64,000 nucleotides of DNA from a virus: UHGV virus genome UHGV-0125199. One strand, given 5' to 3'. The position numbers were made by a program, and so were the translations under genes. How positions within the stretch are numbered: position 1 is the first letter of the stretch; the number at the start of each line of letters is the position of its first letter. The notes under the pieces were generated by a model. That model had not been told where the DNA came from, ran no database searches, and saw only the letters and a list, made by a program, of their open reading frames with translations. Positions 1-64,000 of this stretch are shown here, piece after piece.

Positions 1-102
1 AACTTTACCCGTATCTATTTTTTCAAATGATTTGATTGTAAATACTCCTCCTACAACCGCTGCAGTTAAAACAATTCCTACTACTAATCCTTCTTTACTC
101 AT
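1..102 (-). CDS. small membrane protein, N-terminal part only; the gene runs off the window start
   Basis: ATG at 100-102 on the minus strand overlaps the stop of the upstream peptide (ATGAGTAA). Translation MSKEGLVVGIVLTAAVVGGVFTIKSFEKIDTGKV contains one TM helix. Confidence 0.4.
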   Translation of the reverse strand, partial: MSKEGLVVGIVLTAAVVGGVFTIKSFEKIDTGKV

Positions 103-262
103 GTTTTTCTTTCTCCTTCTCGTTTGTTTTTTCTTTATTAATATCCTTGTCCAGTTTTACATCATCTCTTTTCATTGCATTCACAACTTTATTTCCGATG
201 TAAATTACCAACAAGGTAGCAACCGCAAATCCCATTGCTGCAAGTAAAAATACTACCCACAT
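95..262 (-). CDS. 55-aa single-TM membrane peptide (holin-like?)
   Basis: Hand-translated ORF MWVVFLLAAMGFAVATLLVIYIGNKVVNAMKRDDVKLDKD... It falls below the ORF-track size cutoff and overlaps the next gene's start. Confidence 0.4.
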   Translation of the reverse strand: MWVVFLLAAMGFAVATLLVIYIGNKVVNAMKRDDVKLDKDINKEKTNEKEKEKHE

Positions 263-333
263 TTTCTATTCTCCTTTTATCTATATGTTTTATAATATAT
301 ATAACAAAAATTATTCAAAAAATAATAAGGTTA

Positions 334-747
334 TCATAATTCCGAAAAATCAAAGTGCTCACCGCAGCTACACTCAACTGTTCCAAACACTCCAATTGAT
401 GTTGGCGTAAATTTATATGTATAGCTTCCGCCAATTGTCCCACTATATCTCATCTTTTTAGAAGATTTTGTAATTCCATGAACTTTTCCTTCGTGTTCAT
501 TCTTCCATTTCTTAATTCTCTCATTTTCAATCTTTGTAATTGGAAATCCACGCCGAAGATCTTCTCTCATATTATCTAACTGTTGATTCATCTTCTGAAT
601 TTCTTCATCTTTGCTATATTCGTCCGTTAGTCTTTTATTCTCTTTTACAAGACGGTCAATGCGCATATCTTTGTTTTTACATTCATCCATAATAAAATCA
701 ACTGCGTCATGAACTGTCCTACACGTTTTCTCTGATCTCACCAGCAT
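334..747 (-). CDS. hypothetical coiled-coil protein with C-terminal Cys motif
   Basis: ORF track; Lys/Glu-rich, ends CSCGEHFDF. Confidence 0.5.
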   Translation of the reverse strand: MLVRSEKTCRTVHDAVDFIMDECKNKDMRIDRLVKENKRLTDEYSKDEEIQKMNQQLDNMREDLRRGFPITKIENERIKKWKNEHEGKVHGITKSSKKMRYSGTIGGSYTYKFTPTSIGVFGTVECSCGEHFDFSEL

Positions 748-749
748 AA

Positions 750-1094
750 TTAATCCTCTTTTTTCTTATTCTCTTCTTGATTCACTCCAACATTCGCTAT
801 TTTATAAAGAATATCGTATAACCATTCACGAAAACTACACTTTCGTGATTCAAATTTATCAGCTATGAAACAAAGTAATATAATTACAAATATAATTACA
901 GGTGAAAACCATCCGCATAAACATATACATAATAAATCTCTTACATTAAAATAGTCCTTTAAATCTTCTTTGTTATATTCACTTTTCCTTAAAGTACTAA
1001 GAAGCAAAAACAGCCATGAAAGAAAACCTACAAAAATCCACGATGCAATAATAAAAATAATTACCACCTCCGTTCTGCTACGATATAAAACCAA
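750..1094 (-). CDS. membrane protein with two TM helices (holin-like?)
   Basis: Hydrophobic stretches VVIIFIIASWIFVGFLSWLFLLL and LLCICLCGWFSPVIIFVIILLCFIA. Confidence 0.45.
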   Translation of the reverse strand: MVLYRSRTEVVIIFIIASWIFVGFLSWLFLLLSTLRKSEYNKEDLKDYFNVRDLLCICLCGWFSPVIIFVIILLCFIADKFESRKCSFREWLYDILYKIANVGVNQEENKKKED

Positions 1095-1097
1095 GAT

Positions 1098-1340
1098 TTA
1101 ATTTATATTAATAAACGATTCTCCATTTTGATTCATAATACTGATAGTATGACTTCCTTTTAATAGTCGCATGATACTAGCAATTTCTTTTTCACATTTA
1201 GGGCATAAATCTTTTTGCTTAGAATTAGTTGTTACAGTTTGAAAAGATCCAACGGATAGTTCCGGCAACACATAATCAGGCGTATGTTCACACTCTTTAC
1301 CGCATAGATCACAATAGTATTTTTCTTCAACTTTTTTCAT
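1098..1340 (-). CDS. zinc-ribbon protein
   Basis: CDLCGKEC ... CPKCEKE, two Cys pairs. Confidence 0.45.
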   Translation of the reverse strand: MKKVEEKYYCDLCGKECEHTPDYVLPELSVGSFQTVTTNSKQKDLCPKCEKEIASIMRLLKGSHTISIMNQNGESFININ

Positions 1341-1343
1341 AAT

Positions 1344-1544
1344 TTAATTCTCCATTTCTTCAAGTATTTCTCTTATCTCTTTATTTTGTTCTTGTCTTAA
1401 TTTCGATTTAAACATTCTTCGGTTTTTCTTTTTCATTTTAGACCATCCATTATGATTATTCGCCCAACATGCATACCGTTTGCTAAACCACGACTGACCA
1501 TATTCTGAAAACTGTCTTCGAGAGACTTCATTCGACTTCTTCAT
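1344..1544 (-). CDS. hypothetical small basic protein
   Basis: ORF track, co-directional packing. Confidence 0.35.
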   Translation of the reverse strand: MKKSNEVSRRQFSEYGQSWFSKRYACWANNHNGWSKMKKKNRRMFKSKLRQEQNKEIREILEEMEN

Positions 1545-1554
1545 TTATTCTCCC

Positions 1555-2310
1555 TTACAATTCAATATAATTCCATCTTTTCTTATCTTCATATTTCCAC
1601 TGGATCTGTCCTTGGTAAATTCTGGTTTCTATATTCTCTACATTATCCATACCAAGGATAAATTCTCTATAAGAATCAATATCTCTCTCGGATAAACCAT
1701 GAATTGCTTTAAAAATGTCTAAATTCTTACAAATATGCTCTACTGACCATTCATAATCCGTTAACGATAATTGTCTTTTAAACTCTTTTACATTTTTGTC
1801 TACTTCGGATTTTGCTTCTTCATATGTAAAATAGACTTTATCAGGACGAATTGAAACATGATCAATATGATGCTGCCACATAGGATATTTCTTTAAAATT
1901 CTATATCCTTCTTTAGTAATATCTTCTCCAATAACACCATGAAAAATCGTATTGTCTTTCACTAAAATTCCTTTATCGTATGCATGTTTTATATTTTCAG
2001 GATTTTCAATATCAATAAGACCAAACTCTTTTTCTTCTTCTGTTAGATCAGAATATGTCATTTCAAACAACTTCGTATTATACGCCCAGCCTTTCGGCAA
2101 CTTCTTGTATTTGGTTTCACTTTCAAATTCATCAATAGGAATTCCATTCACTAATCTTCTTTCTCTTAAAACAAGATAGTCGATAACAATTGCATCAGAA
2201 AACTGCTCGTCCACTATTCCATACCTTACTGTATACCCACCATTACCTTCACTATGACACCAATAAACAATATCTCCATTTTTAAATCTTTTCTCAAATC
2301 CCTGTTTCAT
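1555..2310 (-). CDS. hypothetical protein
   Basis: 251-aa ORF, no recognisable motif. Confidence 0.55.
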   Translation of the reverse strand: MKQGFEKRFKNGDIVYWCHSEGNGGYTVRYGIVDEQFSDAIVIDYLVLRERRLVNGIPIDEFESETKYKKLPKGWAYNTKLFEMTYSDLTEEEKEFGLIDIENPENIKHAYDKGILVKDNTIFHGVIGEDITKEGYRILKKYPMWQHHIDHVSIRPDKVYFTYEEAKSEVDKNVKEFKRQLSLTDYEWSVEHICKNLDIFKAIHGLSERDIDSYREFILGMDNVENIETRIYQGQIQWKYEDKKRWNYIEL

Positions 2311-2324
2311 ATTTTACTTTTCTC

Positions 2325-2867
2325 CTACAAAATTCTGTCCAATTCATCATCTGAAGCTACAATTCTTTCCACTTCATATCCGAGATTGTTTAGAAGCATT
2401 ATCCAATCCCAATTAGACAATCCATGTCCACATATATCGAAATCATCTCCATATCTTAAAACGCTGAAACTATCTGATTCATTTGTAATAACTCTGATCT
2501 TCTTCGATTTATCACCATATTTTTTATGATATCCTTTTAAAACATCCTTGCATTCTTGAATTACTCCTTCCATAAATTCAATATCACCTTCAACGCTTTC
2601 CATTGCTTCCGAAAGTATATAATTAAAATCGTTTGAAGAACATTTTCCAGCTAATGAATTGTCGCTGCTTCTGGTTTCCATATAATAAGAATCATCTTTT
2701 AACTTTTTAATATCAATGGTATATCCGATAAATTTTGCAATAAAATGATCATCATTTTTTAAATCTTCATTTACAAGTTTCACTTCTTCATTTTTAAACT
2801 TTGCAATGGCTTCTCTCATCTGCACACACCTACTTTCTAAAAAACTTATAAGGATCTCCAATTCCAC
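2325..2867 (-). CDS. hypothetical protein
   Basis: ORF track. Confidence 0.5.
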   Translation of the reverse strand: MELEILISFLESRCVQMREAIAKFKNEEVKLVNEDLKNDDHFIAKFIGYTIDIKKLKDDSYYMETRSSDNSLAGKCSSNDFNYILSEAMESVEGDIEFMEGVIQECKDVLKGYHKKYGDKSKKIRVITNESDSFSVLRYGDDFDICGHGLSNWDWIMLLNNLGYEVERIVASDDELDRIL

Positions 2868-3123
2868 ATGACTTTACAATCTCAATAGCAATATCAGCCG
2901 GAATATAAACAGCTTCATCAGATGAATTGTCTCCGCAAATATATTCTCCATTTAATGCTGCGTATAATCGTAATTGATCAATAACCATATCCATATCAAA
3001 AGCTACCGGCTGTTTATCAATCAAATCGTCAATGTATCCAACTCCAACTTGACCAGGAGAAAATCCTGTTTCTTTTGCAAACTGTTTTGCTAGTTTTTGC
3101 TTATCAATAAATTCTGTACTCAT
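2830..3123 (-). CDS. hypothetical protein
   Basis: ORF track; overlaps neighbour by 38 nt. Confidence 0.4.
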   Translation of the reverse strand: MSTEFIDKQKLAKQFAKETGFSPGQVGVGYIDDLIDKQPVAFDMDMVIDQLRLYAALNGEYICGDNSSDEAVYIPADIAIEIVKSCGIGDPYKFFRK

Positions 3124-3129
3124 ACTTTA

Positions 3130-3558
3130 TTATCTTTCTCTGTATTCCAAGTTATCTATTTCTAAACTGCTAATATATTCCATTAAAATATTTTTAGCAG
3201 TTGCTTCATCAAAAATAATATTTCTCGTTGGAATTTCTCCAGCAATAAAAACCGTCGGTTTAGATGATACTAGAGCATTCATTTTATAAGCAATGGGTTC
3301 AATAGGGGCTTTTCTAAATATAGAACGAAAACCCATATAGTCATTGGTATATGCTTCACAATCAAAAGCTAATCCTGTATAAACTTCGTCCCATTCAAAA
3401 TCATTTTCATTAAATAGGCATGTGTCTTCTATATATAAGTAGTCATCATCGCTTATTGCACAGTATTTTTTAGCAGCATTCAAATTTGTGAATACCCCTT
3501 CTACTGAATAATCATCTCCACCCTTAGTTCCACTTGTAACCATATACACATTCTTCAT
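3130..3558 (-). CDS. hypothetical protein
   Basis: ORF track. Confidence 0.5.
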   Translation of the reverse strand: MKNVYMVTSGTKGGDDYSVEGVFTNLNAAKKYCAISDDDYLYIEDTCLFNENDFEWDEVYTGLAFDCEAYTNDYMGFRSIFRKAPIEPIAYKMNALVSSKPTVFIAGEIPTRNIIFDEATAKNILMEYISSLEIDNLEYRER

Positions 3559-3590
3559 TTTTATTCTCCCAATGAAAGTTCTCTTTCAAA

Positions 3591-3872
3591 TTATTTCTCC
3601 ACAACTACATTATTATCTTTAGGATTATTTGCAATGTGCAATTCTGCATAAACTTCATAGACATCCGACTTAAAGAATGAGTTGCTGTAAACAAGTCCAT
3701 CTAATAAATTCACCGCACAATTTTCTCCGATATCTGAAAGTTTCATATAGTAAGTTTCTCTGAAGCAAAATACATGTCCTGATTTAATATTCATTACATT
3801 TGTCATCATTTTCTTATTCGATACAATTTTCATATAATCAGTCATCCTTCCTATTTTTATAAATGACACCAT
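3591..3872 (-). CDS. hypothetical protein
   Basis: ORF track. Confidence 0.4.
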   Translation of the reverse strand: MVSFIKIGRMTDYMKIVSNKKMMTNVMNIKSGHVFCFRETYYMKLSDIGENCAVNLLDGLVYSNSFFKSDVYEVYAELHIANNPKDNNVVVEK

Positions 3873-4001
3873 TTATTTACTAAGTCCGCCTGCTTTTCTG
3901 TGAGTTCTGTAAGAAGAATCTCATTTAATAAATCAAGCTGCAATTCAGCCATCTCTCTGCAAATCTCTCCACACTCTGGCTCTGGTTTTTCGATACAATT
4001 T

Positions 4002-4304
4002 TTACATGCTCCGGTACAAATCTTCATATTTAAATCGCTCCATTTCTTTCTTCTGTTTCTGAATCTTAATTGCCTGATCACAAATAATCTCGCGTAACAT
4101 TTCAATGTCTTGTTTATGCATATCAGTAGACGTATTAGCCATTGTATTTGTTTTTATCAATGAACAAATACACTCCATACATTCTGTCATATCATCAACA
4201 GTAATATCTGATTGACATCCGTTTTCTACCATCAAATATAATTCACTCAAATTTTTGTTATATTGTCTAATTGTATCGAAATTTTCTTCAGATAATTTTC
4301 TCAT
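4002..4304 (-). CDS. hypothetical Cys-containing protein
   Basis: ORF track. The overlapping 3857..4105 ORF probably starts at an internal Met (MKICTGACKNC...). Confidence 0.4.
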   Translation of the reverse strand: MRKLSEENFDTIRQYNKNLSELYLMVENGCQSDITVDDMTECMECICSLIKTNTMANTSTDMHKQDIEMLREIICDQAIKIQKQKKEMERFKYEDLYRSM

Positions 4305-5230
4305 TATTCACACCTCGCTTTATCACACTCATGAAATCTTAATAACATGTTATATTTTTCTTTGCCAAATATGTTTTTCCATTTATTTTTAGTTTTTTCC
4401 GTGTTCCAATTAAAAGGCATCATGTGATAATTAATTAAAAAACAACAATCTAACAAAAAATCATCGGTATTATATTCTTCAAATGGATTATGTAATGTTG
4501 TTAAAACACAATACGATCCGACGTTTTCATGTCCAAAATAATGAGCAATCCCATTTTCATCAATCGTCTGTGTGCACAATTTACCAAAATCATGTATTTT
4601 TGCACCAAGAAGAAAACCGCTTTTATATACATCATAAGGATGAGCCAAATCTGAAAACTTGTTATATGTAAAATCACAATGGTCTTCTAAATACATATTG
4701 TGGTGCGGATTTTTTTGATCAAATCCTGTCATTGATATCATAACTGCATTTGGAAGGATTTTTTCAGCATATGAATATCCCATATCATGAATAATAATTT
4801 CACTAAATCCTTCTTCTTTAAAAGGAATTTGAAATCTTCTTAACTGCTTTTCGAGTACATATTCTGGTACTGTATGTTCTCTATTCTTATTATCTTTAAC
4901 ACAATCTTTGTATTTCTTAGGTACAATATAACAAATCTTCTCAACATCCAATTTTTTCACGTGCTCAACAATCGCGCGTCGTGACTTTATCGTGATATTC
5001 GTTGCATCTGCAATTACATTTTTATTCTTATTTAATGATTCTCTTATTCTCTTATTAAAAATATTAAACACTTTTTCATTATCAGATTGATTTTGGCATG
5101 ATCCAAATAATTCTTCTCTAATTGCATCTGAAGATACAATCTCTGCATTATATTTGATAGCTAAATCTTTTGCAATGCTGGACTTTCCGCTTCCAGAAAG
5201 TCCACACATAATAAATAATTTTGGCTTCAT
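4304..5230 (-). CDS. polynucleotide-kinase-like P-loop kinase fused to an HD phosphohydrolase domain (RNA end-healing enzyme candidate)
   Basis: N-terminus MCGLSGSGKSSIAKDL is a Walker A motif with T4 Pnk-like context. C-terminus carries HD-domain His/Asp motifs (AKIHDFGK, GHENVG). The start abuts the RNA ligase stop. Confidence 0.6.
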   Translation of the reverse strand: MKPKLFIMCGLSGSGKSSIAKDLAIKYNAEIVSSDAIREELFGSCQNQSDNEKVFNIFNKRIRESLNKNKNVIADATNITIKSRRAIVEHVKKLDVEKICYIVPKKYKDCVKDNKNREHTVPEYVLEKQLRRFQIPFKEEGFSEIIIHDMGYSYAEKILPNAVMISMTGFDQKNPHHNMYLEDHCDFTYNKFSDLAHPYDVYKSGFLLGAKIHDFGKLCTQTIDENGIAHYFGHENVGSYCVLTTLHNPFEEYNTDDFLLDCCFLINYHMMPFNWNTEKTKNKWKNIFGKEKYNMLLRFHECDKARCE

Positions 5231-6535
5231 TTACATTGCTTCCTCCATCAGTTCTTCAGCCTCTTCCATATCCGGAACATCTGAAGTATCTTTAATAATT
5301 GATTCAATTACCTTAAACTCAAACACTTTGTCCTTATAAGCTGTAAATGATTCTCTATTGTCAATACGTACAACCACACCTTCAGCAATGTGCGTTCTTC
5401 CAATTTCGTCTGCCGGCATACCAGATAAATATTTATTCACTCTTTCCATTAGATCTTCTTTTGTTGTATAAATAAATTTTTCTAATTCTGGAACATATTT
5501 TACACCAAGTTTATCACACCAAATTTTAACCACTTCCCAAGGAACTTCCATTACTGTTCCATCACCGGTTGTCATAGTCATACGATAAACATACATCTCA
5601 GATTCTCCTGGCTGACAACCATAAGAAAATGTTGTCTCTTTCCCAAACTTCTTTGTAAACTCTTTATCTTTGACTTTTGAATTTGATGCAGAACCCATAA
5701 TTGGTGTAGTCTCATTTACATATCCTACAATTTCGTAAAACACTTCACATCCTTCAGGTAATTTATCCTTTAATAAATCATGATATTTTTTTCTGAATGC
5801 ATTATCAGAATAATATCCATCTGTGCTATTCAAATCTTTAATTACAACTCTTCTACTTCCAGACACAACAGAAATTTCTTTTGTCTGTTTCTGTTTCATA
5901 TGTAATAATTCTCTCAATTTATTGTTCTTCTTTGTGATTTTTAATGTCTTAGCAGTACGAGCAGAAGTTCCATGAAGCTTACGTGTAATATAGATCGTAT
6001 CGCCAGGCTTAAAAGAATTTAAATTATATGCAAGCTGCGCAGTATCTTTATGTTCTTCAAAAAATGGATAGGAAATATTTTCTTTATACTTCTCTTTCTT
6101 TTTATTAGAGTTAATATTACTCCTTTTATTTCCTCTTGGAATATACTTTTTACAAATCTCATGTCCTCCAAGAACTGTAATTTGATCTCCATCTTTCAGT
6201 TTATTAATATCAGTATATTTCGAAAGTGTATCAATTGGTAAAATCAGTCCTTCAGATTTTTCACCTCTTAATCTGATTGCGGTTACATTTCTCTTATTTG
6301 GATCCATATAACCACCAACGTTATTACCGTTTTCATCCTTTGCTCTCACAAGTTTGTTGTCATTTGCATACTCTTCAGAAAGCTGTCCATCAGACGGAAA
6401 GAATACAACCCTCTGTCCATCTTTATAACTCAAATCCACAATTACATTCTGTCCGAATACCTCTACACACTGTAAACGGTCAGCATTGCTATGTTTTCTT
6501 AATCCTTTAAGTGTTGTAATATATCCACAATACAT
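5231..6535 (-). CDS. ATP-dependent RNA ligase (KxHG nucleotidyltransferase motif, Rnl2/Rnl5-like) with N-terminal OB/tRNA-binding-like domain
   Basis: ITRKLHGTSAR matches the lysine-adenylylation motif I (KxHG) of T4 Rnl2-type ligases. EVFYEIVGY resembles motif IV. N-terminal GEKSEGLILPID resembles tRNA-binding OB folds. Confidence 0.55.
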   Translation of the reverse strand: MYCGYITTLKGLRKHSNADRLQCVEVFGQNVIVDLSYKDGQRVVFFPSDGQLSEEYANDNKLVRAKDENGNNVGGYMDPNKRNVTAIRLRGEKSEGLILPIDTLSKYTDINKLKDGDQITVLGGHEICKKYIPRGNKRSNINSNKKKEKYKENISYPFFEEHKDTAQLAYNLNSFKPGDTIYITRKLHGTSARTAKTLKITKKNNKLRELLHMKQKQTKEISVVSGSRRVVIKDLNSTDGYYSDNAFRKKYHDLLKDKLPEGCEVFYEIVGYVNETTPIMGSASNSKVKDKEFTKKFGKETTFSYGCQPGESEMYVYRMTMTTGDGTVMEVPWEVVKIWCDKLGVKYVPELEKFIYTTKEDLMERVNKYLSGMPADEIGRTHIAEGVVVRIDNRESFTAYKDKVFEFKVIESIIKDTSDVPDMEEAEELMEEAM

Positions 6536-6540
6536 AATTA

Positions 6541-7092
6541 CTATTCCTCTCTTTCATATTCGTCTACTTCTCTACATATCTCCCTATAATAATCAGATGT
6601 TCCATTTTCATATTTATCTCCATCATCTACATCTTTACAATATGGACATATATATCCTTCTCCGTTTTTAATAAGGATATCTGTTCGCATTAGCATCCCG
6701 CATTTATCACACACATCTACATCTTCAAATTCAACATCAAGTTCTCTTTTGATAATATCAATCTTATATCCTAGGATGAATTCTTTCTCAATTAAAACCC
6801 CAATTATTTCTGAATCAAAAATATCTGAATCATACCATTCCAGTGAATTTCTATAATCAAATAATTTCTTATTATCTGTGTCAATACAAGCTTTTCCAAA
6901 AGCTGCATACCACGAGCACGTTCCCGTCACATACTCAATTCCTTCGTCTGCAAAGTCATACGGTGATATTCCAGTAATTCGAATAAGTTGATATAAAAAT
7001 TCATTCAAAAAATCATCTGTGATCAAAATTTTAATATCTGATGGAATTGTATATTCAATATGTACACTATCTACACTTCTTACTATTGGCAT
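6541..7092 (-). CDS. hypothetical protein with zinc ribbon
   Basis: CDKCG...CPYCKD motifs. Confidence 0.5.
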   Translation of the reverse strand: MPIVRSVDSVHIEYTIPSDIKILITDDFLNEFLYQLIRITGISPYDFADEGIEYVTGTCSWYAAFGKACIDTDNKKLFDYRNSLEWYDSDIFDSEIIGVLIEKEFILGYKIDIIKRELDVEFEDVDVCDKCGMLMRTDILIKNGEGYICPYCKDVDDGDKYENGTSDYYREICREVDEYEREE

Positions 7093-7110
7093 AAATTGAT
7101 TCTCCTTATC

Positions 7111-7626
7111 TCAACATCTCGCATATTCATCTACAAATTTCTTCATTACTCTCGAAACATGTGGCTGAGAACATCCGGCAATTTTCATTATTTCCACTTG
7201 TTTATATCCTTGTAAAAATAATGAGATGATAGGTTTATGTTTTTCTTTCATTTTATTAAATGCATTTCGAATAGCAACTTTATGAATACAATCGTTTTCA
7301 ACATTTTGATCCGATTGAATTTTATCAATAAATTCTACCTTGTTTCCGGATTCATTCTCGTACTCTGTGTTATAATATAGAATCTCATTTTTTGGAATTG
7401 TCCTTTGACGTAACTCTTTTTTCTTTTCGCTATACACTTCATTAAACATACATTTGAATGCATATGTAGAAAATTTGGACGTTCCTTCATTAAATGTTTT
7501 CGCTGCTTTACACATTCCAATTGCAGCCAAATCATACCAATCTTCCATATTTAATTTTTCTTTTTGTAAAAATCTATAGATCAAATTATGATTGTCAGTT
7601 ACTAACTGCCTCTGATAATCTGTCAA
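7111..7626 (-). CDS. sigma-70 family (ECF-like) phage sigma factor
   Basis: FSTYAFKCMFNEV is region-2-like. The C-terminal HTH LFLQGYKQVEIMKIAGCSQPHVSRVM is region-4-like. Confidence 0.6.
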   Translation of the reverse strand: MTDYQRQLVTDNHNLIYRFLQKEKLNMEDWYDLAAIGMCKAAKTFNEGTSKFSTYAFKCMFNEVYSEKKKELRQRTIPKNEILYYNTEYENESGNKVEFIDKIQSDQNVENDCIHKVAIRNAFNKMKEKHKPIISLFLQGYKQVEIMKIAGCSQPHVSRVMKKFVDEYARC

Positions 7627-7738
7627 TTTATCACCTCATTTATAACAAAATTTTTAAATAAGATATTTATCTCCTTTTAATTCACTCATTTTCACTATAC
7701 AATCTGTAATTTTTACAATAGTAAAAAGACATTTATTC

Positions 7739-8167
7739 TCATTGGTCAGAATTAATTAAATTACATACAAGTTCGTTTAGTTCATTCTTTTTACTTTTTG
7801 GTATGTAACACACAAATTCTGTATACATATCTAAACCTTCCTTATATCTATTAATTTCATTTTCTTCTTTACAAAAATCAATATTATGTTCATTGCATAC
7901 CTTAACTAAAACGTCCCTTAAATGATACCCATCGCAACTATCCGATCCTGTTTTCTGAATATCAATATCTTTGCTTATAACATTATCAACTTCAATGTTC
8001 GTATAACAATTATTCCCTTTTCCGTCTAAATCAGTTATGCAAACCTTATTGTTAATTAGGTTATACCATATCTTTTCGAACGTTTCACTCTTGACTAGTC
8101 TATTTTCTTCATACCTTGAAAAACTATAATATCCTACGGCTCTTACCCTTAAATTAACCAAATTCAT
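7739..8167 (-). CDS. hypothetical protein
   Basis: ORF track. Confidence 0.45.
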   Translation of the reverse strand: MNLVNLRVRAVGYYSFSRYEENRLVKSETFEKIWYNLINNKVCITDLDGKGNNCYTNIEVDNVISKDIDIQKTGSDSCDGYHLRDVLVKVCNEHNIDFCKEENEINRYKEGLDMYTEFVCYIPKSKKNELNELVCNLINSDQ

Positions 8168-8193
8168 AGTCTATATTCCTCCTATTATTGTTG

Positions 8194-8439
8194 TCAATCT
8201 ACCACCACAGTTAATCCACTCTTTATATTCTCTTCTGGTTTACTCCACTCTTCATATTCCAAGACTGTATCATCTTCTTCATAGGTGTCTCCATCCATGG
8301 AAATCAGTTTCCCATTCTTACTCGCAGCGCAACCAATGAATATGGATTTTCCGTAATATTTTTCTTTATCTTTTGGAATCTTTAATCTATATGAGATGTA
8401 ATCGTAATCTTTATTTTTAATCAGATCTTTAACTGTCAA
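8194..8439 (-). CDS. hypothetical protein
   Basis: ORF track. Confidence 0.35.
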   Translation of the reverse strand: MTVKDLIKNKDYDYISYRLKIPKDKEKYYGKSIFIGCAASKNGKLISMDGDTYEEDDTVLEYEEWSKPEENIKSGLTVVVD

Positions 8440-8770
8440 AATATTCTTTCACCTCATCGAATCCTTTATAAGTTATTCCTTCTTCAATTGGTTTTAAAAA
8501 ATCGCATAAAAATTTTAAAATTTTCTTACAGTCATCAACTGTTTCCACCTTATCCAAATTCAACTTTGGAGTATAATATGTTCTTGTATTGGACAAACCT
8601 TTTATATTCTCTTCCTCTATATCTTTGCTATGATCAAATGCTCTTAATTCTTCTTTTGATAACCATTTAATCCATGCACCACAATCACTACAATACAATC
8701 CCGTATTGTTACCCTTTTGATCAGTATATAAATCTGTGCTGCCACATTTTTTACAACAATTTTGATACAT
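8429..8770 (-). CDS. zinc-ribbon protein
   Basis: CCKKCGS...CSDCG at the N-terminus. Confidence 0.4.
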   Translation of the reverse strand: MYQNCCKKCGSTDLYTDQKGNNTGLYCSDCGAWIKWLSKEELRAFDHSKDIEEENIKGLSNTRTYYTPKLNLDKVETVDDCKKILKFLCDFLKPIEEGITYKGFDEVKEYFDS

Positions 8771-8815
8771 TTATTTTCCTCTTTTTTTTATGAAACTATT
8801 CTTTCATTCATCTTA

Positions 8816-9130
8816 TTACAAAAAAATAATATCTTCGTATTCTCCTGTATAACATGGCATGATTACTGTATTAAAAAACTTTTTATCAATCCTCTCATCA
8901 CACCACATTTTCCCGGATCTAAATCCTATGAATGATTTTGATGCTTCCACCCAGATTAATTTTGTTCCGTCTGTAAATTCTGTTCGTAATTCATATTTAC
9001 TATGAAATTTTTTAGAAACAATTTTACCACATGTTTTCTCAATTCCTGACATAATATCAATCGCTCTATAATAATCAAACTCAACAACAGCCCATTTTTT
9101 TATCAAACATTTTTTTAAATCCTGGTTCAT
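8816..9130 (-). CDS. hypothetical protein
   Basis: ORF track. Confidence 0.4.
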   Translation of the reverse strand: MNQDLKKCLIKKWAVVEFDYYRAIDIMSGIEKTCGKIVSKKFHSKYELRTEFTDGTKLIWVEASKSFIGFRSGKMWCDERIDKKFFNTVIMPCYTGEYEDIIFL

Positions 9131-9148
9131 TATCTTACTACATCTCCA

Positions 9149-9547
9149 TTACTTATTTTGGAATATCTTTGTTCCAACTCCTTCGACTTCAACTTGACAA
9201 ACTGCTTGTCTTACAAAAAATTTATCGCAGCACTTATTAAACCATTTCTCAATTTCATCAAAGTTTCCATAATCTCTCAAATCGCCAAATACTGACACAG
9301 TTGTTGAAGCCATACATGATTTATCAGGATTATGCCATATGCTCATCTCCAACGTTCCTTCTGATCCCATTGGAAGATATTTATGTTTGTCTTTTACCTC
9401 ATAATTCTCATCATATTCAATATTGCTCATACCTCTGTAATCAACTTGTTTTCCAAAGATATCAATAATTTCTTCATCTGGTATTTCGCCAATACTATTT
9501 AATCGGAAACTTGCATTCACATGTGTCCACTGACTCATAATTTTCAC
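9149..9547 (-). CDS. hypothetical protein
   Basis: ORF track. Confidence 0.45.
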   Translation of the reverse strand: MKIMSQWTHVNASFRLNSIGEIPDEEIIDIFGKQVDYRGMSNIEYDENYEVKDKHKYLPMGSEGTLEMSIWHNPDKSCMASTTVSVFGDLRDYGNFDEIEKWFNKCCDKFFVRQAVCQVEVEGVGTKIFQNK

Positions 9548-9824
9548 CTCTTAAAATTAACCTTTCATATATTTGCTCAAACAACAAGTGTCTTTTCCAA
9601 TATTTTTGTCATCATTCTGATATATAATTTTTTCCACCACGTAAGCTTTATACCCAAATAATCTTCTACAAAATCTTCTGTTCTCATGTTTCTAAATTTC
9701 AATATTAGTGAAACTTTTTCATCATTTACATTCAATCTCAATTCACCATAGTAGCTGCGCAGCTTTACTCACATGTGAACGTTTGTCCTTCCTTTTGTTT
9801 TATAATTACTGTTTAAATATTCTC

Positions 9825-10166
9825 TTACAAATTAAAAAGTTTATAGTCTTCCCACTGATATCCACTTCCACACGGAACAATATTCAAATACAATTGAGAA
9901 ATAGTCGTGTTATTCGCATCAATCCACGCTTTTCTCCATCTATATCCTCTTGCTCCGGCATTAGGATTAATTATGATCCACTCTTCGCCGTCACTAAATC
10001 TTATTTCTGAACGGATATAGTCTGATTTTGAAATACGTTTAAATACAGTTTCAATCCCAGATTCGTTTTTCTCGTTTTCAATTTCTAATAATTTATTTAT
10101 TCCAACTTCTATATCACTCGTATAGATAATACATTTTACGATTTGATTACTACATGCTCCTTTCAC
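9825..10166 (-). CDS. hypothetical protein (GTG start)
   Basis: ORF track; start codon is GTG. Confidence 0.4.
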   Translation of the reverse strand: MKGACSNQIVKCIIYTSDIEVGINKLLEIENEKNESGIETVFKRISKSDYIRSEIRFSDGEEWIIINPNAGARGYRWRKAWIDANNTTISQLYLNIVPCGSGYQWEDYKLFNL

Positions 10167-10542
10167 TTAATTTATCCTCCACTCCTTCCCATGTAAATTG
10201 ACTTGTAATAAACTCATGGGTATATTTTTCCCCCAAGTTGTTTTATAATCAGTACGCATAAATTTGCCCATTTCGATTAAAGCATCGACAACTTTATTGA
10301 TATTAATTTCTATCATTTTCTTCTCCATTTGAAACGTGAGTTTCAATCAAATATCTCTGCAATATAATTATCTTTTTGAACTGTTGTTATTGTATTGCTA
10401 CATCCGTCTGTCCTAAATGTATATTCTCTCATATTGCATCTGCGCTCTTTTATTATTCCGGATTCGTATTCTTTTCGTATCTTCTTTGCATATTCTGTTC
10501 TTTGATATTTAAGACAGAAATATTCTTTCCCACAAACAGATT

Positions 10543-12237
10543 TTACTCTGTCTGTGGATTTATAAAATTTCCGGAATTAATATCCTCATATAACCTATCA
10601 AGTGCAATCTCAAATGCGCCAACACCTGAGAAAAAACTACTCAATTTCAAATTATCAAACAAATAAGGCATAGCTTTATAAAGCTCTACATATATGTAAT
10701 AAAGAACATCTACCACAATTGAATTGCCTGCCTGCTTATACAATTGACTATTTGAAACTCCTACTTTGTGTGCTGCGTCAAAATCTTTATCAGAAAATCC
10801 CATAAGTCTGAAGCACTCCTTTGGAGTTAGTTTGCGAATACGGATTGGAGATTCAATCTTACAAATACCAGTTTCTGTCGCAGTAATAGTTGGACTAATA
10901 TTCCCATCATCCTGGACTCTACCTCTTCTCGTTTTGCTATCTGGATAAGACAAATCTGCAACACCACCAATTTCACATTCGATATATCCCTGTTTTGTTG
11001 CTTGTTTGATTGCAACTTTGTTTCCTTCTCCTTTATTCGTAGTTAATGTTGGAGACAATCCATTTTCCGAATAAACAGACCCATTCATACCATTACCAGA
11101 TGGGTTGATATTCCCAATTTTTAGAACAGCAGTTCCTTCAGATTTTCTGTTGCTAATTCCTCTATCCTCTCTCGCTGCAATGCAATTTGCATATTCGATT
11201 AACTCTGGTTTATTATATGATTTATCAATTCCACATAATACATGTGGCTGTCTTCCACCACCTTGCATAGTCGTTAAAGTAGGACTAATATGACTATCAT
11301 CCCACACGCCTCCGGCATATCCTGTTCCGAAATCTTCTCGATTTACATTTCCAATAAATTTAGGTTGGTCAATTTCTACAACTCTTTTATCACCACATGA
11401 ATCAATTGTTCTTAATGCACCACATACATCATTTTTATAAGTTCGAAGCCCCTCATCTTCTCTTTCTTCACACACAAATTTATCATTTTGACTTTTCTCA
11501 TATTTACTTTCAATACTCGATATAAATTTTTGGGTTTTCTCATCAGAAATATAGAACTTCTCATCGACTTCATCTTCCAATAAATCCTTCAATCTTAATC
11601 CATTATCAAAAGGTTCTGGAAATTCAAACTTACCATTATCCAAATCCTTTTTAATAAATAACAGATACACACGTTCTCTGTTCTGTGGAATTCCATAATT
11701 TTTAGCATTCAGAACCTTCCAATATACGTTATATCCATATTCTTCTAATTCATCAGTAAATAATTTAAATGTTGTGTCTTTAAACTGTTTTCCAACGATA
11801 TTCTTTACATTTTCATAAATTCCAAAATTAGGTCTATTTGATCTAACTACTCGTAAATATTCAACAAGAAGAGATGATCTTGTCTTTTCAATATTTTTAC
11901 TTCCACAATTCGGACAACAATCTCTTTTACTCCAATGAACTGTTAATGGATTATATTCAAAATGCTTTCCATTATCATCCACACAATCTTTACAAGTCCA
12001 CACAGAGCCTTTTTGTTTACCAGCCACACTGAAATCCTGGCACGGTGATCCTCCACAAATCATATTAAAATTATCTAACTCAGTTTCATCAACCTTTGTA
12101 ATATCGCCAAGATTTTTACTTTCATCAACATTATGAATAGCACAATAACTTTTTGTTGCATATTTATCAAATTCACAAAAATTTACAAGTTCCCACTGTT
12201 TATCTGAATTATATTTTTTATCCTTATTTTCTACCAT
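10543..12237 (-). CDS. C5 cytosine-specific DNA methyltransferase with motif I at the C-terminus (apparent circular permutation)
   Basis: GGSPCQDFSVAG (motif IV PCQ), ENV (VI), QNRERV (VIII), RKLTPKECFRLMGF (IX), SNSQLYKQAGNSIVVDVL (X), then LKLSSFFSGVGAFEIALDRL (motif I FxGxG) as the last ~45 aa. The N-terminus begins with the post-motif-I segment EFDKYATKSYCAIHN. The C-terminal translation was re-checked by hand. Confidence 0.8.
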   Translation of the reverse strand: MVENKDKKYNSDKQWELVNFCEFDKYATKSYCAIHNVDESKNLGDITKVDETELDNFNMICGGSPCQDFSVAGKQKGSVWTCKDCVDDNGKHFEYNPLTVHWSKRDCCPNCGSKNIEKTRSSLLVEYLRVVRSNRPNFGIYENVKNIVGKQFKDTTFKLFTDELEEYGYNVYWKVLNAKNYGIPQNRERVYLLFIKKDLDNGKFEFPEPFDNGLRLKDLLEDEVDEKFYISDEKTQKFISSIESKYEKSQNDKFVCEEREDEGLRTYKNDVCGALRTIDSCGDKRVVEIDQPKFIGNVNREDFGTGYAGGVWDDSHISPTLTTMQGGGRQPHVLCGIDKSYNKPELIEYANCIAAREDRGISNRKSEGTAVLKIGNINPSGNGMNGSVYSENGLSPTLTTNKGEGNKVAIKQATKQGYIECEIGGVADLSYPDSKTRRGRVQDDGNISPTITATETGICKIESPIRIRKLTPKECFRLMGFSDKDFDAAHKVGVSNSQLYKQAGNSIVVDVLYYIYVELYKAMPYLFDNLKLSSFFSGVGAFEIALDRLYEDINSGNFINPQTE

Positions 12238-12384
12238 TTACCTCTATATAAGAGGTGTGTACACACATTTTACCTAGGATTACTCATTTGTCCTTTCTTA
12301 AATATCTATGTAATAAGACCATTTGCAACTGATCTGATTCAAATGAAAAATATATTTCAAATGACGTTCGCGACCGTCAATATA

Positions 12385-12762
12385 TTATTCTCTGTTGCTA
12401 TTTATTTTTTTCAGAATTTTATTTAACAATTCTGTAACTTCATCAAAATCACCACTTAATGATTCACCTGTTGTTTTAATTTGATAATTCCATTCATCCT
12501 TACGAGCCAATTCAATAGGTCTTCCATAATATAAAACAGTTCCTTGAGCCACTGTTACATCTTCATACTTTGAATAATAATCTTCTTTCAGAATCTTTAA
12601 CTGTTTCTGGCATCCTTTGTTGTATGATTTAACTTTTGGATCAAACAATGAAACATACTTATCTTTCCCATAATTAATTGGTTTGAATTTGTTTACAACA
12701 AGTAGAACTCCATCTGTTATTCTATATAAATCTTGATATTCTGTTTCTGCTAATACCTGCAA
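12385..12762 (-). CDS. hypothetical protein
   Basis: ORF track. Confidence 0.45.
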   Translation of the reverse strand: MQVLAETEYQDLYRITDGVLLVVNKFKPINYGKDKYVSLFDPKVKSYNKGCQKQLKILKEDYYSKYEDVTVAQGTVLYYGRPIELARKDEWNYQIKTTGESLSGDFDEVTELLNKILKKINSNRE

Positions 12763-12840
12763 ATTTTATACGACCAAATCTCGCAATTTAATTCCCACTT
12801 ATTTAATTCAAATTCTGTTGTCTTTGAAACCATGAAAAAA

Positions 12841-13035
12841 TTATTCATCTACTTTTCTTCCACAAATAGGGCAATAATTGATTTCAAGCTGCTTATTTCT
12901 CCATGGTTCTGGAATCATCCCCAATGGTCTTTCTATATCCAAAGCGTAATATTTCCTGTTGTCTATATCTTCACATTCATACATGTTAATTTCCTTTAAT
13001 TTTGGACTTATACGATTGCAAAATTCACAACACAT
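12841..13035 (-). CDS. small zinc-ribbon protein
   Basis: CEFCN...CPICG. Confidence 0.35.
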   Translation of the reverse strand: MCCEFCNRISPKLKEINMYECEDIDNRKYYALDIERPLGMIPEPWRNKQLEINYCPICGRKVDE

Positions 13036-13055
13036 TATTTACATCACCACCCTTT

Positions 13056-13745
13056 CTAAAATCCAGTTTGATAAGTTTCAAAATTTATATTTCCTTTTCC
13101 AACAACACTTACAGAATTATCTTCCCATTTTTCACCTTTACTGTAAAACTTCGTGTCATCTTCATACACACCTTCTGTATGGATAACTTCAAAATCAATT
13201 TCTCCATCAAAGTCTTTAATCAATGTGGTTGTCCATGGACGCTCAATATGATAATTAAAGTCTGGATTATACTTCAAAACTTCATCTAGTAAAAATACTC
13301 CAACCATCCCAGCATCTGCACAGAACTCTCCAAGCTTTTCATGCGTATCAGAATTATAAGTTGTGCAAGACCAATCACCATACAACGTATCTCTACAGAT
13401 ATAGTTTTTAATCCCTAACTCTTCCATGTCTTCTCCATAGTTGCATAGTTTCCAATCATCAACATTATTTTTTCTATATTCCTGAATGGCTGCTTCATAT
13501 TTTTTATTCTCTTCTTCATACTGTTCAGATTTATGAACCCATTCTTCTAATAAAAACTCTTTTGGAAAACCAGTATCTTCTTCTAACGCTTTAATTTCGT
13601 TTTCATCCATTTTTCTGTAATCTGGATAATATTTCTCTCTACTATGAGAAAAATAATCTTTTGCTTTAGGATATTCTCCTACCTCTTTCTTTTCTTTGCA
13701 GATATAACATGGATCTGTGATAATAATATTTCCTTTAAATCTCAT
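13056..13745 (-). CDS. hypothetical protein
   Basis: 229-aa ORF. Confidence 0.5.
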   Translation of the reverse strand: MRFKGNIIITDPCYICKEKKEVGEYPKAKDYFSHSREKYYPDYRKMDENEIKALEEDTGFPKEFLLEEWVHKSEQYEEENKKYEAAIQEYRKNNVDDWKLCNYGEDMEELGIKNYICRDTLYGDWSCTTYNSDTHEKLGEFCADAGMVGVFLLDEVLKYNPDFNYHIERPWTTTLIKDFDGEIDFEVIHTEGVYEDDTKFYSKGEKWEDNSVSVVGKGNINFETYQTGF

Positions 13746-14020
13746 CTTCTCTCCTTCTCACACCATTCAAAAAAGTCATACATACCGTGATTTCTAATAC
13801 CATCTGATTTTCTTTTCAAAAACGGTATTAACTCATGCATAAAACTATTTACCCCACCAATATTCAATTCATAAACATAATTTGAGAGCGCATAAAAGAT
13901 ATACTCTGCAACATCTTTTCTACCGGCTGCTCTTGATTCCGCTTTCATTTCATCAAGTTCTTCTTCTGATAGCTCGTAAAACACCTTAGAACTAACAACA
14001 TTTTTCTCTATCTTTTTCAA
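13742..14020 (-). CDS. hypothetical protein
   Basis: 4-nt overlap with the downstream gene (operon-like). Confidence 0.4.
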   Translation of the reverse strand: MKKIEKNVVSSKVFYELSEEELDEMKAESRAAGRKDVAEYIFYALSNYVYELNIGGVNSFMHELIPFLKRKSDGIRNHGMYDFFEWCEKERR

Positions 14021-14071
14021 AACAAAAATTACCTCAACATACTATTTGAAAATTGTATTTTATCAGTCATG

Positions 14072-14659
14072 TTATTCTTCTTTCAGTTTACTAATCTGTT
14101 CTTCCAATTCTTTAATTTGCATCTGTTTTCTTCTGGTGGCATAATTTTTAAAAAACTTATCATATGTATTTTTATAATGAACATATGCCTCATCTCCATT
14201 ATCCACTGAATAATACAATGCGTGATTCAACACATCTTCGTATTTAGGTTTTACATTATGTAGCTCTTTATAAAACTCTTCAAAATATTCAACATCATAA
14301 TAATCGCCAAAAATATAACCTCCAGTTGGGAAAGATATTTTTAATAATTCTTCCTCGTCAATATCACCATAATTTGTAATATTTTTAAAACTGAAAATTC
14401 CTATTCCATATTCAATTTCTTTAAAACCTTTATACGCCATAACATTTTTATCAATGTTCCATTTTTTGTATTTATATGCAATACTCAATAACTTCTTCGT
14501 TAGAGCATATAAGTCTGACAAGTCACTGTTATATATCCCTTTATTAAATCCATTTTCTTCTAAAATCTGCTGTACTTCTATCAGTACGTCTAATACTTTT
14601 AAATACTCTTCTTTGTAACTTTTCATTTTATTTTTCACCTCATGAAGCAGACATTTCAT
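14072..14659 (-). CDS. hypothetical protein
   Basis: ORF track. Confidence 0.5.
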   Translation of the reverse strand: MKCLLHEVKNKMKSYKEEYLKVLDVLIEVQQILEENGFNKGIYNSDLSDLYALTKKLLSIAYKYKKWNIDKNVMAYKGFKEIEYGIGIFSFKNITNYGDIDEEELLKISFPTGGYIFGDYYDVEYFEEFYKELHNVKPKYEDVLNHALYYSVDNGDEAYVHYKNTYDKFFKNYATRRKQMQIKELEEQISKLKEE

Positions 14660-14750
14660 CTACAGCAGTATCCATTCCATATTTAACGCCTGGTTTTAAA
14701 TCTGGTCGCACTCTGACTTGATTACCAACTTTATATTTCATGCGTCTCTC

Positions 14751-15590
14751 CTATTCTTCAAACTCTGTTTCTTCTGTTACCGTTGAATTGTCACAAATTG
14801 TTACCATTGTATTTTCATTTGGAATAATGGTCACTTCTTCATCTTTCAAATTCCAAAACGAAATCTGGTGCCCTTCTCCATGCAACAATTCACCATCCCA
14901 CTGAAGAATGTCTGTTGACAATTCAACTTTTCCAGGAAGAAGTGTCATTAACTTTGCTCTCTTGCCTGTATAATCAATATTCTCTACCAATGACCTGATT
15001 TCCGGATAAATTTCACACACTCTTGTATACATATCAGGCATAAATCTTTTAAGTTGATCACAGAACTTTGGGATATATTCTTTCTGATAAGAAGATATTT
15101 CTCCGCCCATGAGTGCATATGGTCTATATTTAATAAGTTCCACAATAAATTCAGGTGTAAAATCTTCTTTCTTAATCATGTCATTATCTACAAAGAAATC
15201 ACTATTTCGAATCGGATTATTATATCCATTAAGATGTGGCAATCCAAGATAAACATAATCTCCAATTTCGCATACAAAATTTAATGGTTTTAACGCATAT
15301 TCAACATCTCCGTATTTTCCTTTATATTCCATTACTAAACATCCACATTTCCGCGCTGCTTTTGTAAACCCTTCTTTCTTTTCAATTGTGCCGTAAGGAC
15401 ACTTATGCCGCCATAATCCATTCAGCATCACACAACATTTGCGCTTATAAGCATCGCAATTTTCGCAATTATTACACTTATAAACAGAAATACGTTCTCT
15501 GTCACTTTTTCCAGATTTAAAAATGCTGGTTCTCGGATTATAATATGTAAAATTAATTGGCTTGTACTCTTCTATAATAATCACTCCCAC
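14751..15590 (-). CDS. hypothetical Cys-rich protein
   Basis: CNNCENCDAYKRKCC...CPYG...CGC cluster at the N-terminus. Confidence 0.5.
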   Translation of the reverse strand: MGVIIIEEYKPINFTYYNPRTSIFKSGKSDRERISVYKCNNCENCDAYKRKCCVMLNGLWRHKCPYGTIEKKEGFTKAARKCGCLVMEYKGKYGDVEYALKPLNFVCEIGDYVYLGLPHLNGYNNPIRNSDFFVDNDMIKKEDFTPEFIVELIKYRPYALMGGEISSYQKEYIPKFCDQLKRFMPDMYTRVCEIYPEIRSLVENIDYTGKRAKLMTLLPGKVELSTDILQWDGELLHGEGHQISFWNLKDEEVTIIPNENTMVTICDNSTVTEETEFEE

Positions 15591-15694
15591 CTATATTTAA
15601 TTTTGTAAATTTGGAATCCATGCTTGACTAAACATGTAAAGATATGTAATATATTAGTTGCGTTGGATTCCTAATTGTCCAATGTATTGTGTTT

Positions 15695-16057
15695 TCAGAC
15701 ACCCATCAAAGTTTGGTCGCGGAGATGAGTGTCTGTTTTATTATTCACTTGTCTTCTATGTTTCATTATGTATCTTCTTCTGGATACTTCTCTCAGAGCA
15801 TATCCATCATGCAATCTTCTGTAATTATTTGTAATACCATATAACATTTGATAGAGTTTCTTTGTATTCAAATACTTAAGTTCAAATGTGAAAGTTGTGT
15901 CTTCAAATTCTAATCTTCTAAAATTTGATTTATCATTATTACAGTCTTCTTTTTCATATTCAATTGATATAGAAGCGTTTTCTATATTTATTTTCTTACC
16001 AGTTTCCAGATTGATGAAACTTGCATCTCCAATTTTATACGTGTTAATATTTTCCAC
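15695..16057 (-). CDS. hypothetical protein
   Basis: ORF track. Confidence 0.4.
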   Translation of the reverse strand: MENINTYKIGDASFINLETGKKINIENASISIEYEKEDCNNDKSNFRRLEFEDTTFTFELKYLNTKKLYQMLYGITNNYRRLHDGYALREVSRRRYIMKHRRQVNNKTDTHLRDQTLMGV

Positions 16058-16059
16058 CT

Positions 16060-16470
16060 CTATTCTTCCGGAAATATCAATGTTCTTCCGACAAATCGTT
16101 TCAGTCGCTCATTAATGTCTTTAGAAAAGCAATTATTCTTCGACATAGCATAAGCGTCAATGCAACACTCTACAATTACATTTCTATCATCAAATTTAAT
16201 ACATCCAATTGTTGATCCTGGCATACGAATTACAATTGTGTTGCCCCAAATGCTTCTTGAGTCATATATGTAACATAAAGAATATGGATGAACATCTCCA
16301 AAATTATATCTAACATTGTTGTTAAGATATTCTGTAATTTCGCATACACATTCTTCAGCAATTATGTTTGGTTTTCTTTTAGTTAAAATAATTTCATCAC
16401 CGATGTTACCACCTCCAAAAATTGAAATCACGGTTTCATATTTTAAACTTACGAATATCATGAATACCAT
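16060..16470 (-). CDS. hypothetical protein
   Basis: ORF track; last gene of the NAD operon direction. Confidence 0.4.
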   Translation of the reverse strand: MVFMIFVSLKYETVISIFGGGNIGDEIILTKRKPNIIAEECVCEITEYLNNNVRYNFGDVHPYSLCYIYDSRSIWGNTIVIRMPGSTIGCIKFDDRNVIVECCIDAYAMSKNNCFSKDINERLKRFVGRTLIFPEE

Positions 16471-16940
16471 TTAGGAACTTCTCTGTATGCTTTTACAACA
16501 TCTGCATATCCTAAATCAGATAATAATTTTAATAGTGTATTATCCGCGTGTTCCTGATATTTTATTGATCTACATTCTTTTAATATCTCTATATATTTAT
16601 CAGATAGTCCTTTTATAAAAGTAGATTTTTCATTTTTACTAAAATGCTCTGTTTCATGATCAAAAATCCATTCACCGACTTCATCAATATCACAATATGA
16701 ATAAAACCCGAAGTAGTCTGCGCCATATTGTAAATCAGATAATTCTTCTTCTGAATGAAGAATAATTCTTTCACAATTATCATATGCATCTTCATCCAAG
16801 AGATCTGTTATTTTTTCTCCGTCTTTATTGTAGGCTTCAATTGTTTGAAGATGTGGATGTTTCAACTCAAATTCATGATGTTCGCATTCATACTCATCTT
16901 CAAACTGTTTTCCATCGTCTGCAATATATACTGTTCTCAT
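16458..16940 (-). CDS. hypothetical acidic protein
   Basis: ORF track. Confidence 0.45.
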   Translation of the reverse strand: MRTVYIADDGKQFEDEYECEHHEFELKHPHLQTIEAYNKDGEKITDLLDEDAYDNCERIILHSEEELSDLQYGADYFGFYSYCDIDEVGEWIFDHETEHFSKNEKSTFIKGLSDKYIEILKECRSIKYQEHADNTLLKLLSDLGYADVVKAYREVPKWYS

Positions 16941-16972
16941 ATTTAATCTACTCCATTATTTTATTTTTGTTA

Positions 16973-17725
16973 TCAACTTTTATCACTCTCGTGTTTAAAA
17001 CTAAACGACGGCATCATTTGCAATTTAAACAAATTCTTTTCGTGCATCTGGTCAATTTTCTTCTTTAATTGTTTATCATCAATTAGACCTGTTCTGATAT
17101 ATTTATCGAGAACATCATATGTAAATCCCAAGTTATCTTCATCTGTTTTATCACAAAGACCATCGGATGGAATTTTCTCAATGAACTCTTTCGGAAGTCC
17201 TAATGCATATCCGACTTCCTTAACTTCCGTAACAGTCAGATTAGACAATGGACTGAAATCACCAACACTATCTCCCCACCTTGTACTATATCCAATCCAA
17301 TCTTCAGATAAATTACATGTATTCGCAACTCTTCCATTTACAGTCTGAGACACAGCATATAATGTAGCCATTCTAATTCGCGCCGGCAGATTGATAGAAG
17401 ACTGTCTGCTCCAGTGATCGTCCAATTCAGACTTCACTTCATGTTTAATATCTCTTACTGCATTGAAAATATTCACCTCAATATTTTCAATTCCAAGATG
17501 ATCAACCACCTTCTTTGCAACATCAATATCTTTTTGTTTACCGTTTGGCATTAGGACTCCAAGCACTCTTTCTTTTCCTAGAGCTTCAACGCAGAGTGCA
17601 GCAACAATCGTCGAATCCTTCCCTCCTGAAATACCAACAACTGCTTTACAACCACTTCCGTTCTCTTTAAAGAAGTTCTGGATCCATTCAATAATTTCAG
17701 TTTTAATTTCATTTGCATTAAACAT
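16973..17725 (-). CDS. nadE: NH3-dependent NAD+ synthetase (NadE, PP-loop ATP pyrophosphatase)
   Basis: GISGGKDST PP-loop (SGGxDS). Colinear matches to NadE blocks (PARIRMATLYAVS; STRWGDSVGDFSPLSNLT; DEDNLGFTYDVLDKY). Confidence 0.75.
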   Translation of the reverse strand: MFNANEIKTEIIEWIQNFFKENGSGCKAVVGISGGKDSTIVAALCVEALGKERVLGVLMPNGKQKDIDVAKKVVDHLGIENIEVNIFNAVRDIKHEVKSELDDHWSRQSSINLPARIRMATLYAVSQTVNGRVANTCNLSEDWIGYSTRWGDSVGDFSPLSNLTVTEVKEVGYALGLPKEFIEKIPSDGLCDKTDEDNLGFTYDVLDKYIRTGLIDDKQLKKKIDQMHEKNLFKLQMMPSFSFKHESDKS

Positions 17726-19215
17726 TAAAATTCTCCTCCATGTAGTCTATCTCTAATTTCTTTTAACGATTGTTCTTTTAATAATTCTCCATCTTTAAAG
17801 ACTGTAATTAACATATTTCCACGTTTTTCATAATCAGTAGCCTGTTTCCATGTAAGCTCATCCTCGTAATAAATACTTCCATCATATCGTGTATATACTC
17901 TGCAGCATCCTTTCTGTGATTTCTTAAAACCACCGTCCTTAGGATTTTTAAAAATTGGAGTAGCTTTTCCATCAATCTCACAATATGTTGCTTTAATACA
18001 AGAACTAAAAGTGTCTCTTGTAAATGGTTTTAATACTCCGTCTTCTTCGATGCACTGAAATGAAAACGACCCAACTCCTAATGCTACATTTGAACACGCA
18101 AATCCATTTTTCATAAGAATTCTGTAAATTTCTTCACATCTCTGTACTGTAATTGAGTCACCGTAAATTGCTTTTACATGTGGATCTAACACTTTATACC
18201 CCTTGCTATTAACTGTCCCACCAAATTCTTCCCATAATTTAAATACAGTTTTTGTTACAACTTCTACACAATCTCCAGAATCTCCACGCATCAACATGCA
18301 TCCGTTATGATTCATGATTTCTGTTTTTAATTGAGGAAGAATATTATCGATGATATTCCAATAATCATAAGAGTCAAGAACTGCTGAAAAACTTGTGTTT
18401 GGATAGATTTCAGTAAGTAATCTTCTTAATAATGTAATCTCGTCTCCATCTACCGCATAATTACTGCACATTACAGAATGTTCTGTGCTAGGACTTCCAT
18501 ATGCAACAGGTTCTTTTGTACAATCACAAAAATAATTCTTTTCAAGATAAGGAATAGTTGGAACGGTTGCTGTATTCAAAAATGATAAACACCACCCAGC
18601 GCCTGCTTTTACCGCTGATTCCAAACACTCTTCTCCCCGGAAGTCAAAGGCACCAAGAGCTTTTGATCTTGGAATATAGTCATCACAAGTTAGACCATAA
18701 TAGTGATTAACGATGCTACGATAGGTCATTCCTACTGTTGCTGCTAACATTGGATGCCACATTTCTGCCGAGATAAGACTTTCTAAACTCTGAGGTAACC
18801 ATGCAAAATCTTTATGTGTATTTGTAATACCAAACATAGGCACATGCATTGGAACAATTGTACCTTCTGGCAATGAAACAATCTCAATTGGCAAATATCC
18901 CAATTTATGTAGACTTTCAATCTTGTCAATTTTATACGCATCCTTACCAAGTGATGCATCCATAATTCTTTTATATTCATAAATAATTTCTTCAAAAGGT
19001 TTGTCAAAAAATTCTTCATTGAAATAATCAATCAGATACGTTTTAATAAACCCCTGTAATCCAAACATTACTACTTTATCCCATCGTTTTACACGACTCA
19101 TTCTAGGAGTAAAATAGGAAACTGATTTTGTAATATTTTCAGGTAGCATTTCTGCATGAACCGCTTTATAAAAGTCAATTAATAACATTGGATTTGTCTT
19201 ATTCGTCATATTCAA
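17725..19215 (-). CDS. nadV: nicotinamide phosphoribosyltransferase family enzyme (NadV/NAMPT; possibly a Namat-type nicotinamide ADP-ribose transferase)
   Basis: LLIDFYKAVH...SYFTPR...VVMFGLQ...LPEGTIVPMHVPMF...FDFRGEE are NAMPT-family blocks. 496 aa. Start overlaps the nadE stop. Confidence 0.8.
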   Translation of the reverse strand: MNMTNKTNPMLLIDFYKAVHAEMLPENITKSVSYFTPRMSRVKRWDKVVMFGLQGFIKTYLIDYFNEEFFDKPFEEIIYEYKRIMDASLGKDAYKIDKIESLHKLGYLPIEIVSLPEGTIVPMHVPMFGITNTHKDFAWLPQSLESLISAEMWHPMLAATVGMTYRSIVNHYYGLTCDDYIPRSKALGAFDFRGEECLESAVKAGAGWCLSFLNTATVPTIPYLEKNYFCDCTKEPVAYGSPSTEHSVMCSNYAVDGDEITLLRRLLTEIYPNTSFSAVLDSYDYWNIIDNILPQLKTEIMNHNGCMLMRGDSGDCVEVVTKTVFKLWEEFGGTVNSKGYKVLDPHVKAIYGDSITVQRCEEIYRILMKNGFACSNVALGVGSFSFQCIEEDGVLKPFTRDTFSSCIKATYCEIDGKATPIFKNPKDGGFKKSQKGCCRVYTRYDGSIYYEDELTWKQATDYEKRGNMLITVFKDGELLKEQSLKEIRDRLHGGEF

Positions 19216-20029
19216 ATACCTCTACTTTCTCATGTTCTTTTGTAAAAATACTATTTGTCGTGAACACTCTGTCAATCAATCCACTACTCAATACTTCTCC
19301 TTCGAGGATTGTATTTTCACAATGAGATACATATAGATAAATCTCCTTTGCTCCCAGTTCCTTTAACTTAATAGCTGAATGATAAAATGTTCCGCCACGA
19401 CTTGAAATATCATCTACAATTAAAATTTTTCTTCCTTTAATCAGATTTGTCATGCCTGAAACATCTAGTCCTTTAATCTCCCCTGTTTCCCAATCGCGCT
19501 TTTTAATACCAAAAGCATAAGGAAGATCAAACATTGTAGAATAACGTTTCATAGCTCCTTCGTCCGGATAGAACATTGTAAGATTATTTGTGCCACCAAT
19601 GTATTCACTTTCAATCGCTTTCCACACATATTTGTCTGGATATTTAATTAAAACTCTATCAATAAGAGCTTCGCTTACAGATGAATGTGGATCTAATACT
19701 GTTACAGAATCAAAATTCAGCCAATTAATAACTTCTGCAAAATACTTTAATGTAAATACATCTTCTGTTGTTTTAACACGATCTTGACGACTGTTTGGAA
19801 TATATGGCATATTCAAGTACAAATTTGTAATACCATGAGAATTAAGGTGTTTGACAATATAAATCAATGTCACCAATTCTTCATTATCTTCAAACAACCA
19901 GGTAATAGTTGCTTCTCTGTAATTTTTAAAATCATAAGAAACATCCTCTTTAAGCAAGAGAGTTCCATCTGGAAATTTCTTTGTATTTACTACTTCTCCA
20001 TTAATTTTAATCATAAGACTTTTCTCCAA
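19199..20029 (-). CDS. ribose-phosphate pyrophosphokinase-like enzyme (Prs homologue; candidate ADPR-PP synthetase Adps)
   Basis: ILIVDDISSRGGTF phosphoribosyltransferase-type PRPP/nucleotide-binding loop. Prs-like size; overlaps the nadV start. Confidence 0.7.
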   Translation of the reverse strand: MEKSLMIKINGEVVNTKKFPDGTLLLKEDVSYDFKNYREATITWLFEDNEELVTLIYIVKHLNSHGITNLYLNMPYIPNSRQDRVKTTEDVFTLKYFAEVINWLNFDSVTVLDPHSSVSEALIDRVLIKYPDKYVWKAIESEYIGGTNNLTMFYPDEGAMKRYSTMFDLPYAFGIKKRDWETGEIKGLDVSGMTNLIKGRKILIVDDISSRGGTFYHSAIKLKELGAKEIYLYVSHCENTILEGEVLSSGLIDRVFTTNSIFTKEHEKVEVFEYDE

Positions 20030-20579
20030 TCACATTAATTTGACAAGATTTCATCACTTCTAACGCAGCTCTATGCTTTTCAGGAGTGACACCAGCGCAG
20101 CACGACGCATCGACTGTAATTTCCATTTCTGGCACCCATGCTTTAATTAATAGAGCATTCGACACTACACAAATATCAGTACATACACCAACAAGTTCAA
20201 CGCTATCATAATCATTACTAGCAAAACCGCCATGGATACATTCTGCAAGGTAATTACTTCCAAATCTATTTTTATTAATTACGTGTTTTGCGTAAGATTT
20301 TAATTCGTCTACAATTTCCCATCCATTTGTTCCAATAACACAATGCTCTACAGGCAATTTTTTACCTTCCTGAGTATCTAAATAACCATCCAAATGTGTG
20401 TCTTTTGTGAAGAAAACTACATCACCGTTATTGTAATATTCTTCAATTTTTTTCTTTACATCCGGAACAATTGCAACTGCTTCTTTTGTTCCCAAATTTC
20501 CACTCACAAAATCGTTTTGCATATCTACTACAACTAAAACCTTCATATTCCCTATTCTCCTTCTACCAATTCCAAGCAT
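20007..20579 (-). CDS. isochorismatase-family hydrolase, nicotinamidase (PncA)-like
   Basis: MKVLVVVDMQNDFV N-terminus typical of PncA/isochorismatase; conserved Asp/Lys/Cys positions (D..K..C in VGVCTDICV). Confidence 0.65.
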   Translation of the reverse strand: MLGIGRRRIGNMKVLVVVDMQNDFVSGNLGTKEAVAIVPDVKKKIEEYYNNGDVVFFTKDTHLDGYLDTQEGKKLPVEHCVIGTNGWEIVDELKSYAKHVINKNRFGSNYLAECIHGGFASNDYDSVELVGVCTDICVVSNALLIKAWVPEMEITVDASCCAGVTPEKHRAALEVMKSCQINVIGEKSYD

Positions 20580-20833
20580 TCTTTCAGAAAGTTTCTTACT
20601 CTATCACGCCCACTTTCGCAATATATACCTGTATAACATACCGGCTTATTCCAGAACGCCATCCATGCTCTTTTAAATCTTCCAATAATTCCTTTAAAAT
20701 CTCCACCGCAATATGAATCCTCAAAAGAGATTTCAAAATCAGTTGAATTTTCCGTTGTATATTTAGAAAACACAACTGCTTCTGCATTATCATCACATCT
20801 GATGGTGGCTGTTTTTACATTGTTTTTCTTCAT
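20552..20833 (-). CDS. hypothetical protein (first gene of NAD operon)
   Basis: ORF track; overlaps the pncA-like start. Confidence 0.4.
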   Translation of the reverse strand: MKKNNVKTATIRCDDNAEAVVFSKYTTENSTDFEISFEDSYCGGDFKGIIGRFKRAWMAFWNKPVCYTGIYCESGRDRVRNFLKECLELVEGE

Positions 20834-20873
20834 ATATTAGCTCTCTCTTTCTCCGTTTGAATTTCTGCTTTCA

Positions 20874-21056
20874 TTATTTAACTAAGCTATCAATATTTAC
20901 AGAAAATCCATCAAACTTTCCTGTTGATAAATATTTTTCTGTATCAAAAAACATTATTTTCTTTCCTGATATCCCCATAGAAACACCATTATCTATCAAT
21001 GATTTTCTCAATAATTCAAGAATAATTTCTATTTGTTCTTTCGCAGCTTCTGACAT
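20874..21056 (-). CDS. hypothetical small protein
   Basis: ORF track. Confidence 0.3.
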   Translation of the reverse strand: MSEAAKEQIEIILELLRKSLIDNGVSMGISGKKIMFFDTEKYLSTGKFDGFSVNIDSLVK

Positions 21057-21508
21057 TATTTATTCTCCTTCATTTTGTATGGTTCTGGAAGTGGCTGCCA
21101 TGCAAATATTACTCCGTCATAAATCCCATGTTCGTCATACCAAAGACCGTACTCGTCTTCCTTTTTAAACCTCATTCTCTTTACCGGATATTCTTCATCG
21201 TCACACGTTACAAGATATACACCTTCTTTCTTAGGCATATTTTGTTCTGTGTAAGGAATCCAGTCATTGTCTTTCTTTCCGTCCTCGTATCCTTTTTGAT
21301 ACCATTTTCTTCGGCTGCAATCTCCACAATTTGGAATATCATCCATGTGAGAACGTATGGTGTCAACTACATATTCCATTGCTCTTGCATATCCTTTTAC
21401 TTCATCAAATTGCAAAGGATTTCCTCTTACACATCTTCGCATTTCTTCATGCGCTAATTGTGATTCATTCTCCATCTCTTCCAAAATCTTTTCTAATACG
21501 TTCATCAC
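21056..21508 (-). CDS. DUF551-like phage protein
   Basis: C-terminal FAWQPLPEPY resembles the DUF551 signature (W-x-PLPEPP). Confidence 0.45.
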   Translation of the reverse strand: MMNVLEKILEEMENESQLAHEEMRRCVRGNPLQFDEVKGYARAMEYVVDTIRSHMDDIPNCGDCSRRKWYQKGYEDGKKDNDWIPYTEQNMPKKEGVYLVTCDDEEYPVKRMRFKKEDEYGLWYDEHGIYDGVIFAWQPLPEPYKMKENK

Positions 21509-21690
21509 TCCACCTCCAAATCACCTTTTATTAATCTGTTATACGTCCAATCAAGCAGCATCAATAAATCATCTTTCGTAGTTCTGTCGTGTGTTTCAAG
21601 TGCTAATTCTTCCTTTACAATTCGCAACTTTTCTTTGTCGCTACAATCGCAAAACTTTTGTCTGTTATACTTCAGCCTGTTATACTTCAT
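21505..21690 (-). CDS. hypothetical small protein
   Basis: ORF track, 4-nt overlap. Confidence 0.3.
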   Translation of the reverse strand: MKYNRLKYNRQKFCDCSDKEKLRIVKEELALETHDRTTKDDLLMLLDWTYNRLIKGDLEVE

Positions 21691-21905
21691 TACTCTTCTC
21701 CCAACAAGCGGACTCCCAAAATACTTTCCTGTGTCTCAACATATTCCTTCGCTTTTCTCAATACGTATTCTGGAATTTTTCTCTGCATTGCTCTCTTGCC
21801 ATTTAAAATATCACATACATCTAATATTGATCTTACACCTGCACGAAGAATATAATTGTAAGTCATAGTGTCCACTCCTAAATATTCCATTTTTAGATCC
21901 ATCAC
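21690..21905 (-). CDS. hypothetical small protein
   Basis: ORF track. Confidence 0.3.
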   Translation of the reverse strand: MMDLKMEYLGVDTMTYNYILRAGVRSILDVCDILNGKRAMQRKIPEYVLRKAKEYVETQESILGVRLLGEE

Positions 21906-22309
21906 TCCACCTCCAACAACTCTGAATTATCAAAAAAATTCCCACAAACTTCATAATTCCTTTGATTTACTGCACCTATTCCATATCTTGCACCGGATTT
22001 TGTTTCAAGCATCCATGCAGATTCTTCTAAATCAAATACAACACGATATTTTACAGTGACAATACCTTTGTGTTTTTCTACAACAATATCATCCTCCCAA
22101 ATCTTCTTACCATTCTTGTCGGTAAGTCCGGTGTACTGGCAGAGGGTGTCGGGGTCAATCAAGTCATTAAATATATTAGTTCCGTTACAAATCAGATGTT
22201 TTATCGGCTTACCATCTTCTGTTAGCGGATTGGTAATATATGCATATTGACCTTCCCCCCATTCACCATTATCTATTCTCTTCGCTTTAAAAAGGATTTC
22301 TCTACTCAT
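21902..22309 (-). CDS. YopX-family phage protein
   Basis: C-terminal YEVCGNFFDNSELLE matches the YopX signature (I/VGNI-x-N/D-PELL). Confidence 0.55.
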   Translation of the reverse strand: MSREILFKAKRIDNGEWGEGQYAYITNPLTEDGKPIKHLICNGTNIFNDLIDPDTLCQYTGLTDKNGKKIWEDDIVVEKHKGIVTVKYRVVFDLEESAWMLETKSGARYGIGAVNQRNYEVCGNFFDNSELLEVE

Positions 22310-22465
22310 TTTCCTTTCCTCCGTTCTGTCGCATCTGCTCTATGTAAATATTTGTGGCGCATCTTACAATCTCTGGTTTCATTCCATCGTAAACAGTTCC
22401 TTGTGTAAAATGTTTGTCACACGATCTTTTAATCATGTATAGGATATCTTCAAATGCCTGTTCTT

Positions 22466-22693
22466 TCATTCTTCCACTCTCCTATTCCACATTCCCCTAG
22501 CCGTAGCTTCTAAAGCACAATTTCGTGTTGCAACTCCGCATTCTTTGCAGTACACAAAAGCTGATATAACTTTTCCATCAAATCCGTAATTGATTTTCAG
22601 CATTGCTTCTCCACCACAAAATGGACATTTCTTCAATTCTTCCATGCTATTCACTCCAATCCAATCTCTGACCGCAATGATTGCAGCAATCAA
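22466..22693 (-). CDS. zinc-ribbon protein
   Basis: CPFCGG...CKECG. Confidence 0.35.
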   Translation of the reverse strand: MIAAIIAVRDWIGVNSMEELKKCPFCGGEAMLKINYGFDGKVISAFVYCKECGVATRNCALEATARGMWNRRVEE

Positions 22694-22940
22694 AATCCCA
22701 ATAACGAAGCATTTTTATATCTGCCATATTTCCAAACAGTTTTTTGCATCCAGGACACGATGCTTGTCCATTCCAGTTTTCTACTTTCTTCGGCAACTGC
22801 TTTTCCAGTGCTTCGATTGCGATATCTAATGATTCTCGCAACATATAATATCCGCTTGTAGGATAATTCGCTTTTATTACTTCTATCGCTTCTCTAACTT
22901 TCTTTTCGTCCACTTTCTGTACCCTTTCTAACCCTAACAA
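22647..22940 (-). CDS. zinc-ribbon protein
   Basis: CPGCKK...CCNHCGQ. Confidence 0.35.
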   Translation of the reverse strand: MLGLERVQKVDEKKVREAIEVIKANYPTSGYYMLRESLDIAIEALEKQLPKKVENWNGQASCPGCKKLFGNMADIKMLRYWDFDCCNHCGQRLDWSE

Positions 22941-23091
22941 CCTCTTTGTCTGTCTCTTTTACTACTCTTCCACTTGCACATTTCACGCATTTTATTCTCC
23001 AACCGCCATTGTGTCTTTCAAAGTGTCCAAATCCAGGTTCTATACATTGACCACAACAATAACAACGCCCTGCATATTTATTTCTTGCCAT
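22894..23091 (-). CDS. zinc-ribbon protein
   Basis: CYCCGQC...CVKC. Confidence 0.35.
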   Translation of the reverse strand: MARNKYAGRCYCCGQCIEPGFGHFERHNGGWRIKCVKCASGRVVKETDKEVVRVRKGTESGRKES

Positions 23092-23476
23092 CTTCCATCA
23101 CCAAAATCCCTTCATCAATCAAATTATTTACTGTTTTCAACAAGTCTTCCTGTACTTTTAAATCATTTTCGTGCTCGATATCTTCAGATCTAAAAAACTT
23201 GTTAAATTTATAAGTACTCATTCCTCCCAAACAATTACAATAAACACGAATTCTACTATTGTAATATGGCTTATCATATATACCTATCCAAAACTCGTTA
23301 TCAGTGCCGTACTGTATATCTTTATCAGTCCCAACCGTTCCACTAATACACCATGCATTGATAACATTATTTCTCCAAAATAAAGGTTCCTTAATTTGGG
23401 ACTCATCACCAACTTTGAGTTTTTTAATTTTCTTCATTGTTAAGTTGTATTTATTTTCTACTTTAGTTTTCCTCAT
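23078..23476 (-). CDS. hypothetical protein
   Basis: ORF track. Confidence 0.45.
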   Translation of the reverse strand: MRKTKVENKYNLTMKKIKKLKVGDESQIKEPLFWRNNVINAWCISGTVGTDKDIQYGTDNEFWIGIYDKPYYNSRIRVYCNCLGGMSTYKFNKFFRSEDIEHENDLKVQEDLLKTVNNLIDEGILVMEDGKK

Positions 23477-24024
23477 TGCTTTTCCCTATTCGTAGGTTTC
23501 CCACCTAACAAATTTCCTTCTTCGTCTCTGTCATATTTCCACATCAAATAATCACACCAATTATCATTGTTAAAATCACTCATGTTGTAAAACGGATCAG
23601 GATCATCTATAACATATTGCTTGTCAAATCCTTTAATTTTCACATTTACATCATCTACAATAACTCTTTTTGATAATCTACAAATCCATTTCATAAATTC
23701 CTGAAATGTATCTTCAAATTCTCTATCACGTAATGCACCATCAACAACAAGAATATATTCGTCTTGTGTATGTAACCAACCACGTTTATAACTTCTTCTT
23801 CCTCTTGAATCTCTTAAGTTATTTGTTCCCTCAAAAAATTCATCGCTACTGCTTGAGCTGTTATATCCTCTTTTTTGAATCACATATACTTCCATATCTC
23901 TTTCTGATCCGGTAACAACCGGAAGATGATCAAGTACTGTTTCGAGAATATATCTCTTTTCATGTTCTGTCCTACCTAGAGGAGAAACAACAATTGTCCC
24001 ATGTACATATGTCCAACTACTCAT
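23473..24024 (-). CDS. hypothetical protein
   Basis: ORF track. Confidence 0.5.
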   Translation of the reverse strand: MSSWTYVHGTIVVSPLGRTEHEKRYILETVLDHLPVVTGSERDMEVYVIQKRGYNSSSSSDEFFEGTNNLRDSRGRRSYKRGWLHTQDEYILVVDGALRDREFEDTFQEFMKWICRLSKRVIVDDVNVKIKGFDKQYVIDDPDPFYNMSDFNNDNWCDYLMWKYDRDEEGNLLGGKPTNREKQ

Positions 24025-24270
24025 TTTATTTACCTCTTTTGATATTAATCACATCGGTATTTACAATCTTATATCACATGCAGCTCACAAACATTTTCAA
24101 ATAGCGACAAATGAAATAGTTTGTTGAATCAACGTTTACAGTTTCTAAATATTCGATTTACTGTAGGTGATATTTGATTATAAACACCGATGAAAATCAT
24201 ATGCAGAACTTTATGTATCTTATTTTATTGGAGGTATGAAACATGTATAGAAATTTATTCCGCATATGAA

Positions 24271-24342
24271 TTGTAGATAAAGGATTTGAACCTTTTCTTA
24301 TGCGCCACACTACATCGTGCTACCATTTACACTAATCTACAA
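24271..24342 (-). tRNA. tRNA-like element / probable pseudo-tRNA (intact acceptor, D and T arms, but the anticodon stem cannot be paired)
   Basis: Minus-strand reading 5' TTGTAGAT TA GTGT AAATGGTA GCAC ... AAAGG TTCAAAT CCTTT ATCTACAA has the canonical GGTTCAAATCC T-arm and a 7-8 bp acceptor. The middle segment GATGTAGTGTGGCGCATAAG does not fold. Confidence 0.3.
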
Positions 24343-24465
24343 CTTTTAGGATATTATTATGAAAACTAGATCATTACTATTTAAGGAGAGCAATATTACT
24401 ATGAGAACCAAAAAAACAATAAAAAATATTATTTAAAATCCAATACAAAATAGTAATAACCTAAA

Positions 24466-24538
24466 TGGATCATTCGGGACTCGAACCCGAAACCGATCGG
24501 TTATGAGCCGATTGCGCTCACCATTGCGCCAATGATCC
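24466..24538 (-). tRNA. tRNA-Met (anticodon CAT; could also be tRNA-Ile2/initiator class, not distinguishable here)
   Basis: 73-nt cloverleaf folded by hand: acceptor GGATCAT/ATGATCC; D-stem GCGC/GCGC; anticodon stem ATCGG/CCGAT with loop CTCATAA; T-stem TCGGG/CCCGA with loop TTCGAGT. No CCA is encoded. Confidence 0.9.
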
Positions 24539-24570
24539 TTATTCTGTGCCGCTCGTAGCAGCACATTTTT

Positions 24571-24753
24571 TTAATTGAAACTTCTATAAAAATCTCCTGT
24601 TTTATCAATGCTTCTGCAAACCATAGATTCAATTTCTCGTTTCATTTCTTCGCCACATTCAGGACACATATGTCCATCTCCTGTATACTCTTTCATCGAC
24701 ATCGTGATAATTTTTTTGTGTCCACATTTTGGACATTGAAATGGATAATTCAT
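24571..24753 (-). CDS. zinc-ribbon protein
   Basis: CPKCGH...CPECGEE. Confidence 0.4.
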   Translation of the reverse strand: MNYPFQCPKCGHKKIITMSMKEYTGDGHMCPECGEEMKREIESMVCRSIDKTGDFYRSFN

Positions 24754-24772
24754 ATTATTTATTTCTCTCCTT

Positions 24773-25144
24773 TTAGCCTTCTAATTTTCTTAGTTCTGTC
24801 ATTAAATTCACTAACTCTCTATTGTTCTTATTAATTAAACGATTGATTTCTTTGATTCTATCAATACGTTCTTCTTCCTCTTTACGTTTTGAATATGCCT
24901 CCATATTAACAACGCCGACTACCTGAGCTGTAGGATTTTCGCCATATACACTCACAGGTAAAATTACTTTTACCTTTCCTAATACTCTCCTATCTTTGTT
25001 TCTTGCATTTACAACCACAAGTGTATTATTCAAATTTGCTGTTCTAAGTAATTCATATTCTTCCTTATATAATGCAAATCCATAATCTTTTTTGTTATGG
25101 TCTTCTAGTAAGTTCACAATTGCAACTAAATCACATACTGTCAT
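24773..25144 (-). CDS. hypothetical protein
   Basis: ORF track. Confidence 0.45.
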   Translation of the reverse strand: MTVCDLVAIVNLLEDHNKKDYGFALYKEEYELLRTANLNNTLVVVNARNKDRRVLGKVKVILPVSVYGENPTAQVVGVVNMEAYSKRKEEEERIDRIKEINRLINKNNRELVNLMTELRKLEG

Positions 25145-25193
25145 AGTTTTATTCTCCTTTTTAATCTAATAATTCTTTATCGATAATCTGTTT

Positions 25194-25555
25194 CCATCCT
25201 TATATTTGTATAAATTACATCTTCTTTTTCTATTTTTTATAATGCAGCTTTTCGCTCGCATTTCAATCATCATACTAATGTAAATTACATCCATTTCGTG
25301 ACGTATCTCTGATACAAAACATATAATTTCAATCCTCATACTTATGTAAACTACATCTTTATAAAAGTCTTTGGTGTTACTATTGTCTTTTATTTCAATC
25401 CTCATACTTATGTAAACTACATCGAGGTATTGAAATGGTTGACTTTGGTATCACATTATTTCAATCCTCATACTTATGTAAACTACATCCTCTCTTACAA
25501 AAATCTGCATTTTAAGCATTTCAATTTCAATCCTCATACTTATGTAAACTACATC
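25194..25555 (-). CRISPR. mini CRISPR-like array with 32-bp repeats and 34-bp spacers, periodic at 66 bp. Four identical repeats plus degenerate copies at the distal (low-coordinate) end. The crRNA-sense repeat GATGTAGTTTACATAAGTATGAGGATTGAAAT ends in a type I-B-like ATTGAAAT handle.
   Basis: Perfect repeats at 25326-25357, 25392-25423, 25458-25489 and 25524-25555. A 3-mismatch copy lies at 25260-25291 and a degenerate copy at about 25197-25221. The three internal spacers are unique. Confidence 0.75.
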
Positions 25556-25762
25556 ATCAAAAATACACAAATATGACATATCTATTTTATGTAACTTACA
25601 CAATTCTAAGGTTACAAAAGCGTTATCCGTTTTCGTATATGTAAATAAATGATTACTACTCACTGATTTCTTTTATCTACTTTAGTGCGAATAAACCGTA
25701 TAACTTATGTTCACTTCATATTCGCACATGGCGGCGTTGAACCTGCAACCATGTATATGTAT

Positions 25763-27167
25763 TTAAGCTATTTGCTTCTTATATTCTTTCTCTTTAGCCA
25801 TGTTCAAAATATTAATTGCAGCATTAATGTCTCTATCATGAATCGCTCCACATTCAGGACAAATCCAGCCTCTTATTTTTGTATCTTTTGTATTTACGTT
25901 CACAAAACCACATTTACTGCATGTTTGTGTTGATTTTTTATATTGTCCAATTGCAACAACCGGTACACCATATTCTTCACCTTTTCTTTTTAACAAAGTA
26001 AGAATTTCTCCCATCGCTGCATCAGATAAATTATCATTTCTCACTCTTGTTTTTCTTGACATACATATCTTTAACCGACAAAGTTTCTATTCCAATAAAG
26101 TCTGATCTTTTTATAACTTCTAACACCATATTCTCCATATGATATTTTCTTTGTCGTGTTACCTTTCTTTCTAATTTTGCTTTTTTAAATTTTGTTTCTA
26201 TGTATCTTTTAGAAGGCTTTAATTCAACATTTTCTTTTCTTAATTCACTTAATCTTTTCCTAAACTCAATATTGCTATACCCTTGTCTTCTGGATAATTG
26301 CCTATTTAACATCTCACGATGTTGACGAACACTTCCGTCTCTACCATTTTTGAATCTAGGATTATCATATTTTGTTCCGTCTGATAAAGTCATCAAAGTT
26401 GAAATTCCAACGTCAATTCCTATTTCTCTTTTCTCTTCTTCTACTTTCACAATCCTATAAATATCTTTCATACATAGCTGTAAAAAGTAATCGCCACAAT
26501 TATCTTTTTTTACAGTTGTTAATATTTGTTGTTTCTTATGTAAATTCACATATTCTTCAAAATTCATCATGCATGATGAATCAAACCAGACATTTTTTAG
26601 ATATCCTTTAATCCCCCTAATCTTTACCTTTCCGATTTTAGCTAAATTAAAATATGCTACATTTTTATTCTCCTCATTAAAGCTCATTTTTCTCAGAAAT
26701 TCTTGATATGTATAACTTGTTCTCGGATGTTTCTTTGAATAATATGGAGGTTTACTGTTCTCAATCGGTCTTTTAACTCCCTTTCCATTTGTTTTCTTAT
26801 TAGAATTTTCTCCACTCACTTGAGCATCCAATCGCTTCGACAAATCACACAAGAAAACTCCATTCTCACCAGACAAAGCACCCGCTGGAATCAATTTAAT
26901 GTCTTCTCTCCTACTTCTTAACACATCCAAATACTGTTTCTTTGCAATAGACTTTACATCCGGAAAATGAACAGTTTGTCCTGCATTCTTTTGGTCTGGT
27001 CTTTCAATTGTATTAACTTTATTTTCAAACATATCGTAAACAGCCATATTACACGCCTTATGTAAAGCCAAAATAATTCTATCTATTAATTCACTCTGCT
27101 CTTTATTCGGATACATTCTAAAATTGAAAGTATATACCGGTATTTTTATAACTTTTTCAACTAGCAT
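25763..27167 (-). pseudogene. tnpB: IS200/IS605-family TnpB (OrfB; RuvC-like nuclease with C-terminal zinc finger), split by a -1 frameshift in an A5 run at about 26051-26055
   Basis: N-terminal ORF has RuvC-I (IGIDVGISTLM) and RuvC-II (IGIETLSVKDM) blocks. The overlapping C-terminal ORF has LSDAAMGEI, CSKCGFV...[19 protein letters not shown]. Deleting one A of AAGAAAAACAAG restores a continuous TnpB. A structured GC-rich region 25650-25760 downstream resembles an omegaRNA/right end. Confidence 0.8.
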
Positions 27168-27274
27168 TTAACCAGACCTCCTTTTGCTACATTTCATACC
27201 ATATACTGTATTTTTATATCAACTAACGCACTATATAATGTGTCAAATTCCAAATGAAATCGAGATTTAATTAT

Positions 27275-28039
27275 TTAAGATTCGGTGATAAAAAACGGAC
27301 GAACACCATAATCGCCCCAAACGCAACCGCCGTAGCACACGTTACCACCACCGTAAACAACCTGAACACAGGAAGCATCTTTTCTTGATTTCGTCTGATT
27401 TGGAGTTGACAGCCAGTATGGATAATTGATTAGTGGAAGTTTTTCACCACATTTTCTGAATAAATCAAAAGTCGGAATAGACAATACATCATCTTTTACA
27501 ACACCATAATCATTAAATCCATCCATACTAAGCAAGTTATTTTCAACTGGAGTAATACTATTTCCATATTTACATTTAATGTCTTTTGCAAGCTTGCACT
27601 CTTTAAGATACTTTCTTACAGAAGATTCTGCGTAGTTATTATTGCTGCCAAAACTCATATTCGTAAGAACTCCATACATAAAATGATATATCTTTCCATA
27701 CATTCGAATGTTTGTCCAATAATATCCAAATTCCTCTTTAAAGTGCTTGTTCATAAAATCTTTAACGGATTCTCTAAATTCATCTTCATATCTCTCTGGA
27801 TCGTTACTATACCATTCTGGTACAATATCCTGATCGACTTTATAAGTCCACTTTGAAATATCGGAAGTGATAATATATTTCTCTGGCGGAATTAATTCTG
27901 CTCTCACAAATTTCTTAGAAGCATTAAATTCATTATCTTCTACATCCAATTTTTCAAGCAAACTTGAATGACTTTCATTTCCTAACGGAGCAAGTTCCAC
28001 CCTATTCTTAAAAATAATTCCACTTTTAAACTCACACAT
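27275..28039 (-). CDS. hypothetical protein
   Basis: ORF track. Confidence 0.5.
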   Translation of the reverse strand: MCEFKSGIIFKNRVELAPLGNESHSSLLEKLDVEDNEFNASKKFVRAELIPPEKYIITSDISKWTYKVDQDIVPEWYSNDPERYEDEFRESVKDFMNKHFKEEFGYYWTNIRMYGKIYHFMYGVLTNMSFGSNNNYAESSVRKYLKECKLAKDIKCKYGNSITPVENNLLSMDGFNDYGVVKDDVLSIPTFDLFRKCGEKLPLINYPYWLSTPNQTKSRKDASCVQVVYGGGNVCYGGCVWGDYGVRPFFITES

Positions 28040-28071
28040 AATTTATTTCTCCTATTTTTTACTTGTTCCAT

Positions 28072-28656
28072 CTAAACAATCTCGATCTGTTCTCCTGTTA
28101 GCTCTTCCAACTTCTTCCGCATTTCCTCCACGGTCATTTTCTTCGATTCGGCGCGTTCCCAAATGAGTTCGAGGTTGTCATCGTCTAATATGCTCTCTAA
28201 AATTGCTCTTCGGCAAATCTTAAATACCTTCATGATAGTCAATCTAGGATATTCGTTTTCCAAGTTTTCGTTGTATGCACTTAATTCATAATGAGAATCC
28301 TTCCCGACCAAACATTCATCAATTACTAATCTTCTATCTCCGTCTCTGTATTCCACTACCATCCCATCTCTCAAATCTGCCTTTTTAAATTCTTTCTGCA
28401 TGTAATCACCCCATTCCAGGATTTTATACCCTTTGATTTTGTAGTACTCATTGCGTGAGTACTCACCATATCCTGTATAGCATGGTTCACTGAGATGTTT
28501 TCCATATTCTGTACATTCTAAATAACTCTCTCCATTTCTCCACTTCATCCCGTGCTCATGCATTCTCTTGCAAAAGTCTTTCGCCTCTTTCTCGGTCTTG
28601 CAGTGCACCGCAATCTTATTGTCTGTATCCTTAAATTCGTCCCAGTTAAATCTCAT
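28072..28656 (-). CDS. hypothetical protein
   Basis: ORF track. Confidence 0.5.
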   Translation of the reverse strand: MRFNWDEFKDTDNKIAVHCKTEKEAKDFCKRMHEHGMKWRNGESYLECTEYGKHLSEPCYTGYGEYSRNEYYKIKGYKILEWGDYMQKEFKKADLRDGMVVEYRDGDRRLVIDECLVGKDSHYELSAYNENLENEYPRLTIMKVFKICRRAILESILDDDNLELIWERAESKKMTVEEMRKKLEELTGEQIEIV

Positions 28657-28846
28657 CTTTCTTACCTCATTCTTCCTCTTTTATATATTTTGCTACAAAC
28701 ATCAATGCTCCAACTCCTAGTACAAACCCGTAGAAAAATGCCTCTTCTCCAAGTTCATATAATCTGGCACCGGCTAAACAGGATGTAATCAACCCACCAA
28801 TTGACATTATGTTCCAAAAAGTTTTCTCCATATGTAATTCACCACC

Positions 28847-30328
28847 TTATCCTACAAGTTCATACTTGTTCCTTAAAAATTCACCAATATCATTTACCAT
28901 GTATGTATAATTTTCTTTTTGATCTTTAATATATGTAGAATTTCTGTTAAAGAAACTTCCCATCCACTCAGGAATTTCTAAATCTATGTTTGTTTCAAAG
29001 CTGTACGCAACAACAGCAAGTAAAGAATTCATGTTTTCAGGCTCAAGAAGCTTAGATGAACCGTCAATTTTTTTGTCCTTCCGTAGTTTTTTTACCCAAT
29101 CATTTAAAGAAATCTTGTAAATTTCAACATCTTCACCAATCACATCTTCTTTAACATTTTCTTTGATAAATTCAAGAGCGTTCTGGTCTGAAGAAGCATT
29201 ATCTATTACATTATTCTCTCCCACTTCGACAAGACTTTCTTCATCTTCTTTAATATGTAAATACTCTTTCATAAGAGCAGTTAAGATGTTAATTTTCTCT
29301 TTTAAAATAGCCTTACCTTTTGTATGACGATCCTCATTTAATTTGTCAAATGTTGCTCCATTTACATCTTTTTTATATAAAGACTTTTCAAATTCTTCTA
29401 CAAAATCCTTAAACTTAATATCATCTAATCCAAATTTAGCAAACTCTTTAAACACAGGGATCCAAACAATAACATTTTTTGGCACAAACACTTCTGTGAA
29501 ATTATCTTTGCACACAGATTCAATCCTGCTAAAATATTCATTTACAGTATCAAAGTGTTCTTCCGTTGCGTTCTCATTTAGATATTTGCTCATGTTCTTT
29601 ATTGCACTTTTCCAGTTATCAAAGAAAAACGTTGTCATGACAGATTCACATACAAGTCTTTCTCTAATACCTTTCGATTGCTGCTTACCGGAACAAGACA
29701 TACAATTTTTAAAGAATTTATTTTTCTCAGATATTGTCCTTATTTTTCTTGCATGTAAATCAATATAAGTAAATGCTTTCTGAGATGTATTCATTCCCAA
29801 ATGATTGTTGTATCTTCTCACCAATTTACTAATCTGTGACATCGTACAATGCTGATGTATTGTAATGTCAATCTGATAATCATCAAACATTTTTTTCAAT
29901 TCTGGCGGTAACATTTCATATGTTTTTCTTCTCAAATCATATTCAACAGATTCCCAAATAACTTTTCCGTATTCATCTTTACAGATTTTATTATTTTCAT
30001 CTTTCTTTTTTCTCTGATATTGGATAATTGGATCTTCTAAAGCAGCTGTAATTTTATAGTTTTCATGCTTAAATTTAATCAACGCAGAACTTCTTTGCAT
30101 TCCATCAACAATGTATTGCTGCACAACGTCTTCGTCCAAATCTTCTTCTCCTAAGATAATTGGGGGAATATAATCATCAGTTAATACAGTTTTGATTAAC
30201 TCATTCACCATTCCATTTTCCCAACAAAACAGTCTTTGAACGTCCTGATTATCACTAATATCTTCTTCCACAATCTTTTCTAAATAAGAATCTAGCGATA
30301 ATGTCTTTTTTCTAATTTTCTTTGCCAT
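28847..30328 (-). CDS. DUF262 (ParB-like nuclease superfamily, GmrSD N-terminal-type) domain protein
   Basis: DVQRLFCWENGM and IVDGMQRSSAL match the DUF262 QR-x-x-W and DGQQR motifs. No C-terminal DUF1524/HNH motif was seen. Confidence 0.5.
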   Translation of the reverse strand: MAKKIRKKTLSLDSYLEKIVEEDISDNQDVQRLFCWENGMVNELIKTVLTDDYIPPIILGEEDLDEDVVQQYIVDGMQRSSALIKFKHENYKITAALEDPIIQYQRKKKDENNKICKDEYGKVIWESVEYDLRRKTYEMLPPELKKMFDDYQIDITIHQHCTMSQISKLVRRYNNHLGMNTSQKAFTYIDLHARKIRTISEKNKFFKNCMSCSGKQQSKGIRERLVCESVMTTFFFDNWKSAIKNMSKYLNENATEEHFDTVNEYFSRIESVCKDNFTEVFVPKNVIVWIPVFKEFAKFGLDDIKFKDFVEEFEKSLYKKDVNGATFDKLNEDRHTKGKAILKEKINILTALMKEYLHIKEDEESLVEVGENNVIDNASSDQNALEFIKENVKEDVIGEDVEIYKISLNDWVKKLRKDKKIDGSSKLLEPENMNSLLAVVAYSFETNIDLEIPEWMGSFFNRNSTYIKDQKENYTYMVNDIGEFLRNKYELVG

Positions 30329-30348
30329 GATTATATTCCTCCAATTTT

Positions 30349-30975
30349 TTATTCACACAATAACACTTTTACATTTTCATAAAGACGCATAGTCCCAAGT
30401 ATATTGTCTTTATATTCTCTTTCTGTTATGTTTAATTCTTCAATAATTTCATCTTGAGTGTATCCATCGCATATGAGATCGACCGCCTTTTGTTGCTTAT
30501 AAGATAAATTGCTCTTATACATTTCAATTTTATCTGTTGTGGGGTGAAGTCTATTTATAATTTCCCCTTCTAAATTAAAACCAGAAGAAATGCCTTCTTC
30601 CAACGTGTAATCTTCATCTGGATCAACTTTCATATGTATGGATATATCTGGAATAACTATAGGATTTCCGTCCTTATCTCTCATAATTTTTCCTTTACTA
30701 TCTGTTACAAGATTACATCTTTTAAACCTTATACAATCTCTTTTCCACGTTTCTTTTCTTCTTACAAGGTTTCCATAGAAATATGTACTAAATTTACAAT
30801 TTTTCGACTCATCATATGTATCCATACTCTTCAGAAGAATATCGACAGCTTTATCATAATAATCATCCCAATACATTTTCGGGATATTTGTTTTGGAAAT
30901 GATTTTGTCGCATATTTTACGAATTTTTTTCATGTCATTTCCGATATAATCTTCGAGAATTTTATTCTTGTCCAT
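30349..30975 (-). CDS. sigma-70 family (ECF-like) sigma factor
   Basis: KFSTYFYGNLVRRKETWKRD is region-2-like. C-terminal HTH YKQQKAVDLICDGYTQDEIIEELNITEREY is region-4-like. Confidence 0.55.
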   Translation of the reverse strand: MDKNKILEDYIGNDMKKIRKICDKIISKTNIPKMYWDDYYDKAVDILLKSMDTYDESKNCKFSTYFYGNLVRRKETWKRDCIRFKRCNLVTDSKGKIMRDKDGNPIVIPDISIHMKVDPDEDYTLEEGISSGFNLEGEIINRLHPTTDKIEMYKSNLSYKQQKAVDLICDGYTQDEIIEELNITEREYKDNILGTMRLYENVKVLLCE

Positions 30976-31005
30976 CTTTATAAACCTCTCACAATGTCAC
31001 AATAT

Positions 31006-31704
31006 TTATGTATGTTCCTCATCAAAGAAGTCATCGTCTTCAATGATTCTTATCTCAAATCTTCTAGTACCAAGACGATTAAAAGTTTTTTCGATGTTCT
31101 TAATCCCAATCGTACATTTTGTATTATCCAGGACGGATTGAATAATTACCAACTCATCTTTAATCTGTCTTCGTTTTTCAAGAATTTCTTTTTCCAACTT
31201 ATATAATTTGTATCCATCACAGCCTGACTTCCACTTTTCTAATTCAATCTGATGCATACAGTTTGACAATTCACGATCAACATTTGCCAATTTTTTATGT
31301 AATACTGTTCTTCTTCTCGTAGCGCCTTCCACAAATTCGCTACACTGTCTTGATTTTTCGATCCACTGTACAACCTCATCGCACGGTATGTACGAATCTT
31401 TTCTTATGTATTTCTTCTCTTCTGATTGCACATTATCTGTTTTTGTTTTGTCCTGAAGAACTTCCTGTTCAGATTGTGGAGCAGGTTTTACTTTAAAATG
31501 AAAGTTCTTCAATACTTTTGGAAGATTCTTTAGAATATTATCAGCTTTATCCTTTTCAAATACTTGAGCGTTGCGTTTAGAACAAGTTACCGGAGAACCT
31601 TCAGGACTTAACCTGATGTACAATTTGTCGTTTGTCACGACATAATTCATTTCAACCACCCTTCCTTTTTTACTTTTCATTGCGTTATTCACTACATTTG
31701 ACAT
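31006..31704 (-). CDS. hypothetical protein
   Basis: ORF track. Confidence 0.5.
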   Translation of the reverse strand: MSNVVNNAMKSKKGRVVEMNYVVTNDKLYIRLSPEGSPVTCSKRNAQVFEKDKADNILKNLPKVLKNFHFKVKPAPQSEQEVLQDKTKTDNVQSEEKKYIRKDSYIPCDEVVQWIEKSRQCSEFVEGATRRRTVLHKKLANVDRELSNCMHQIELEKWKSGCDGYKLYKLEKEILEKRRQIKDELVIIQSVLDNTKCTIGIKNIEKTFNRLGTRRFEIRIIEDDDFFDEEHT

Positions 31705-31709
31705 GATTT

Positions 31710-33215
31710 TCTAAAAAATTGCATCAGAAATAAGCGTTTAGAAACTTGTCCACACGATTGAACTTCTCATGGCTAAAGCCACGAGATTCTTGGGAACTCT
31801 TTTCTATTGAAAAGATATTTACCAAGCTAACTCGATAGTTCCTACCGTTATTATTTATTTCGTTACGCTACTTCTAATATCCTTAATCCTTCATTTAGAA
31901 TATTTATCGCAGCATTTATATCTCTATCGTGATGAGTATGGCAACAAGGACAATCCCATTCTCTAACATTAAGATTTTTAGTTTCTTTATTCACATATCC
32001 GCATACACTACAAATTTGAGAACTCGCAAAGAATTTATCTACTTTAATAACCTCTCTACCATACCAATTAGATTTATATTCTAGTTGTCTGACAAACTCA
32101 GACTATGATACGTCCACAATAGATTGAGCAAGTTTATGATTTTTAATAATATTTTTTACTTGTAAATCTTCAATACATATCACATCATTACCCCTAACAA
32201 TCTTAGTAGATAATTTCTGCAAGAAGTCTTTTCTCTGATTTGCGATATGTTCCTGAAGTCTTGCAACCTTAATTCTTGCTTTATTACGATTTGAACTACC
32301 TTTTGATTTTCGAGATAATTCTCTTTGTAATTTTGCAAGTTTATCTAAAGACTTCTTTAAATACTTTGGGTTTGGAATTATTTCTCCTTCAGATGTTATA
32401 CAAAATTCTTTTATTCCAAGATCAATACCAACTGCATTTTTTGTTTTAGGTAATGGTTGAATTTCAATATCAGTACAACAAAGCGACACAAAATATTTTC
32501 CACTTGGTTCTTGTGATATAGTGGCATTAAGTATTCTACCTTGTGGTATTAGCTTATTTTTCGTTTTTACCATTCCCAACTTTGGAAGTTTAATGTATTT
32601 ATTGCAATATTGAATATTACCGTTTACACATTTTGACTTATAGGAATATCTATGTGTTTTCTTTGATTTGAATTTTGGATAACCTGTGTGTTCTTTAAAG
32701 AACTTCTGATATGCTGAATCTAAATCCCTAAGAGAAGATTGAAGAGCAGTGGAATCAACTTCTTTAAGCCATTCGAGTTCCAATTTCAGTGTCTTCATAT
32801 CATTTGCACATTGTACATATGAAAATGTTTCTTTATTTTTCTCATACATTTCGATGCGTTTTGCAAGGTATTTATTATATACAAATCTACAAGAACCAAA
32901 AGTTTTAGTAATTATTTCTTTTTGCTTCTTATTTGGATATATTCGATATTTATAAGCTTTTTCCACCGATTTCACCTCGCTTCCGCTTTTGATTTTTAAT
33001 ATACTTTCTAATTTGTTCTTCTGTGTTTTACACACAATACAATATGATATTGAATTGAATATACATAACCCCTACCATGTGTTACTTCCATGATTTGTCC
33101 CCTCATATGTATATTCTCCATTTGGCGATTCATCTCATCACTAAAGTGACGAGTGTTCTCGCCTAATCTAATAAAAAGTAAATTTCAATATTCAGTTTTC
33201 CAATATTTGGAATTT
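31710..33215 (-). mobile_element. IS605-family (IS1341-like, tnpB-only) insertion sequence; approximate boundaries
   Basis: tnpB flanked by subterminal hairpins: ctcatggctaaagccacgag at about 31768, and ggcga...cactaaagtga...tcgcc at about 33128-33165. Confidence 0.4.
31863..33035 (-). pseudogene. tnpB: IS200/IS605-family TnpB, second and divergent copy, with an in-frame TAG at 32103-32105 replacing the conserved Trp codon
   Basis: N-terminal part has RuvC-I AVGIDLGIKEF and RuvC-II VICIEDLQVKN. The same frame continues after TAG as [37 protein letters not shown]...[19 protein letters not shown] (zinc finger, RuvC-III). Canonical TnpB has W at the stop position (DxxWxEF). Confidence 0.8.
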
Positions 33216-33228
33216 TTAGCTGATACGC

Positions 33229-33257
33229 TTGACTACTTTGGAAAAAATATGTATTAT
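33229..33257 (+). promoter_or_regulatory. sigma-A-like promoter (TTGACT-17-TATTAT) driving the candidate sRNA
   Basis: -35 TTGACT at 33229-33234, 17-nt spacer, -10 TATTAT at 33252-33257. Confidence 0.4.
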
Positions 33258-33264
33258 ACTAGTA

Positions 33265-33384
33265 GGGATAGCGCAAGCTGTTCTTAGCACTCCCATTTTG
33301 GGAAATGCGTTTTTTGGTTTTAGAAGAGCCGGAACCGGAGGTGTTGGCGCACCTGTGATGGATCTCCGTCTCTTCTTTTTTATT
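33265..33384 (+). ncRNA. candidate structured small RNA (about 120 nt), GC-enriched, ending in an intrinsic terminator
   Basis: Promoter immediately upstream. Locally GC-rich segment in an AT-rich genome. Terminator hairpin cggaggtgttggcgcacctgtgatggatctccg followed by tctcttctttttt. The overlapping ORFs have implausible composition. Confidence 0.35.
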
Positions 33385-33424
33385 ATGTTTACAAAAGGTA
33401 TATTAACACGAACACTTGTTCTTG

Positions 33425-33763
33425 TCAATAGTTGCCAGAACGTTTGTTCGATTTTTTGTTCTTTTTCTGTTCTTCTGTATCCGGGAAAGGATCATGAACT
33501 AATATTGTACTCATAGTCCCGATAGGACGAATGTTTATTACGTCTTCTTGCTTTTCAGAAAAAACTCTTAATTGATTAAGAAAGTCATCACATATCTTTG
33601 CAATAGTTTCAGATCTTTCTATGATTTCCTTGCATTCCTGAAAAGTTTTTCTTTCAAATCCTATTACTTCATTTTCACTTTCTAAGTCCTGTTCCGCAAC
33701 TAAGACTTTTTTTCCTTTACAATATTTCACTGCTTCATCAATATCCATTAATACATATCTCAT
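33425..33763 (-). CDS. hypothetical acidic protein downstream of mazF-like gene (candidate antitoxin in reversed order)
   Basis: 4-nt overlap with the MazF stop; acidic composition. Confidence 0.4.
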   Translation of the reverse strand: MRYVLMDIDEAVKYCKGKKVLVAEQDLESENEVIGFERKTFQECKEIIERSETIAKICDDFLNQLRVFSEKQEDVINIRPIGTMSTILVHDPFPDTEEQKKNKKSNKRSGNY

Positions 33764-34125
33764 TTTAAATCATCTCCCCACATTGGATTTGCTTCATAAA
33801 CCCTTCTAATTTCTCGCTTGTCTTTTATATCTGTCAATTTGCCGAGGTATTTTATAATTCTTAACTCTGAAATTTGTTTTAAACATTCTGCCAAAACAAT
33901 AGAATCTTTTACCAAACCAGTTCCTCTACCTCTTTTTATCAGAGTATGCGTAGGCTGGTTTGGATTTTTTAATTTTGTACTTATTGGCATAACTAACGTA
34001 GTTGCTGCATGATGATTGCCAATATCATTCTGAATCACAACTGCTGGTCTTTTACCACCTTGCTCATGACCTATCGGATTATCTCCGAAGTCAACCATAA
34101 CAATATCAAACTGCTTTACATTCAT
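33760..34125 (-). CDS. mazF: MazF/PemK-family endoribonuclease toxin
   Basis: FDIVMVDFGDNPIGHEQGGKRPAVVIQND matches the PemK/MazF core. Own RBS AAAGGAGGA. Confidence 0.75.
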   Translation of the reverse strand: MNVKQFDIVMVDFGDNPIGHEQGGKRPAVVIQNDIGNHHAATTLVMPISTKLKNPNQPTHTLIKRGRGTGLVKDSIVLAECLKQISELRIIKYLGKLTDIKDKREIRRVYEANPMWGDDLK

Positions 34126-34177
34126 TACGCATCCTCCTTTCTTTTGAATCTATGTACTTCTCTCTTTCGTTGTTATA

Positions 34178-34217
34178 AGTATATACTCTTTACAGTATAT
34201 TGTCAAGAGTATATTCT
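34178..34217. promoter_or_regulatory. imperfect inverted repeat / operator in the divergent mazF-XRE intergenic region
   Basis: agtatatactctt ... aagagtatattct, separated by 14 bp. Confidence 0.3.
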
Positions 34218-34296
34218 ATAAAATATATTTATTTTCTCAAGAATATATGCTAAACTATATACTGTAAACAATATACGAAGGACAGGAGATGGATAC

Positions 34297-34563
34297 ATGC
34301 GCTTAGATATTAAAGATTTAGTGGATAAAAAATTCCAAAATAAAAATCAATTTGCAAAAGCAATCGGTGTTGGATATCCTGCTGCTTGTAAACTTTACGA
34401 TGGAGATACAAGCAAAATAAATTTTGACACACTAGAAAGAATATGTATCGCGCTAGAATGTACTCCAACTGATTTATTCAAATCTGACGATCCAGCGTTA
34501 AATAGACTTCTTTTATATTATTGCAAGTTACATGAATCTATTGAAAAAGACGATACCAAATAA
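34297..34563 (+). CDS. XRE-family helix-turn-helix transcriptional regulator
   Basis: NQFAKAIGVGYPAACKLYDG...LERICIALECTPTDLF is a typical Cro/CI-type HTH. Confidence 0.7.
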   Translation: MRLDIKDLVDKKFQNKNQFAKAIGVGYPAACKLYDGDTSKINFDTLERICIALECTPTDLFKSDDPALNRLLLYYCKLHESIEKDDTK

Positions 34564-34588
34564 GTATCGTCTTTACATATATCTTCAA

Positions 34589-34981
34589 TTATTCATCTGT
34601 AAGATTTTCAAAGATTTTAATAAAATCCGGTTTACTCAACTCTTTGAGCTTCGCAACAAGTTTCTTATCAGCAAACTCATGAGTCCATGTTGATTCACCA
34701 AGTAATTTATTTGCATACTTCTGTGCGTAATCAAAATTGCAGCAAACCGTATCTGTATGTATAGTTATAACTGCTGCCTCTTCTGAGCTTAAATTATCAC
34801 ATGTCGCAACAAAATCTGGCTTAATGAATTCCTTCAATGACTCAATAATATTCTCGTTTTCATAATCTTGTTTCGTAATTTTTCTGCCGGTAACTTCATC
34901 CACGTACTTTTGTACATCCTTAAAATCACAGCATAATTCTCCTGTGTATGCGCTTATCACTACTGCATCTCTTTTCTTCAT
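34589..34981 (-). CDS. hypothetical protein made of two ~50-aa internal repeats
   Basis: CCDFKDVQKY...LKEFIKPDF...NLSSEE repeats as CCNFDYAQKY...LKELSKPDF...NLTDE. Confidence 0.45.
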   Translation of the reverse strand: MKKRDAVVISAYTGELCCDFKDVQKYVDEVTGRKITKQDYENENIIESLKEFIKPDFVATCDNLSSEEAAVITIHTDTVCCNFDYAQKYANKLLGESTWTHEFADKKLVAKLKELSKPDFIKIFENLTDE

Positions 34982-35212
34982 ACATTACACCTCTTCTTTC
35001 TTTGAAATTATCTTTGAATTGTATCCTTTGCTTTTCTAACTGCTATGTCCCAACTTACTTCTATTCCGGAACCAATACTGTACCATGTATCTTGTTTTTC
35101 ACTGTATTGCAAAACGTTCCAGCACCATAAATTTGTCTTTTCTTTATGAGGTTCCAGGATAACTTTTCTTTGATTATACATAATTTTACACCTCTAAATT
35201 TAAAAATGAAAG

Positions 35213-35425
35213 TTAAATTTCATCTAAAATATCACTTTCAATATACCGAATCATCCCATAAATAGAAATATCCTTCAACTCTCCATTTTCAATAATTACT
35301 TCATCGGGATATTCTTTCTTGCAATACAGTGCCGCAGATACTCTAATTCCGTCTAAAAATCCTGCCATTTCTACAGCACTATCAATACTTTTAATTTCTT
35401 CCTTTATCTTTTCTATTACTTTCAT
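35213..35425 (-). CDS. hypothetical small protein
   Basis: ORF track. Confidence 0.35.
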   Translation of the reverse strand: MKVIEKIKEEIKSIDSAVEMAGFLDGIRVSAALYCKKEYPDEVIIENGELKDISIYGMIRYIESDILDEI

Positions 35426-35473
35426 TTTATCTCCTTATAAAATTCAGACTTTACTTTATTTTATATTTCCTGA

Positions 35474-35848
35474 TTATCCACTAATTGCAGATTTCAAACC
35501 TCTCAAAAGATTAGGGGTAACTGGTGTCAAATATGGATTGTCAATTCTATCTTTTACACCATCAATACTATCGTACCAATAATCACATTCAAGATACGGC
35601 ATATATTTTCCATCTACACAATAAATTTTGTTTCCTTTATATTCTTCCACAAAATATTGCTCTTCACTTTTTCTTTTACACTCTTCAGAACATACCGGAG
35701 CATTGACTCTTCTATTAAATGTTATGATGTTCCCATTGATATCTTTCTTTTTAAAATTTCCAAACAGTGTTGTCTTTGAACACATAGCAAAATCTTTAAG
35801 ACCAAATTGCTCATACTCTTTTCCACATACTGGACATTTCCATTTCAT
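35474..35848 (-). CDS. Cys-rich zinc-binding protein
   Basis: CPVCGK...CSEECKRK. Confidence 0.45.
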   Translation of the reverse strand: MKWKCPVCGKEYEQFGLKDFAMCSKTTLFGNFKKKDINGNIITFNRRVNAPVCSEECKRKSEEQYFVEEYKGNKIYCVDGKYMPYLECDYWYDSIDGVKDRIDNPYLTPVTPNLLRGLKSAISG

Positions 35849-35859
35849 AATACTCGCCC

Positions 35860-36165
35860 CTATTCTTCCATATACGGATTATCTTTCAGCCTGTAATCAC
35901 AACCCTTCGCCAAAAGAAACTGTCTCCATTTCAGCAGCTCTTTTTCATTCAATTCAAAATCATGAGTCTCTATTCCTTCTAGTGATAAATCCAATGTATC
36001 TGGAATATCCGGATATTCTTCCAATATATAAATACTACAAGACATTTGATTCGATTCTTTATCTCTTTGAATATCGTTTACACATCTTGTATAGGGAAAT
36101 ATATCTTTGATAATGAATTCAATTTCTTCATCCGTTAAATCTAGAAACTCTCTATATTTTAACAT
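35860..36165 (-). CDS. hypothetical protein
   Basis: ORF track. Confidence 0.4.
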   Translation of the reverse strand: MLKYREFLDLTDEEIEFIIKDIFPYTRCVNDIQRDKESNQMSCSIYILEEYPDIPDTLDLSLEGIETHDFELNEKELLKWRQFLLAKGCDYRLKDNPYMEE

Positions 36166-36194
36166 TATACCTGCCTCCTCAATTCACACTTTCA

Positions 36195-36437
36195 TTAACA
36201 AATCTGTCTTTTCCAACCTCTTTTCTTGAGTTCTGAATAATAGTCCACTTTTTCTAAGCATCTACATTTCTCATAGGATATCAAATCCATTGTTGGTTTA
36301 TTCAAACATCTTTTACATTTTACATCTTCTTTTGATAGCCATACCTGATGTAATCTACACCAATATTCCGGATCAATACATATTTTATTATCTATTCCCA
36401 TTCTAGGATTGTTGGCATCTGCTATTTTATACTGCAA
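36195..36437 (-). CDS. hypothetical Cys-containing protein
   Basis: ORF track. Confidence 0.35.
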   Translation of the reverse strand: MQYKIADANNPRMGIDNKICIDPEYWCRLHQVWLSKEDVKCKRCLNKPTMDLISYEKCRCLEKVDYYSELKKRGWKRQIC

Positions 36438-36461
36438 TTATACACCTCCAAGAAAACATAA

Positions 36462-36731
36462 CTATTCTATGCTGCAATATCCAATACATTGAGGTATGTC
36501 ATATTTATTTTCTCCAAATCTATTAGTACATACATATCTTAGTTCTTTCCAATCGGTTCTATCATCTTTACCATAGTCTTTTGTAACAAACAAATCCGAT
36601 CTTTCAAAAATTGCACCCCAATAATTCCAGTATTCTAAAATATAATCGTACATCTGATCAATGGTGTCGAATTCCATTTCATCTTTTAATGATTCGCTCA
36701 ACATTCCTTTATCTGGTCTATATTTAACCAT
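36462..36731 (-). CDS. hypothetical protein
   Basis: ORF track. Confidence 0.35.
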   Translation of the reverse strand: MVKYRPDKGMLSESLKDEMEFDTIDQMYDYILEYWNYWGAIFERSDLFVTKDYGKDDRTDWKELRYVCTNRFGENKYDIPQCIGYCSIE

Positions 36732-36851
36732 ACATCCTCCTGAATGAAACTTAGATTTCTTCAGCTTCTCTGTTCATCTTCATCAGATATCTTACAAGTG
36801 TATACCTGAACACAATCAACTTCTATCTCAAACATATATTATTCCATTCAA

Positions 36852-37253
36852 TCAATCGTTTAAGCTAATTTGATAAATATCTTCTACCCAATCTGCTATT
36901 TTATTTCCATATCCAATTAATCCGTTCCATGTGCATACTGCGTTAAAAATTTCTTTTCTGCTCATCGAATAGATTTCCATATCTCTACTCACATCTATTT
37001 CGTCTAAGTCTAAATTCTTCCTCACACACCTCATAATATATTCAGGGTATTTCATGTTATTAGAATCAATATGCTCTTCATATCTCTTTATTTTTTTTAC
37101 AATATCCTTTGCACCTGCAATTAACTGTAACTCTGATACTTTGTCAAACTGTTTAATATTCAAAGTGCAAACAGGCAAATCGTTTTCTTCCAAAATCTGT
37201 TTTACAATATTAAATCTTTCTTGTGTAGTCATATTATCCTCACTTTCTGTCAT
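36852..37253 (-). CDS. hypothetical protein
   Basis: ORF track. Confidence 0.45.
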   Translation of the reverse strand: MTESEDNMTTQERFNIVKQILEENDLPVCTLNIKQFDKVSELQLIAGAKDIVKKIKRYEEHIDSNNMKYPEYIMRCVRKNLDLDEIDVSRDMEIYSMSRKEIFNAVCTWNGLIGYGNKIADWVEDIYQISLND

Positions 37254-37270
37254 CTAAACCGGCATGAAAC

Positions 37271-37507
37271 CTACATTTCTTTTACTTTAATAAACATCTT
37301 TTTCGGGAGTATTTTATTGCAGTTTATACACCTTCGTCTTCTACTACAAAATTCTGTAATATCTTCAGAAGCTCCACATGGCTCATCATTGTAATCAAAA
37401 AGCAAATCTCTAATTACTCTTTCTGTTATATAGTATCCTTTCCCTGAACCACAAAACGGGCATATTTTTTGTTCCTCCATAATTCCCCTTCGCTTGAAAT
37501 CAATCAT
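37271..37507 (-). CDS. zinc-ribbon protein
   Basis: CPFCGSG...CINCNK. Confidence 0.35.
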   Translation of the reverse strand: MIDFKRRGIMEEQKICPFCGSGKGYYITERVIRDLLFDYNDEPCGASEDITEFCSRRRRCINCNKILPKKMFIKVKEM

Positions 37508-37553
37508 TCAATTTTCGCTGTTTACTATACTTCTTATCAATCCTTCATGACTT

Positions 37554-38339
37554 CTACGCATTTTTAATTTCCTCAATTTTCTTTTTGTATTCTTCTTTTA
37601 ATTCCAAATAATTTTTAATTTCTTCTGCTTGTTCATCCGTGATTGATGTTTTCTCTCCATTCAGATATATAGAATAATTCCCTGTTTTCCCGTAAATTTT
37701 TTGATTCCATTTGCAACCTTTCAAGACTTCCGGAACAATAGGTTTCTCTATTGCGTTAATTTTGTCTTTCTTTTCCATCCACTTCTTTTGCTGATCTAAG
37801 GCGATTTGATAATGAGCCATAGCAAACAATCCTTTGTCGGAAACTGTATGATCTGCTCCGATAGACACAGCTTTTGTAATTTCATCTTGCAAATCGTTTA
37901 ACTTTATAACCTTGTTCCAACACATCATAGGCGCAGATAAAGAATACCAGTCATTTGCTGATTCTCTTCCGCTCCAACTATAGCCTCCTAAAGACTTAAT
38001 ATCATCTTTATAAGGTTTTGTATTACCACTAAACCATACAGATAGCATAATGCTCCCGTCATCATCGTTAATATACGGTAAGACAGAAGCATTAAAAATA
38101 AATCCTTCTTTCTGAGCCGCTTCTTCCATTTTCTTTTTATAGCACTCTTTGCACAACCCGCTTGATTTAAAATATTCTATTTTTCTATCTCTTTCTTTTT
38201 CTTTACCAAATAACTCTACAGTATCTTCGTGCCCGCAGCCCATTGTTATTGTATATTTAGCCATAATATCACTCCTTATAAAGAACTCTTCTATCTTATT
38301 TTTTCCGGCGCTAAAATCGCCCATGCTATACATTTGCAA
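37554..38339 (-). CDS. hypothetical protein
   Basis: 261-aa ORF. Confidence 0.5.
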   Translation of the reverse strand: MQMYSMGDFSAGKNKIEEFFIRSDIMAKYTITMGCGHEDTVELFGKEKERDRKIEYFKSSGLCKECYKKKMEEAAQKEGFIFNASVLPYINDDDGSIMLSVWFSGNTKPYKDDIKSLGGYSWSGRESANDWYSLSAPMMCWNKVIKLNDLQDEITKAVSIGADHTVSDKGLFAMAHYQIALDQQKKWMEKKDKINAIEKPIVPEVLKGCKWNQKIYGKTGNYSIYLNGEKTSITDEQAEEIKNYLELKEEYKKKIEEIKNA

Positions 38340-38743
38340 AAATCACCAGTCCAATATGATACTTCTGGATTAAAAATAGAAGACGGTAATAAAATATCAA
38401 CACAAAAAGGAGTAATCGGAACTACTTTAGATTCCTCCTTGTAAATAGTCTTATAAAAATTATTCGCTTCTTTTATTATTTTTGCTGCATCTTTCCCGTC
38501 TCTGCATCCAAATGTAATAAGCAACGGAATTTTTTCTTCTATATTATTAAATAATGTAATAACATATCCACTGTCTTCTATTGTTAATTTCATCACAGTT
38601 CCGTCCACAACATCTGCAAATTCGTGTTTCTTTGCATCCTGGATCATCCGTTTTAATATAAAGTACATATCTTTATTTACTTCTTCCGGATAACTTTTCC
38701 TGTTGTGTCCTGTGTTTAATGTATAATGGTTTAAATATTCCAT
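38291..38743 (-). CDS. hypothetical protein
   Basis: ORF track. Confidence 0.45.
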   Translation of the reverse strand: MEYLNHYTLNTGHNRKSYPEEVNKDMYFILKRMIQDAKKHEFADVVDGTVMKLTIEDSGYVITLFNNIEEKIPLLITFGCRDGKDAAKIIKEANNFYKTIYKEESKVVPITPFCVDILLPSSIFNPEVSYWTGDFCKCIAWAILAPEKIR

Positions 38744-38759
38744 ATTTATCTCCCTATAT

Positions 38760-39290
38760 TTAATACCGTCTGTCTAAACTGTATTGTATCATTTTGATAT
38801 AATCTTCATCATATTTTTCTTCGTTGAATAAGATTTCGCCAATATTGTCTGATTGCCAAAAAATATGATAAACTCCTTCTTTATCATATCCATCTGATTC
38901 TATTCTTTCCAACACTCTTTCTTCCAGAATTTCGGAAACAATTTTTGCAACTCGTGGAATCGTTTTCTCATGAAGCTCTTCTACAGTGTAATCGGATTCC
39001 AGTTCATCGTCATCAACTTTATATAATTCCATTACACGCTCTCCATCTACTTTATCTCGCTCTGAATTAAAACATCCACGAATTCTGCTACCTTCTACGA
39101 CGCGCCATGTTGTACATGTCGCAACAGCATGTTTTATGCTATAAGTTGCATGGCTAAGATTATTTGCAATATACAGATTTATATCATTATTATTTGTAAT
39201 TTCCATGTATACAGCAATATCAATCTCCATATGTTGTATTTTATTTATTTTATCAACAAGTTCTTCAAATCTTTTGTTATACAAAATCAT
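38760..39290 (-). CDS. hypothetical protein
   Basis: ORF track. Confidence 0.45.
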   Translation of the reverse strand: MILYNKRFEELVDKINKIQHMEIDIAVYMEITNNNDINLYIANNLSHATYSIKHAVATCTTWRVVEGSRIRGCFNSERDKVDGERVMELYKVDDDELESDYTVEELHEKTIPRVAKIVSEILEERVLERIESDGYDKEGVYHIFWQSDNIGEILFNEEKYDEDYIKMIQYSLDRRY

Positions 39291-39292
39291 AA

Positions 39293-39622
39293 TTATTCCT
39301 CACTTTCTTGATACTCTTTAACAACATCAGTCACTTTGGAGCGTCTGTCTGTAATAATATAGGCTTCTAAAAGATTGTCATAGTATCCGAGACTTCTTTC
39401 TGTTTTTAATTCTCGATTTTTGTATCTCCGGAACTTAAGATATGATCTGTCGTGCATAATATTTTCATTCTCATCTTTCTTAACCCAATTATTACATTTC
39501 CATCCTTCGTACCATCCGTTTCCATATGTGCTATCAGGATATAAAGTATCCAACATTTTTTCTAATTCATCCCACGGGATCTTATATCCTGTCCTATTGT
39601 CAAATTCCTCCAGATTGTACAT
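39293..39622 (-). CDS. hypothetical protein
   Basis: ORF track. Confidence 0.45.
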   Translation of the reverse strand: MYNLEEFDNRTGYKIPWDELEKMLDTLYPDSTYGNGWYEGWKCNNWVKKDENENIMHDRSYLKFRRYKNRELKTERSLGYYDNLLEAYIITDRRSKVTDVVKEYQESEE

Positions 39623-39775
39623 ACGATCATTTCCTTTTTAAAATTTCTGTTACCTGCTGCGTAGTAATTCCATATATTTTCGCAACTTTTTTCTTGTCTT
39701 TGTATTTTTCATATTCTTCTATAATGTCATTCTCTGTCCAGTTCTGTTCAACCGGCTCATTCATAAACTTTTCCA

Positions 39776-39973
39776 TCATGGTTTCTCCAATTTCCAATCT
39801 TCCAAAATACTTTCTACGGAATCATACGGACAAAACAACTTCCCACTTCTCAACATAATTACATCAATTTTTTTCTTATTCTTATAGATCTTTGTAAGTT
39901 CTGTGTTTATTTCATATGTTTGTCCGGTTCTAAACCCCATACTTCCGTCTCTCCCTATATACACACCTCTCAA
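39776..39973 (-). CDS. hypothetical small protein
   Basis: ORF track. Confidence 0.3.
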   Translation of the reverse strand: MRGVYIGRDGSMGFRTGQTYEINTELTKIYKNKKKIDVIMLRSGKLFCPYDSVESILEDWKLEKP

Positions 39974-39998
39974 TACTATCCCTCCATTATATACTATT

Positions 39999-41114
39999 TT
40001 ACCATGATAACCTTTTTTCTTCTACTTTTTGCATTAAATCACTCAAAATTTTCATACCTGTTTCTGTATTACATTCAGAATTAACTCTTCCTGTACTAAA
40101 TGCTTCAAGAATGATATCTCTTAAATCATTTGTTTTCAAGGCAATTACAGGAATGTTATCAATTACTGGAGAAATACCAGCGTCAATTTCTTCAATATAT
40201 TTTCCAACATCGTTGAACGCCTTTGCTCCTTTCTGTGCAAAAATTCCAGAGTACCGTTTTGTTGTTTCTTTATTAGCATGACCTAAGATTGTTTGAAGAA
40301 CATCCAAACAATCTGGATCAAATTGATTAATTTCATGCATAATATATCCAAACGTTTTTCTCATACTGTGTGTACTGATGTCTTTTAACCCATTGAAATC
40401 TGCTGCTTTCTTTAATTCATATCTGAATGACGCAGCTTGTTTTTTTATAGCCTTTTCATACTCTTCTTTTGTTCTAGCATCAATTTTCAAATCTGTATTC
40501 AAAATATCTTCTTTTAAGTGTTCCATAGGATTGATTTTTTCTGTATCACAATACCATTCCAAGTATTTCCAAACAGTCTGACTTACTGTGATTTTAATAA
40601 CTTTATCTGTCTTTTGCTCAATCAGGGTGTCCAAGATGTCCTTTTTCTTTCCATTTTCGTAATAGAAATCAGACCACTTTAAAGATAATGTGTCTCCAAT
40701 ACGTCTAGCCAACAAAATTCCAAGCATAAAGACAAGGAATTCTTTATTCTTGCTATTATCTCTAAAATAATCCATCATGTCCTTAATCTCAGATGTTTTA
40801 TAAAATGGTCTTACCAGTGTTGTTCCAGATTTTTTGGTACTACGAACCACCTTAAATGGAATGTAACATTCTCCATCAAAAATACTTTTAATCCAAATTT
40901 CTGACTTCCCGTTTGTAAATTTTAAAATATTTTCAGTAGAATCTGAATCTTTAATATCATTTTCGTCATCTTCTGTTTCAACAGGATAAAATTTTTCTTT
41001 TTCCATAATCTGATCAAGTTCTTCATTTGTATATACGTTTCCATTCATTTTCTTTTCTAATTTGTCTACTAATTTCATTATAATATACCTCCTAAAATCC
41101 CAATGCTTCTGCAA
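39999..41114 (-). CDS. int: tyrosine site-specific recombinase / phage integrase
   Basis: Catalytic signature RIGDTLSL (Arg I), HSMRKTFGY (H-x-x-R), LGHANKETTKRY (Tyr). Confidence 0.8.
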   Translation of the reverse strand: MQKHWDFRRYIIMKLVDKLEKKMNGNVYTNEELDQIMEKEKFYPVETEDDENDIKDSDSTENILKFTNGKSEIWIKSIFDGECYIPFKVVRSTKKSGTTLVRPFYKTSEIKDMMDYFRDNSKNKEFLVFMLGILLARRIGDTLSLKWSDFYYENGKKKDILDTLIEQKTDKVIKITVSQTVWKYLEWYCDTEKINPMEHLKEDILNTDLKIDARTKEEYEKAIKKQAASFRYELKKAADFNGLKDISTHSMRKTFGYIMHEINQFDPDCLDVLQTILGHANKETTKRYSGIFAQKGAKAFNDVGKYIEEIDAGISPVIDNIPVIALKTNDLRDIILEAFSTGRVNSECNTETGMKILSDLMQKVEEKRLSW

Positions 41115-41355
41115 TATCTATTTTCTTTTGTAAATATTCTAATGCAGACAATCGTTCTGCAAATTCTTTTGATTCTTTTCCATGAAAATAACTAATTTCC
41201 CATAACTCTCCATCCTCGGTTCTGTAATATTTCTGTTCCTGTGGCTTATTATTCCGTGTAAGATATTCATACACATTCCGACAATACAATTTTTCGTATT
41301 CTCCTAATGGGATATCTTCTTTTTCAAGTTCTTGCACTTTACAGCATCCTTTCAT
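41092..41355 (-). CDS. hypothetical protein upstream of integrase (excisionase-position gene)
   Basis: Overlaps the integrase start by 23 nt. Confidence 0.4.
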   Translation of the reverse strand: MKGCCKVQELEKEDIPLGEYEKLYCRNVYEYLTRNNKPQEQKYYRTEDGELWEISYFHGKESKEFAERLSALEYLQKKIDIAEALGF

Positions 41356-41920
41356 AATTTATATTCTTCGTCCATGTAACAGTCCATCTACCCTTGTTTC
41401 TGCGTAAAATTCAAAATCCATGCAGCAAATGTTATGACTATTATGCACAGAATTTTCTTCTCTTCTTATTCTCTCTTTGATTCCTCTACTTTGTTTCTTA
41501 AATAAATACTCCATGTTGTTCTTTTCTCTTCTCATAATATCCCTCCTATTTTTGCAATAAAAAAACAATCAGATATTTCCGATTGCTTTAATTGATTCAT
41601 ATTTTTTCTTATATACACTACAAAAGTCACCAGGATAATCTGATGACTTCTAACTATACACACATTATCTTCCTTTTTTTGCTTTCTTCCATTCATATTC
41701 CCATCGTTCTTGATCTGACATTTTACTTGTCTTATGATCTTCTGCCAATGCAAACAAACCTCCAATAACAAGAACAATTGTTCCAAAAATAATTCCACCC
41801 ATAATAATCCTCCAAATATTTTTTTTATTTTAAACTATCACTAAGATTTTCCAAAAAAGCACATAACATCAATAAGAAAATTCCTCCAATTAACGCTCCC
41901 ATATATATATCCCTCCTTCA

Positions 41921-42472
41921 TTATCCATTATATATGTAAGCACACTTATGTGCGACACCACTCTGTGTTCTTCCTAACTCTTTTGCAACTTCTCTATAAG
42001 ACATTCCTCTGCGTAACATGGATTTTGCATATTTTATTTCCATATCTGTCCAGTATTTTCCTTTGTTTGGTCTGTCATATGAGAATTTTTCACACCTTAC
42101 CCACGCCGGTTCCAAAGCCAATGTCGTACAATTATACCTAGACCAGTTGATAATATCCTTATGCTGTTCAGCCCATTTCCAAAAATTTTCAAGATCAATC
42201 ATATATTTTGTGCAGCACGAACATTTAAATTTACGACATGGAAGATCATATTGATTTATCCACTTCATGACTACCTTATGAGTAACATTGAAACACTCAG
42301 CAAGTTTATTCACGCTTAAAACATCATGCACCTTGCTCAAGCCTATATCCAAAGCCTTTTTAACAACTGCACGTTCTGTTCTATTAAGTCTTTTTGCTGT
42401 AATTGACACAGCCTGATTCAAATATTTCGATTCCAAATACCTAATCTCTCTGTCCGTCCATCTTTGAGCCAT
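41921..42472 (-). CDS. tandem HTH DNA-binding protein (regulator or small-terminase-like)
   Basis: Two repeats of W-T-D-x-E-I-x-Y...G/S...IA..LGRT..AV (sigma-70 region-4-like HTH). Confidence 0.5.
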   Translation of the reverse strand: MAQRWTDREIRYLESKYLNQAVSITAKRLNRTERAVVKKALDIGLSKVHDVLSVNKLAECFNVTHKVVMKWINQYDLPCRKFKCSCCTKYMIDLENFWKWAEQHKDIINWSRYNCTTLALEPAWVRCEKFSYDRPNKGKYWTDMEIKYAKSMLRRGMSYREVAKELGRTQSGVAHKCAYIYNG

Positions 42473-42474
42473 AC

Positions 42475-42783
42475 TTACACAATCTCCCTAGGAATATAAT
42501 CTGCAAGATAATCTTCTTGTCTCTCTTTGAAACGTATTTTTAAATATCCAACATAGTGGAATTTAATTCCATTCTCTTCGAGCAATCCCTTAAAAATATC
42601 TCCAATAGGTTCACATACATCTGTACATGAATTAAACTTTCTAGTTGCTTCTCCGGCAAGACTCTCCACCTCTCTCTGTCTATCTAATGGAATCTGATAT
42701 ACTTCTGGTCTTGCTCCGTAACCTTCTTTGTATTCATTGTTATAGGTTCCATCAAAATCCAATACAAATAATGTCCACATCAT
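42475..42783 (-). CDS. hypothetical protein
   Basis: ORF track. Confidence 0.4.
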   Translation of the reverse strand: MMWTLFVLDFDGTYNNEYKEGYGARPEVYQIPLDRQREVESLAGEATRKFNSCTDVCEPIGDIFKGLLEENGIKFHYVGYLKIRFKERQEDYLADYIPREIV

Positions 42784-42863
42784 AATTTCTTACTCCTTTA
42801 TTTCCTGCTGCCAATTCTTTTAATATTGTCATTTCTCTCTCAAAAGAAATGATACTTTCATTG

Positions 42864-43232
42864 CTATTCGCACAACTCTTTTGCTAATGCCAACATCAAT
42901 TCTTCTGCGTTGTCAAAAGTAATAACAGTTCCGTTTCCAATACCTGTGTAAATTTCCTTTGATGCATCATAATCTTCTAAATGTTTTACATCATATCCTT
43001 CTAACCAAGGTCTTTCTTCTTCCTCTGTTAAGTCAATCATTTCTTTTGTAGGCACTTGCAACTCAATCATTACACAGTTTCCATTTTCATCATCATAGAA
43101 TAATCTAGCTGCTTGTTCATAATTCACACCAGTTTCTTCATTTTTCATATCCTCAACAAACTGTTCAAAACTTTTTCCGTCATTAATTCCTTCAAAATTC
43201 CATTCAAATCTATACATAATATCTACCATCAT
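42864..43232 (-). CDS. hypothetical acidic protein
   Basis: ORF track. Confidence 0.45.
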   Translation of the reverse strand: MMVDIMYRFEWNFEGINDGKSFEQFVEDMKNEETGVNYEQAARLFYDDENGNCVMIELQVPTKEMIDLTEEEERPWLEGYDVKHLEDYDASKEIYTGIGNGTVITFDNAEELMLALAKELCE

Positions 43233-43255
43233 TTCTTTAAAATACGAGTTTCAAC

Positions 43256-43480
43256 TTAATCTTCTAAAAATTTGAAACTAAACGGTTTTGAATGACTAAT
43301 AAAAATTTTATCACCTATTTTGTATGAACTATTATAGTCTTCTTGCATATCTGTTATTCTAATTGTCCATCCTAAATCATCTACATTTTCAATGATTCCC
43401 CATTTTTTATACGAATCTCCGGGATACAACTGAATTTCTTTTCCAATATAAATTTCTCTGTTATATTTCATAATTTCCAC
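43256..43480 (-). CDS. hypothetical small protein
   Basis: ORF track. Confidence 0.35.
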   Translation of the reverse strand: MEIMKYNREIYIGKEIQLYPGDSYKKWGIIENVDDLGWTIRITDMQEDYNSSYKIGDKIFISHSKPFSFKFLED

Positions 43481-43512
43481 GCCCCTTTACACAATCAAAT
43501 TCCGACTTCATC

Positions 43513-43713
43513 TCATTTTATATCCCGATGATGATATGTGTTTCCATCATCACATTCAACTAAAATAACCTTCCTGACAATATCATTTAGCGGTCTTGGT
43601 TGATAAGCTCGCAACACCGTTAGTATTTCATTTGTTTCCTTGATGACTATCTCGTCTCCATTATGTAATTTTTTTGCATCATTATATTTCATAATCTTTA
43701 TTTTTCCTATCAA
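43513..43713 (-). CDS. hypothetical small protein
   Basis: ORF track. Confidence 0.35.
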   Translation of the reverse strand: MIGKIKIMKYNDAKKLHNGDEIVIKETNEILTVLRAYQPRPLNDIVRKVILVECDDGNTYHHRDIK

Positions 43714-43914
43714 TGTTTTCGCTTAACAAAATCCTGATTTCAATTACTCAAAATCATCATCTACAATTTGTGCATCATCGAAATCTGACCAGTCAAAATC
43801 TCCGTCATCCATATCATTTATTAATTCAATTGCTTCACTTTCTGTATCAGCTTCTAAAACTGCATAACCATATTTAACTACCATAACTCTCATTTTTGCC
43901 ATAATCATTTCCTC

Positions 43915-44310
43915 CTATAATCCCATCAAATCTTTTGCAACACTAACACCATAAGTTTCTTCAAACCACGACCAAATTTCCTCTCTGTGTGTTCCTGCTG
44001 CAAATTCGCTCCATTCCTCTTCAATACATTCTGTATCAGGATTCATGGGAATATCTCCAAATTCTAACCACAAATCCTCGATATATTCTGCACGTCTATA
44101 TTCAAAGCTATCGTTCAGACCACGATTAACGATACATGCTAAATCATCATCTGTGATTAAGAATTTCCGTTCTTTACAATAGTTCATGATCACATCATAT
44201 TCCTTGCCACAAAATTCTGTATCATCTTCAATTTGATCAATTTTCAGTTCTTTTAGATATTCTCTTAATGACATACTATTTTCCCTCTTTCCAATGTTCC
44301 ATATCTTCAT
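43915..44310 (-). CDS. hypothetical acidic protein
   Basis: ORF track. Confidence 0.45.
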   Translation of the reverse strand: MKIWNIGKRENSMSLREYLKELKIDQIEDDTEFCGKEYDVIMNYCKERKFLITDDDLACIVNRGLNDSFEYRRAEYIEDLWLEFGDIPMNPDTECIEEEWSEFAAGTHREEIWSWFEETYGVSVAKDLMGL

Positions 44311-44485
44311 TTTTCAATGCGATCATTTCCAACATTTGCAGCGTACTGAAACATTCATTTTGTTTTAAAATTTCCAGTTCTTCTGTGATACACTTTACTT
44401 CTTCATCTTTGTATTCTAAAGAGTCCGCATAATCCATATCTAAAGACAGATTATATAATATTTTCGCAATTTTCTGTGTGTCCAT
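44276..44485 (-). CDS. hypothetical small protein
   Basis: ORF track. Confidence 0.3.
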   Translation of the reverse strand: MDTQKIAKILYNLSLDMDYADSLEYKDEEVKCITEELEILKQNECFSTLQMLEMIALKNEDMEHWKEGK

Positions 44486-44754
44486 GTTATTTCCTTCTCT
44501 AAAAATCTGTATTTCAATTAGAATCGCTTATTGCACACGAATCAGCTATGAAAAGTTTCCCATTATATATACTTACATTTGTATCACTGTCTTGATACAT
44601 TCTTTCATTTTGAAAATCGTAATTGCTATATCCCTGACAACAAACAAAAACTTGCGTATCGTCTGAAATATCTTTAATAAATTCTCTTAATTCCCCCTGC
44701 TGTCACTATTTTCTTATTTTCGTTCATAACCTTTCCATCCTATCATGTAAATTT

Positions 44755-45318
44755 TTATAAAAATTCATTCCCGGTAATCACAAGCAGCACATTATACAAC
44801 ACTCTGAAGCAATCCTTATTATATTCTTTCTGTGCCATTACTTGTAAAAGACATAAACCATCTTCCAATTCTTGTTTCAATTCTTCTGATCGTTCCAGAT
44901 TAGATAGTTCAATCAACTGTTCTGCAATATCTTCAGTGTTATAACAAGAATTCTCCTTGTACTGTTTTAGTTCTTCCAGATTTTCTTTATTATTTTCATC
45001 TTTTGCCAATGTATCCGCTAATTCATTAAGCATTTCTTGTATTTCTTCCGCATCTTCTATGAGTTCTCTAATACTATCAGGGACTCCATTTACCTTTTCT
45101 CTTGCCTCAATCCACATTTCCGCATGTTCATTTGCATCAAAATCATTTGCGTATTCTCTTACTGATTCAGGGAAATTTTCCACTTCTACAATAATAGAAA
45201 AATCTTCTCCTGCTGGCGAATACGTTTCAAGCTCCACTCTCCCATCTTCTGTATAAGAAGAAACATTCCAATCATTTTCTTTTAAAATGTCTATGTATCT
45301 TTGTTCTAACTCTTTCAT
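44755..45318 (-). CDS. hypothetical highly acidic protein
   Basis: ORF track; Glu/Asp-rich. Confidence 0.45.
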   Translation of the reverse strand: MKELEQRYIDILKENDWNVSSYTEDGRVELETYSPAGEDFSIIVEVENFPESVREYANDFDANEHAEMWIEAREKVNGVPDSIRELIEDAEEIQEMLNELADTLAKDENNKENLEELKQYKENSCYNTEDIAEQLIELSNLERSEELKQELEDGLCLLQVMAQKEYNKDCFRVLYNVLLVITGNEFL

Positions 45319-45347
45319 ATTTACTTCTTCTCCTTACAAAAAATTTT

Positions 45348-45560
45348 CTATTCAACTTCAATGATTAACCAACTTTCTCCATTTTCTTCGACAGAGTATA
45401 TATATTTAATTTCCATATCCATAAAATCTCCATAATGTTTTTGGCTAAAACATGTAGTACTATGTAATATTTTGTGTATATCTGATTTATAGTCATATTG
45501 TCTAACTGTAACTTTTCCTTCAATTTCAATACCATTTTCTAATAATTGTTTAATTGTCAT
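45348..45560 (-). CDS. hypothetical small protein
   Basis: ORF track. Confidence 0.35.
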   Translation of the reverse strand: MTIKQLLENGIEIEGKVTVRQYDYKSDIHKILHSTTCFSQKHYGDFMDMEIKYIYSVEENGESWLIIEVE

Positions 45561-45611
45561 GTTTTCCTCCTATGAAAGCGTTCTTTTATTAAATAAACGA
45601 TAAAGCAGCCG

Positions 45612-46781
45612 TTAAGCTGCTCTATCAAGTTGTGTTCTAAAATTTATAATATAATTTTCTCCGGCAATATTGATCGGAAGAATCAAGAAATTGTACTCGT
45701 TTCCATCAATGTACATTGGAGCATTTCTTTGGCTTCCTCTGAATACCGGATTCTCTGAATCAATAACTGATAATGCATCCACAAGATAATGTGAATTGAA
45801 TCCAATAAATAAGTCCTCGTCCATTACAAGATTTTTCGTTTCAATCTCGTCAAAAGTTTGATATCTGGAAGTCTGCAAATATGTGTAAAGTTTTCCGTTC
45901 TCACTATGAAAGATAGTAGGCTCCTTTTCTTCTTTTACCATATCTGCATTATACTTCATAATTTTTAACATTTCTTCTCTATCAGCATTGAATACAAAAT
46001 CTCTGCTATCGCACAACATCTGTTCAATATTGAAATATTGTCCATCAATTCTTCTGATAACGTATGTAAAATCTTTTCCGGAAATTCTGATATATTTCTG
46101 ATCCTGATATACTTTGACTCCCGCATCTGATCTTTTATCCATGATTTTCTTGAATACTGGCAAGCATTTCACATGGAGTTTTACAGTGTCAAATGGATTT
46201 TCCGTCACTGTTATAATCTCCTGGCTATCAAGTGATCTTAATGCAATTCTGTGATTGTCCAACGCCTCTATACGTTTCCGCTTTGTGTTAAAGTTAAATA
46301 CATTCAGCATTTTATTAACGTCATCTCCTGCCACAAATAAAGAAAGATTAGCGATTGTTTTCAATAACCAACTCTCCGTTGTTGTAATAATATGTGCTTC
46401 TGTATCATCCATTGCTGGAAGAAAAATATCTGTATTCGCATACCGTGGAATAGTAACAATCTTTTTTCCGCACTTTATGTTTATTCTCTGCTGCGTTTTC
46501 GTACTGACATCTTCCAGTGTTACTTCTCCGCTCATTTTGGAAATGATCTTGATATCGTCAATGTCAATCCCCAAAACGCCTGGACTTGTGTCAAATGCAT
46601 TATTTGTTCTTATTTCTGCAAAATGTTCCATATCGGTACCCCACATTTTCACCGTTCCATCTTCTTCGACCTGCATATATAACTTTTTCAAGCTGTCAAG
46701 TGTTACTTTCTTATCAATGGCTGCCAATCCTTTTCTCATAATTTCTTTTAAATCTTTTGCATTCATTGTAAATTTTAACAT
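45612..46781 (-). CDS. dnaN: DNA polymerase III beta sliding clamp (DnaN)-like
   Basis: N-terminal MLKFTMNAKDL...GTDMEH and C-terminal IGFNSHYLVDAL...PMYI...NFLILPINI match beta-clamp blocks. 389 aa. Confidence 0.7.
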   Translation of the reverse strand: MLKFTMNAKDLKEIMRKGLAAIDKKVTLDSLKKLYMQVEEDGTVKMWGTDMEHFAEIRTNNAFDTSPGVLGIDIDDIKIISKMSGEVTLEDVSTKTQQRINIKCGKKIVTIPRYANTDIFLPAMDDTEAHIITTTESWLLKTIANLSLFVAGDDVNKMLNVFNFNTKRKRIEALDNHRIALRSLDSQEIITVTENPFDTVKLHVKCLPVFKKIMDKRSDAGVKVYQDQKYIRISGKDFTYVIRRIDGQYFNIEQMLCDSRDFVFNADREEMLKIMKYNADMVKEEKEPTIFHSENGKLYTYLQTSRYQTFDEIETKNLVMDEDLFIGFNSHYLVDALSVIDSENPVFRGSQRNAPMYIDGNEYNFLILPINIAGENYIINFRTQLDRAA

Positions 46782-46820
46782 TATTACCTCTCCTGTTCCT
46801 TATATAAAACATCACTTTCC

Positions 46821-47108
46821 TTATTGCACGAATTCGATTTCCCACACATTAGACTGTTTGCAAACACCATCTTCAAATTTCCAGTCGGATGCTTTTCCAT
46901 ATTCAATCCAACTTCCTTTCCCATTGTTGGCTAATGTAATTTTGCTATCTGGTTTTTCATCTTCGATACTGTAAAACCCGTTTGTCTGTACTACATTCGG
47001 CTTTCTAATCTGTCCCTCATATTCTGATCTGATATAGTGTTTTCTAATAATAAATTTACGTCCCTCTTTGATTACTCTTTTTAACTGTGCTAAATTTTTA
47101 ATTTCCAT
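46821..47108 (-). CDS. hypothetical protein
   Basis: ORF track. Confidence 0.4.
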   Translation of the reverse strand: MEIKNLAQLKRVIKEGRKFIIRKHYIRSEYEGQIRKPNVVQTNGFYSIEDEKPDSKITLANNGKGSWIEYGKASDWKFEDGVCKQSNVWEIEFVQ

Positions 47109-47343
47109 GTTTATTTCCTCCCAATAACTAATCCCTGTTACAATAATCTAAAAAAGCGCCTATTGTTTCTTCTGCTTCGCACCTAGTCAAATATCTTCGC
47201 TTTTTACTTTTCTTTCTATGTAATGGTAACCCACACATCTTGCGTTCATTATTTCTTAATAACATTTTGTCCGTTTTTTGTTTCTTCCTGGTATTTATGT
47301 CCATACTTATTTCACCTCACAAAATCGTGCTTTCGTCTGTTCT

Positions 47344-47610
47344 TTAAATTTTTTCTACTTCTTTAAAATCATTGTCTTTTAAATATTTTATGTAATCTAC
47401 AATATCAGATTTTCTTTTAACTTCTATATCATCTGCTTTATAATACCCATAAAAGGGATCGACAAACTGTTTATATGTTTTATTTTCCATATCAATAATA
47501 AGGTTATAGTTATTTGCCGCTCCTCCTGTTTTTCTCCAATTATTATCAATCCAAAACAAATGAATTTTCATATCTACACCTCTTCTTCTATAATTTCCAC
47601 CACACCACAA
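47344..47610 (-). CDS. hypothetical protein
   Basis: ORF track. Confidence 0.35.
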   Translation of the reverse strand: MWCGGNYRRRGVDMKIHLFWIDNNWRKTGGAANNYNLIIDMENKTYKQFVDPFYGYYKADDIEVKRKSDIVDYIKYLKDNDFKEVEKI

Positions 47611-47915
47611 GGCTTATCTGCATTGCTGTGATATTTCCCGCCGGCGAAATAAGCATAACAATCATTCAAAACTACACCTTTTTCATATCCGTTTAAATCG
47701 TTGATACTGATTCTATTTCCGTCATAGTCTGTCAATTCGTATCTATTCACATTATTACCTTCTCCGTATAATGTGTAAATCGATTTAAAACTCTTTACAG
47801 AATTTAGAATTTCTTCTTTTATATCATTCGGCACATTTTCTTTTTCAAGTTCTCTTCTGAAATATTCTTTATCATCAATTTTAAAAATTACTTTTCTCAT
47901 ACCTATTTCCTCCAC
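47574..47915 (-). CDS. hypothetical protein
   Basis: ORF track. Confidence 0.4.
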   Translation of the reverse strand: MEEIGMRKVIFKIDDKEYFRRELEKENVPNDIKEEILNSVKSFKSIYTLYGEGNNVNRYELTDYDGNRISINDLNGYEKGVVLNDCYAYFAGGKYHSNADKPCGVVEIIEEEV

Positions 47916-47937
47916 TTGAAATTATCTTTTCATGTAA

Positions 47938-48192
47938 TTATTTTAAAGAAATTTTCCACCCTATTCCATTTTCTTCAATCTTAAATCCATGTTTTTCAAA
48001 GATATTCTTGACATCACCACAAATTGATACTGTGCTATGTGTAATATCTCTAATAATAGAGTTGTAACAATGTACTAATTCCTCTGCCGAATATGGTACG
48101 AGATTATATTTTCTTAATTTTCCATTGTCATAAACTTCTTCCAATATTCTTCTTATTTTTAATAATTTATTCTGTTCTGTTTTAGTAAACAT
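47938..48192 (-). CDS. hypothetical protein
   Basis: ORF track. Confidence 0.35.
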   Translation of the reverse strand: MFTKTEQNKLLKIRRILEEVYDNGKLRKYNLVPYSAEELVHCYNSIIRDITHSTVSICGDVKNIFEKHGFKIEENGIGWKISLK

Positions 48193-48225
48193 AACTATTT
48201 CCTTCCGATAAAATCATTTCATATT

Positions 48226-48408
48226 TCATGTGTTTTCTCTACACATAATATCTATCATATCCGCATGTTCATAATTCCATTGTTCCTGTTCTTGTGTTCT
48301 GTCTTGATATTCACAATCAAATTTATAATAATCAAGTTCACAAGTAGGTTTATCGCTCCAACCATCATTTCCTTGATGTTCACAATGTTCTTTTTTATTA
48401 CATAGCAT
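48226..48408 (-). CDS. hypothetical small protein
   Basis: ORF track. Confidence 0.3.
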   Translation of the reverse strand: MLCNKKEHCEHQGNDGWSDKPTCELDYYKFDCEYQDRTQEQEQWNYEHADMIDIMCRENT

Positions 48409-48410
48409 TT

Positions 48411-48623
48411 TTATTTCTCCACAATTTCATCATATACTTGTTTTGCATATCTAATAGCTTCACCAATAGTAACAAAAGCTATCAAATACTCTGCTCTAAT
48501 ATTTCCATCATAAGATACCTTACGATATACTTTGTATTTCGCTCCCATATCAAATTGATTATAAAAAACAAACACATTTTCCTTTTCGCTTTTCCACATT
48601 TCCTTATAGTCTTTTACTTTCAT
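48411..48623 (-). CDS. hypothetical small protein
   Basis: ORF track. Confidence 0.35.
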   Translation of the reverse strand: MKVKDYKEMWKSEKENVFVFYNQFDMGAKYKVYRKVSYDGNIRAEYLIAFVTIGEAIRYAKQVYDEIVEK

Positions 48624-48669
48624 TTCTATTTCCTCCCGATAAAATCATTATTCAATTCAATTCCATACA

Positions 48670-48918
48670 CTACTTACAAAACGGTTTCCAGTATGCGATC
48701 AGTGCCACACCTAATACAGTAATATATACTTTTGCATCCGTTTCTGTCATAAACAACGCGATCAGAAGCAAAATCAATCCAGAAAACTTTTGAAAGTTCA
48801 GTCTACGCTTCCACCGTTTAAACTTCTGGCTCGTAGCAGCTATAACATATCCTTCTAACCATTCTTTATTATGTTTCTTCCATTCTTTTTCCGTCGTAAC
48901 AGTTTCAATCACGTTCAT
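48670..48918 (-). CDS. small membrane protein
   Basis: Hydrophobic segments LILLLIALFMTE and VYITVLGVALIAYW. Confidence 0.4.
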   Translation of the reverse strand: MNVIETVTTEKEWKKHNKEWLEGYVIAATSQKFKRWKRRLNFQKFSGLILLLIALFMTETDAKVYITVLGVALIAYWKPFCK

Positions 48919-49124
48919 TTCATTCTACCTCCGTTCTTCATATACCTGTTCACTGCGTTGTTATACTCCCATTTTTCCACCACTGATACACCGCCTTTTG
49001 TTCTGACTGTACAATATTTCTTTCCATCAATTGTAAATTCGTTTAAAAGTTTCATTATTTTATTCTCCCTTTTGTTGTTGTGTTTATTTGTTGTATTTTT
49101 TATTTCCCTGAAATCATTCTGCAA
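48915..49124 (-). CDS. hypothetical small basic protein
   Basis: ORF track. Confidence 0.3.
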   Translation of the reverse strand: MQNDFREIKNTTNKHNNKRENKIMKLLNEFTIDGKKYCTVRTKGGVSVVEKWEYNNAVNRYMKNGGRMK

Positions 49125-49161
49125 GCTGTGATACTCACAGAACGTAATATGTAAGTTTTTC

Positions 49162-50106
49162 TTATGCAGTCTTTGCTACTGCTTTTCTTGATGTTCTTTT
49201 TCGTGTTGTCTTAGACTCAATTGCCGGAATATCAATATTCCTTTCGATCACACCGGAAAGGAAATCGAATAATGAATCTTGCCACTTCTCTGATAAATTA
49301 TCATTAAAATATTTACTTCCTTTACAGTTATTCAACAGAACCCTTTCCATGTCTGTCTCTCTTCCAGCATAATAAGAATATAGTTTCCTAAACACTCTTA
49401 ATGTTTTCGCACTAAACGCCTTTCCTTCTCTATAACTTTTCCCACCGTTCCATTGAAGTTTTACAATAAGTTTCAAAATTCTATCTAATAAATCCGGACA
49501 AAATTTAGACATTTTTACACCATCAGAGATAGGAGTTAAAACACCAATAGGATTTTCTACCGGGTTTCTATCTCCTTTAACAGCTACATGGTTTCTATCA
49601 CAGATAGCTTTTAATCTAATGTATTCCTCTTTCTTTGCCACAAGTGCAGCACTATAAGTATCAACTGGCGTCATATTTTTCCTATCGTCTTGTTGAGATA
49701 AGAACAGATCAACTGCTTCCGCTTCTGTGATTCCTATTAGCACTTCAACCTGAATCAATTTCATATTACCAAAATAAGCACCTATAACACGATGCATTCC
49801 GTCAACGACATAGAATTTATTATCTTTGTACATGATTTTTGGTAAATCCCATTTATATGGACTAAATTCGGAACCGATTTTCTTCGCTGTATTAACTGTT
49901 AAATCTCTTTGCCAATCTGGAACATGAATAAGCAACGGATTGATGCTGATAATTGCCTTTTCTCTTCCGTCATGTTTCGATCTTGCCTCTTCCATCTTGT
50001 CAGATACAACCATTCTTTCTCCAGCTTCAATAATGTTATTTAACATTCTTGCCTCATCCATCATTGTTTCCACTTCCATAGGTTCAAGTTTTCCGTTTCT
50101 ACTCAT
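49162..50106 (-). CDS. ParB/sulfiredoxin-like nuclease-domain protein
   Basis: KFYVVDGMHRVIGAYFG matches the ParB/Srx N-terminal domain core (DG-x-HR). Confidence 0.55.
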   Translation of the reverse strand: MSRNGKLEPMEVETMMDEARMLNNIIEAGERMVVSDKMEEARSKHDGREKAIISINPLLIHVPDWQRDLTVNTAKKIGSEFSPYKWDLPKIMYKDNKFYVVDGMHRVIGAYFGNMKLIQVEVLIGITEAEAVDLFLSQQDDRKNMTPVDTYSAALVAKKEEYIRLKAICDRNHVAVKGDRNPVENPIGVLTPISDGVKMSKFCPDLLDRILKLIVKLQWNGGKSYREGKAFSAKTLRVFRKLYSYYAGRETDMERVLLNNCKGSKYFNDNLSEKWQDSLFDFLSGVIERNIDIPAIESKTTRKRTSRKAVAKTA

Positions 50107-50173
50107 TTTTCTAATCTCCTTTAATATGTAAAATTTTCTATAATAAAAGCACCTGTATAATTACAAGTGCTTT

Positions 50174-50434
50174 CTATACGTATACATCTATGTTACATTG
50201 TCTTTCTTCATTTTCGATATGAACATCTATCCATGTTCTACCGCGCCTATATGAACTGCTTCCCAAAATATCCAGTGTTACGAGAGGATTTTCCCGAATC
50301 TGCTCATACTCTTCATTCGTTAGTATATTCTTATCCAAGGCTTCCAATTCATCAAACGTATAATCTGCTAAAGATTTTCCTACTGTTATCATAATCATGG
50401 CTCCTTTCCTTCTGCTTCGTTCCACTTCTTTCAA
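50174..50434 (-). CDS. hypothetical protein
   Basis: ORF track. Confidence 0.35.
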   Translation of the reverse strand: MKEVERSRRKGAMIMITVGKSLADYTFDELEALDKNILTNEEYEQIRENPLVTLDILGSSSYRRGRTWIDVHIENEERQCNIDVYV

Positions 50435-50524
50435 CCGAGATCAGCTCAATCTGGCGTTTTCTCTGTGTAATATTGATTAACTGTATCTGATGTTTGTTAT
50501 AAAAATTTTCCATCATGTCTCTTC

Positions 50525-50899
50525 CTATTCCATTCTTTCCGCTTTCGTATTTGTTGTATATGGCTCTTTGCTGATTATCCAATCACCTACAGATAGATAT
50601 ACTTTTTCATTATCGTTCCAGGTTTCCCAACCTTTTATATCATTTACATTGATATATCCGCTATCCGGTGTAACGTCTGTTTCGATATAATAGCCAGTTC
50701 CGTCCGAAAAGTTTAACTCAAGCCCCTCTGTTCCTATAGTAACGCTTTCGATTTCTTCTGTATCGACATATGTTTCCGGCATTTCTGCGACTGTTCCCTG
50801 AGCTTGTTTCGGTACGGTTTCAACCGTGTTTCTTCCTATTATAAATATGGTAAAAGAAATAATTGCAACAACACCGATATATAATATTTTCCGCTTCAT
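50525..50899 (-). CDS. secreted or membrane-anchored protein (N-terminal signal/TM)
   Basis: MKRKILYIGVVAIISFTIFIIG hydrophobic N-terminus. Confidence 0.45.
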   Translation of the reverse strand: MKRKILYIGVVAIISFTIFIIGRNTVETVPKQAQGTVAEMPETYVDTEEIESVTIGTEGLELNFSDGTGYYIETDVTPDSGYINVNDIKGWETWNDNEKVYLSVGDWIISKEPYTTNTKAERME

Positions 50900-51101
50900 A
50901 ATTCAAACCTCTTTCTATAAATCCCTTACGTTTCCGACTATTTCCCAATCTGTTAAAGCATAAGTTGTATTTAGCTTTTCCAGTGGTAAACGTTCAATAT
51001 TTCCATTTCCTGTATTGTATATGTATCTGTGCATCTTTGTATCAACGATCGATTCAGTGATAACACGTTTTAAAAACTGTTTTGTCATGGTTTATTTCTC
51101 C

Positions 51102-51467
51102 TTATTTGCACAAGATCAATCCACTTTTTAACATATCCGAAAACCATTCATGGAAGTCGTGATACTCTGTCTTGTCAATAATATCCCGATAAATTTCTTT
51201 TAGCTGATTTTTTGAAAATGTTTTATCCATAGCGTCTGGGAGTGATTCTCGATTATCTTCTGAAAAGTAATATCTGTTTTCAGCTTCTTCATAATTTTCA
51301 ACAAATTCTTTCAGTTCCTCCAGCGTGTCAAAACGTTTATAAAAATCTGTTTCAATCCATTTACCATTTTTATTGATATATTTTGTAGCTGTCCATTTGT
51401 GTTTACAACAGTCACAATATACAGCAGAAAATGCAATGTTTTCATTTAATGTTTTAAAAGTATACAT
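51102..51467 (-). CDS. hypothetical protein
   Basis: ORF track. Confidence 0.45.
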   Translation of the reverse strand: MYTFKTLNENIAFSAVYCDCCKHKWTATKYINKNGKWIETDFYKRFDTLEELKEFVENYEEAENRYYFSEDNRESLPDAMDKTFSKNQLKEIYRDIIDKTEYHDFHEWFSDMLKSGLILCK

Positions 51468-52595
51468 TTTTACTACCTCTCTTTCTTAATATCCAAAAAC
51501 TACCCAGTAACCAACCATGCTGACTGTTAATACAATCGGCATTAACAGAGTCGTGATCTCGTTAATTCTGTTTTTCAGATTTCTTTTCTTTCTTCTCATT
51601 TTGATTACCTCTCATTCTTATCTGATTGTTTATTCTCTCTTTTATTCTCAGCTACGCAAGCCATCTGCGGAAACATTAGAAGTAAAGTCGTTTCTACTAC
51701 TCACTGCCACGGGTCTTATGCTTTTGCCCGAAACGTATCTTTCTTTGCTTGTTTTCTATGCCTTGCATAGTCAAAATAAAATAAAAACAGATTCACAAGT
51801 GATTCACAGCCTCGTTATCTAAACCTTGCTTTTCAGATTCTAAAATCCTATCTGTGATTGACTCCGCTTTTCTGCTAGTTGTTTCTGTCGTGGTATCCTC
51901 TACACGTCTGAATTATTGTTATCCTGTATTCTTCAGCCTTTTTCAGCCTTACATAAAGCCACTTCGATTCTTTATGCGGATAGTTTTATTATACGGTGTC
52001 TACCTTTTCACCCGTCCGTTGTACTCATATTTCTGGCAACGTCAACGCTCATTCTTTTTTTATATCCTTTACGAGTCGGATATATTTTTTTGTTATTCCG
52101 TATTATTATTTAAAGGACTTGCCGACTTGACAAGTCCTGATTTACAAGTTACAATAATTTATGAGTTGTCGTGTATATATTCTTTTGCTTCTTGTTCCGT
52201 TGGACACTTTACAAGTTGCATATGGTCTGAATTGTACACGACTGTTTCATTGTCGTATGTTATATAGTACATACGTTTTCACCTCCCTTCTGTTGGAAGT
52301 GAAAGTTATACGTGCTTATTTCTTTTTAGTTCCACCGCATTGCACAATTTAAAAATGTGTTGTATAACATTTTTTAGCGGTTTTTATGTGTCTACTCTGT
52401 TTTTTTCGCCTATCATCTTATCTCATGTCCTTTACATCCAATTAACAAGCTAGATGCTATATGCTCAAGTTTATACAGATACGGCTTGTTATTGTAATGC
52501 TATCCCGAATTATCGTCAGCGATACTTAACTTTTCGATTTTTCAATGTACAAAATTTTTAAAAGGAATTTTTCACAAGAACTTGTGAAACACGAC

Positions 52596-52624
52596 TTGAA
52601 AAGCGAATACTAAAATGTTAGAAT
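52596..52624 (+). promoter_or_regulatory. near-consensus promoter TTGAAA-17-TAGAAT embedded in an inverted repeat
   Basis: -35 at 52596-52601, -10 at 52619-52624. Flanked by cttgaaaag / cttttcaag arms. Confidence 0.35.
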
Positions 52625-52631
52625 ATATATA

Positions 52632-52706
52632 ATCACTTTTCAAGAAGTGTTTGGAAAGAGCAGTCATTGTTTGGTTGGTAGCCTTGCGACTGCTCTTTTG
52701 TTTTCC
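52632..52706 (+). ncRNA. candidate ~75-nt sRNA (promoter to intrinsic terminator), convergent with the HTH gene
   Basis: Terminator stem aaagagcagtc...gactgctcttt (52655-52698) followed by a T-tract. Confidence 0.3.
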
Positions 52707-52765
52707 TTTTGTGATTATATAATATCATATGTTTTTATGTTTGTCAATCATTTTTGATTATTTTT

Positions 52766-52987
52766 TTAATCTTTTTCGATTATTATTTTTGCTTTATATC
52801 CTAATGGGTTTATAATCTCATTTGTTTCATCGAGTGATAAATTCTTTTTATTTATTTTACGATTCAAATTTTGATTTACAATTCCCATTTTTTCAGCAAG
52901 TACTATTTTTTTTATGCCCGACTCTTTTATAATGTTATTGATCGTACTTGATAATTCAGCGTTGTTATTTATGTCCACTCTGATCAC
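52766..52987 (-). CDS. small HTH DNA-binding protein (repressor-like)
   Basis: KKIVLAEKMGIVNQNLNRKIN is a helix-turn-helix. Confidence 0.5.
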   Translation of the reverse strand: MIRVDINNNAELSSTINNIIKESGIKKIVLAEKMGIVNQNLNRKINKKNLSLDETNEIINPLGYKAKIIIEKD

Positions 52988-53198
52988 CTCCTATTATAAT
53001 AAGGAAAGTATACCATAAAAACAGAAGTTAGTCTAACATTTCACTATTCACTTTTCAAGGTGCATTCCTTTTGTAATTGGGTATCGCTTAGCCAGAATTG
53101 ACTTTGCTTTTCAGATATGCTACACTTTAGTTGTTTAATTATTATGTATCGTGCAGTAAATCTGTACACCCTATAACAAAAACTTAGTAACCCGTGTA

Positions 53199-53248
53199 GA
53201 CTTATTGACTCTGCTTTACGGTGTGCATCATGGACTTATTGACTCTGC
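53199..53248. repeat. two direct copies of gacttattgactctgc, 34 bp apart, in the divergent regulatory region
   Basis: Copies at 53199-53214 and 53233-53248; each contains TTGACT. Confidence 0.5.
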
Positions 53249-53398
53249 CGTGATTGCGTTGCTTTGTTTTGATGTACTTATGGTATCATAGGTTCAACCT
53301 ATAGTCAATAGGTTTTACCTATTTTGCCACTTTTACTAAATAATGAGTGTTTTTTGTTTATTGTTGTTGTGTATTTTAAATAAGAAAGTGGTGATATT

Positions 53399-53590
53399 TT
53401 GGCATATAATGCAAAAGCAGATGAGAACTATAGAAAAAAATGTAAAACAATCGGGCTCAAATTTACTTTGAATGAATTAGCTTTTTATGAAAATATTGTT
53501 AAACATTGCGAAAGCAACAACTTATCTTTACAAGGATATATAAAAGACCTGGTGCGAAAAGATCTTAATAATGATAAGGGTATAAAATGA
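53399..53590 (+). CDS. small ribbon-helix-helix/MobC-like DNA-binding protein
   Basis: KTIGLKFTLNELAFYENIVKH...LQGYIKDLVRKDL resembles a MobC/RHH layout. Weak. Confidence 0.4.
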   Translation: MAYNAKADENYRKKCKTIGLKFTLNELAFYENIVKHCESNNLSLQGYIKDLVRKDLNNDKGIK

Positions 53591-53853
53591 AAAATAAACA
53601 CAAGAAAAATAATAATAACCCTATAGATATACCTGTACAATCTGGCATCCATGATATTTATAAAAGTGGGTTGAGTCGTAATATAGGGACTGCTGTACAC
53701 GTTGGATATTTACACTCGAATGACGACAGGCGGCACAAGTCACGTTGTATTTATTATGATAAATCAGATAAATTATGTCATTGCGGGAAAAGTGGCTGCT
53801 ATATGATGCGATGCTGTGGCAGCTCTCATTGCACAGGTTATCGAGAGTATTAG
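53587..53853 (+). CDS. Cys/His-rich small protein
   Basis: Overlapping start (ATGA); CHCGKSGCYMMRCCGSSHC. Confidence 0.35.
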   Translation: MKNKHKKNNNNPIDIPVQSGIHDIYKSGLSRNIGTAVHVGYLHSNDDRRHKSRCIYYDKSDKLCHCGKSGCYMMRCCGSSHCTGYREY

Positions 53854-55026
53854 CTGTATATAATAAGTAGTAATGCGTTTTATGAGTGCGTAACTATAGA
53901 TTACGTGTAGTGACATGTATTGTAGGTAATATGTGTGTATGGTAGTTTTTTGATAAGTAGATATGATTGTGTTTAGTGTGATATGATGTGATTTATTGCA
54001 TGATTTATGCATGGCTGCCAGGGCATATTTTAATAAATTAGGAATCATTACTGTTATTAGTGTGGTATTGTTTTTTTGTGATGTATATTTATGTATATTG
54101 TTGATAAGTTTACACGTAGTATTAAAAACTACGTGTAGTTATATGTAATACTATATCATATAGTCGTACGAGCTATATCATGTAATTTGAACATTGTTGT
54201 TGTTAGTAATAATTACTATTTTTTATTATTAAAATTTTTCACTAAAATTCCGAACTCTATAGAATCTCTTAGAAGTCCATAGATTTTACCGCTAAAATCC
54301 CGCCCGCAAAAGAGCTGTCGTTGCTACGCAAAAAAACGTCTTTTCAAAACTTATATTGTCCATAAAATCCCTATATACCGCCCCCTGTTTTCAGATCTTT
54401 ACAATCAAAACTTTTGCACTTTTCATCAATGTGTAAAAGTCCATAAAATAGCATAATAGTGTAGTATTACACCAGTCCATAATAGGGGCGGTATTAAACA
54501 TTTTTAGCGTCTGTTGTACATCAAATATAGCAGGTATGGGTTCTATCCACACCTCACTACCAAAATTTCGACCTCCGATTTCAACACCAAAATTTTCATC
54601 TTCCACTTCAAAAATCCCCAAAATTACCCAAAAATACTTCGGGAACTCTCTCGACCAACAAAGCATAAACACTGCGTTTCTACCATTCTAAACAGTCCAA
54701 AAATAACCAAAATCCACCACAATATCCATTCAAACCCCAAGCAAACTCTTACCGTTACTGCATTTTCCCGAACTCAACTTATATTCCAAAAAATTACATA
54801 TAAAACACACTATCAAAATCCATAAAACCACGCCACCTTATCCCTCAGTGTGCCCACATAAATACTGGCATCTCCCGGTATAAAAACATCACACAAAATT
54901 ACCTCTCTACCGAAGTACCATATTTTCAAATTTATTAACGCAAAAAAATAAGCAGCCAATTCCTAAGATAAGTCCTTAAGAACCAACTGCTATTATTTAT
55001 AATCACCCTATAATCATAAAATACCT

Positions 55027-55455
55027 TCAATAATATTTATTAAATATATCCCCATCTATATCACTAATATCATGAACCGGTACCTCAGTTCCATTTTCAA
55101 ATATTACAACATTTCTGTATTCGTGTACCTTCTTCACTCTCCCACTCATTGTAATATACTTTCCACCATCTTTCTTTAAATCTTTTTCAAAATATGTGAT
55201 TCTGACATCCGGATCAACATCACCGTCATCTAAACATTTTCTTAAAATACTCAATCTCTCATTCAGCCTATCCAAAACATCCTCATCAAATTCAATCCTT
55301 TTATCTGTTAATCTTGCAGTCTCTTTAATTTCTGCATCATAACCTGTCAATGCAGCAAATGGAGAAAATTGAGCAGCTCTATCTCGCATACTCATTTGAG
55401 GATATTTTTTAGAGACAAAATGTGGCAGATCAATAATATCATCGTATTTACCCAT
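55027..55455 (-). CDS. YolD-like protein (accessory partner of Y-family polymerase)
   Basis: 142 aa immediately downstream of the umuC-like gene, matching the SPbeta yolD-uvrX arrangement. Sequence fits the YolD family's general character. Confidence 0.55.
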   Translation of the reverse strand: MGKYDDIIDLPHFVSKKYPQMSMRDRAAQFSPFAALTGYDAEIKETARLTDKRIEFDEDVLDRLNERLSILRKCLDDGDVDPDVRITYFEKDLKKDGGKYITMSGRVKKVHEYRNVVIFENGTEVPVHDISDIDGDIFNKYY

Positions 55456-55464
55456 AACACACCC

Positions 55465-56988
55465 CTATGCTTTATGTCCACCAATTTGATTATTCCTATC
55501 TATTGCAGTAGCTCCTTCTTGTAGACTCATGCCTTTTAAAATTGCATTTTTCCCAAATTTTTTCTTGATATCCAAGACAGCTTTCTGAATATCTTTTTCT
55601 TTTTTAAGTTGTTCCTGGTCTACTGCATTTTCCTTTTCAGCAATCATATCAAATAAATTAAGCTGTTCATATCTATCCTTTTTCGCTTCCTTTTCGCTGA
55701 TCACATGATTTGCAGACATATTGATTCTTCTGACAAGTAAATTTTCGTCTACAATTCTACTGAATAAATCAAGCACAGCTCTTACAATCACGCTAGTAGA
55801 AGACGTATAACTATCTAAATTTACTGTTCCATGAGCATGTTTTGGAATCTTTCTCCCATATTGATCAAAAGAGAACTCACCTTTATACTTACTCATTCTG
55901 GAAGAATCTAATAGATTTTCTCTATCGTAGCCAATCGTTAATACAATCTGATCCGTTACAAGATTCTTACTAACCAAATCTAAGACCAGCATCTCAGTCA
56001 TTTCACGTACAATAATTTTCGTTTTATCAAAATCAGTTCCACAGTGTAAAACCTGTCCGCTTCCAATACTATTGCTCTCCGGCTTATATGCTTTTATATC
56101 TGAAATTGTAACCGGTTCATAACCCCATGCATGGTCAATCAAAAGCTCTGTATTTTTACCAAACATTCTACGCAGCAAGTCTTCATTATAATAATCTGAC
56201 TCTTTTCCAAGAGAACATCTTGCGATATCGCCCATTGTATATAGTCCTACAGATTCTAATTTTTTAATATACCCTCTACCTACTCGCCAAAAATCAGTCA
56301 ATGGTTTATGTTCCCATAGCTTCTCTCGATATGACTTTTCATCCAATTCTGCAATTCTCACACCATTTTCATCTGCAGGTATATGTTTGGCAACAATATC
56401 CATTGCTATTTTACAAAGATACAAATTAGTTCCTATTCCTGCGGTTGCAGTAATTCCAGTTGTATTCAAGACATCCAATATCATCTTCTGTGCAAGTTCT
56501 TTTGCGGATAATCCATACGTATTCAAATAAGAAGTCACATCCATAAATACTTCATCAATAGAATATACATGGATATCTTCAGGAGCAACATATTTCAAAT
56601 AGATATTATAAATCCTTGTGCTATATTTCATATAAAAAGCCATACGTGGTGGAGCCACAATATAATCAACTTTTAAATCCGGATTTGTATCAAGAATTTT
56701 TTTACTATATGACTGTCCGGGAAACTCATTCTTTTTCAATCGATATAATCTTGTTGCATTAATTTCTTGCACCCGCTGCACAACCTCAAATAATCTTGGT
56801 CTTCCAGATATACCATATGATTTCAAAGACGGCGTTACTGCAAGACAAATTGTTTTCTCTGTACGACTGTTGTCTGCAACAACTAAATTCGTATCCATTG
56901 GATCCAAGCCACGTTCTATACACTCTACTGATGCGTAAAAACTTTTTAGATCAATCGCAATATATGACTTATTATTCATGCAGCACAC
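55465..56988 (-). CDS. Y-family translesion DNA polymerase (UmuC/ImpB/UvrX-like)
   Basis: N-terminal IAIDLKSFYASVE is the Y-family palm catalytic motif. Another characteristic block is SIDEVFMDV. 507 aa. Confidence 0.85.
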   Translation of the reverse strand: MCCMNNKSYIAIDLKSFYASVECIERGLDPMDTNLVVADNSRTEKTICLAVTPSLKSYGISGRPRLFEVVQRVQEINATRLYRLKKNEFPGQSYSKKILDTNPDLKVDYIVAPPRMAFYMKYSTRIYNIYLKYVAPEDIHVYSIDEVFMDVTSYLNTYGLSAKELAQKMILDVLNTTGITATAGIGTNLYLCKIAMDIVAKHIPADENGVRIAELDEKSYREKLWEHKPLTDFWRVGRGYIKKLESVGLYTMGDIARCSLGKESDYYNEDLLRRMFGKNTELLIDHAWGYEPVTISDIKAYKPESNSIGSGQVLHCGTDFDKTKIIVREMTEMLVLDLVSKNLVTDQIVLTIGYDRENLLDSSRMSKYKGEFSFDQYGRKIPKHAHGTVNLDSYTSSTSVIVRAVLDLFSRIVDENLLVRRINMSANHVISEKEAKKDRYEQLNLFDMIAEKENAVDQEQLKKEKDIQKAVLDIKKKFGKNAILKGMSLQEGATAIDRNNQIGGHKA

Positions 56989-57085
56989 CTCCTACTATAT
57001 GTATCATAACAAAAAATTTAAAATTTATCCATATAAAATCGAAAGTATGTTTGCTTTGTTATGTGTCTGTATCAAATAAAACAAA

Positions 57086-57130
57086 AAGAGCAGATTAGAA
57101 TTCTAATGAACTCTTCTGCTCTTTCTGTTT
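57086..57130. terminator. bidirectional intrinsic terminator
   Basis: 9-bp stem aagagcaga/tctgctctt with T-tracts on both strands. Confidence 0.5.
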
Positions 57131-57305
57131 TTAGCAACTATAAAATAAATTATAATTACTATTTATTACTACTCTAAAACACCTACAATTTACAATTATA
57201 ATACTATACTTTCATATTTTTATCAAGATATTTTTACATATTTCGACAAAATCCCCTTTTTTTCTAAAAACACATCAAATTAATTAGATTGTACTACCGC
57301 TATAT

Positions 57306-57803
57306 TTAAAACTCAATTCTACAATGCAACATTATCTTTAATGGTTTATACATTTTTGAATGAAAAATTTGCGGATCAGGAAGATCAAATTCTTGATCCA
57401 CTCCTAAATCTGTTTCTCTAAGTACAGTCCCTACAACCTTCATTGACATTCCATTTTCTTCAGCTAATTTATTTATATGATGAACATAGCCATCATAATA
57501 TCCGATTCCTTCAAATTTAAATTGTACTTTTGTTTCTATCATTCTGTTTTCAGAAAATGACAAATCCTCTACAATAGGACGAGAAAATTTATTTAAATAA
57601 CATTCCTCATAGAAAGAAATAATCCTTTTGCCATCTTCTGTAATATACTTACCCTCTTTTGCCTTTTCTTTTATATCGCTTTTAACTTCCATGAAATCAT
57701 ATTCAGCAAACTTCATACCATATTGATAATCATCTTGATACTTTTCTGTAGCAGCTTCCTCCGGTGTTTTTGATATTTCATTTAATTCATCCAAAAAACT
57801 CAT
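57306..57803 (-). CDS. hypothetical protein
   Basis: ORF track; last minus-strand gene before the strand switch. Confidence 0.5.
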   Translation of the reverse strand: MSFLDELNEISKTPEEAATEKYQDDYQYGMKFAEYDFMEVKSDIKEKAKEGKYITEDGKRIISFYEECYLNKFSRPIVEDLSFSENRMIETKVQFKFEGIGYYDGYVHHINKLAEENGMSMKVVGTVLRETDLGVDQEFDLPDPQIFHSKMYKPLKIMLHCRIEF

Positions 57804-58360
57804 AGTACTACTCTCCTATTCCTTTTGATATTTACATAGTAGCACAATACTATGAATTTTTATAGAAATTTTTAAATCGTTAAGAGAATTAAAGTATGAA
57901 ACAAAGAAACCGTTCAAATATTTTTAATAATAAAGGGAGAAATGATATGAGCAAATTGTAAATAATGATTTAAGAAAATAAGGATTTAATGAAGAAGCAT
58001 AAAAGAAATTATAAAAAATTTTTCTATTTCAATTTAAATTGTATCTTTGCGTCAGCAAAGACTTTGCGAAGCAAAGTGAAACGGAGACACGAAGAAAGGG
58101 TCGCCTGCGGCTCTTTCTGAAGTGGATCCAACATTACCTAGATCTCTCTATATATAAGGAATTACGAATTTATATCAAAAAAATTATTTATAAAGAGAGA
58201 ATTATTAACTGGGGGAAGGAAGACCAAATTCATAAGTCTTACTACGCACCTTGTTCGCCAAGGCTCACAATCTGCTAGTGCGACTAAATGAATTATGCTC
58301 TTTTTTGCACTTCCCCCAGACCCCCTTCGCGCACTATAAAATGGATAAAAAATTCAATTA

Positions 58361-58490
58361 AAATCTCTCTAAACCCTTATAAACACTGGGTTTTTGTCGA
58401 AAAACATCCTTTAAAGTCTCCCTATATTATATATATATTAGGGAGAAATGAAAGGATGCGAAATCTCTCTAAACCCTTATAAACACTGGG
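58361..58490. repeat. two identical 30-bp direct repeats (aaatctctctaaacccttataaacactggg) exactly 100 bp apart, flanking an AT-rich hairpin (58418-58445); iteron/origin-like
   Basis: Copies at 58361-58390 and 58461-58490. Hairpin ctcccta-N14-tagggag between them. Confidence 0.6.
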
Positions 58491-58548
58491 AAAATTGGCA
58501 TTTTAGGTGTGCAAAAAACGATAAAAAACTAATTTAAGGAGAAAACAC

Positions 58549-59652
58549 GTGAACAAATTAAATATCAAAAAAGGGAAAATTACAGAAAAAAAATTAGTAG
58601 AGCTATATGGGAGTGATGCGCAGAAAAAATCATATAAAGAAAATGGACGTTTTATAAGTAACTATAAAAAGACTTTACTTACAAAAATGTCTCGATATTG
58701 TAACATTGAAGATTTAGGTGGCAGAACATATAGAATCAAAAAAGTATATGACTATCCTCTTCCATCAAATTTCAATAAGATGACAAAATCATTATATCAA
58801 TATATTGTTCCTCTTCTACTTACTAACTTAATTAATGGTCACGACGAAAATAACAAAATAGATATAACAGTTGGAAAATGGGCGAGAGAAATTAATATGG
58901 TAAATAAAAATTATAATCTTGTTAAATACAACAGAGAAGATACGAGTAAAGAAACGCAGTGTTCTTTAGATACTATAAATGAATTTTATGACAAAGCTGA
59001 TGACATGATTGAATGGTACATAACAAATGCACTTGATTATTTAAAATCTGCAGGATTAGTTATCTGGAGAGAGGTTTATAGAGTAAACGAAGAAATATCA
59101 AGCGGCAAAAATATTATTGATGAAAACGGGAATATACACGTTGATATTTCTATTGATAGTCATCAAGCATCTGAAGATGAAATGAACTACTACTCTCATT
59201 GTGTTTCAATTGCTGATAAAGCAGCAAAAATAGAAAATGCTGGAGAACGATATTATAGTAAAAAATCAAAATTATTTGGAGAAGTATTAAAGAAAGAACT
59301 ATATAAAAAGAAAATCAAATGTGTTTTCAAAACATATGAAGCATATTATGTAGATCTTGACAAATGCAATTTTATATTAAAACAGTTTGGTAAATTCAAA
59401 ATGAATAATTTAATAAGTGAATTCAATAAAGAGTTTACAGATTTATTGGTTGGAAATGCGGAAAAAAGGTTTGATAAAAATCCGGATAAATATTTTTCTT
59501 ATGCAGAAAAGGATGATTACAGCTTATGTTTTCAAAATTTATGCGAAATAACAATTGATAAAAATACAGAATATCTTGGAAACAGAATAAGAGAAAAAAC
59601 AATTAATGATGATTATACTCTAAAAATCACATCATCAAGGAAAGGAAAATAG
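58549..59652 (+). CDS. hypothetical protein (candidate replication initiator by position downstream of iterons; GTG start)
   Basis: RBS AAGGAGA; 367 aa; no recognisable catalytic motif. Confidence 0.5.
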   Translation: MNKLNIKKGKITEKKLVELYGSDAQKKSYKENGRFISNYKKTLLTKMSRYCNIEDLGGRTYRIKKVYDYPLPSNFNKMTKSLYQYIVPLLLTNLINGHDENNKIDITVGKWAREINMVNKNYNLVKYNREDTSKETQCSLDTINEFYDKADDMIEWYITNALDYLKSAGLVIWREVYRVNEEISSGKNIIDENGNIHVDISIDSHQASEDEMNYYSHCVSIADKAAKIENAGERYYSKKSKLFGEVLKKELYKKKIKCVFKTYEAYYVDLDKCNFILKQFGKFKMNNLISEFNKEFTDLLVGNAEKRFDKNPDKYFSYAEKDDYSLCFQNLCEITIDKNTEYLGNRIREKTINDDYTLKITSSRKGK

Positions 59653-59656
59653 ACAT

Positions 59657-61534
59657 ATGAATTTTAATAAACAACAAGAAGAAACTATTAATACAATAGA
59701 AGGAAACGTGGCGGTTATTGCCACAGCAGGTTCCGGTAAAACAACTGTTCTTACCCATAGAATTAAAAAAATGGTTGAAGAACATAATATATTACCATCT
59801 TCTATCCTGGCAATTACTTTTAGCAAAAAAGCAAAAGAAAATATAAACGAAAAACTAATGGAACTTAATATATCGAATGTATCTGTAGAGACTTTTCATT
59901 CATTTGCTTTGAAGATTATCTCCTCTGTGTATGGAATCAAAAAATTTAAAATATGGACAACACCATGGGAAAAAGAAAAAACAATAAAATGGATTTGTAG
60001 TGACTCTTTATTACTTTGCGATTCTGATAATGTCCCATACAACGAAATTACATCGTTTATTGCGTTGCAGAAAAATAACATGAAAACCCCAAATGATGAT
60101 TTAATTTACACTCCGGATCCCCCATTTAAAGAAGAGGATATGAAACAAATATATAAAACTTATGAAGAGTATAAAGAAATCAATTCACTTATTGAGTTTG
60201 ATGATTTTTTGAACATGGCAAATAAAATTTTTGATACTGATTATTATACTTTAGAAAAGTATCGAAATATTTTTCAGTATATATTAGTTGATGAATTTCA
60301 GGATATTTCAATTTCTCAAGCATTACTTTTAAGAAAATTAAACACAAAAAACACAATGATCGTCGGAGATCCTCTTCAGGCTATTTATTCATTTAGAGGT
60401 GGTGATAGCAGATTTATTCTAAATTTTGATACTGATTATAAAGATGTAAAAGTTATTAATCTAAATACAAATTATAGATGTAGCAAAGATATTGTATTTA
60501 CAGCAAATAAACTTGCGTTAAGTATTCCTGATTCTCAACACAAAAATTATGTAGAGAGTATTTCAAATAAAGAAAATTTTCAAATTCCTGAGTTAAGACA
60601 TTTCCCTGATGATTATGAAGAATGTTTATGGGTTGCATCAAAAATAGGAGAATTAAAATTTAAAGGATACGATTACAACGACATTGCCATCCTCGCCAGA
60701 ACAAATGCTCAATTACAAAAACTAGAGTCAACGCTGCATGATGAAGATATAGCATTTGAAATTGTTGATGGTAAAACTTTTACAGAATTACCAGAGATCA
60801 AATTGATAATTTCTTACTTTAAACTTGCGTTAAACACAAATGATAATGAATCGTTTTCTTATCTATACAATAAACCAAATCGATGGTTAGATAAAAAATT
60901 TTTAAAAGAAGTAACAGATAACAGTTTTAAAAGAAATATATCATTATACAATTCAATGTTCACGATTGACAGGAGAAATTGGAGATTCAAAAAAGGTATC
61001 GATGAAATCATTGAAGTAATAAATTATTTACAAAACAATCAGAATTCCAACATTTCAGATTTGGTAAGATTTTTGAGAAACAGATTAGACATTGATAAAT
61101 TTGTTACAAAAGGAAAGCAATCAGATGATGGAAGTTATATTGAACAAATCGACAACCTTAACAGTTTTGAAAATATTTGTTCCAAATACTCTTCCATTAA
61201 AGAATTTGTTTCATACATAGATGAGTTAAATACAGAAATGGAGAATAAAGATAATGATAAAGTCAAATTACTTACAATTCATAAGTCAAAAGGTATGGAA
61301 TATCCTGTCGTGTTTATCATTGGATGCAATGAAGAAATCCTGCCACACTATAAGAATGAAAATGTTGATGATGAACGTAGGTTATTCTATGTCGCAATTA
61401 CAAGAGCCGAAAAAGAATTATATCTATCATATGTTGATTTATATAATGGTCAAACAAAATTGATAAGCTCTTTTATTAAAGATGTTGAAAATACAATTAA
61501 AATTATAAAAAACGAAAAAATAAGTGGTGAATAA
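59657..61534 (+). CDS. UvrD/PcrA-like superfamily 1 DNA helicase
   Basis: AVIATAGSGKTTVLTHRI (Walker A/motif I), LVDEFQDIS (motif II), TNYRCSK, LLTIHKSKGMEYPVVFII and RRLFYVAITRAE (motifs V/VI). Confidence 0.8.
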   Translation: MNFNKQQEETINTIEGNVAVIATAGSGKTTVLTHRIKKMVEEHNILPSSILAITFSKKAKENINEKLMELNISNVSVETFHSFALKIISSVYGIKKFKIWTTPWEKEKTIKWICSDSLLLCDSDNVPYNEITSFIALQKNNMKTPNDDLIYTPDPPFKEEDMKQIYKTYEEYKEINSLIEFDDFLNMANKIFDTDYYTLEKYRNIFQYILVDEFQDISISQALLLRKLNTKNTMIVGDPLQAIYSFRGGDSRFILNFDTDYKDVKVINLNTNYRCSKDIVFTANKLALSIPDSQHKNYVESISNKENFQIPELRHFPDDYEECLWVASKIGELKFKGYDYNDIAILARTNAQLQKLESTLHDEDIAFEIVDGKTFTELPEIKLIISYFKLALNTNDNESFSYLYNKPNRWLDKKFLKEVTDNSFKRNISLYNSMFTIDRRNWRFKKGIDEIIEVINYLQNNQNSNISDLVRFLRNRLDIDKFVTKGKQSDDGSYIEQIDNLNSFENICSKYSSIKEFVSYIDELNTEMENKDNDKVKLLTIHKSKGMEYPVVFIIGCNEEILPHYKNENVDDERRLFYVAITRAEKELYLSYVDLYNGQTKLISSFIKDVENTIKIIKNEKISGE

Positions 61535-61961
61535 TAAGTAATCCTACTTTATGTATTTTGTTTCTAAATGGTGAATTAAAATATGTCCCACATTCAATAA
61601 ACATCATTTAGGAATTTGTAACTTGAAAATCAAATTTCATTTCATTTAAAGAAAGGAGTTATGTGAATGAAAACATAATTATATTTTCTATCACATTAGA
61701 ATTGCAGCGAAGATATCCCTAGAAAATATCTTCCATCGCACAAGTTTTTGTGGATGTTTCATCCACGGTTGGTTTGGATTATTGCGGTAAGTCAGAATCT
61801 AACGTTCCAGACTGCTGCTCTGATCCAAAAGAAATGATGCAATTAGTTAATAGTCAAATTTAAATAAAGAGAATAAATATATGAAACTTATAGTCATCAC
61901 TCAATTAAAGGAGCGAGTCCAATGACAAACAAAAATTATGAAAACAGAGGAGATTTAATTT

Positions 61962-62189
61962 ATGAAAACAAGTACATATGTAACACCAGGAAGCCATAAT
62001 CTTCAGATTCCAAATCGGAGCGAATTTCACAAGTATCTAATTGAAAACATTACAGTTGGTGATTTTAGTACAGGTGGTTGTGCAGATGGTGGAACAAAAA
62101 TTAAGAAAATTGCACACGCAATCAATTGGTCAAAGGCTATGCATAATAAATACTATATTAAGAAATTTTCAGAAGAAAATAGAAAATAA
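61962..62189 (+). CDS. hypothetical small protein
   Basis: RBS AGGAG upstream. Confidence 0.4.
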   Translation: MKTSTYVTPGSHNLQIPNRSEFHKYLIENITVGDFSTGGCADGGTKIKKIAHAINWSKAMHNKYYIKKFSEENRK

Positions 62190-62261
62190 GTTTAACTACA
62201 TAAGAATGAGGTGAGTAAAATTAGTAAATACGGAATTAAGATTAAAAATATAAAAGCAGGT

Positions 62262-64000
62262 ATGATTTATGATGTAAATATTGGAGTGAGAGACTATTTC
62301 ACTTACACTGAAGCGATGTTAAATAATAGTTTGTTTAGCTATCACCTTAAGAAAAATGGTATAAAAATTTATAAAAAACCAAAGTCTGATAAAGAATCTA
62401 CGCGTGATATAATATGTTTAGACTTTGATTTTGGAAGTCGTTCTTACGAAGAAGAGAAAAAAAGACTCGAAAAATTAGAAAACAATGCAACGACAATAGA
62501 TGATAAAAATAAAATAAAATATTTACTAAAAGAAATAGGGAAAAAAGAAAAACTATACAATGGTAAAAATAGAGATAAAATCAGAGAAGATTTTTATCAG
62601 AATGGAGTAGATATTTCATATAGACACACCGATAAAAAAACAAAAAAAGAAGTTGTTGAAACAATACATTATCTTATGCTATTTAGAACGAGTGCAAAAG
62701 CTAAAGTTGGACAAGTTATTTTTATAAATGAAAACTTATATGATGATGCATACGATTGGCTTACAATCGGATTAGGAAAAAAAATGTCTTATGATAACGC
62801 AAAAATAGTTGAGATGTCTGCTTATGCACCACTTACCACATCTACTATTGTTGGAACATTAAAAATTCCGGTAGAAGACATTTTAATATTAAAAGATCAG
62901 GATTCATTTTTTTCTACATTTACGAGTGTAGTAAAAGCTGAAGAGTATATTGATAGTTCTGGAAACAAAAAGAAAAAATGTATTGTTGAATCAGAAGAAA
63001 GAGAAGTTAAAAACACACTATGGGATGGTATGGGTATTATTGAATCATCAATTTTGCCGGGATGGATAAATGGGATGGCTTTATTACGAAATCATTTATT
63101 TAAGATGTGCGGTTTTAAAGGACATGTACAATTATTCTTTAAAGATTGGTGCAAAAAAAATAATCATGACTATAATACATATCAAGTTGAAGATATGTTT
63201 GGATGTAAACATTATTTAAAAGACATCAAGATTATCACAACAGATAATTCTATAAAGTGGAAAAAATTTATTGATATTATGGGCGGAACATTATCTTCTG
63301 CTTATGAATATTGGTGTGATAAAATTCGCGAAGATGGCAACATATGGGGAGTTGTAAAAACAGATCATCAAAGTAAATTTGAAAACTCGCAGCAGTTAAG
63401 TTATCAAATGATAAACACTCTTCCGTGCACTAAAGAAGACGTGTATGACATCGCATCAGATACAGTTAAATATATCGAAACATTGAAAACAGATAATGTT
63501 GAATTTGAAAAGTTTTTACGAAAATATGCAAATGAAATAAACCATTATCAAATGTTGGCTGATTTATACAGACATAATCCTGATTTCGCCAATTGTGGAT
63601 GGTTCAGAAATGAAAAGAAAAAAATTATTTTTGAATATGTTAACAGAATGAGAAAAGGCAAAATATTAGTAAATGGAGATAATTTGACTGTCTGTGGAAA
63701 TCCTTATGCTCTTCTACTCTATTCAGTAGGTGAAAATTGGGAAGAAGATCCTACATTTTCAAAAGAAGAAAATAGTATTCAATGTTATACAAGAAGATTT
63801 AGTAACGATGAATATCTATGCGGTTTTAGGAATCCACATAATTCACCGAATAATGTATGTCACTTTCATAATGTATATAGTCAGGAAATGTCTAGATATT
63901 TTGATTTTAGCAAAAATATTATGGCTGTAAATTGTATAGGAACTGATGTCCAAGATAGAATGAACGGGGAAGATTTCGATTCAGATTTTAATCTAGTCAC
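62262..64000 (+). CDS. large hypothetical protein, C-terminally truncated by the window end (over 579 aa in window)
   Basis: Open frame traced by hand from ATG 62262 (alternative GTG at 62211) to the window end. Not in the ORF track because no stop lies in the window. Contains LCGFRNPHNSPNN and NGEDFDSDFN motifs. Confidence 0.5.
   Translation, partial: MIYDVNIGVRDYFTYTEAMLNNSLFSYHLKKNGIKIYKKPKSDKESTRDIICLDFDFGSRSYEEEKKRLEKLENNATTIDDKNKIKYLLKEIGKKEKLYNGKNRDKIREDFYQNGVDISYRHTDKKTKKEVVETIHYLMLFRTSAKAKVGQVIFINENLYDDAYDWLTIGLGKKMSYDNAKIVEMSAYAPLTTSTIVGTLKIPVEDILILKDQDSFFSTFTSVVKAEEYIDSSGNKKKKCIVESEEREVKNTLWDGMGIIESSILPGWINGMALLRNHLFKMCGFKGHVQLFFKDWCKKNNHDYNTYQVEDMFGCKHYLKDIKIITTDNSIKWKKFIDIMGGTLSSAYEYWCDKIREDGNIWGVVKTDHQSKFENSQQLSYQMINTLPCTKEDVYDIASDTVKYIETLKTDNVEFEKFLRKYANEINHYQMLADLYRHNPDFANCGWFRNEKKKIIFEYVNRMRKGKILVNGDNLTVCGNPYALLLYSVGENWEEDPTFSKEENSIQCYTRRFSNDEYLCGFRNPHNSPNNVCHFHNVYSQEMSRYFDFSKNIMAVNCIGTDVQDRMNGEDFDSDFNLV

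Follow-up and report, generated by a model that had tools for sequence, protein, structure and literature searches.

Does a phage gene that looks like a frameshifted transposase next to a CRISPR array represent a decaying insertion sequence, or is it part of a working RNA-guided system? The question arises from the virus genome UHGV-0125199, of which we analysed a stretch of 64,000 nucleotides (the window). On the minus strand, a TnpB-like gene read in two frames is followed by a structured non-coding stretch of about 200 nt and a CRISPR array with six repeats. The original prediction, which gave the order as tnpB, structured region and first repeat, was right about all of these features; the first repeat begins at 25555. 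Our reading, to which we assign a probability of roughly 75%, is that this large gut phage carries a predicted TranC-type, TnpB-derived type V-like system without adaptation genes and with a split effector. The features of the locus are as follows.

26034..27167, minus strand: ORF1, putative effector subunit 1, 377 aa; Pfam OrfB_IS605, E=3.8e-13
25763..26062, minus strand: ORF2, putative effector subunit 2, 99 aa, +1 frame; Pfam Cas12f1-like_TNB, E=8.7e-21
26034..26062, minus strand: split junction, 29-nt overlap of ORF1 and ORF2, with an A5 run inside at 26050-26054
25556..25752, minus strand: predicted tracrRNA or omegaRNA-like scaffold (from conserved blocks, an RNAalifold helix, covariation and MFE)
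25190..25555, minus strand: CRISPR array, six 32-nt repeats and five spacers
25555-25524, 25489-25458, 25423-25392 and 25357-25326, minus strand: repeats 1-4
25291-25260, minus strand: repeat 5, 3 mismatches
25221-25190, minus strand: repeat 6, 7 mismatches
25490..25523, minus strand: spacer 1, protospacers in two IMG/VR viral contigs
25424..25457, minus strand: spacer 2, protospacers in the same two IMG/VR viral contigs as spacer 1

A megablast search of GenBank phages with positions 24000-29000 gave no match. A promoter and terminator scan found promoter-like sites to be rarer than in shuffled sequences, and no terminators.

Effector family and structure

TranC proteins are transposon-CRISPR intermediates, and LaTranC structures are available as PDB entries 9jfo, 9jfp and 9jfq (Jin et al., Cell 2025, as cited in PMC13639567 and PMC13565253). 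The best sequence match of our effector in the PDB is LaTranC (9jfo/9jfq), with E=1.4e-65 over residues 4-461; ORF1 aligns to LaTranC residues 4-310. The match to ISDra2 TnpB is weaker, at about 1e-25. An AF2 model of P0008, a contiguous relative of 63% identity (pLDDT 89), also has LaTranC as its top fold match (TM 0.80, E=2.4e-36), compared with TM 0.57-0.60 for ISDra2 TnpB. The PADLOC models for Cas12f and Cas12u match ORF1 weakly (E 1e-8 to 1e-15, among the best 25 of 130 families). Placing the protein relative to TnpB and Cas12f had been suggested as a check, and LaTranC came out closest by both sequence and fold, with TnpB and Cas12f weaker. The effector is closer to characterised TranC than to transposon TnpB. 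Its Pfam and PHROG matches carry 'transposase' family names.

ORF1 contains the WED/REC region, RuvC-I (D252 in GIDVG) and RuvC-II (E361 in GIETL), and ORF2 the zinc finger (C48/C51/C68/C71) and RuvC-III (HDRD, D78). The D-E-D triad of the RuvC domain and the Zn-finger/TNB region are intact, distributed over two polypeptide-coding ORFs. PADLOC also reported a 'Csx1' match on two ORFs of the window, among the best 25 of 130 families.

The split reading frame

Two stop codons in succession, TGA TAA, close ORF1, and ORF2 starts at a conserved ATG (MSRKTRV...). The split is common to all 31 split loci examined, which span 46-99% identity, and in every one of them ORF2 is intact with its own start codon. 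ORF1 is 373-378 aa long in homologue clusters at 53-99% identity, one of which has 456 member sequences. There are three junction layouts: a +1 frame with a 29-nt overlap, a +2 frame in which the ORFs overlap by ATGA, and a +1 frame with a GTG start after AGGAAGGA. The N-terminus of ORF2, MS[RK]KTR[VI][RK], is kept between clades of differing frame offset. We obtained dN/dS values of 0.04-0.35 for ORF2 and 0.07-0.21 for ORF1 (dS reaching about 2), which indicates strong purifying selection on both. The junction separates the Pfam domains OrfB_IS605 and Cas12f1-like_TNB; the equivalent residues in the P0008 model form a coil after the RuvC-II strand, where pLDDT (about 65) is second-lowest.

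The break had originally been attributed to a single A in an A5 run at 26051-26055. An A5 run does exist, at 26050-26054, but alignment with the contiguous relative L083 puts the indel beside the stop codons of ORF1, at about 26036-26045. A one-base deletion indeed yields an intact protein of 467 aa; any base of the 29-nt overlap serves. Sequencing error, phase variation and transcriptional slippage had been offered as causes. These fit poorly with a split that is fixed in 31 of 31 independent assemblies having it, with offsets of +1 or +2 according to clade, an ORF2 start that is always present and purifying selection on both ORFs. Judged by this comparison, the 'frameshift' is a stable split into two overlapping genes and not an error, because all 31 loci share it, the ORF2 start is always kept and purifying selection acts on both parts.

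We read the effector as a natural two-subunit RuvC nuclease, as predicted from its sequence; translation of ORF2 probably begins at its own ATG and is coupled to that of ORF1. The split forms are not set apart in a crude NJ tree: contiguous relatives (P0008) and a clade with a dead nuclease branch off within them, so that the split appears either to have reverted or to have arisen more than once.

A different account of the junction has the two ORFs yield one full-length effector of 467 aa, and not separate subunits, through programmed +1 ribosomal frameshifting or transcriptional slippage within the A-rich overlap. We consider this unlikely. The overlap is A-rich (A5 in the window, A7 in L014), only a few bases separate the tail of ORF1 from the conserved NDNLSD in ORF2, and the contiguous relatives indicate that a fused protein is viable. 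ORF2 is preceded by a weak Shine-Dalgarno sequence in the window (AAAGAT; AAAGGAT in relatives), so that a fused product made by recoding is conceivable in the window clade. However, there is no conserved slippery sequence with a constant offset at the junction: the three types have offsets of +1, +2 and +1, and ORF1 ends in AAA TGA TAA, ACA TAA TAA, ACA TGA or AAA TAG depending on the clade. Two clades would need a shift of +1 and the third, in which the overlap consists of ATGA only, one of +2/-1; ORF2 retains its start codon and N-terminal peptide in clades of differing offset. Runs of five to seven A are also short for efficient slippage.

Two other candidates were rejected. Stop-codon recoding does not apply to an ORF1 that ends in TGA TAA or TAA TAA, with ORF2 in another frame, and an odd tRNA at 24270-24342, considered as a frameshift suppressor, is lacking in L012, which has the same split.

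The scaffold and its predicted pairing with the repeat

The scaffold comprises an invariant 5' motif (25750-25730), a hairpin (25727-25685), a conserved block (25683-25656), the element GCTTTTGTAACC (25621-25610) and a predicted anti-repeat (25602-25590, with helix partners at 25615-25606). These blocks are conserved among 11 loci. The 5' motif occurs once in the window, and its position is constant among the relatives. Of the sequences noticed originally, the hairpin gtgcgaata...tattcgcac (GTGCGAATA...TATTCGCAC) maps to 25727-25719 / 25693-25685, and GTTGCAGGTTCAAC lies within the invariant motif. The description of the region as some 200 nt of GC-rich sequence was not borne out: positions 25556-25762 have a GC content of 31%, the window one of 32%, and 40% is reached in the first 70 nt only.

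The fold of scaffold plus first repeat beats 200 of 200 shuffles (MFE z = -3.6). Several results argue that the scaffold pairs with the repeat. RNAalifold independently predicts a scaffold:repeat helix. The tracr:repeat cells are paired in 93.6% of cases, against 32-37% when the partners are slid, and seven pairs show compensatory changes. The covariation score is 0.324 compared with 0.06-0.11, a value reached by none of 500 shuffles. In L178 the scaffold and repeat are naturally fused (TAACCTCA-GAA-TGAGGATTG), and helices 1-2 are predicted to form in cis; orphan fused scaffold-repeat units occur in relatives. The predicted guide RNA is a tracrRNA paired with a crRNA through the anti-repeat.

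A search of RNA families, also suggested originally, did not place the scaffold: Rfam returned two tRNAs and nothing else for positions 24000-28000, so the scaffold is in no curated RNA family. A 20-mer in the hairpin loop (25703-25722) was considered as a degenerate repeat and discarded, because it is conserved irrespective of repeat variation. A possible GGTT:AACC pairing involving the 5' motif has been superseded by TAAC:GATTG, which was found by RNAalifold and is present in cis in the L178 fusion; a pseudoknot is conceivable.

The array and its targets

The repeat, GATGTAGTTTACATAAGTATGAGGATTGAAAT, is 32 nt long and occurs six times with a period of 66 nt; the two distal copies are degenerate. 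The five spacers measure 34, 34, 34, 34 and 38 nt. Spacer 1 matches the viral contigs IMGVR_UViG_3300045988_181040 (34/34) and IMGVR_UViG_3300045988_180649 (31/34), and spacer 2 matches both at 34/34. A single 41-kb temperate-phage contig is matched perfectly by both spacers. The 5' flank is TTTTC at all four protospacer instances, a small sample from two distinct spacers. The protospacer of spacer 2 spans the start of an XRE/HTH repressor gene, close to an integrase gene. Neither spacers 3 and 4 nor spacer 1 of L012 had an exact match in IMG/VR, and a blastn search of GenBank phages with 32 concatenated spacers gave no match. Comparison of the spacers with the window and related loci returned array-to-array matches only, and thus no self-targeting.

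Relatives with effectors of 97-99% identity have the trailer spacer and the degenerate last repeat in common and differ in the scaffold-proximal spacers. The arrays thus appear to turn over at the scaffold-proximal end despite the absence of cas1: no Cas1 was found among window ORFs of at least 229 aa, and Cas families other than Cas12-like ones were found neither in the Pfam scan nor by PADLOC (best 25 of 130 families) among the ORFs of the window.

Resemblance to type I-C arrays

The length of the repeat (32 nt), its 3' end GGATTGAAAT and the TTC PAM all resemble type I-C. The 3' end reads GAGGATTGAAAT in the window and GTGGATTGAAAT in L007 and L084. In the type I-C pattern, a repeat measures about 32 nt, contains a G+C-rich hairpin and has ...GTGGATTGAAA[CT] at its 3' end, which supplies the 11-nt 5' handle; the window repeat lacks the hairpin. 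The type I-C repeat of B. halodurans is GTCGCACTCTTCATGGGTGCGTGGATTGAAAT (PMC6519985), and comparable repeats are found in Roseburia hominis (PMC4645204) and Xanthomonas oryzae (PMC8916207). In more distant TranC relatives, the repeat 3' ends are not I-C-like. Going by resemblance only, the array may be descended from a host type I-C adaptation module and still be refilled by it, a tentative proposal that we hold to be somewhat less than evenly probable.

It is improbable, in our view, that the array is instead a host-mimicking type I-C mini-array that serves the host Cascade and Cas3 and goes unused by the neighbouring TnpB-like protein. Such a role would suit the 32-nt repeat with its GGATTGAAAT end, as in B. 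halodurans, Roseburia hominis and Xanthomonas, the 34-nt spacers, a TTC flank that is also the I-C PAM, and the absence of adaptation cas genes from the window (Pfam; PADLOC best 25 of 130 families); host-exploiting viral mini-arrays are known (PMC11656645). Against it, the 5' half of the repeat co-varies with an anti-repeat adjoining the effector, and the G+C-rich I-C hairpin is missing. The linkage of effector and array persists where the repeats of relatives are no longer I-C-like, and relatives have orphan fused scaffold-repeat units. Because dual use is possible, service to a host I-C system would be compatible with the TranC reading.

Conservation of the module

Among relatives of between 99% and about 32% identity whose locus is not truncated by the end of a contig, all but three have a co-oriented array 165-240 nt downstream of the effector: no array was detected in the distant relatives L113, L114 and L117 (36-39% identity). 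Put differently, the array is present downstream in all complete loci of at least 46% identity and in most of those at 32-40%. The repeats vary between clades. The gene upstream of the effector is a DUF6273-like ORF, and relatives of 97-99% identity always have the same gene context, with an array. Across IMG/VR the scaffold motif was found in nine stretches, all in contigs that also have the effector locus. No tnpA was found beside the effector locus, and the sole tnpA fragment in the window (33008-33133) belongs to another element. A truly broken IS605-type element occupies 31860-33133, elsewhere in the window. A profile search of genome contigs returned only unrelated multi-copy Poribacteria TnpBs.

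These data speak against the other possibility raised originally, an IS605-family element at the array leader: there is no associated tnpA and no second copy in the window, and the module is co-inherited across 32-99% identity. As far as sequence comparison can tell, the present locus is not an IS inserted next to an array. In evolutionary terms it may have originated when a TnpB captured an array long ago; insertion of tnpB beside an existing array has not been ruled out as a source of type V systems (PNAS 2023, PMC10691335). We regard it as very improbable that a decaying IS200/IS605-family tnpB landed recently by a pre-existing phage array, the frameshift marking a pseudogene. The 'transposase' names of the matched Pfam and PHROG families, the broken element at 31860-33133 and the conceivable tnpB-insertion origin of type V systems (PMC10691335) would favour this history. 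It is opposed by the missing adjacent tnpA, the single scaffold motif in the window, the recurrence of the three-part module, with its order unchanged, across dozens of phage contigs (32-99% identity), dN/dS far below 1 on both ORFs, and the intact catalytic D/E/D residues and Zn finger. Finally, a homopolymer sequencing or assembly error in the window has a negligible chance of being the cause of the broken frame: a single base in or near the A5 run does restore it, but the junction is identical in independent assemblies (ENA, Logan, IMG/VR and JGI sets), and diverged relatives are split too, with other sequences and frame offsets.

Proposed mechanism and implications

The earlier suggestion of a minimal type V-like unit, made up of effector, scaffold and array, is supported by the LaTranC match, the kept array, the covariation and the TTC-flanked protospacers. 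We propose that a minus-strand transcript would run through the effector genes, the tracrRNA-like scaffold of about 200 nt and the array. The anti-repeat (25602-25590 plus 25615-25606) would pair with nearly the whole 32-nt repeat, in cis with repeat 1 to give an omegaRNA-like single guide or in trans with later repeats, and the guide RNAs would direct cleavage of DNA bearing a 5'-TTC PAM. The effector would be made as two polypeptides, ORF1 supplying WED/REC, D252 and E361, and ORF2 the Zn finger and D78. Since the RuvC residues are divided over both, the RuvC site would be complete only upon association. The two newest spacers appear to aim at one family of temperate phages of about 40 kb, and competition between phages or superinfection exclusion is therefore the most likely role of the system. 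For transcription, RNA processing, two-subunit assembly, RNA-guided DNA cleavage and biological role alike, this scheme is what we infer from the locus.

A bolder view, which we hold to be possible and rather doubtful, combines an obligate two-subunit RNA-guided nuclease, whose cleavage is dosed by the small subunit, with a captured I-C array that is refilled by a host I-C Cas1-Cas2-Cas4. The 44-kDa guide-binding subunit would carry D and E, and the 11.5-kDa subunit the third D and the Zn finger. As the active site would be assembled from two polypeptides, cleavage could be dosed or switched by the supply of the small one. The large subunit alone would be a DNA binder, a state apparently fixed in the sister nuclease-dead clade. 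Spacers chosen beside TTC by an I-C module would be directly usable by a TTC-reading TranC effector.

By default, the locus would be annotated as a frameshifted transposase followed by spurious small ORFs within the array; it looks like a working phage weapon against another phage. A selected natural split, if real, would mean that assembly of the RuvC site from two chains, divided at the RuvC-II/TNB boundary, is tolerated and may even be put to use, and the split would be a ready design for split or inducible miniature TranC-based editors. Type V arrays may have originated by duplication of omegaRNA or by the capture of arrays that already existed, a question described as open (PNAS 2023, PMC10691335). 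The I-C-like repeat and shared TTC PAM bear on this origin, and on the way in which arrays without cas1 gain their spacers on mobile elements.

Comparison with known systems

Like LaTranC and other TranC systems, the locus has an effector of about 470 aa, a tracr between effector and downstream array, and no other cas genes. The 5'-TTC flank of its protospacers equals the LaTranC PAM (10.1101/2025.09.28.678669). TranC clades 3 and 11 share the downstream array, the 32-nt repeats and the small number of spacers (10.64898/2026.03.27.714800), and CauTranC9 is a TranC reported as phage-borne. Unlike LaTranC, to which it is about 30-35% identical, the effector is encoded by a gene that is split into two overlapping ORFs in a whole sub-lineage, and the repeat has a 3' end with the same sequence as the 5' handle of type I-C. 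No natural split of a TranC effector is described in the TranC literature searched, in which Jin et al. is represented by citing papers.

With IS200/IS605 TnpB (ISDra2, PDB 8h1j/8exa) the effector shares the RuvC/TNB core fold (TM 0.57-0.60). In both, a non-coding guide scaffold begins just past the 3' end of the gene on the same strand, with the guide 3' of the scaffold, and the fused scaffold-repeat single guides of relatives recall omegaRNA. The locus differs in lacking tnpA, IS ends and multiple copies (in the window and IMG/VR), in that its guide is predicted to derive from a CRISPR array by way of a tracr:repeat duplex, and in its simple 3-nt PAM, where TnpB uses a 5-nt TAM.

Cas12f (type V-F) and other miniature tracr-dependent type V systems likewise combine a small RuvC effector, a tracrRNA and a short array. 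However, the similarity to Cas12f is much weaker (fold E about 1e-12, TM 0.5-0.55), and the window system shows no sign of a homodimer like that of Cas12f. Cas12f loci frequently have cas1/cas2/cas4.

Type I-C arrays (B. halodurans, Roseburia hominis, Xanthomonas oryzae) have similar repeats of 31-33 nt ending in (G)TGGATTGAAA[TC], spacers of 33-37 nt (34 nt in the window) and a 5'-TTC PAM. The window lacks Cas5/7/8/3 and Cas1/2/4 (Pfam; PADLOC best 25 of 130 families), and the 5' half of its repeat is predicted to pair with the tracr anti-repeat and forms no G+C-rich hairpin.

Finally, the locus resembles the viral CRISPR mini-arrays that exploit host systems or take part in inter-virus competition (reviewed in PMC11656645), in that a short virus-borne array without adaptation genes targets another virus. 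Unlike those mini-arrays, this virus would bring its own effector and tracrRNA, and so would not be wholly host-dependent for interference.

Organisation of the locus

The effector is encoded by two overlapping genes, ORF1 and ORF2, followed by non-coding DNA (the scaffold) and a CRISPR array. In minus-strand order the features are:

28039-27275, minus strand: DUF6273-like ORF
27167-26034, minus strand: ORF1, 377 amino acids, OrfB_IS605
26062-25763, minus strand: ORF2, 99 amino acids, +1 frame, Cas12f1-like_TNB
Minus strand, between ORF2 and the first repeat: non-coding DNA, 207 nt
25555-25190, minus strand: array of six 32-nt repeats, 66-nt period, two distal repeats degenerate
After the array: two small ORFs and two tRNAs

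Removal of one base within the 29-nt ORF1/ORF2 overlap gives an intact protein of 467 amino acids (the repaired protein). The frameshifted TnpB, structured non-coding DNA and array of the original prediction are thus all present, with three corrections: the non-coding region, described as GC-rich, measures 31% GC overall; the A5 run is at 26050-26054, not 26051-26055; and the indel adjoins the ORF1 stop codons, as seen by comparison with the contiguous gene of a related locus (L083), rather than lying in that run. Public assemblies call genes of 79 and 70 amino acids inside the array and scaffold (25166-25405 and 25451-25663, minus strand; also 2505-2717 and 2763-3002 in the related locus L181), which are almost certainly spurious translations of the repeats (…DVVYISMRIEI…).

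Conservation of the module

Homologue clusters at 99, 97, 93, 80, 73, 70, 63, 62 and 53% identity, one of them with 456 member sequences, are all 373-378 amino acids long and therefore all end at the same place. We fetched the flanking DNA of relatives from several clusters, together with loci of viral and metagenome collections. Down to ~32% protein identity, the effector is followed by 165-240 nt and a co-oriented array in every locus uncut by a contig end, except for three distant loci (L113, L114, L117) in which our k-mer detector found no array. The repeat sequence varies by clade (GATGCAATCTACATTGCATACGAGGATTGAAAT in a Blautia caecimuris prophage-like region, GATTCGATTCATGCGGACGTACGAATTGGGAA in L020, GACGCAACCGGCGCGAGTGCGCAGGGCCAGAG in L022). 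A 21-nt motif, GGTTGCAGGTTCAACGCCGCC, begins 12-25 nt past the effector stop codon in relatives of 37% to 99% identity and occurs once in the window. There is no tnpA beside the locus, which lacks those IS605 hallmarks that could be checked, having neither tnpA, nor ends, nor copies. Given the conserved module, the single motif and the lack of an adjacent tnpA, these sequence comparisons lead us to exclude a chance or recent IS insertion at the array leader, one of the two readings first proposed, as an account of the present locus.

Tandem pairs of arrays with differing repeat variants, ~330-360 nt apart, occur in some relatives (L018 5614-6405, L008 5611-6132, L022 5620-6383); in L008 the scaffold-proximal array is reduced to a single repeat. 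An ordinary IS605-type element, the second in the window and truly decayed, occupies 31860-33133 on the minus strand, as follows:

33008-33133, minus strand: N-terminal tnpA fragment (...YSIQYHIVLCVKHRR)
32103-33035, minus strand: tnpB, HTH_OrfB_IS605 and OrfB_IS605, 310 amino acids, ending before the TNB domain
31863-31994, minus strand: separate TNB fragment

Candidatus Poribacteria MAGs (L024-L082) contain a distant TnpB in many copies per genome (22-36% identity over the C-terminal half), which is typical multi-copy IS behaviour, in contrast to the single-copy phage module.

Scaffold and guide RNA

We aligned the region from the stop codon to the first repeat of 11 loci. The conserved blocks are:

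5' motif
25727-25685: hairpin GTGCGAATA...TATTCGCAC, absent in L099 and shortened in L084
AAAGTAGATAAAAGAAAT
25621-25610: GCTTTTGTAACC
25602-25590: further conserved block

The second block is the hairpin already noticed downstream of tnpB. Unguided RNAalifold pairs 25615-25590 with almost the entire first repeat. On this structure 93.6% of cells are paired, against 32-37% with the partners slid by 1-3 columns, and seven scaffold:repeat pairs show two-sided changes (e.g. A-U five times and G-C four times; U-A five times and A-U five times). The scaffold:repeat covariation score is 0.324 versus 0.06-0.11, and was equalled in none of 500 shuffles. With a small alignment of related sequences, covariation support for the predicted pairing is good but not overwhelming. 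The window's scaffold and repeat 1 together fold at -57.3 kcal/mol (z = -3.6); the scaffold has no matching Rfam family and is a predicted tracrRNA with an anti-repeat.

Two 89%-identity relatives carry orphan second scaffold copies far from the effector and just upstream of a tRNA-Trp gene (L175 7884-8014 and L178 1535-1640; IMG/VR contigs 3300045988_158045 and _163512); the window has none. In these copies the tracr is fused straight to the 3' half of the repeat (...TAACCTCAGAATGAGGATTGAAAT and a flanking 'guide'), and they would be natural single-guide or omegaRNA-like units. In L178, TAACCTCA-GAA-TGAGGATTG folds into a simple hairpin corresponding to predicted helices 1-2, ahead of AAAT and the would-be guide, and thus lends independent support to these tracr:repeat helices.

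A conserved split of the effector gene

ORF2 is intact, with a start codon, in all 31 split loci examined. Three junction layouts were found:

Window, 89% and 62% groups: ORF1 ends in a double stop (TGA TAA or TAA TAA); ORF2 ATG, +1 frame, MSRKTRV[RK]; 29-nt overlap
51-52% group (including Blautia caecimuris): ORF1 ends ...SMY[TA]-stop; ORF2 ATG, +2 frame, MSKKTRIKNENLSD; ATGA overlap (4 nt)
46% group: ORF1 ends ...NSENK-stop (TAG); ORF2 GTG, 8 nt after AGGAAGGA, +1 frame; 14-nt overlap

The N-terminal peptide of ORF2 is kept, with conservative replacements, across groups of differing frame offset, and that frame is therefore read from that start. Both ORFs are under purifying selection: between the window and the related locus L017 (dS 0.72), dN/dS is 0.074 for ORF1 and 0.040 for ORF2, and values over all pairs compared range from 0.04 to 0.35. 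The catalytic residues D252 and E361 are in ORF1, the zinc-finger cysteines and D78 in ORF2. Together, these observations exclude sequencing error and phase variation, both suggested earlier for the broken frame, as well as recent pseudogenisation. Programmed recoding could join the two frames, and the Shine-Dalgarno sequence before ORF2 is weak in the window's own clade, but no slippery site is common to the junction types and we regard recoding as unlikely.

Most likely, two subunits assemble into one RuvC nuclease, ORF2 being translated presumably by coupling or re-initiation. The split lies between the two Pfam domains; in the model of P0008, a contiguous effector with 63% identity, the corresponding position is a coil that follows the RuvC-II strand and ranks second-lowest for confidence within the protein (pLDDT 65-75 for blocks 361-380). 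A rough NJ tree places both P0008 and a nuclease-dead clade, also contiguous, within the split forms, so that the gene has probably switched between the split and contiguous states more than once through single-base indels in its A-rich linker.

A tRNA-like gene with a two-base anticodon and an abnormal anticodon loop (24270-24342, minus strand; ARAGORN; Rfam, 47 bits) adjoins a normal tRNA-Met (24466-24538) and has a counterpart in L016 (7715-7790). It occurs in some relatives only, and we see no link to the split, as L012 has the same split without it.

Phage context and array turnover

The window is AT-rich (32% GC), has nearly all its genes on the minus strand and looks like a phage, encoding NAD-salvage genes, an RNA ligase, a C5 methylase, an integrase, the pol III beta clamp, a Y-family polymerase and a UvrD helicase. 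An identical ORF1 protein is encoded by a 233,877-bp ENA metagenome contig; close relatives are found in human-gut metagenomes and on IMG/VR viral contigs of 90-164 kb. A likely counter-defence or auxiliary set (4304-6535, 10543-12237, 16973-20029, 28847-30328) comprises a kinase (AAA_33) and RNA ligase, a C5 DNA methylase, and for NAD salvage NAD synthase, NAMPT and a PRPP-synthetase-like protein; a GmrSD_N-like protein, encoded two genes upstream of the effector, completes it. In L083, NAD genes are immediately downstream of the array.

Phages with 97-99% identical effectors have a trailer spacer and degenerate last repeat in common and differ in their scaffold-proximal spacers: s1-s4 in the window, s2 and an s4 variant in L091, two others in L012 and L092, and three others in L013. 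This polarity is as would be expected from leader-end acquisition and internal deletions. No Cas1 was found among window ORFs of at least 229 amino acids, and no cas families other than Cas12-like among the PADLOC matches listed (best 25 of 130 families). A PADLOC Csx1 model ('found elsewhere') matches two window ORFs (best E=3.8e-29), neither of them among ten candidate ORFs scanned one by one; they may be the two TnpB-like ORFs, matched by a mislabelled model.

Spacer targets

Spacer 2 has perfect matches on two IMG/VR contigs (39 and 41 kb), where the protospacer overlies the beginning of an XRE-type repressor gene beside an integrase. Spacer 1 is identical to a site on that 41-kb contig and agrees with the 39-kb one at 31/34 positions. 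No repeats flank the four protospacers, and TTTTC lies directly 5' of each, giving a TTC PAM; the chance of TTC beside two independent spacers is ~2e-4 ((1/64)^2). Spacers 3 and 4 have no exact match in IMG/VR, and no spacer matches GenBank phages. From these matches and flanks, the system appears to be aimed at a different, temperate phage, which suggests a role in inter-phage competition or in excluding a resident prophage.

Just 3' of protospacer 2, the target contigs (L172 1857-1885, L171 1859-1890) resemble the repeat 5' half (AGTAGTTTACTATATAATATGA versus TGTAGTTTACATAAGTATGA in the repeat; 9-nt exact GTAGTTTAC, offset ~5 nt). The stretch overlaps a promoter-like TTTACT...TATAAT, has no equivalent at protospacer 1, and is probably due to chance.

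Comparison with known systems

The window repeat (32 nt) ends 3' in GGATTGAAAT, matching type I-C repeats: GTCGCACTCTTCATGGGTGCGTGGATTGAAAT in B. halodurans (PMC6519985), ...GCGTGGATTGAAAT in the gut Lachnospiraceae member Roseburia hominis (PMC4645204) and ...GCGTGGATTGAAAC in Xanthomonas, where the 5' handle is 11 nt, spacers are 33-37 nt and the PAM is TTC (PMC8916207, PMC8406640). This suggests that a type I-C system was the source of the array or services it in trans; the reading stays tentative because the I-C hairpin is missing from the window repeat and the repeat 3' ends of more distant TranC relatives differ.

In a sister clade of ~60% identity (L084-L088, L101-L105, L112; P0009-P0015), the effector is contiguous and is missing the RuvC-I D (IGVRIG / IGVHIE), the zinc finger (22-residue deletion) and the RuvC-III D (HDKA / HDKT), all of them lost; the E and the arrays are retained. 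Most of these loci, though not L105, have a pair of arrays and carry the scaffold motif two or three times; the number of spacers differs by locus. The protein resembles an RNA-guided binder without nuclease activity, in the manner of TldR or Cas12m.

Among all PDB chains, the repaired protein best matches LaTranC (9jfo/9jfq; E=1.4e-65, residues 4-461), followed by ISDra2 TnpB at about 1e-25, with Cas12m and Cas12n far weaker. A fold search with the AlphaFold model of P0008 (pLDDT 89.4, pTM 0.79) likewise placed LaTranC first (TM 0.80, E=2.4e-36), then TnpBs (TM 0.57-0.60), then Fanzor2, Cas12f and Cas12p. As cited in PMC13565253 and PMC13639567, Jin et al. (Cell 2025) named TranC as "transposon-CRISPR intermediate", TnpB lineages that gained arrays through a functional split of omegaRNA/reRNA into tracrRNA and crRNA. 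For TranC clades 3 and 11, a 2026 preprint reports repeats of 32-36 bp (median ~5 repeats), a tracr located between the effector and its array, no accessory cas genes, and one TranC that is phage-borne (10.64898/2026.03.27.714800). TranC on a phage is therefore not new. The TranC preprints, the 2023 TnpB/Cas12 survey and full-text searches, incomplete in coverage and thus weak evidence, gave no earlier description of two features, the conserved natural split into two ORFs and the I-C-like repeats. The LaTranC PAM is 5'-TTC (10.1101/2025.09.28.678669). All testable TranC features, namely homology, conserved array, predicted tracr:crRNA pairing, intact catalytic set and TTC flank, were found here, upholding the minimal type V-like unit first proposed; judged by its sequence, the locus belongs to this recently described kind and would work like a TranC system.

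Follow-up and report, generated by a model that had tools for sequence, protein, structure and literature searches.

The 64-kb stretch of DNA analysed here (the window) comes from a large temperate gut phage, about 160 kb in size, among whose genes is one for a YonO-like RNA polymerase. It includes 1173 nt (53854-55026) that are free of genes, between the stop codon of an 88-aa ORF on the plus strand and the stop codon of a 142-aa ORF on the minus strand. The question that this locus raises is what purpose such a gene-free stretch may serve when its plus strand is first rich in G and T and then rich in C and A. The reading favoured here, by analogy with related phages, is that the region is a cis-acting pac region for the initiation of headful packaging with a mirror-skewed build that has not been described before, for which the odds are put at about even (a probability of roughly 0.5).

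A gene-free region between convergent operons

The preliminary description of this DNA had found no credible ORFs in the region, and this holds: between 53860 and 54990 each of the six frames contains TAA, TAG and TGA. Three ORFs of 91-103 aa are found within the region, the translations of which are of low complexity and which are broken by indels of 1-2 nt in relatives. A recoded or spliced gene was rejected, given at least three stops of each type per frame over 53860-54990 and the frame-shifting indels among relatives. The genes, the terminator and the two arms that are referred to below are as follows.

53399-53853, plus strand: small operon on the left flank, encoding a 63-aa protein and an 88-aa Cys-rich protein.
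53854-54199, not stranded: left arm, G+T-rich and C-poor on the plus strand (7% C, GC skew about +0.5).
54553-54950, not stranded: right arm, C+A-rich and almost G-free on the plus strand (30% C, 6% G, skew -0.65).
54951-54991, minus strand: intrinsic terminator (18-pair stem, then a U-run) that ends the umuC-'yolD' operon.
55027-56988, minus strand: right-flank unit with a Y-family polymerase gene (umuC, 55465-56988) and the 142-aa 'YolD-like' ORF (55027-55455).

The small plus-strand operon and the umuC-'yolD' unit converge on the element. The former is a variable module, and in relatives HTH genes or a toxin-antitoxin pair are found at the same place. The 142-aa 'yolD' ORF gave no match in Pfam or PHROG; it is a conserved partner downstream of the Y-family polymerase gene, and its nearest relatives are found in MAGs of Lachnospiraceae and Oscillospiraceae. 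The element itself is not a general feature of umuC/yolD operons as it is absent from 50 Clostridia yolD loci. The umuC-'yolD' terminator is strand-specific, with -20.6 kcal/mol on the minus strand compared to -9.5 on the plus strand, and follows immediately after the 'yolD' gene, which makes it unlikely that the arms serve as 3' UTRs for the operons on either side; the gene on the left likewise has a terminator ahead of the arm in several of the relatives. The element was also considered, and rejected, as an attP site, since contigs of 300-535 kb, which are bound to contain host DNA, carry it without interruption, and since 14 kb separate it from the integrase-like gene.

Composition of the arms

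A sharp strand-compositional switch had been noted in the region and is real. The plus strand of 53860-54200 is G+T-rich as claimed (A99 C24 G73 T145; GC skew +0.51, T > A), the switch passes through the 10%-GC stretch at 54200-54249, and the plus strand of 54560-54950 is indeed C+A-rich and almost G-free (A154 C116 G25 T96; GC skew -0.65, A > T). When the G+T fraction was scanned over the 64 kb in 300-nt stretches (mean 0.494, sd 0.040), its maximum (0.66) fell at 53801 and its minimum (0.297) at 54551, and therefore both extremes of the 64 kb lie in this region. The arms are 350-400 nt long each, and either strand is G-rich and C-poor 5' of the centre and C-rich and G-poor 3' of it. Because this pattern is left unchanged by reverse complementing, the direction of the switch carries no information with respect to the polymerase gene.

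The arms could be without function, in which case the skew would be a mutational by-product in an unconstrained spacer, for example of cytosine deamination in a strand that is repeatedly single-stranded, be it in an R-loop or beside a DNA end. As in a C-to-T signature, the strand that is poor in C is rich in T both in the lineage of the window and in phage MT835469, and from one clade to another the arms diverge freely in sequence. However, G makes up 22-30% of the G-rich strand here and 35-40% in the Enterocloster phage PMBT24, against 15% at 4-fold sites, an excess so large that loss of C alone cannot give it. The arms of PMBT24 are moreover not enriched in T, and four distant lineages have retained the pattern together with its sharp central borders. 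A mutational origin of the skew is very improbable on these grounds. The neutral composition of transcribed DNA was also rejected as the source of the skew since 4-fold sites differ in both GC content and AT skew (21% GC with A > T, as opposed to 28-37% GC in the arms with T > A on the G-rich strand).

A different explanation is based on transcription. The G-poor, C-rich transcript had been likened to a Rho-utilisation (rut) tract, and the composition does fit: a C-rich, G-poor, unstructured stretch of at least about 80 nt, as rut would require, is present at 54560-54950 on the plus strand (C116, G25), but a promoter for the C-rich RNA was not found. What the arm has in common with rut tracts is a long C-rich, G-poor, unstructured sense sequence, whereas the mirrored arm and the centre are not accounted for by rut. 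In a broader version the element would be a transcription insulator between the convergent operons, with the arms acting as rut-like tracts for outward or read-through transcripts that Rho would stop before they become antisense to the small plus-strand operon or to umuC/'yolD'. The position of the element between convergent units agrees with this, as do the C/G ratio of 4.6 over 390 nt on the plus strand of the right arm, which is mirrored on the minus strand of the left arm, and the restriction of the 'yolD' terminator to the minus strand, so that plus-strand transcripts would need another stop. A rut site needs far less than about 400 nt, however, and the arms with about 400 nt each are several times longer than this need. 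No convincing promoter pointing outward from the centre was found (22 promoter-like sites against 17.9 expected, each with 9/12 positions), the equivalent elements of PMBT24 and of phage SPbeta do not lie between convergent genes, and the conserved central motifs as well as the mapped DNA end of PMBT24 are left unexplained. An insulator function is improbable on this evidence.

Central motifs, relatives and DnaA boxes

Between and within the arms a number of shorter features can be distinguished.

53902-53911, plus strand: first exact copy of TACGTGTAGT.
54039-54049, plus strand: TAGGAATCATT, an instance of the 11-mer TAGGAATSATT, found once in the 64-kb window.
54099-54107, minus strand: degenerate DnaA box TTATCAACA, aligned with a perfect TGTGGATAA of type-A relatives.
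54111-54139, plus strand: hairpin ACACGTAGT / ACTACGTGT of 10-11 pairs, overlapping the second TACGTGTAGT copy.
54200-54249, not stranded: AT-rich centre, 10% GC, 3.2 sd under the window mean.
54207-54221, not stranded: palindrome TAGTAATAATTACTA, inside the AT-rich centre.
54275-54485, plus strand: four same-strand GTCCATAAAAT-type repeats, starting at 54275, 54358, 54439 and 54475.
54378-54491, not stranded: inverted GC-box pair, CCGCCCC at 54378-54384 and GGGGCGG at 54485-54491, bracketing the palindrome at 54454-54469.
54454-54469, not stranded: conserved palindrome TAATAGTGTAGTATTA, CATAATA...TATTATG in relatives.
54540-54552, plus strand: GTTCTATCCACAC, conserved in both clades and holding the DnaA-box-like CTATCCACA with one mismatch.

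The element was retrieved from other genomes with two conserved blocks as anchors, one of them GTTCTATCCACAC, and is present in one copy per contig in 17 IMG/VR matches and 34 metagenome matches; altogether, more than 65 related human-gut phage contigs carry it. The composition switch is kept in 65/65 elements from related human-gut phage contigs, even where alignable sequence is lacking. One relative (L076, contig ERZ27293597 k109_7468) matches the window at 100% over 53300-55030, and clade 2 retains the skew switch at a core identity of about 67%. Among relatives the left arm is poorly conserved in sequence but conserved in composition, and for the right arm identity within clade 1 is 96-97%, while composition alone is kept in clade 2. 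The 96% identity of the right arm is uninformative with regard to constraint because the flanking genes are equally identical. A plasmid search gave no match to the region, a phage search with a wider query (53000-55500) gave one match, to part of the 'yolD' gene, and none to the region, and species-representative genomes searched with a DNA pattern from the core gave no matches.

AAGTCC-type repeats are present again in the distant clade 2, the 6-nt centre of the palindrome at 54454-54469 is inverted between clades, the CCGCCCC/GGGGCGG heptamers have no other copies in the window, and a conserved TTTTTATTATTAAAATTTTTCAC also lies within the AT-rich centre. A protein-binding array, which had been suggested for the region as a whole, is plausible for the centre, where the GTCCATAAAAT-type repeats, the palindrome and the inverted GC-box pair are located. 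Of the reiterated CCAAAAT units reported for the right-hand part there are four exact copies, all on the plus strand, in 54560-54713, and the 64 kb hold 28 exact copies on both strands. The C+A-rich composition by itself accounts for much of the clustering. In the right arm, A-tracts recur in phase every 10-11.5 nt, with a z score of about 10 for the 11.5-nt period. The repeated TACGTGTAGT motif is present as an exact copy at 53902 and at 54130 and nowhere else in the 64 kb. The hairpin is likewise real, although its start had been placed about 3 nt off; the arms are at 54112-54120 and 54128-54136, and the sequence 54111-54137 forms 10 Watson-Crick pairs with a folding energy of -13.2 kcal/mol (z -3.4).

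This hairpin bears on the idea that the region is transcribed into one or two long unstructured ncRNAs, being C+A-rich or the G+U-rich complements, which could serve for instance as a sponge for an RNA-binding protein. In the type-B relatives L042 and L061 the hairpin is kept via changes that give G.U pairs, so that the pairing is preserved only on the plus strand. The conservation of the right arm within clade 1 (96-97%) can be read in the same way, and the late operon of SPbeta is known to be preceded by an unannotated non-coding RNA (PMC5467207). Against this, a clear promoter was not found, and the arms keep their composition between clades but not their sequence. Rfam gave no match in the region, where hits were at chance level and tRNAs elsewhere were the only matches at gathering thresholds, and the consensus fold of the conserved core amounts to only -3.3 kcal/mol. 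A structured ncRNA was rejected on the last two points, and the long unstructured kind is most improbable.

The preliminary description had also named a replication origin, for which indirect support comes from the DnaA boxes of clade-1 relatives. The region would then be the origin of the phage, either alone or sharing the non-coding region with pac, and an initiator (together with host DnaA in most clade-1 relatives) would bind the central repeats and open the AT-rich stretch 54200-54249, upon which helicases would be loaded onto both outward-running strands, these being the C+A-rich, G-poor and structure-free ones. In most clade-1 relatives the switch point itself is occupied by 2-6 TTATNCACA boxes spread over about 230 bp, which are almost the sole TTATNCACA boxes of each 12-kb locus and form two triplets, the second followed by an AT-rich stretch; one triplet of DnaA boxes, 67 nt long, lies in type-A relatives exactly at the position equivalent to 54219/54220. 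The clusters of TTATNCACA boxes beside an AT-rich stretch and same-strand repeats make the type-A relatives reminiscent of oriC and of theta plasmids (P1 oriR, pSC101). In the window, 54200-54249 is as AT-rich as an unwinding element (10% GC), the centre contains same-strand repeats, there is one copy per genome, and the element falls into the zone at 53-58 kb in which the gene arrays change from one strand to the other and the cumulative GC skew is at its lowest for the 64 kb, with the minimum near 58 kb.

However, 53860-54990 contains no TTATNCACA box and only two boxes with one mismatch, which is the chance level. A DnaA-box cluster is also missing from the type-B relatives L074, L069, L042 and L061, nearly all of clade 2, PMBT24 and MT835469, which marks the boxes as a lineage-specific addition. 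Beside the element no initiator gene was found (no initiator family was recognised among the neighbouring proteins, most of which are unannotated), and the local skew is first positive and then negative, which is the reverse of the negative-to-positive change at a bidirectional origin. In lacking the cluster, in showing no recognisable initiator gene alongside and in its opposite polarity the window differs from DnaA-box origins, and in the SPbeta literature no replication origin is described. DnaA boxes are furthermore known from phage DNA that is not an origin. The injection-stop region (iss) in the left terminal repeat of phage T5 is a 1.7-kb non-coding sequence near the genome end with repeats, palindromes and inverted DnaA-box pairs 3 bp apart (10.1101/866236), and type-A relatives similarly carry TTATCCACA-GAA-TGTGGATAA. 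T5 differs from the phages discussed here in that its ends are fixed and carry long terminal repeats; a skew architecture has not been reported for this phage, and what its DnaA boxes do is itself only hypothetical. The DnaA-box clusters of most clade-1 relatives point to replication rather than packaging; as a reading of the region as a whole, an origin is unlikely, though to be kept in view.

Likeness to mapped packaging sites

Among the functions listed in the preliminary description a packaging site is the best supported, since PMBT24 has an element of the same build that is centred on a mapped pac site and the pac region of SPbeta shows a G-then-C switch. The pac site that PhageTerm called in Enterocloster phage PMBT24 (OQ326496.2) has been published (Sprotte et al. 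2024, PMC11035940), and the record has this site as its base 1; the search for read-start pile-ups, which had been named as a check for the present phage, is thereby an experiment already published for a relative (PMC11035940). Base 1 falls exactly between a G-rich and a C-rich arm, as the element consists of a G-rich, C-free arm (99,550-99,950), the record start, an AT-rich stretch (340-395) and a C-rich, G-free arm (395-800). PMBT24 resembles the phage analysed here in its large non-coding region, its YonO-like RNA polymerase, its GC content of about 32%, the mixed centre of its element, the unique TAGGAATCATT 11-mer and the palindrome CATAATA-TG-TATTATG, which is located 152 nt from the PMBT24 pac cut. 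A single TAGGAATSATT is found in the 64-kb window, in the part of PMBT24 that was examined and in that of MT835469, in each case within the element, and MT835469 represents a third lineage of YonO phages with a GT-rich then CA-rich switch.

The two phages also differ in several respects. The arms of PMBT24 are more extreme (skew up to +/-1.0) and are G+A-rich and C+T-rich instead of G+T-rich and C+A-rich, the GTCCATAAAAT repeats are lacking, and convergent operons do not flank the element. Overall similarity is low, with an RNA polymerase identity of about 25%, and the PMBT24 element is similar to the window in short motifs only (blastn E-values 0.003-0.07), so that its equivalence to a mapped pac element of a related phage refers to layout and such motifs. 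The PhageTerm call consists of a single reverse-strand peak beside an extremely skewed tract, and library bias at this tract is conceivable as its cause. The paper (PMC11035940) gives the position of pac, and the terms 'GC skew' and 'non-coding' are absent from its text.

In SPbeta the opening or pac site was mapped to the yonP-yonR intergenic region by restriction and read mapping (Fink & Zahler 1982; Kohm et al.; both as cited in 10.1101/2021.11.22.469490), and packaging is of the headful pac type according to the same preprint. Within the first 85 kb of SPbeta the GC skew peaks at 64,201-64,500, in this intergenic region, and negative skew follows. As in the element described here, the DNA is non-coding (about 950 bp, near the yonO polymerase gene), and the strongest G-rich, C-poor tract is followed by a C-richer one; the mapped site is placed in the intergenic region that holds the G-rich tract. 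The SPbeta switch is weaker and shorter (+0.57, then -0.4), lies between divergent instead of convergent genes and has no motif in common with the window. The record of phage BUCT082 starts within the SPbeta-type pac intergenic region, a choice of start that is not explained in the literature, and this phage was for that reason not counted as evidence.

Known pac sites such as that of SPP1 span a few hundred bp and are usually located in or beside the gene for the small terminase. The SPP1 site (pacL-pacC-pacR) has its cleavage centre between binding regions for the small terminase that contain intrinsically bent A-tract DNA, and this bent DNA resembles the phased A-tracts of the right arm. 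It differs from the element described here in overlapping the small-terminase gene with its few hundred bp, while the element is 1.2 kb long and gene-free and the 64-kb window holds no terminase gene. The SPP1 site has no G-then-C switch, and the switch was thus rejected as a general property of Firmicute pac sites. In the phage studied here the single copy per contig, with unique motifs that occur once in the 64-kb window, is consistent with pac.

If the region is a pac site, the terminase would recognise concatemeric DNA here and make its first cut, followed by headful packaging. The central ~350 nt (54200-54552) may form the recognition and cleavage module, comprising the motifs TAGGAATSATT and GTTCYATCCACAC along with the AT-rich stretch, the same-strand GTCCATAAAAT-type repeats, the palindrome and the GC boxes in inverted orientation, and judging from the spacing to the shared motifs the cut in this phage is predicted at roughly 54300-54430. 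As the arms are mirror-skewed about the centre, a central cut would leave a G-rich, nearly C-free 3'-ending strand on both new ends. The arms may act as bent DNA wrapped around the small terminase, could protect the ends from exonuclease in a Chi-like orientation, or might provide structure-free single strands for end annealing. A search for a Chi-like oligomer common to the G-rich strands returned only homologous islands such as ACTTCGG. A more speculative and distinctly unlikely extension of the pac reading is that a 'mirror-skew' packaging element of ancient origin, so far undescribed, is common to the YonO-polymerase phages from SPbeta to the large prophages of gut Clostridia. Its functional arms would then either act like oriented Chi sites and shield the ends from nucleases of the AddAB/RecBCD type or give hairpin-free complementary single strands for rapid circularisation, and in one clade host DnaA would have been recruited to pac as an architectural factor.

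To our knowledge, only a handful of phages have a known pac site, and these sites are usually short and located within terminase genes. Should the pac reading be correct, the strongest G-then-C switch in a gene-free stretch would locate the start of packaging in abundant and mostly uncultured gut phages as well as in SPbeta-like phages, which would help with genome orientation, with predicting which host DNA is transduced and with phage engineering. It would also raise the mechanistic question of why the 3' strand at a fresh cut must be free of cytosine, for which SPbeta or PMBT24 would be tractable systems. Finally, the presence or absence of DnaA boxes at the centre would amount to a natural experiment on the role of the host initiator in the handling of phage DNA.

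Composition and genome setting

The gene-free element at 53854-55026 contains TAA, TAG and TGA stops in all six frames, in agreement with the preliminary description, which had seen no credible ORF here but a switch from G+T-rich to C+A-rich sequence with short repeats. The switch is equally clear: the left arm (340 nt) has 7% C on the plus strand and a GC skew of +0.51, the nearly G-free right arm (400 nt) has 6% G and a skew of -0.65, and the two hold the highest and lowest G+T fractions among all 300-nt stretches of the 64 kb (+4 and -5 sd). Between them lies an AT-rich stretch (54200-54249, GC 10%), and the described hairpin, CCAAAAT cluster and pair of TACGTGTAGT copies are confirmed. The arms differ from the unconstrained sites of this genome: four-fold sites have a GC content of 21%, a skew of +0.40 and more A than T, whereas the arms have 28-37% GC, a stronger skew and more T than A on the G-rich strand. 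Mutation alone is unlikely to have produced the arms, since their enrichment in G goes well beyond the neutral level. The switch is invariant under reverse complementing; the only feature that truly defines it is therefore the G-rich, C-poor make-up of each strand on the 5' side of the centre.

The window has a GC content of about 31% and a phage-like gene content. The element sits between a minus-strand and a plus-strand gene array, flanked by two small inward-pointing units:

Roughly 53 kb of the window, minus strand: array including NAMPT, RNA ligase, polynucleotide kinase, sliding clamp, methyltransferase, two TnpB-like ORFs, an integrase-family gene, MazF and a GmrSD-like gene
53399-53853, plus strand: small ORF pair, left-flanking unit
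55027-56988, minus strand: Y-family polymerase gene and 142-aa ORF ('yolD'), right-flanking unit
From 58.5 kb on, plus strand: array with a UvrD-like helicase and a large polymerase-like ORF
62196-64000, running off the window end, plus strand: this large ORF, at least 601 aa in the window, YonO-type single-subunit RNA polymerase-like

The sole annotated relative of the large ORF is the 'RNA-dependent RNA polymerase' of Enterocloster phage PMBT24 (25% identity); an unannotated gut phage fragment is 45% identical, and a Pfam search gave no matches. Its sequence resembles a YonO-type single-subunit RNA polymerase.

Several other features of the window deserve description. Directly upstream of the G-rich arm, 53587-53853 (plus strand) encodes a small Cys-rich protein with a conserved C-terminal motif (RRHKxRCIYYdk..C......CxGSSxCxxYrE.Y) and no family match; clade 2, the diverged relatives, has two paralogues (L013, about 7700-8100), and elsewhere among the relatives a DUF4258 toxin and a zinc-finger antitoxin occupy this position. 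Ahead of the plus-strand array leading to the polymerase, a divergent intergenic region of 750 nt contains two identical 30-nt direct repeats, AAATCTCTCTAAACCCTTATAAACACTGGG (58361-58390 and 58461-58490, at a distance of 100 nt); they are promoter or operator candidates, and the cumulative GC skew of the window has its minimum in this region. Another ORF-poor stretch of about 1.2 kb (51500-52760), pyrimidine-rich on the plus strand, is conserved patchily in relatives (52086-52304 and 52557-52996 only). A tRNA-Met gene (24270-24342, minus) adjoins a tRNA-like gene (24466-24538, minus; Rfam 47 bits) for which ARAGORN gives an undetermined two-base anticodon. ORFs 26034-27167 and 32103-33035 (both minus) are hits to PHROG family phrog_506 ('transposase'), taken here to be TnpB-like, and the early array carries defence/addiction genes encoding a GmrSD-like N-terminal domain protein and a MazF/PemK toxin (28847-30328, 33760-34125).

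Conservation and the variable centre

Relatives were collected with the 142-aa protein (15 IMG/VR loci), with a core DNA pattern (17 IMG/VR and 34 human-gut metagenome matches, a single match per contig) and by exact-protein look-up, which gave eight additional places, one of them 100% identical to the window across 53300-55030. The switch is kept in 65/65 elements, with typical skews of +0.3 to +0.7 (left) and -0.5 to -0.75 (right), including those of clade 2, whose core identity is down to about 67% and whose arms can no longer be aligned. Within clade 1, which includes the window, the right arm is 96-97% identical, the same as neighbouring genes, and mosaicism affects the left arm and the centre (breakpoints 54219, 54364 and 54425). 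Some relatives carry the element intact on contigs of 300-535 kb, so the phage occurs integrated and the element is unbroken in the prophage. Membership of a repair operon was rejected, since nothing similar was found at any of 50 yolD-type loci of Clostridia genomes, and the element is therefore a phage feature. One clade-2 lineage (L015 1186-4200; also L019 and L062) has about 3 kb inserted between 'yolD' and the element, which is thus not strictly coupled to the repair operon.

The following blocks are conserved:

54039: TAGGAATSATT
Centre: TTTTTATTATTAAAATTTTTCAC
Centre: GTCCATAAAAT-type repeats, all on the same strand
Centre: inverted CCGCCCC/GGGGCGG pair
Centre: palindrome TAATAsTrTAsTATTA, its middle inverted between clades
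Centre: GTTCYATCCACAC

The consensus RNA fold of the core reaches only -3.3 kcal/mol, which is not convincing, and an Rfam search of the region gave no match; a long non-coding RNA, weakly hinted at by G.U-compatible changes in the hairpin, is very improbable.

Most clade-1 relatives have DnaA boxes at the switch point in up to two triplets (box, 21 nt, box, 12 nt, inverted box), the second adjoining the AT-rich stretch, and hardly any TTATNCACA box lies elsewhere in a clade-1 locus. In L001-L012 and many metagenome loci they are found ~800-1080 nt beyond the stop codon of 'yolD', which corresponds in the alignment to 54093-54220 of the window. The central cassette holds 0 to 6 TTATNCACA boxes across distinct elements, and the cluster comes and goes among phages otherwise 96% identical. 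It is absent from the window, whose type-B cassette has the hairpin and palindrome in its place, from four further independent relatives (L074, L069, L042, L061), from almost every clade-2 element, and from PMBT24 and the gut phage MT835469. Boxes at the switch point of relatives, an AT-rich centre and a position in the strand-switch zone would suit a replication origin, perhaps sharing the region with a pac site. This is nevertheless rather unlikely, as the boxes are restricted to some lineages, no initiator gene was recognised among the neighbouring proteins, most of them unannotated, and the skew polarity is wrong; moreover, the inverted boxes of the cassette are 3 bp apart, and box pairs so spaced also occur in the T5 injection-stop region, which is not an origin (10.1101/866236).

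Likeness to pac regions and proposed cleavage

In the PMBT24 record (OQ326496.2), positions 300-800 are nearly devoid of G (skew -0.9) and, on the other side of the record junction, 99,550-99,950 is G-rich and devoid of C (skew up to +1.0); the space between them holds an AT-rich stretch and the palindrome CATAATA-TG-TATTATG. PhageTerm gave a pac-type peak for this phage and the pac site was set as map start (PMC11035940), which places the mapped DNA end exactly between the two arms. In the 176-kb MT835469, which has a YonO-like polymerase, G+T-rich sequence at 171.5-172.65 kb forms one arm and C+A-rich sequence at 173.3-174.0 kb the other. Within the first 85 kb of Bacillus phage SPbeta, GC skew peaks at 64,201-64,500 and is negative at 64,800-65,000, in the yonP-yonR intergenic region, where one source, drawing on restriction and read mapping, places the genome opening/pac site (10.1101/2021.11.22.469490). 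All four lineages (window, PMBT24, MT835469, SPbeta) share this polarity, with either strand rich in G and poor in C on the 5' side of the centre, and the opposite sense occurs in none, whereas the classical pac site of SPP1 has no G-then-C switch. TAGGAATSATT occurs once in each of three examined gut-phage sequences (window, PMBT24, MT835469), always within the element, with about 0.2 copies expected per 64 kb from base composition. The composition architecture is mentioned neither in the PMBT24 paper (PMC11035940) nor in the SPbeta papers examined. Left of its G-rich arm, PMBT24 (L158) also has a non-coding stretch (98,190-99,450; its small annotated ORFs are not realistic-looking) with two exact copies of the palindromic ACTAAACACTGTTTAGT and a third, diverged one (ACTAAA...).

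A rut tract or transcription insulator would fit the composition and the strand-specific 'yolD' terminator; it is improbable, however, as no convincing promoter was found in the element and such a role accounts for neither the centre nor the PMBT24 DNA end. Among the functions that the preliminary description had proposed, packaging has come out ahead through the PMBT24 end mapped between like arms, and origin and rut tract are left as rivals only. The comparison makes a pac role the most probable one for the region in this phage, with a probability of roughly one half.

Recognition and cleavage by the packaging machinery would take place in the centre of the element, with a cut predicted at about 54300-54430 from the spacing that the shared motifs have in PMBT24. 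From the geometry, a central cut would give both new ends a 3'-terminal strand rich in G and almost lacking C. Chi sites need one orientation to act on AddAB/RecBCD as it enters the DNA, and the G-rich 3'-ending strands would have that orientation; a search for an oligomer common to the G-rich strands was uninformative. Resection of the cut ends would yield hairpin-free single strands. If the assignment as pac is true, the element would represent a known kind of element in an undescribed, readily recognised form common to phages with YonO-type polymerases.
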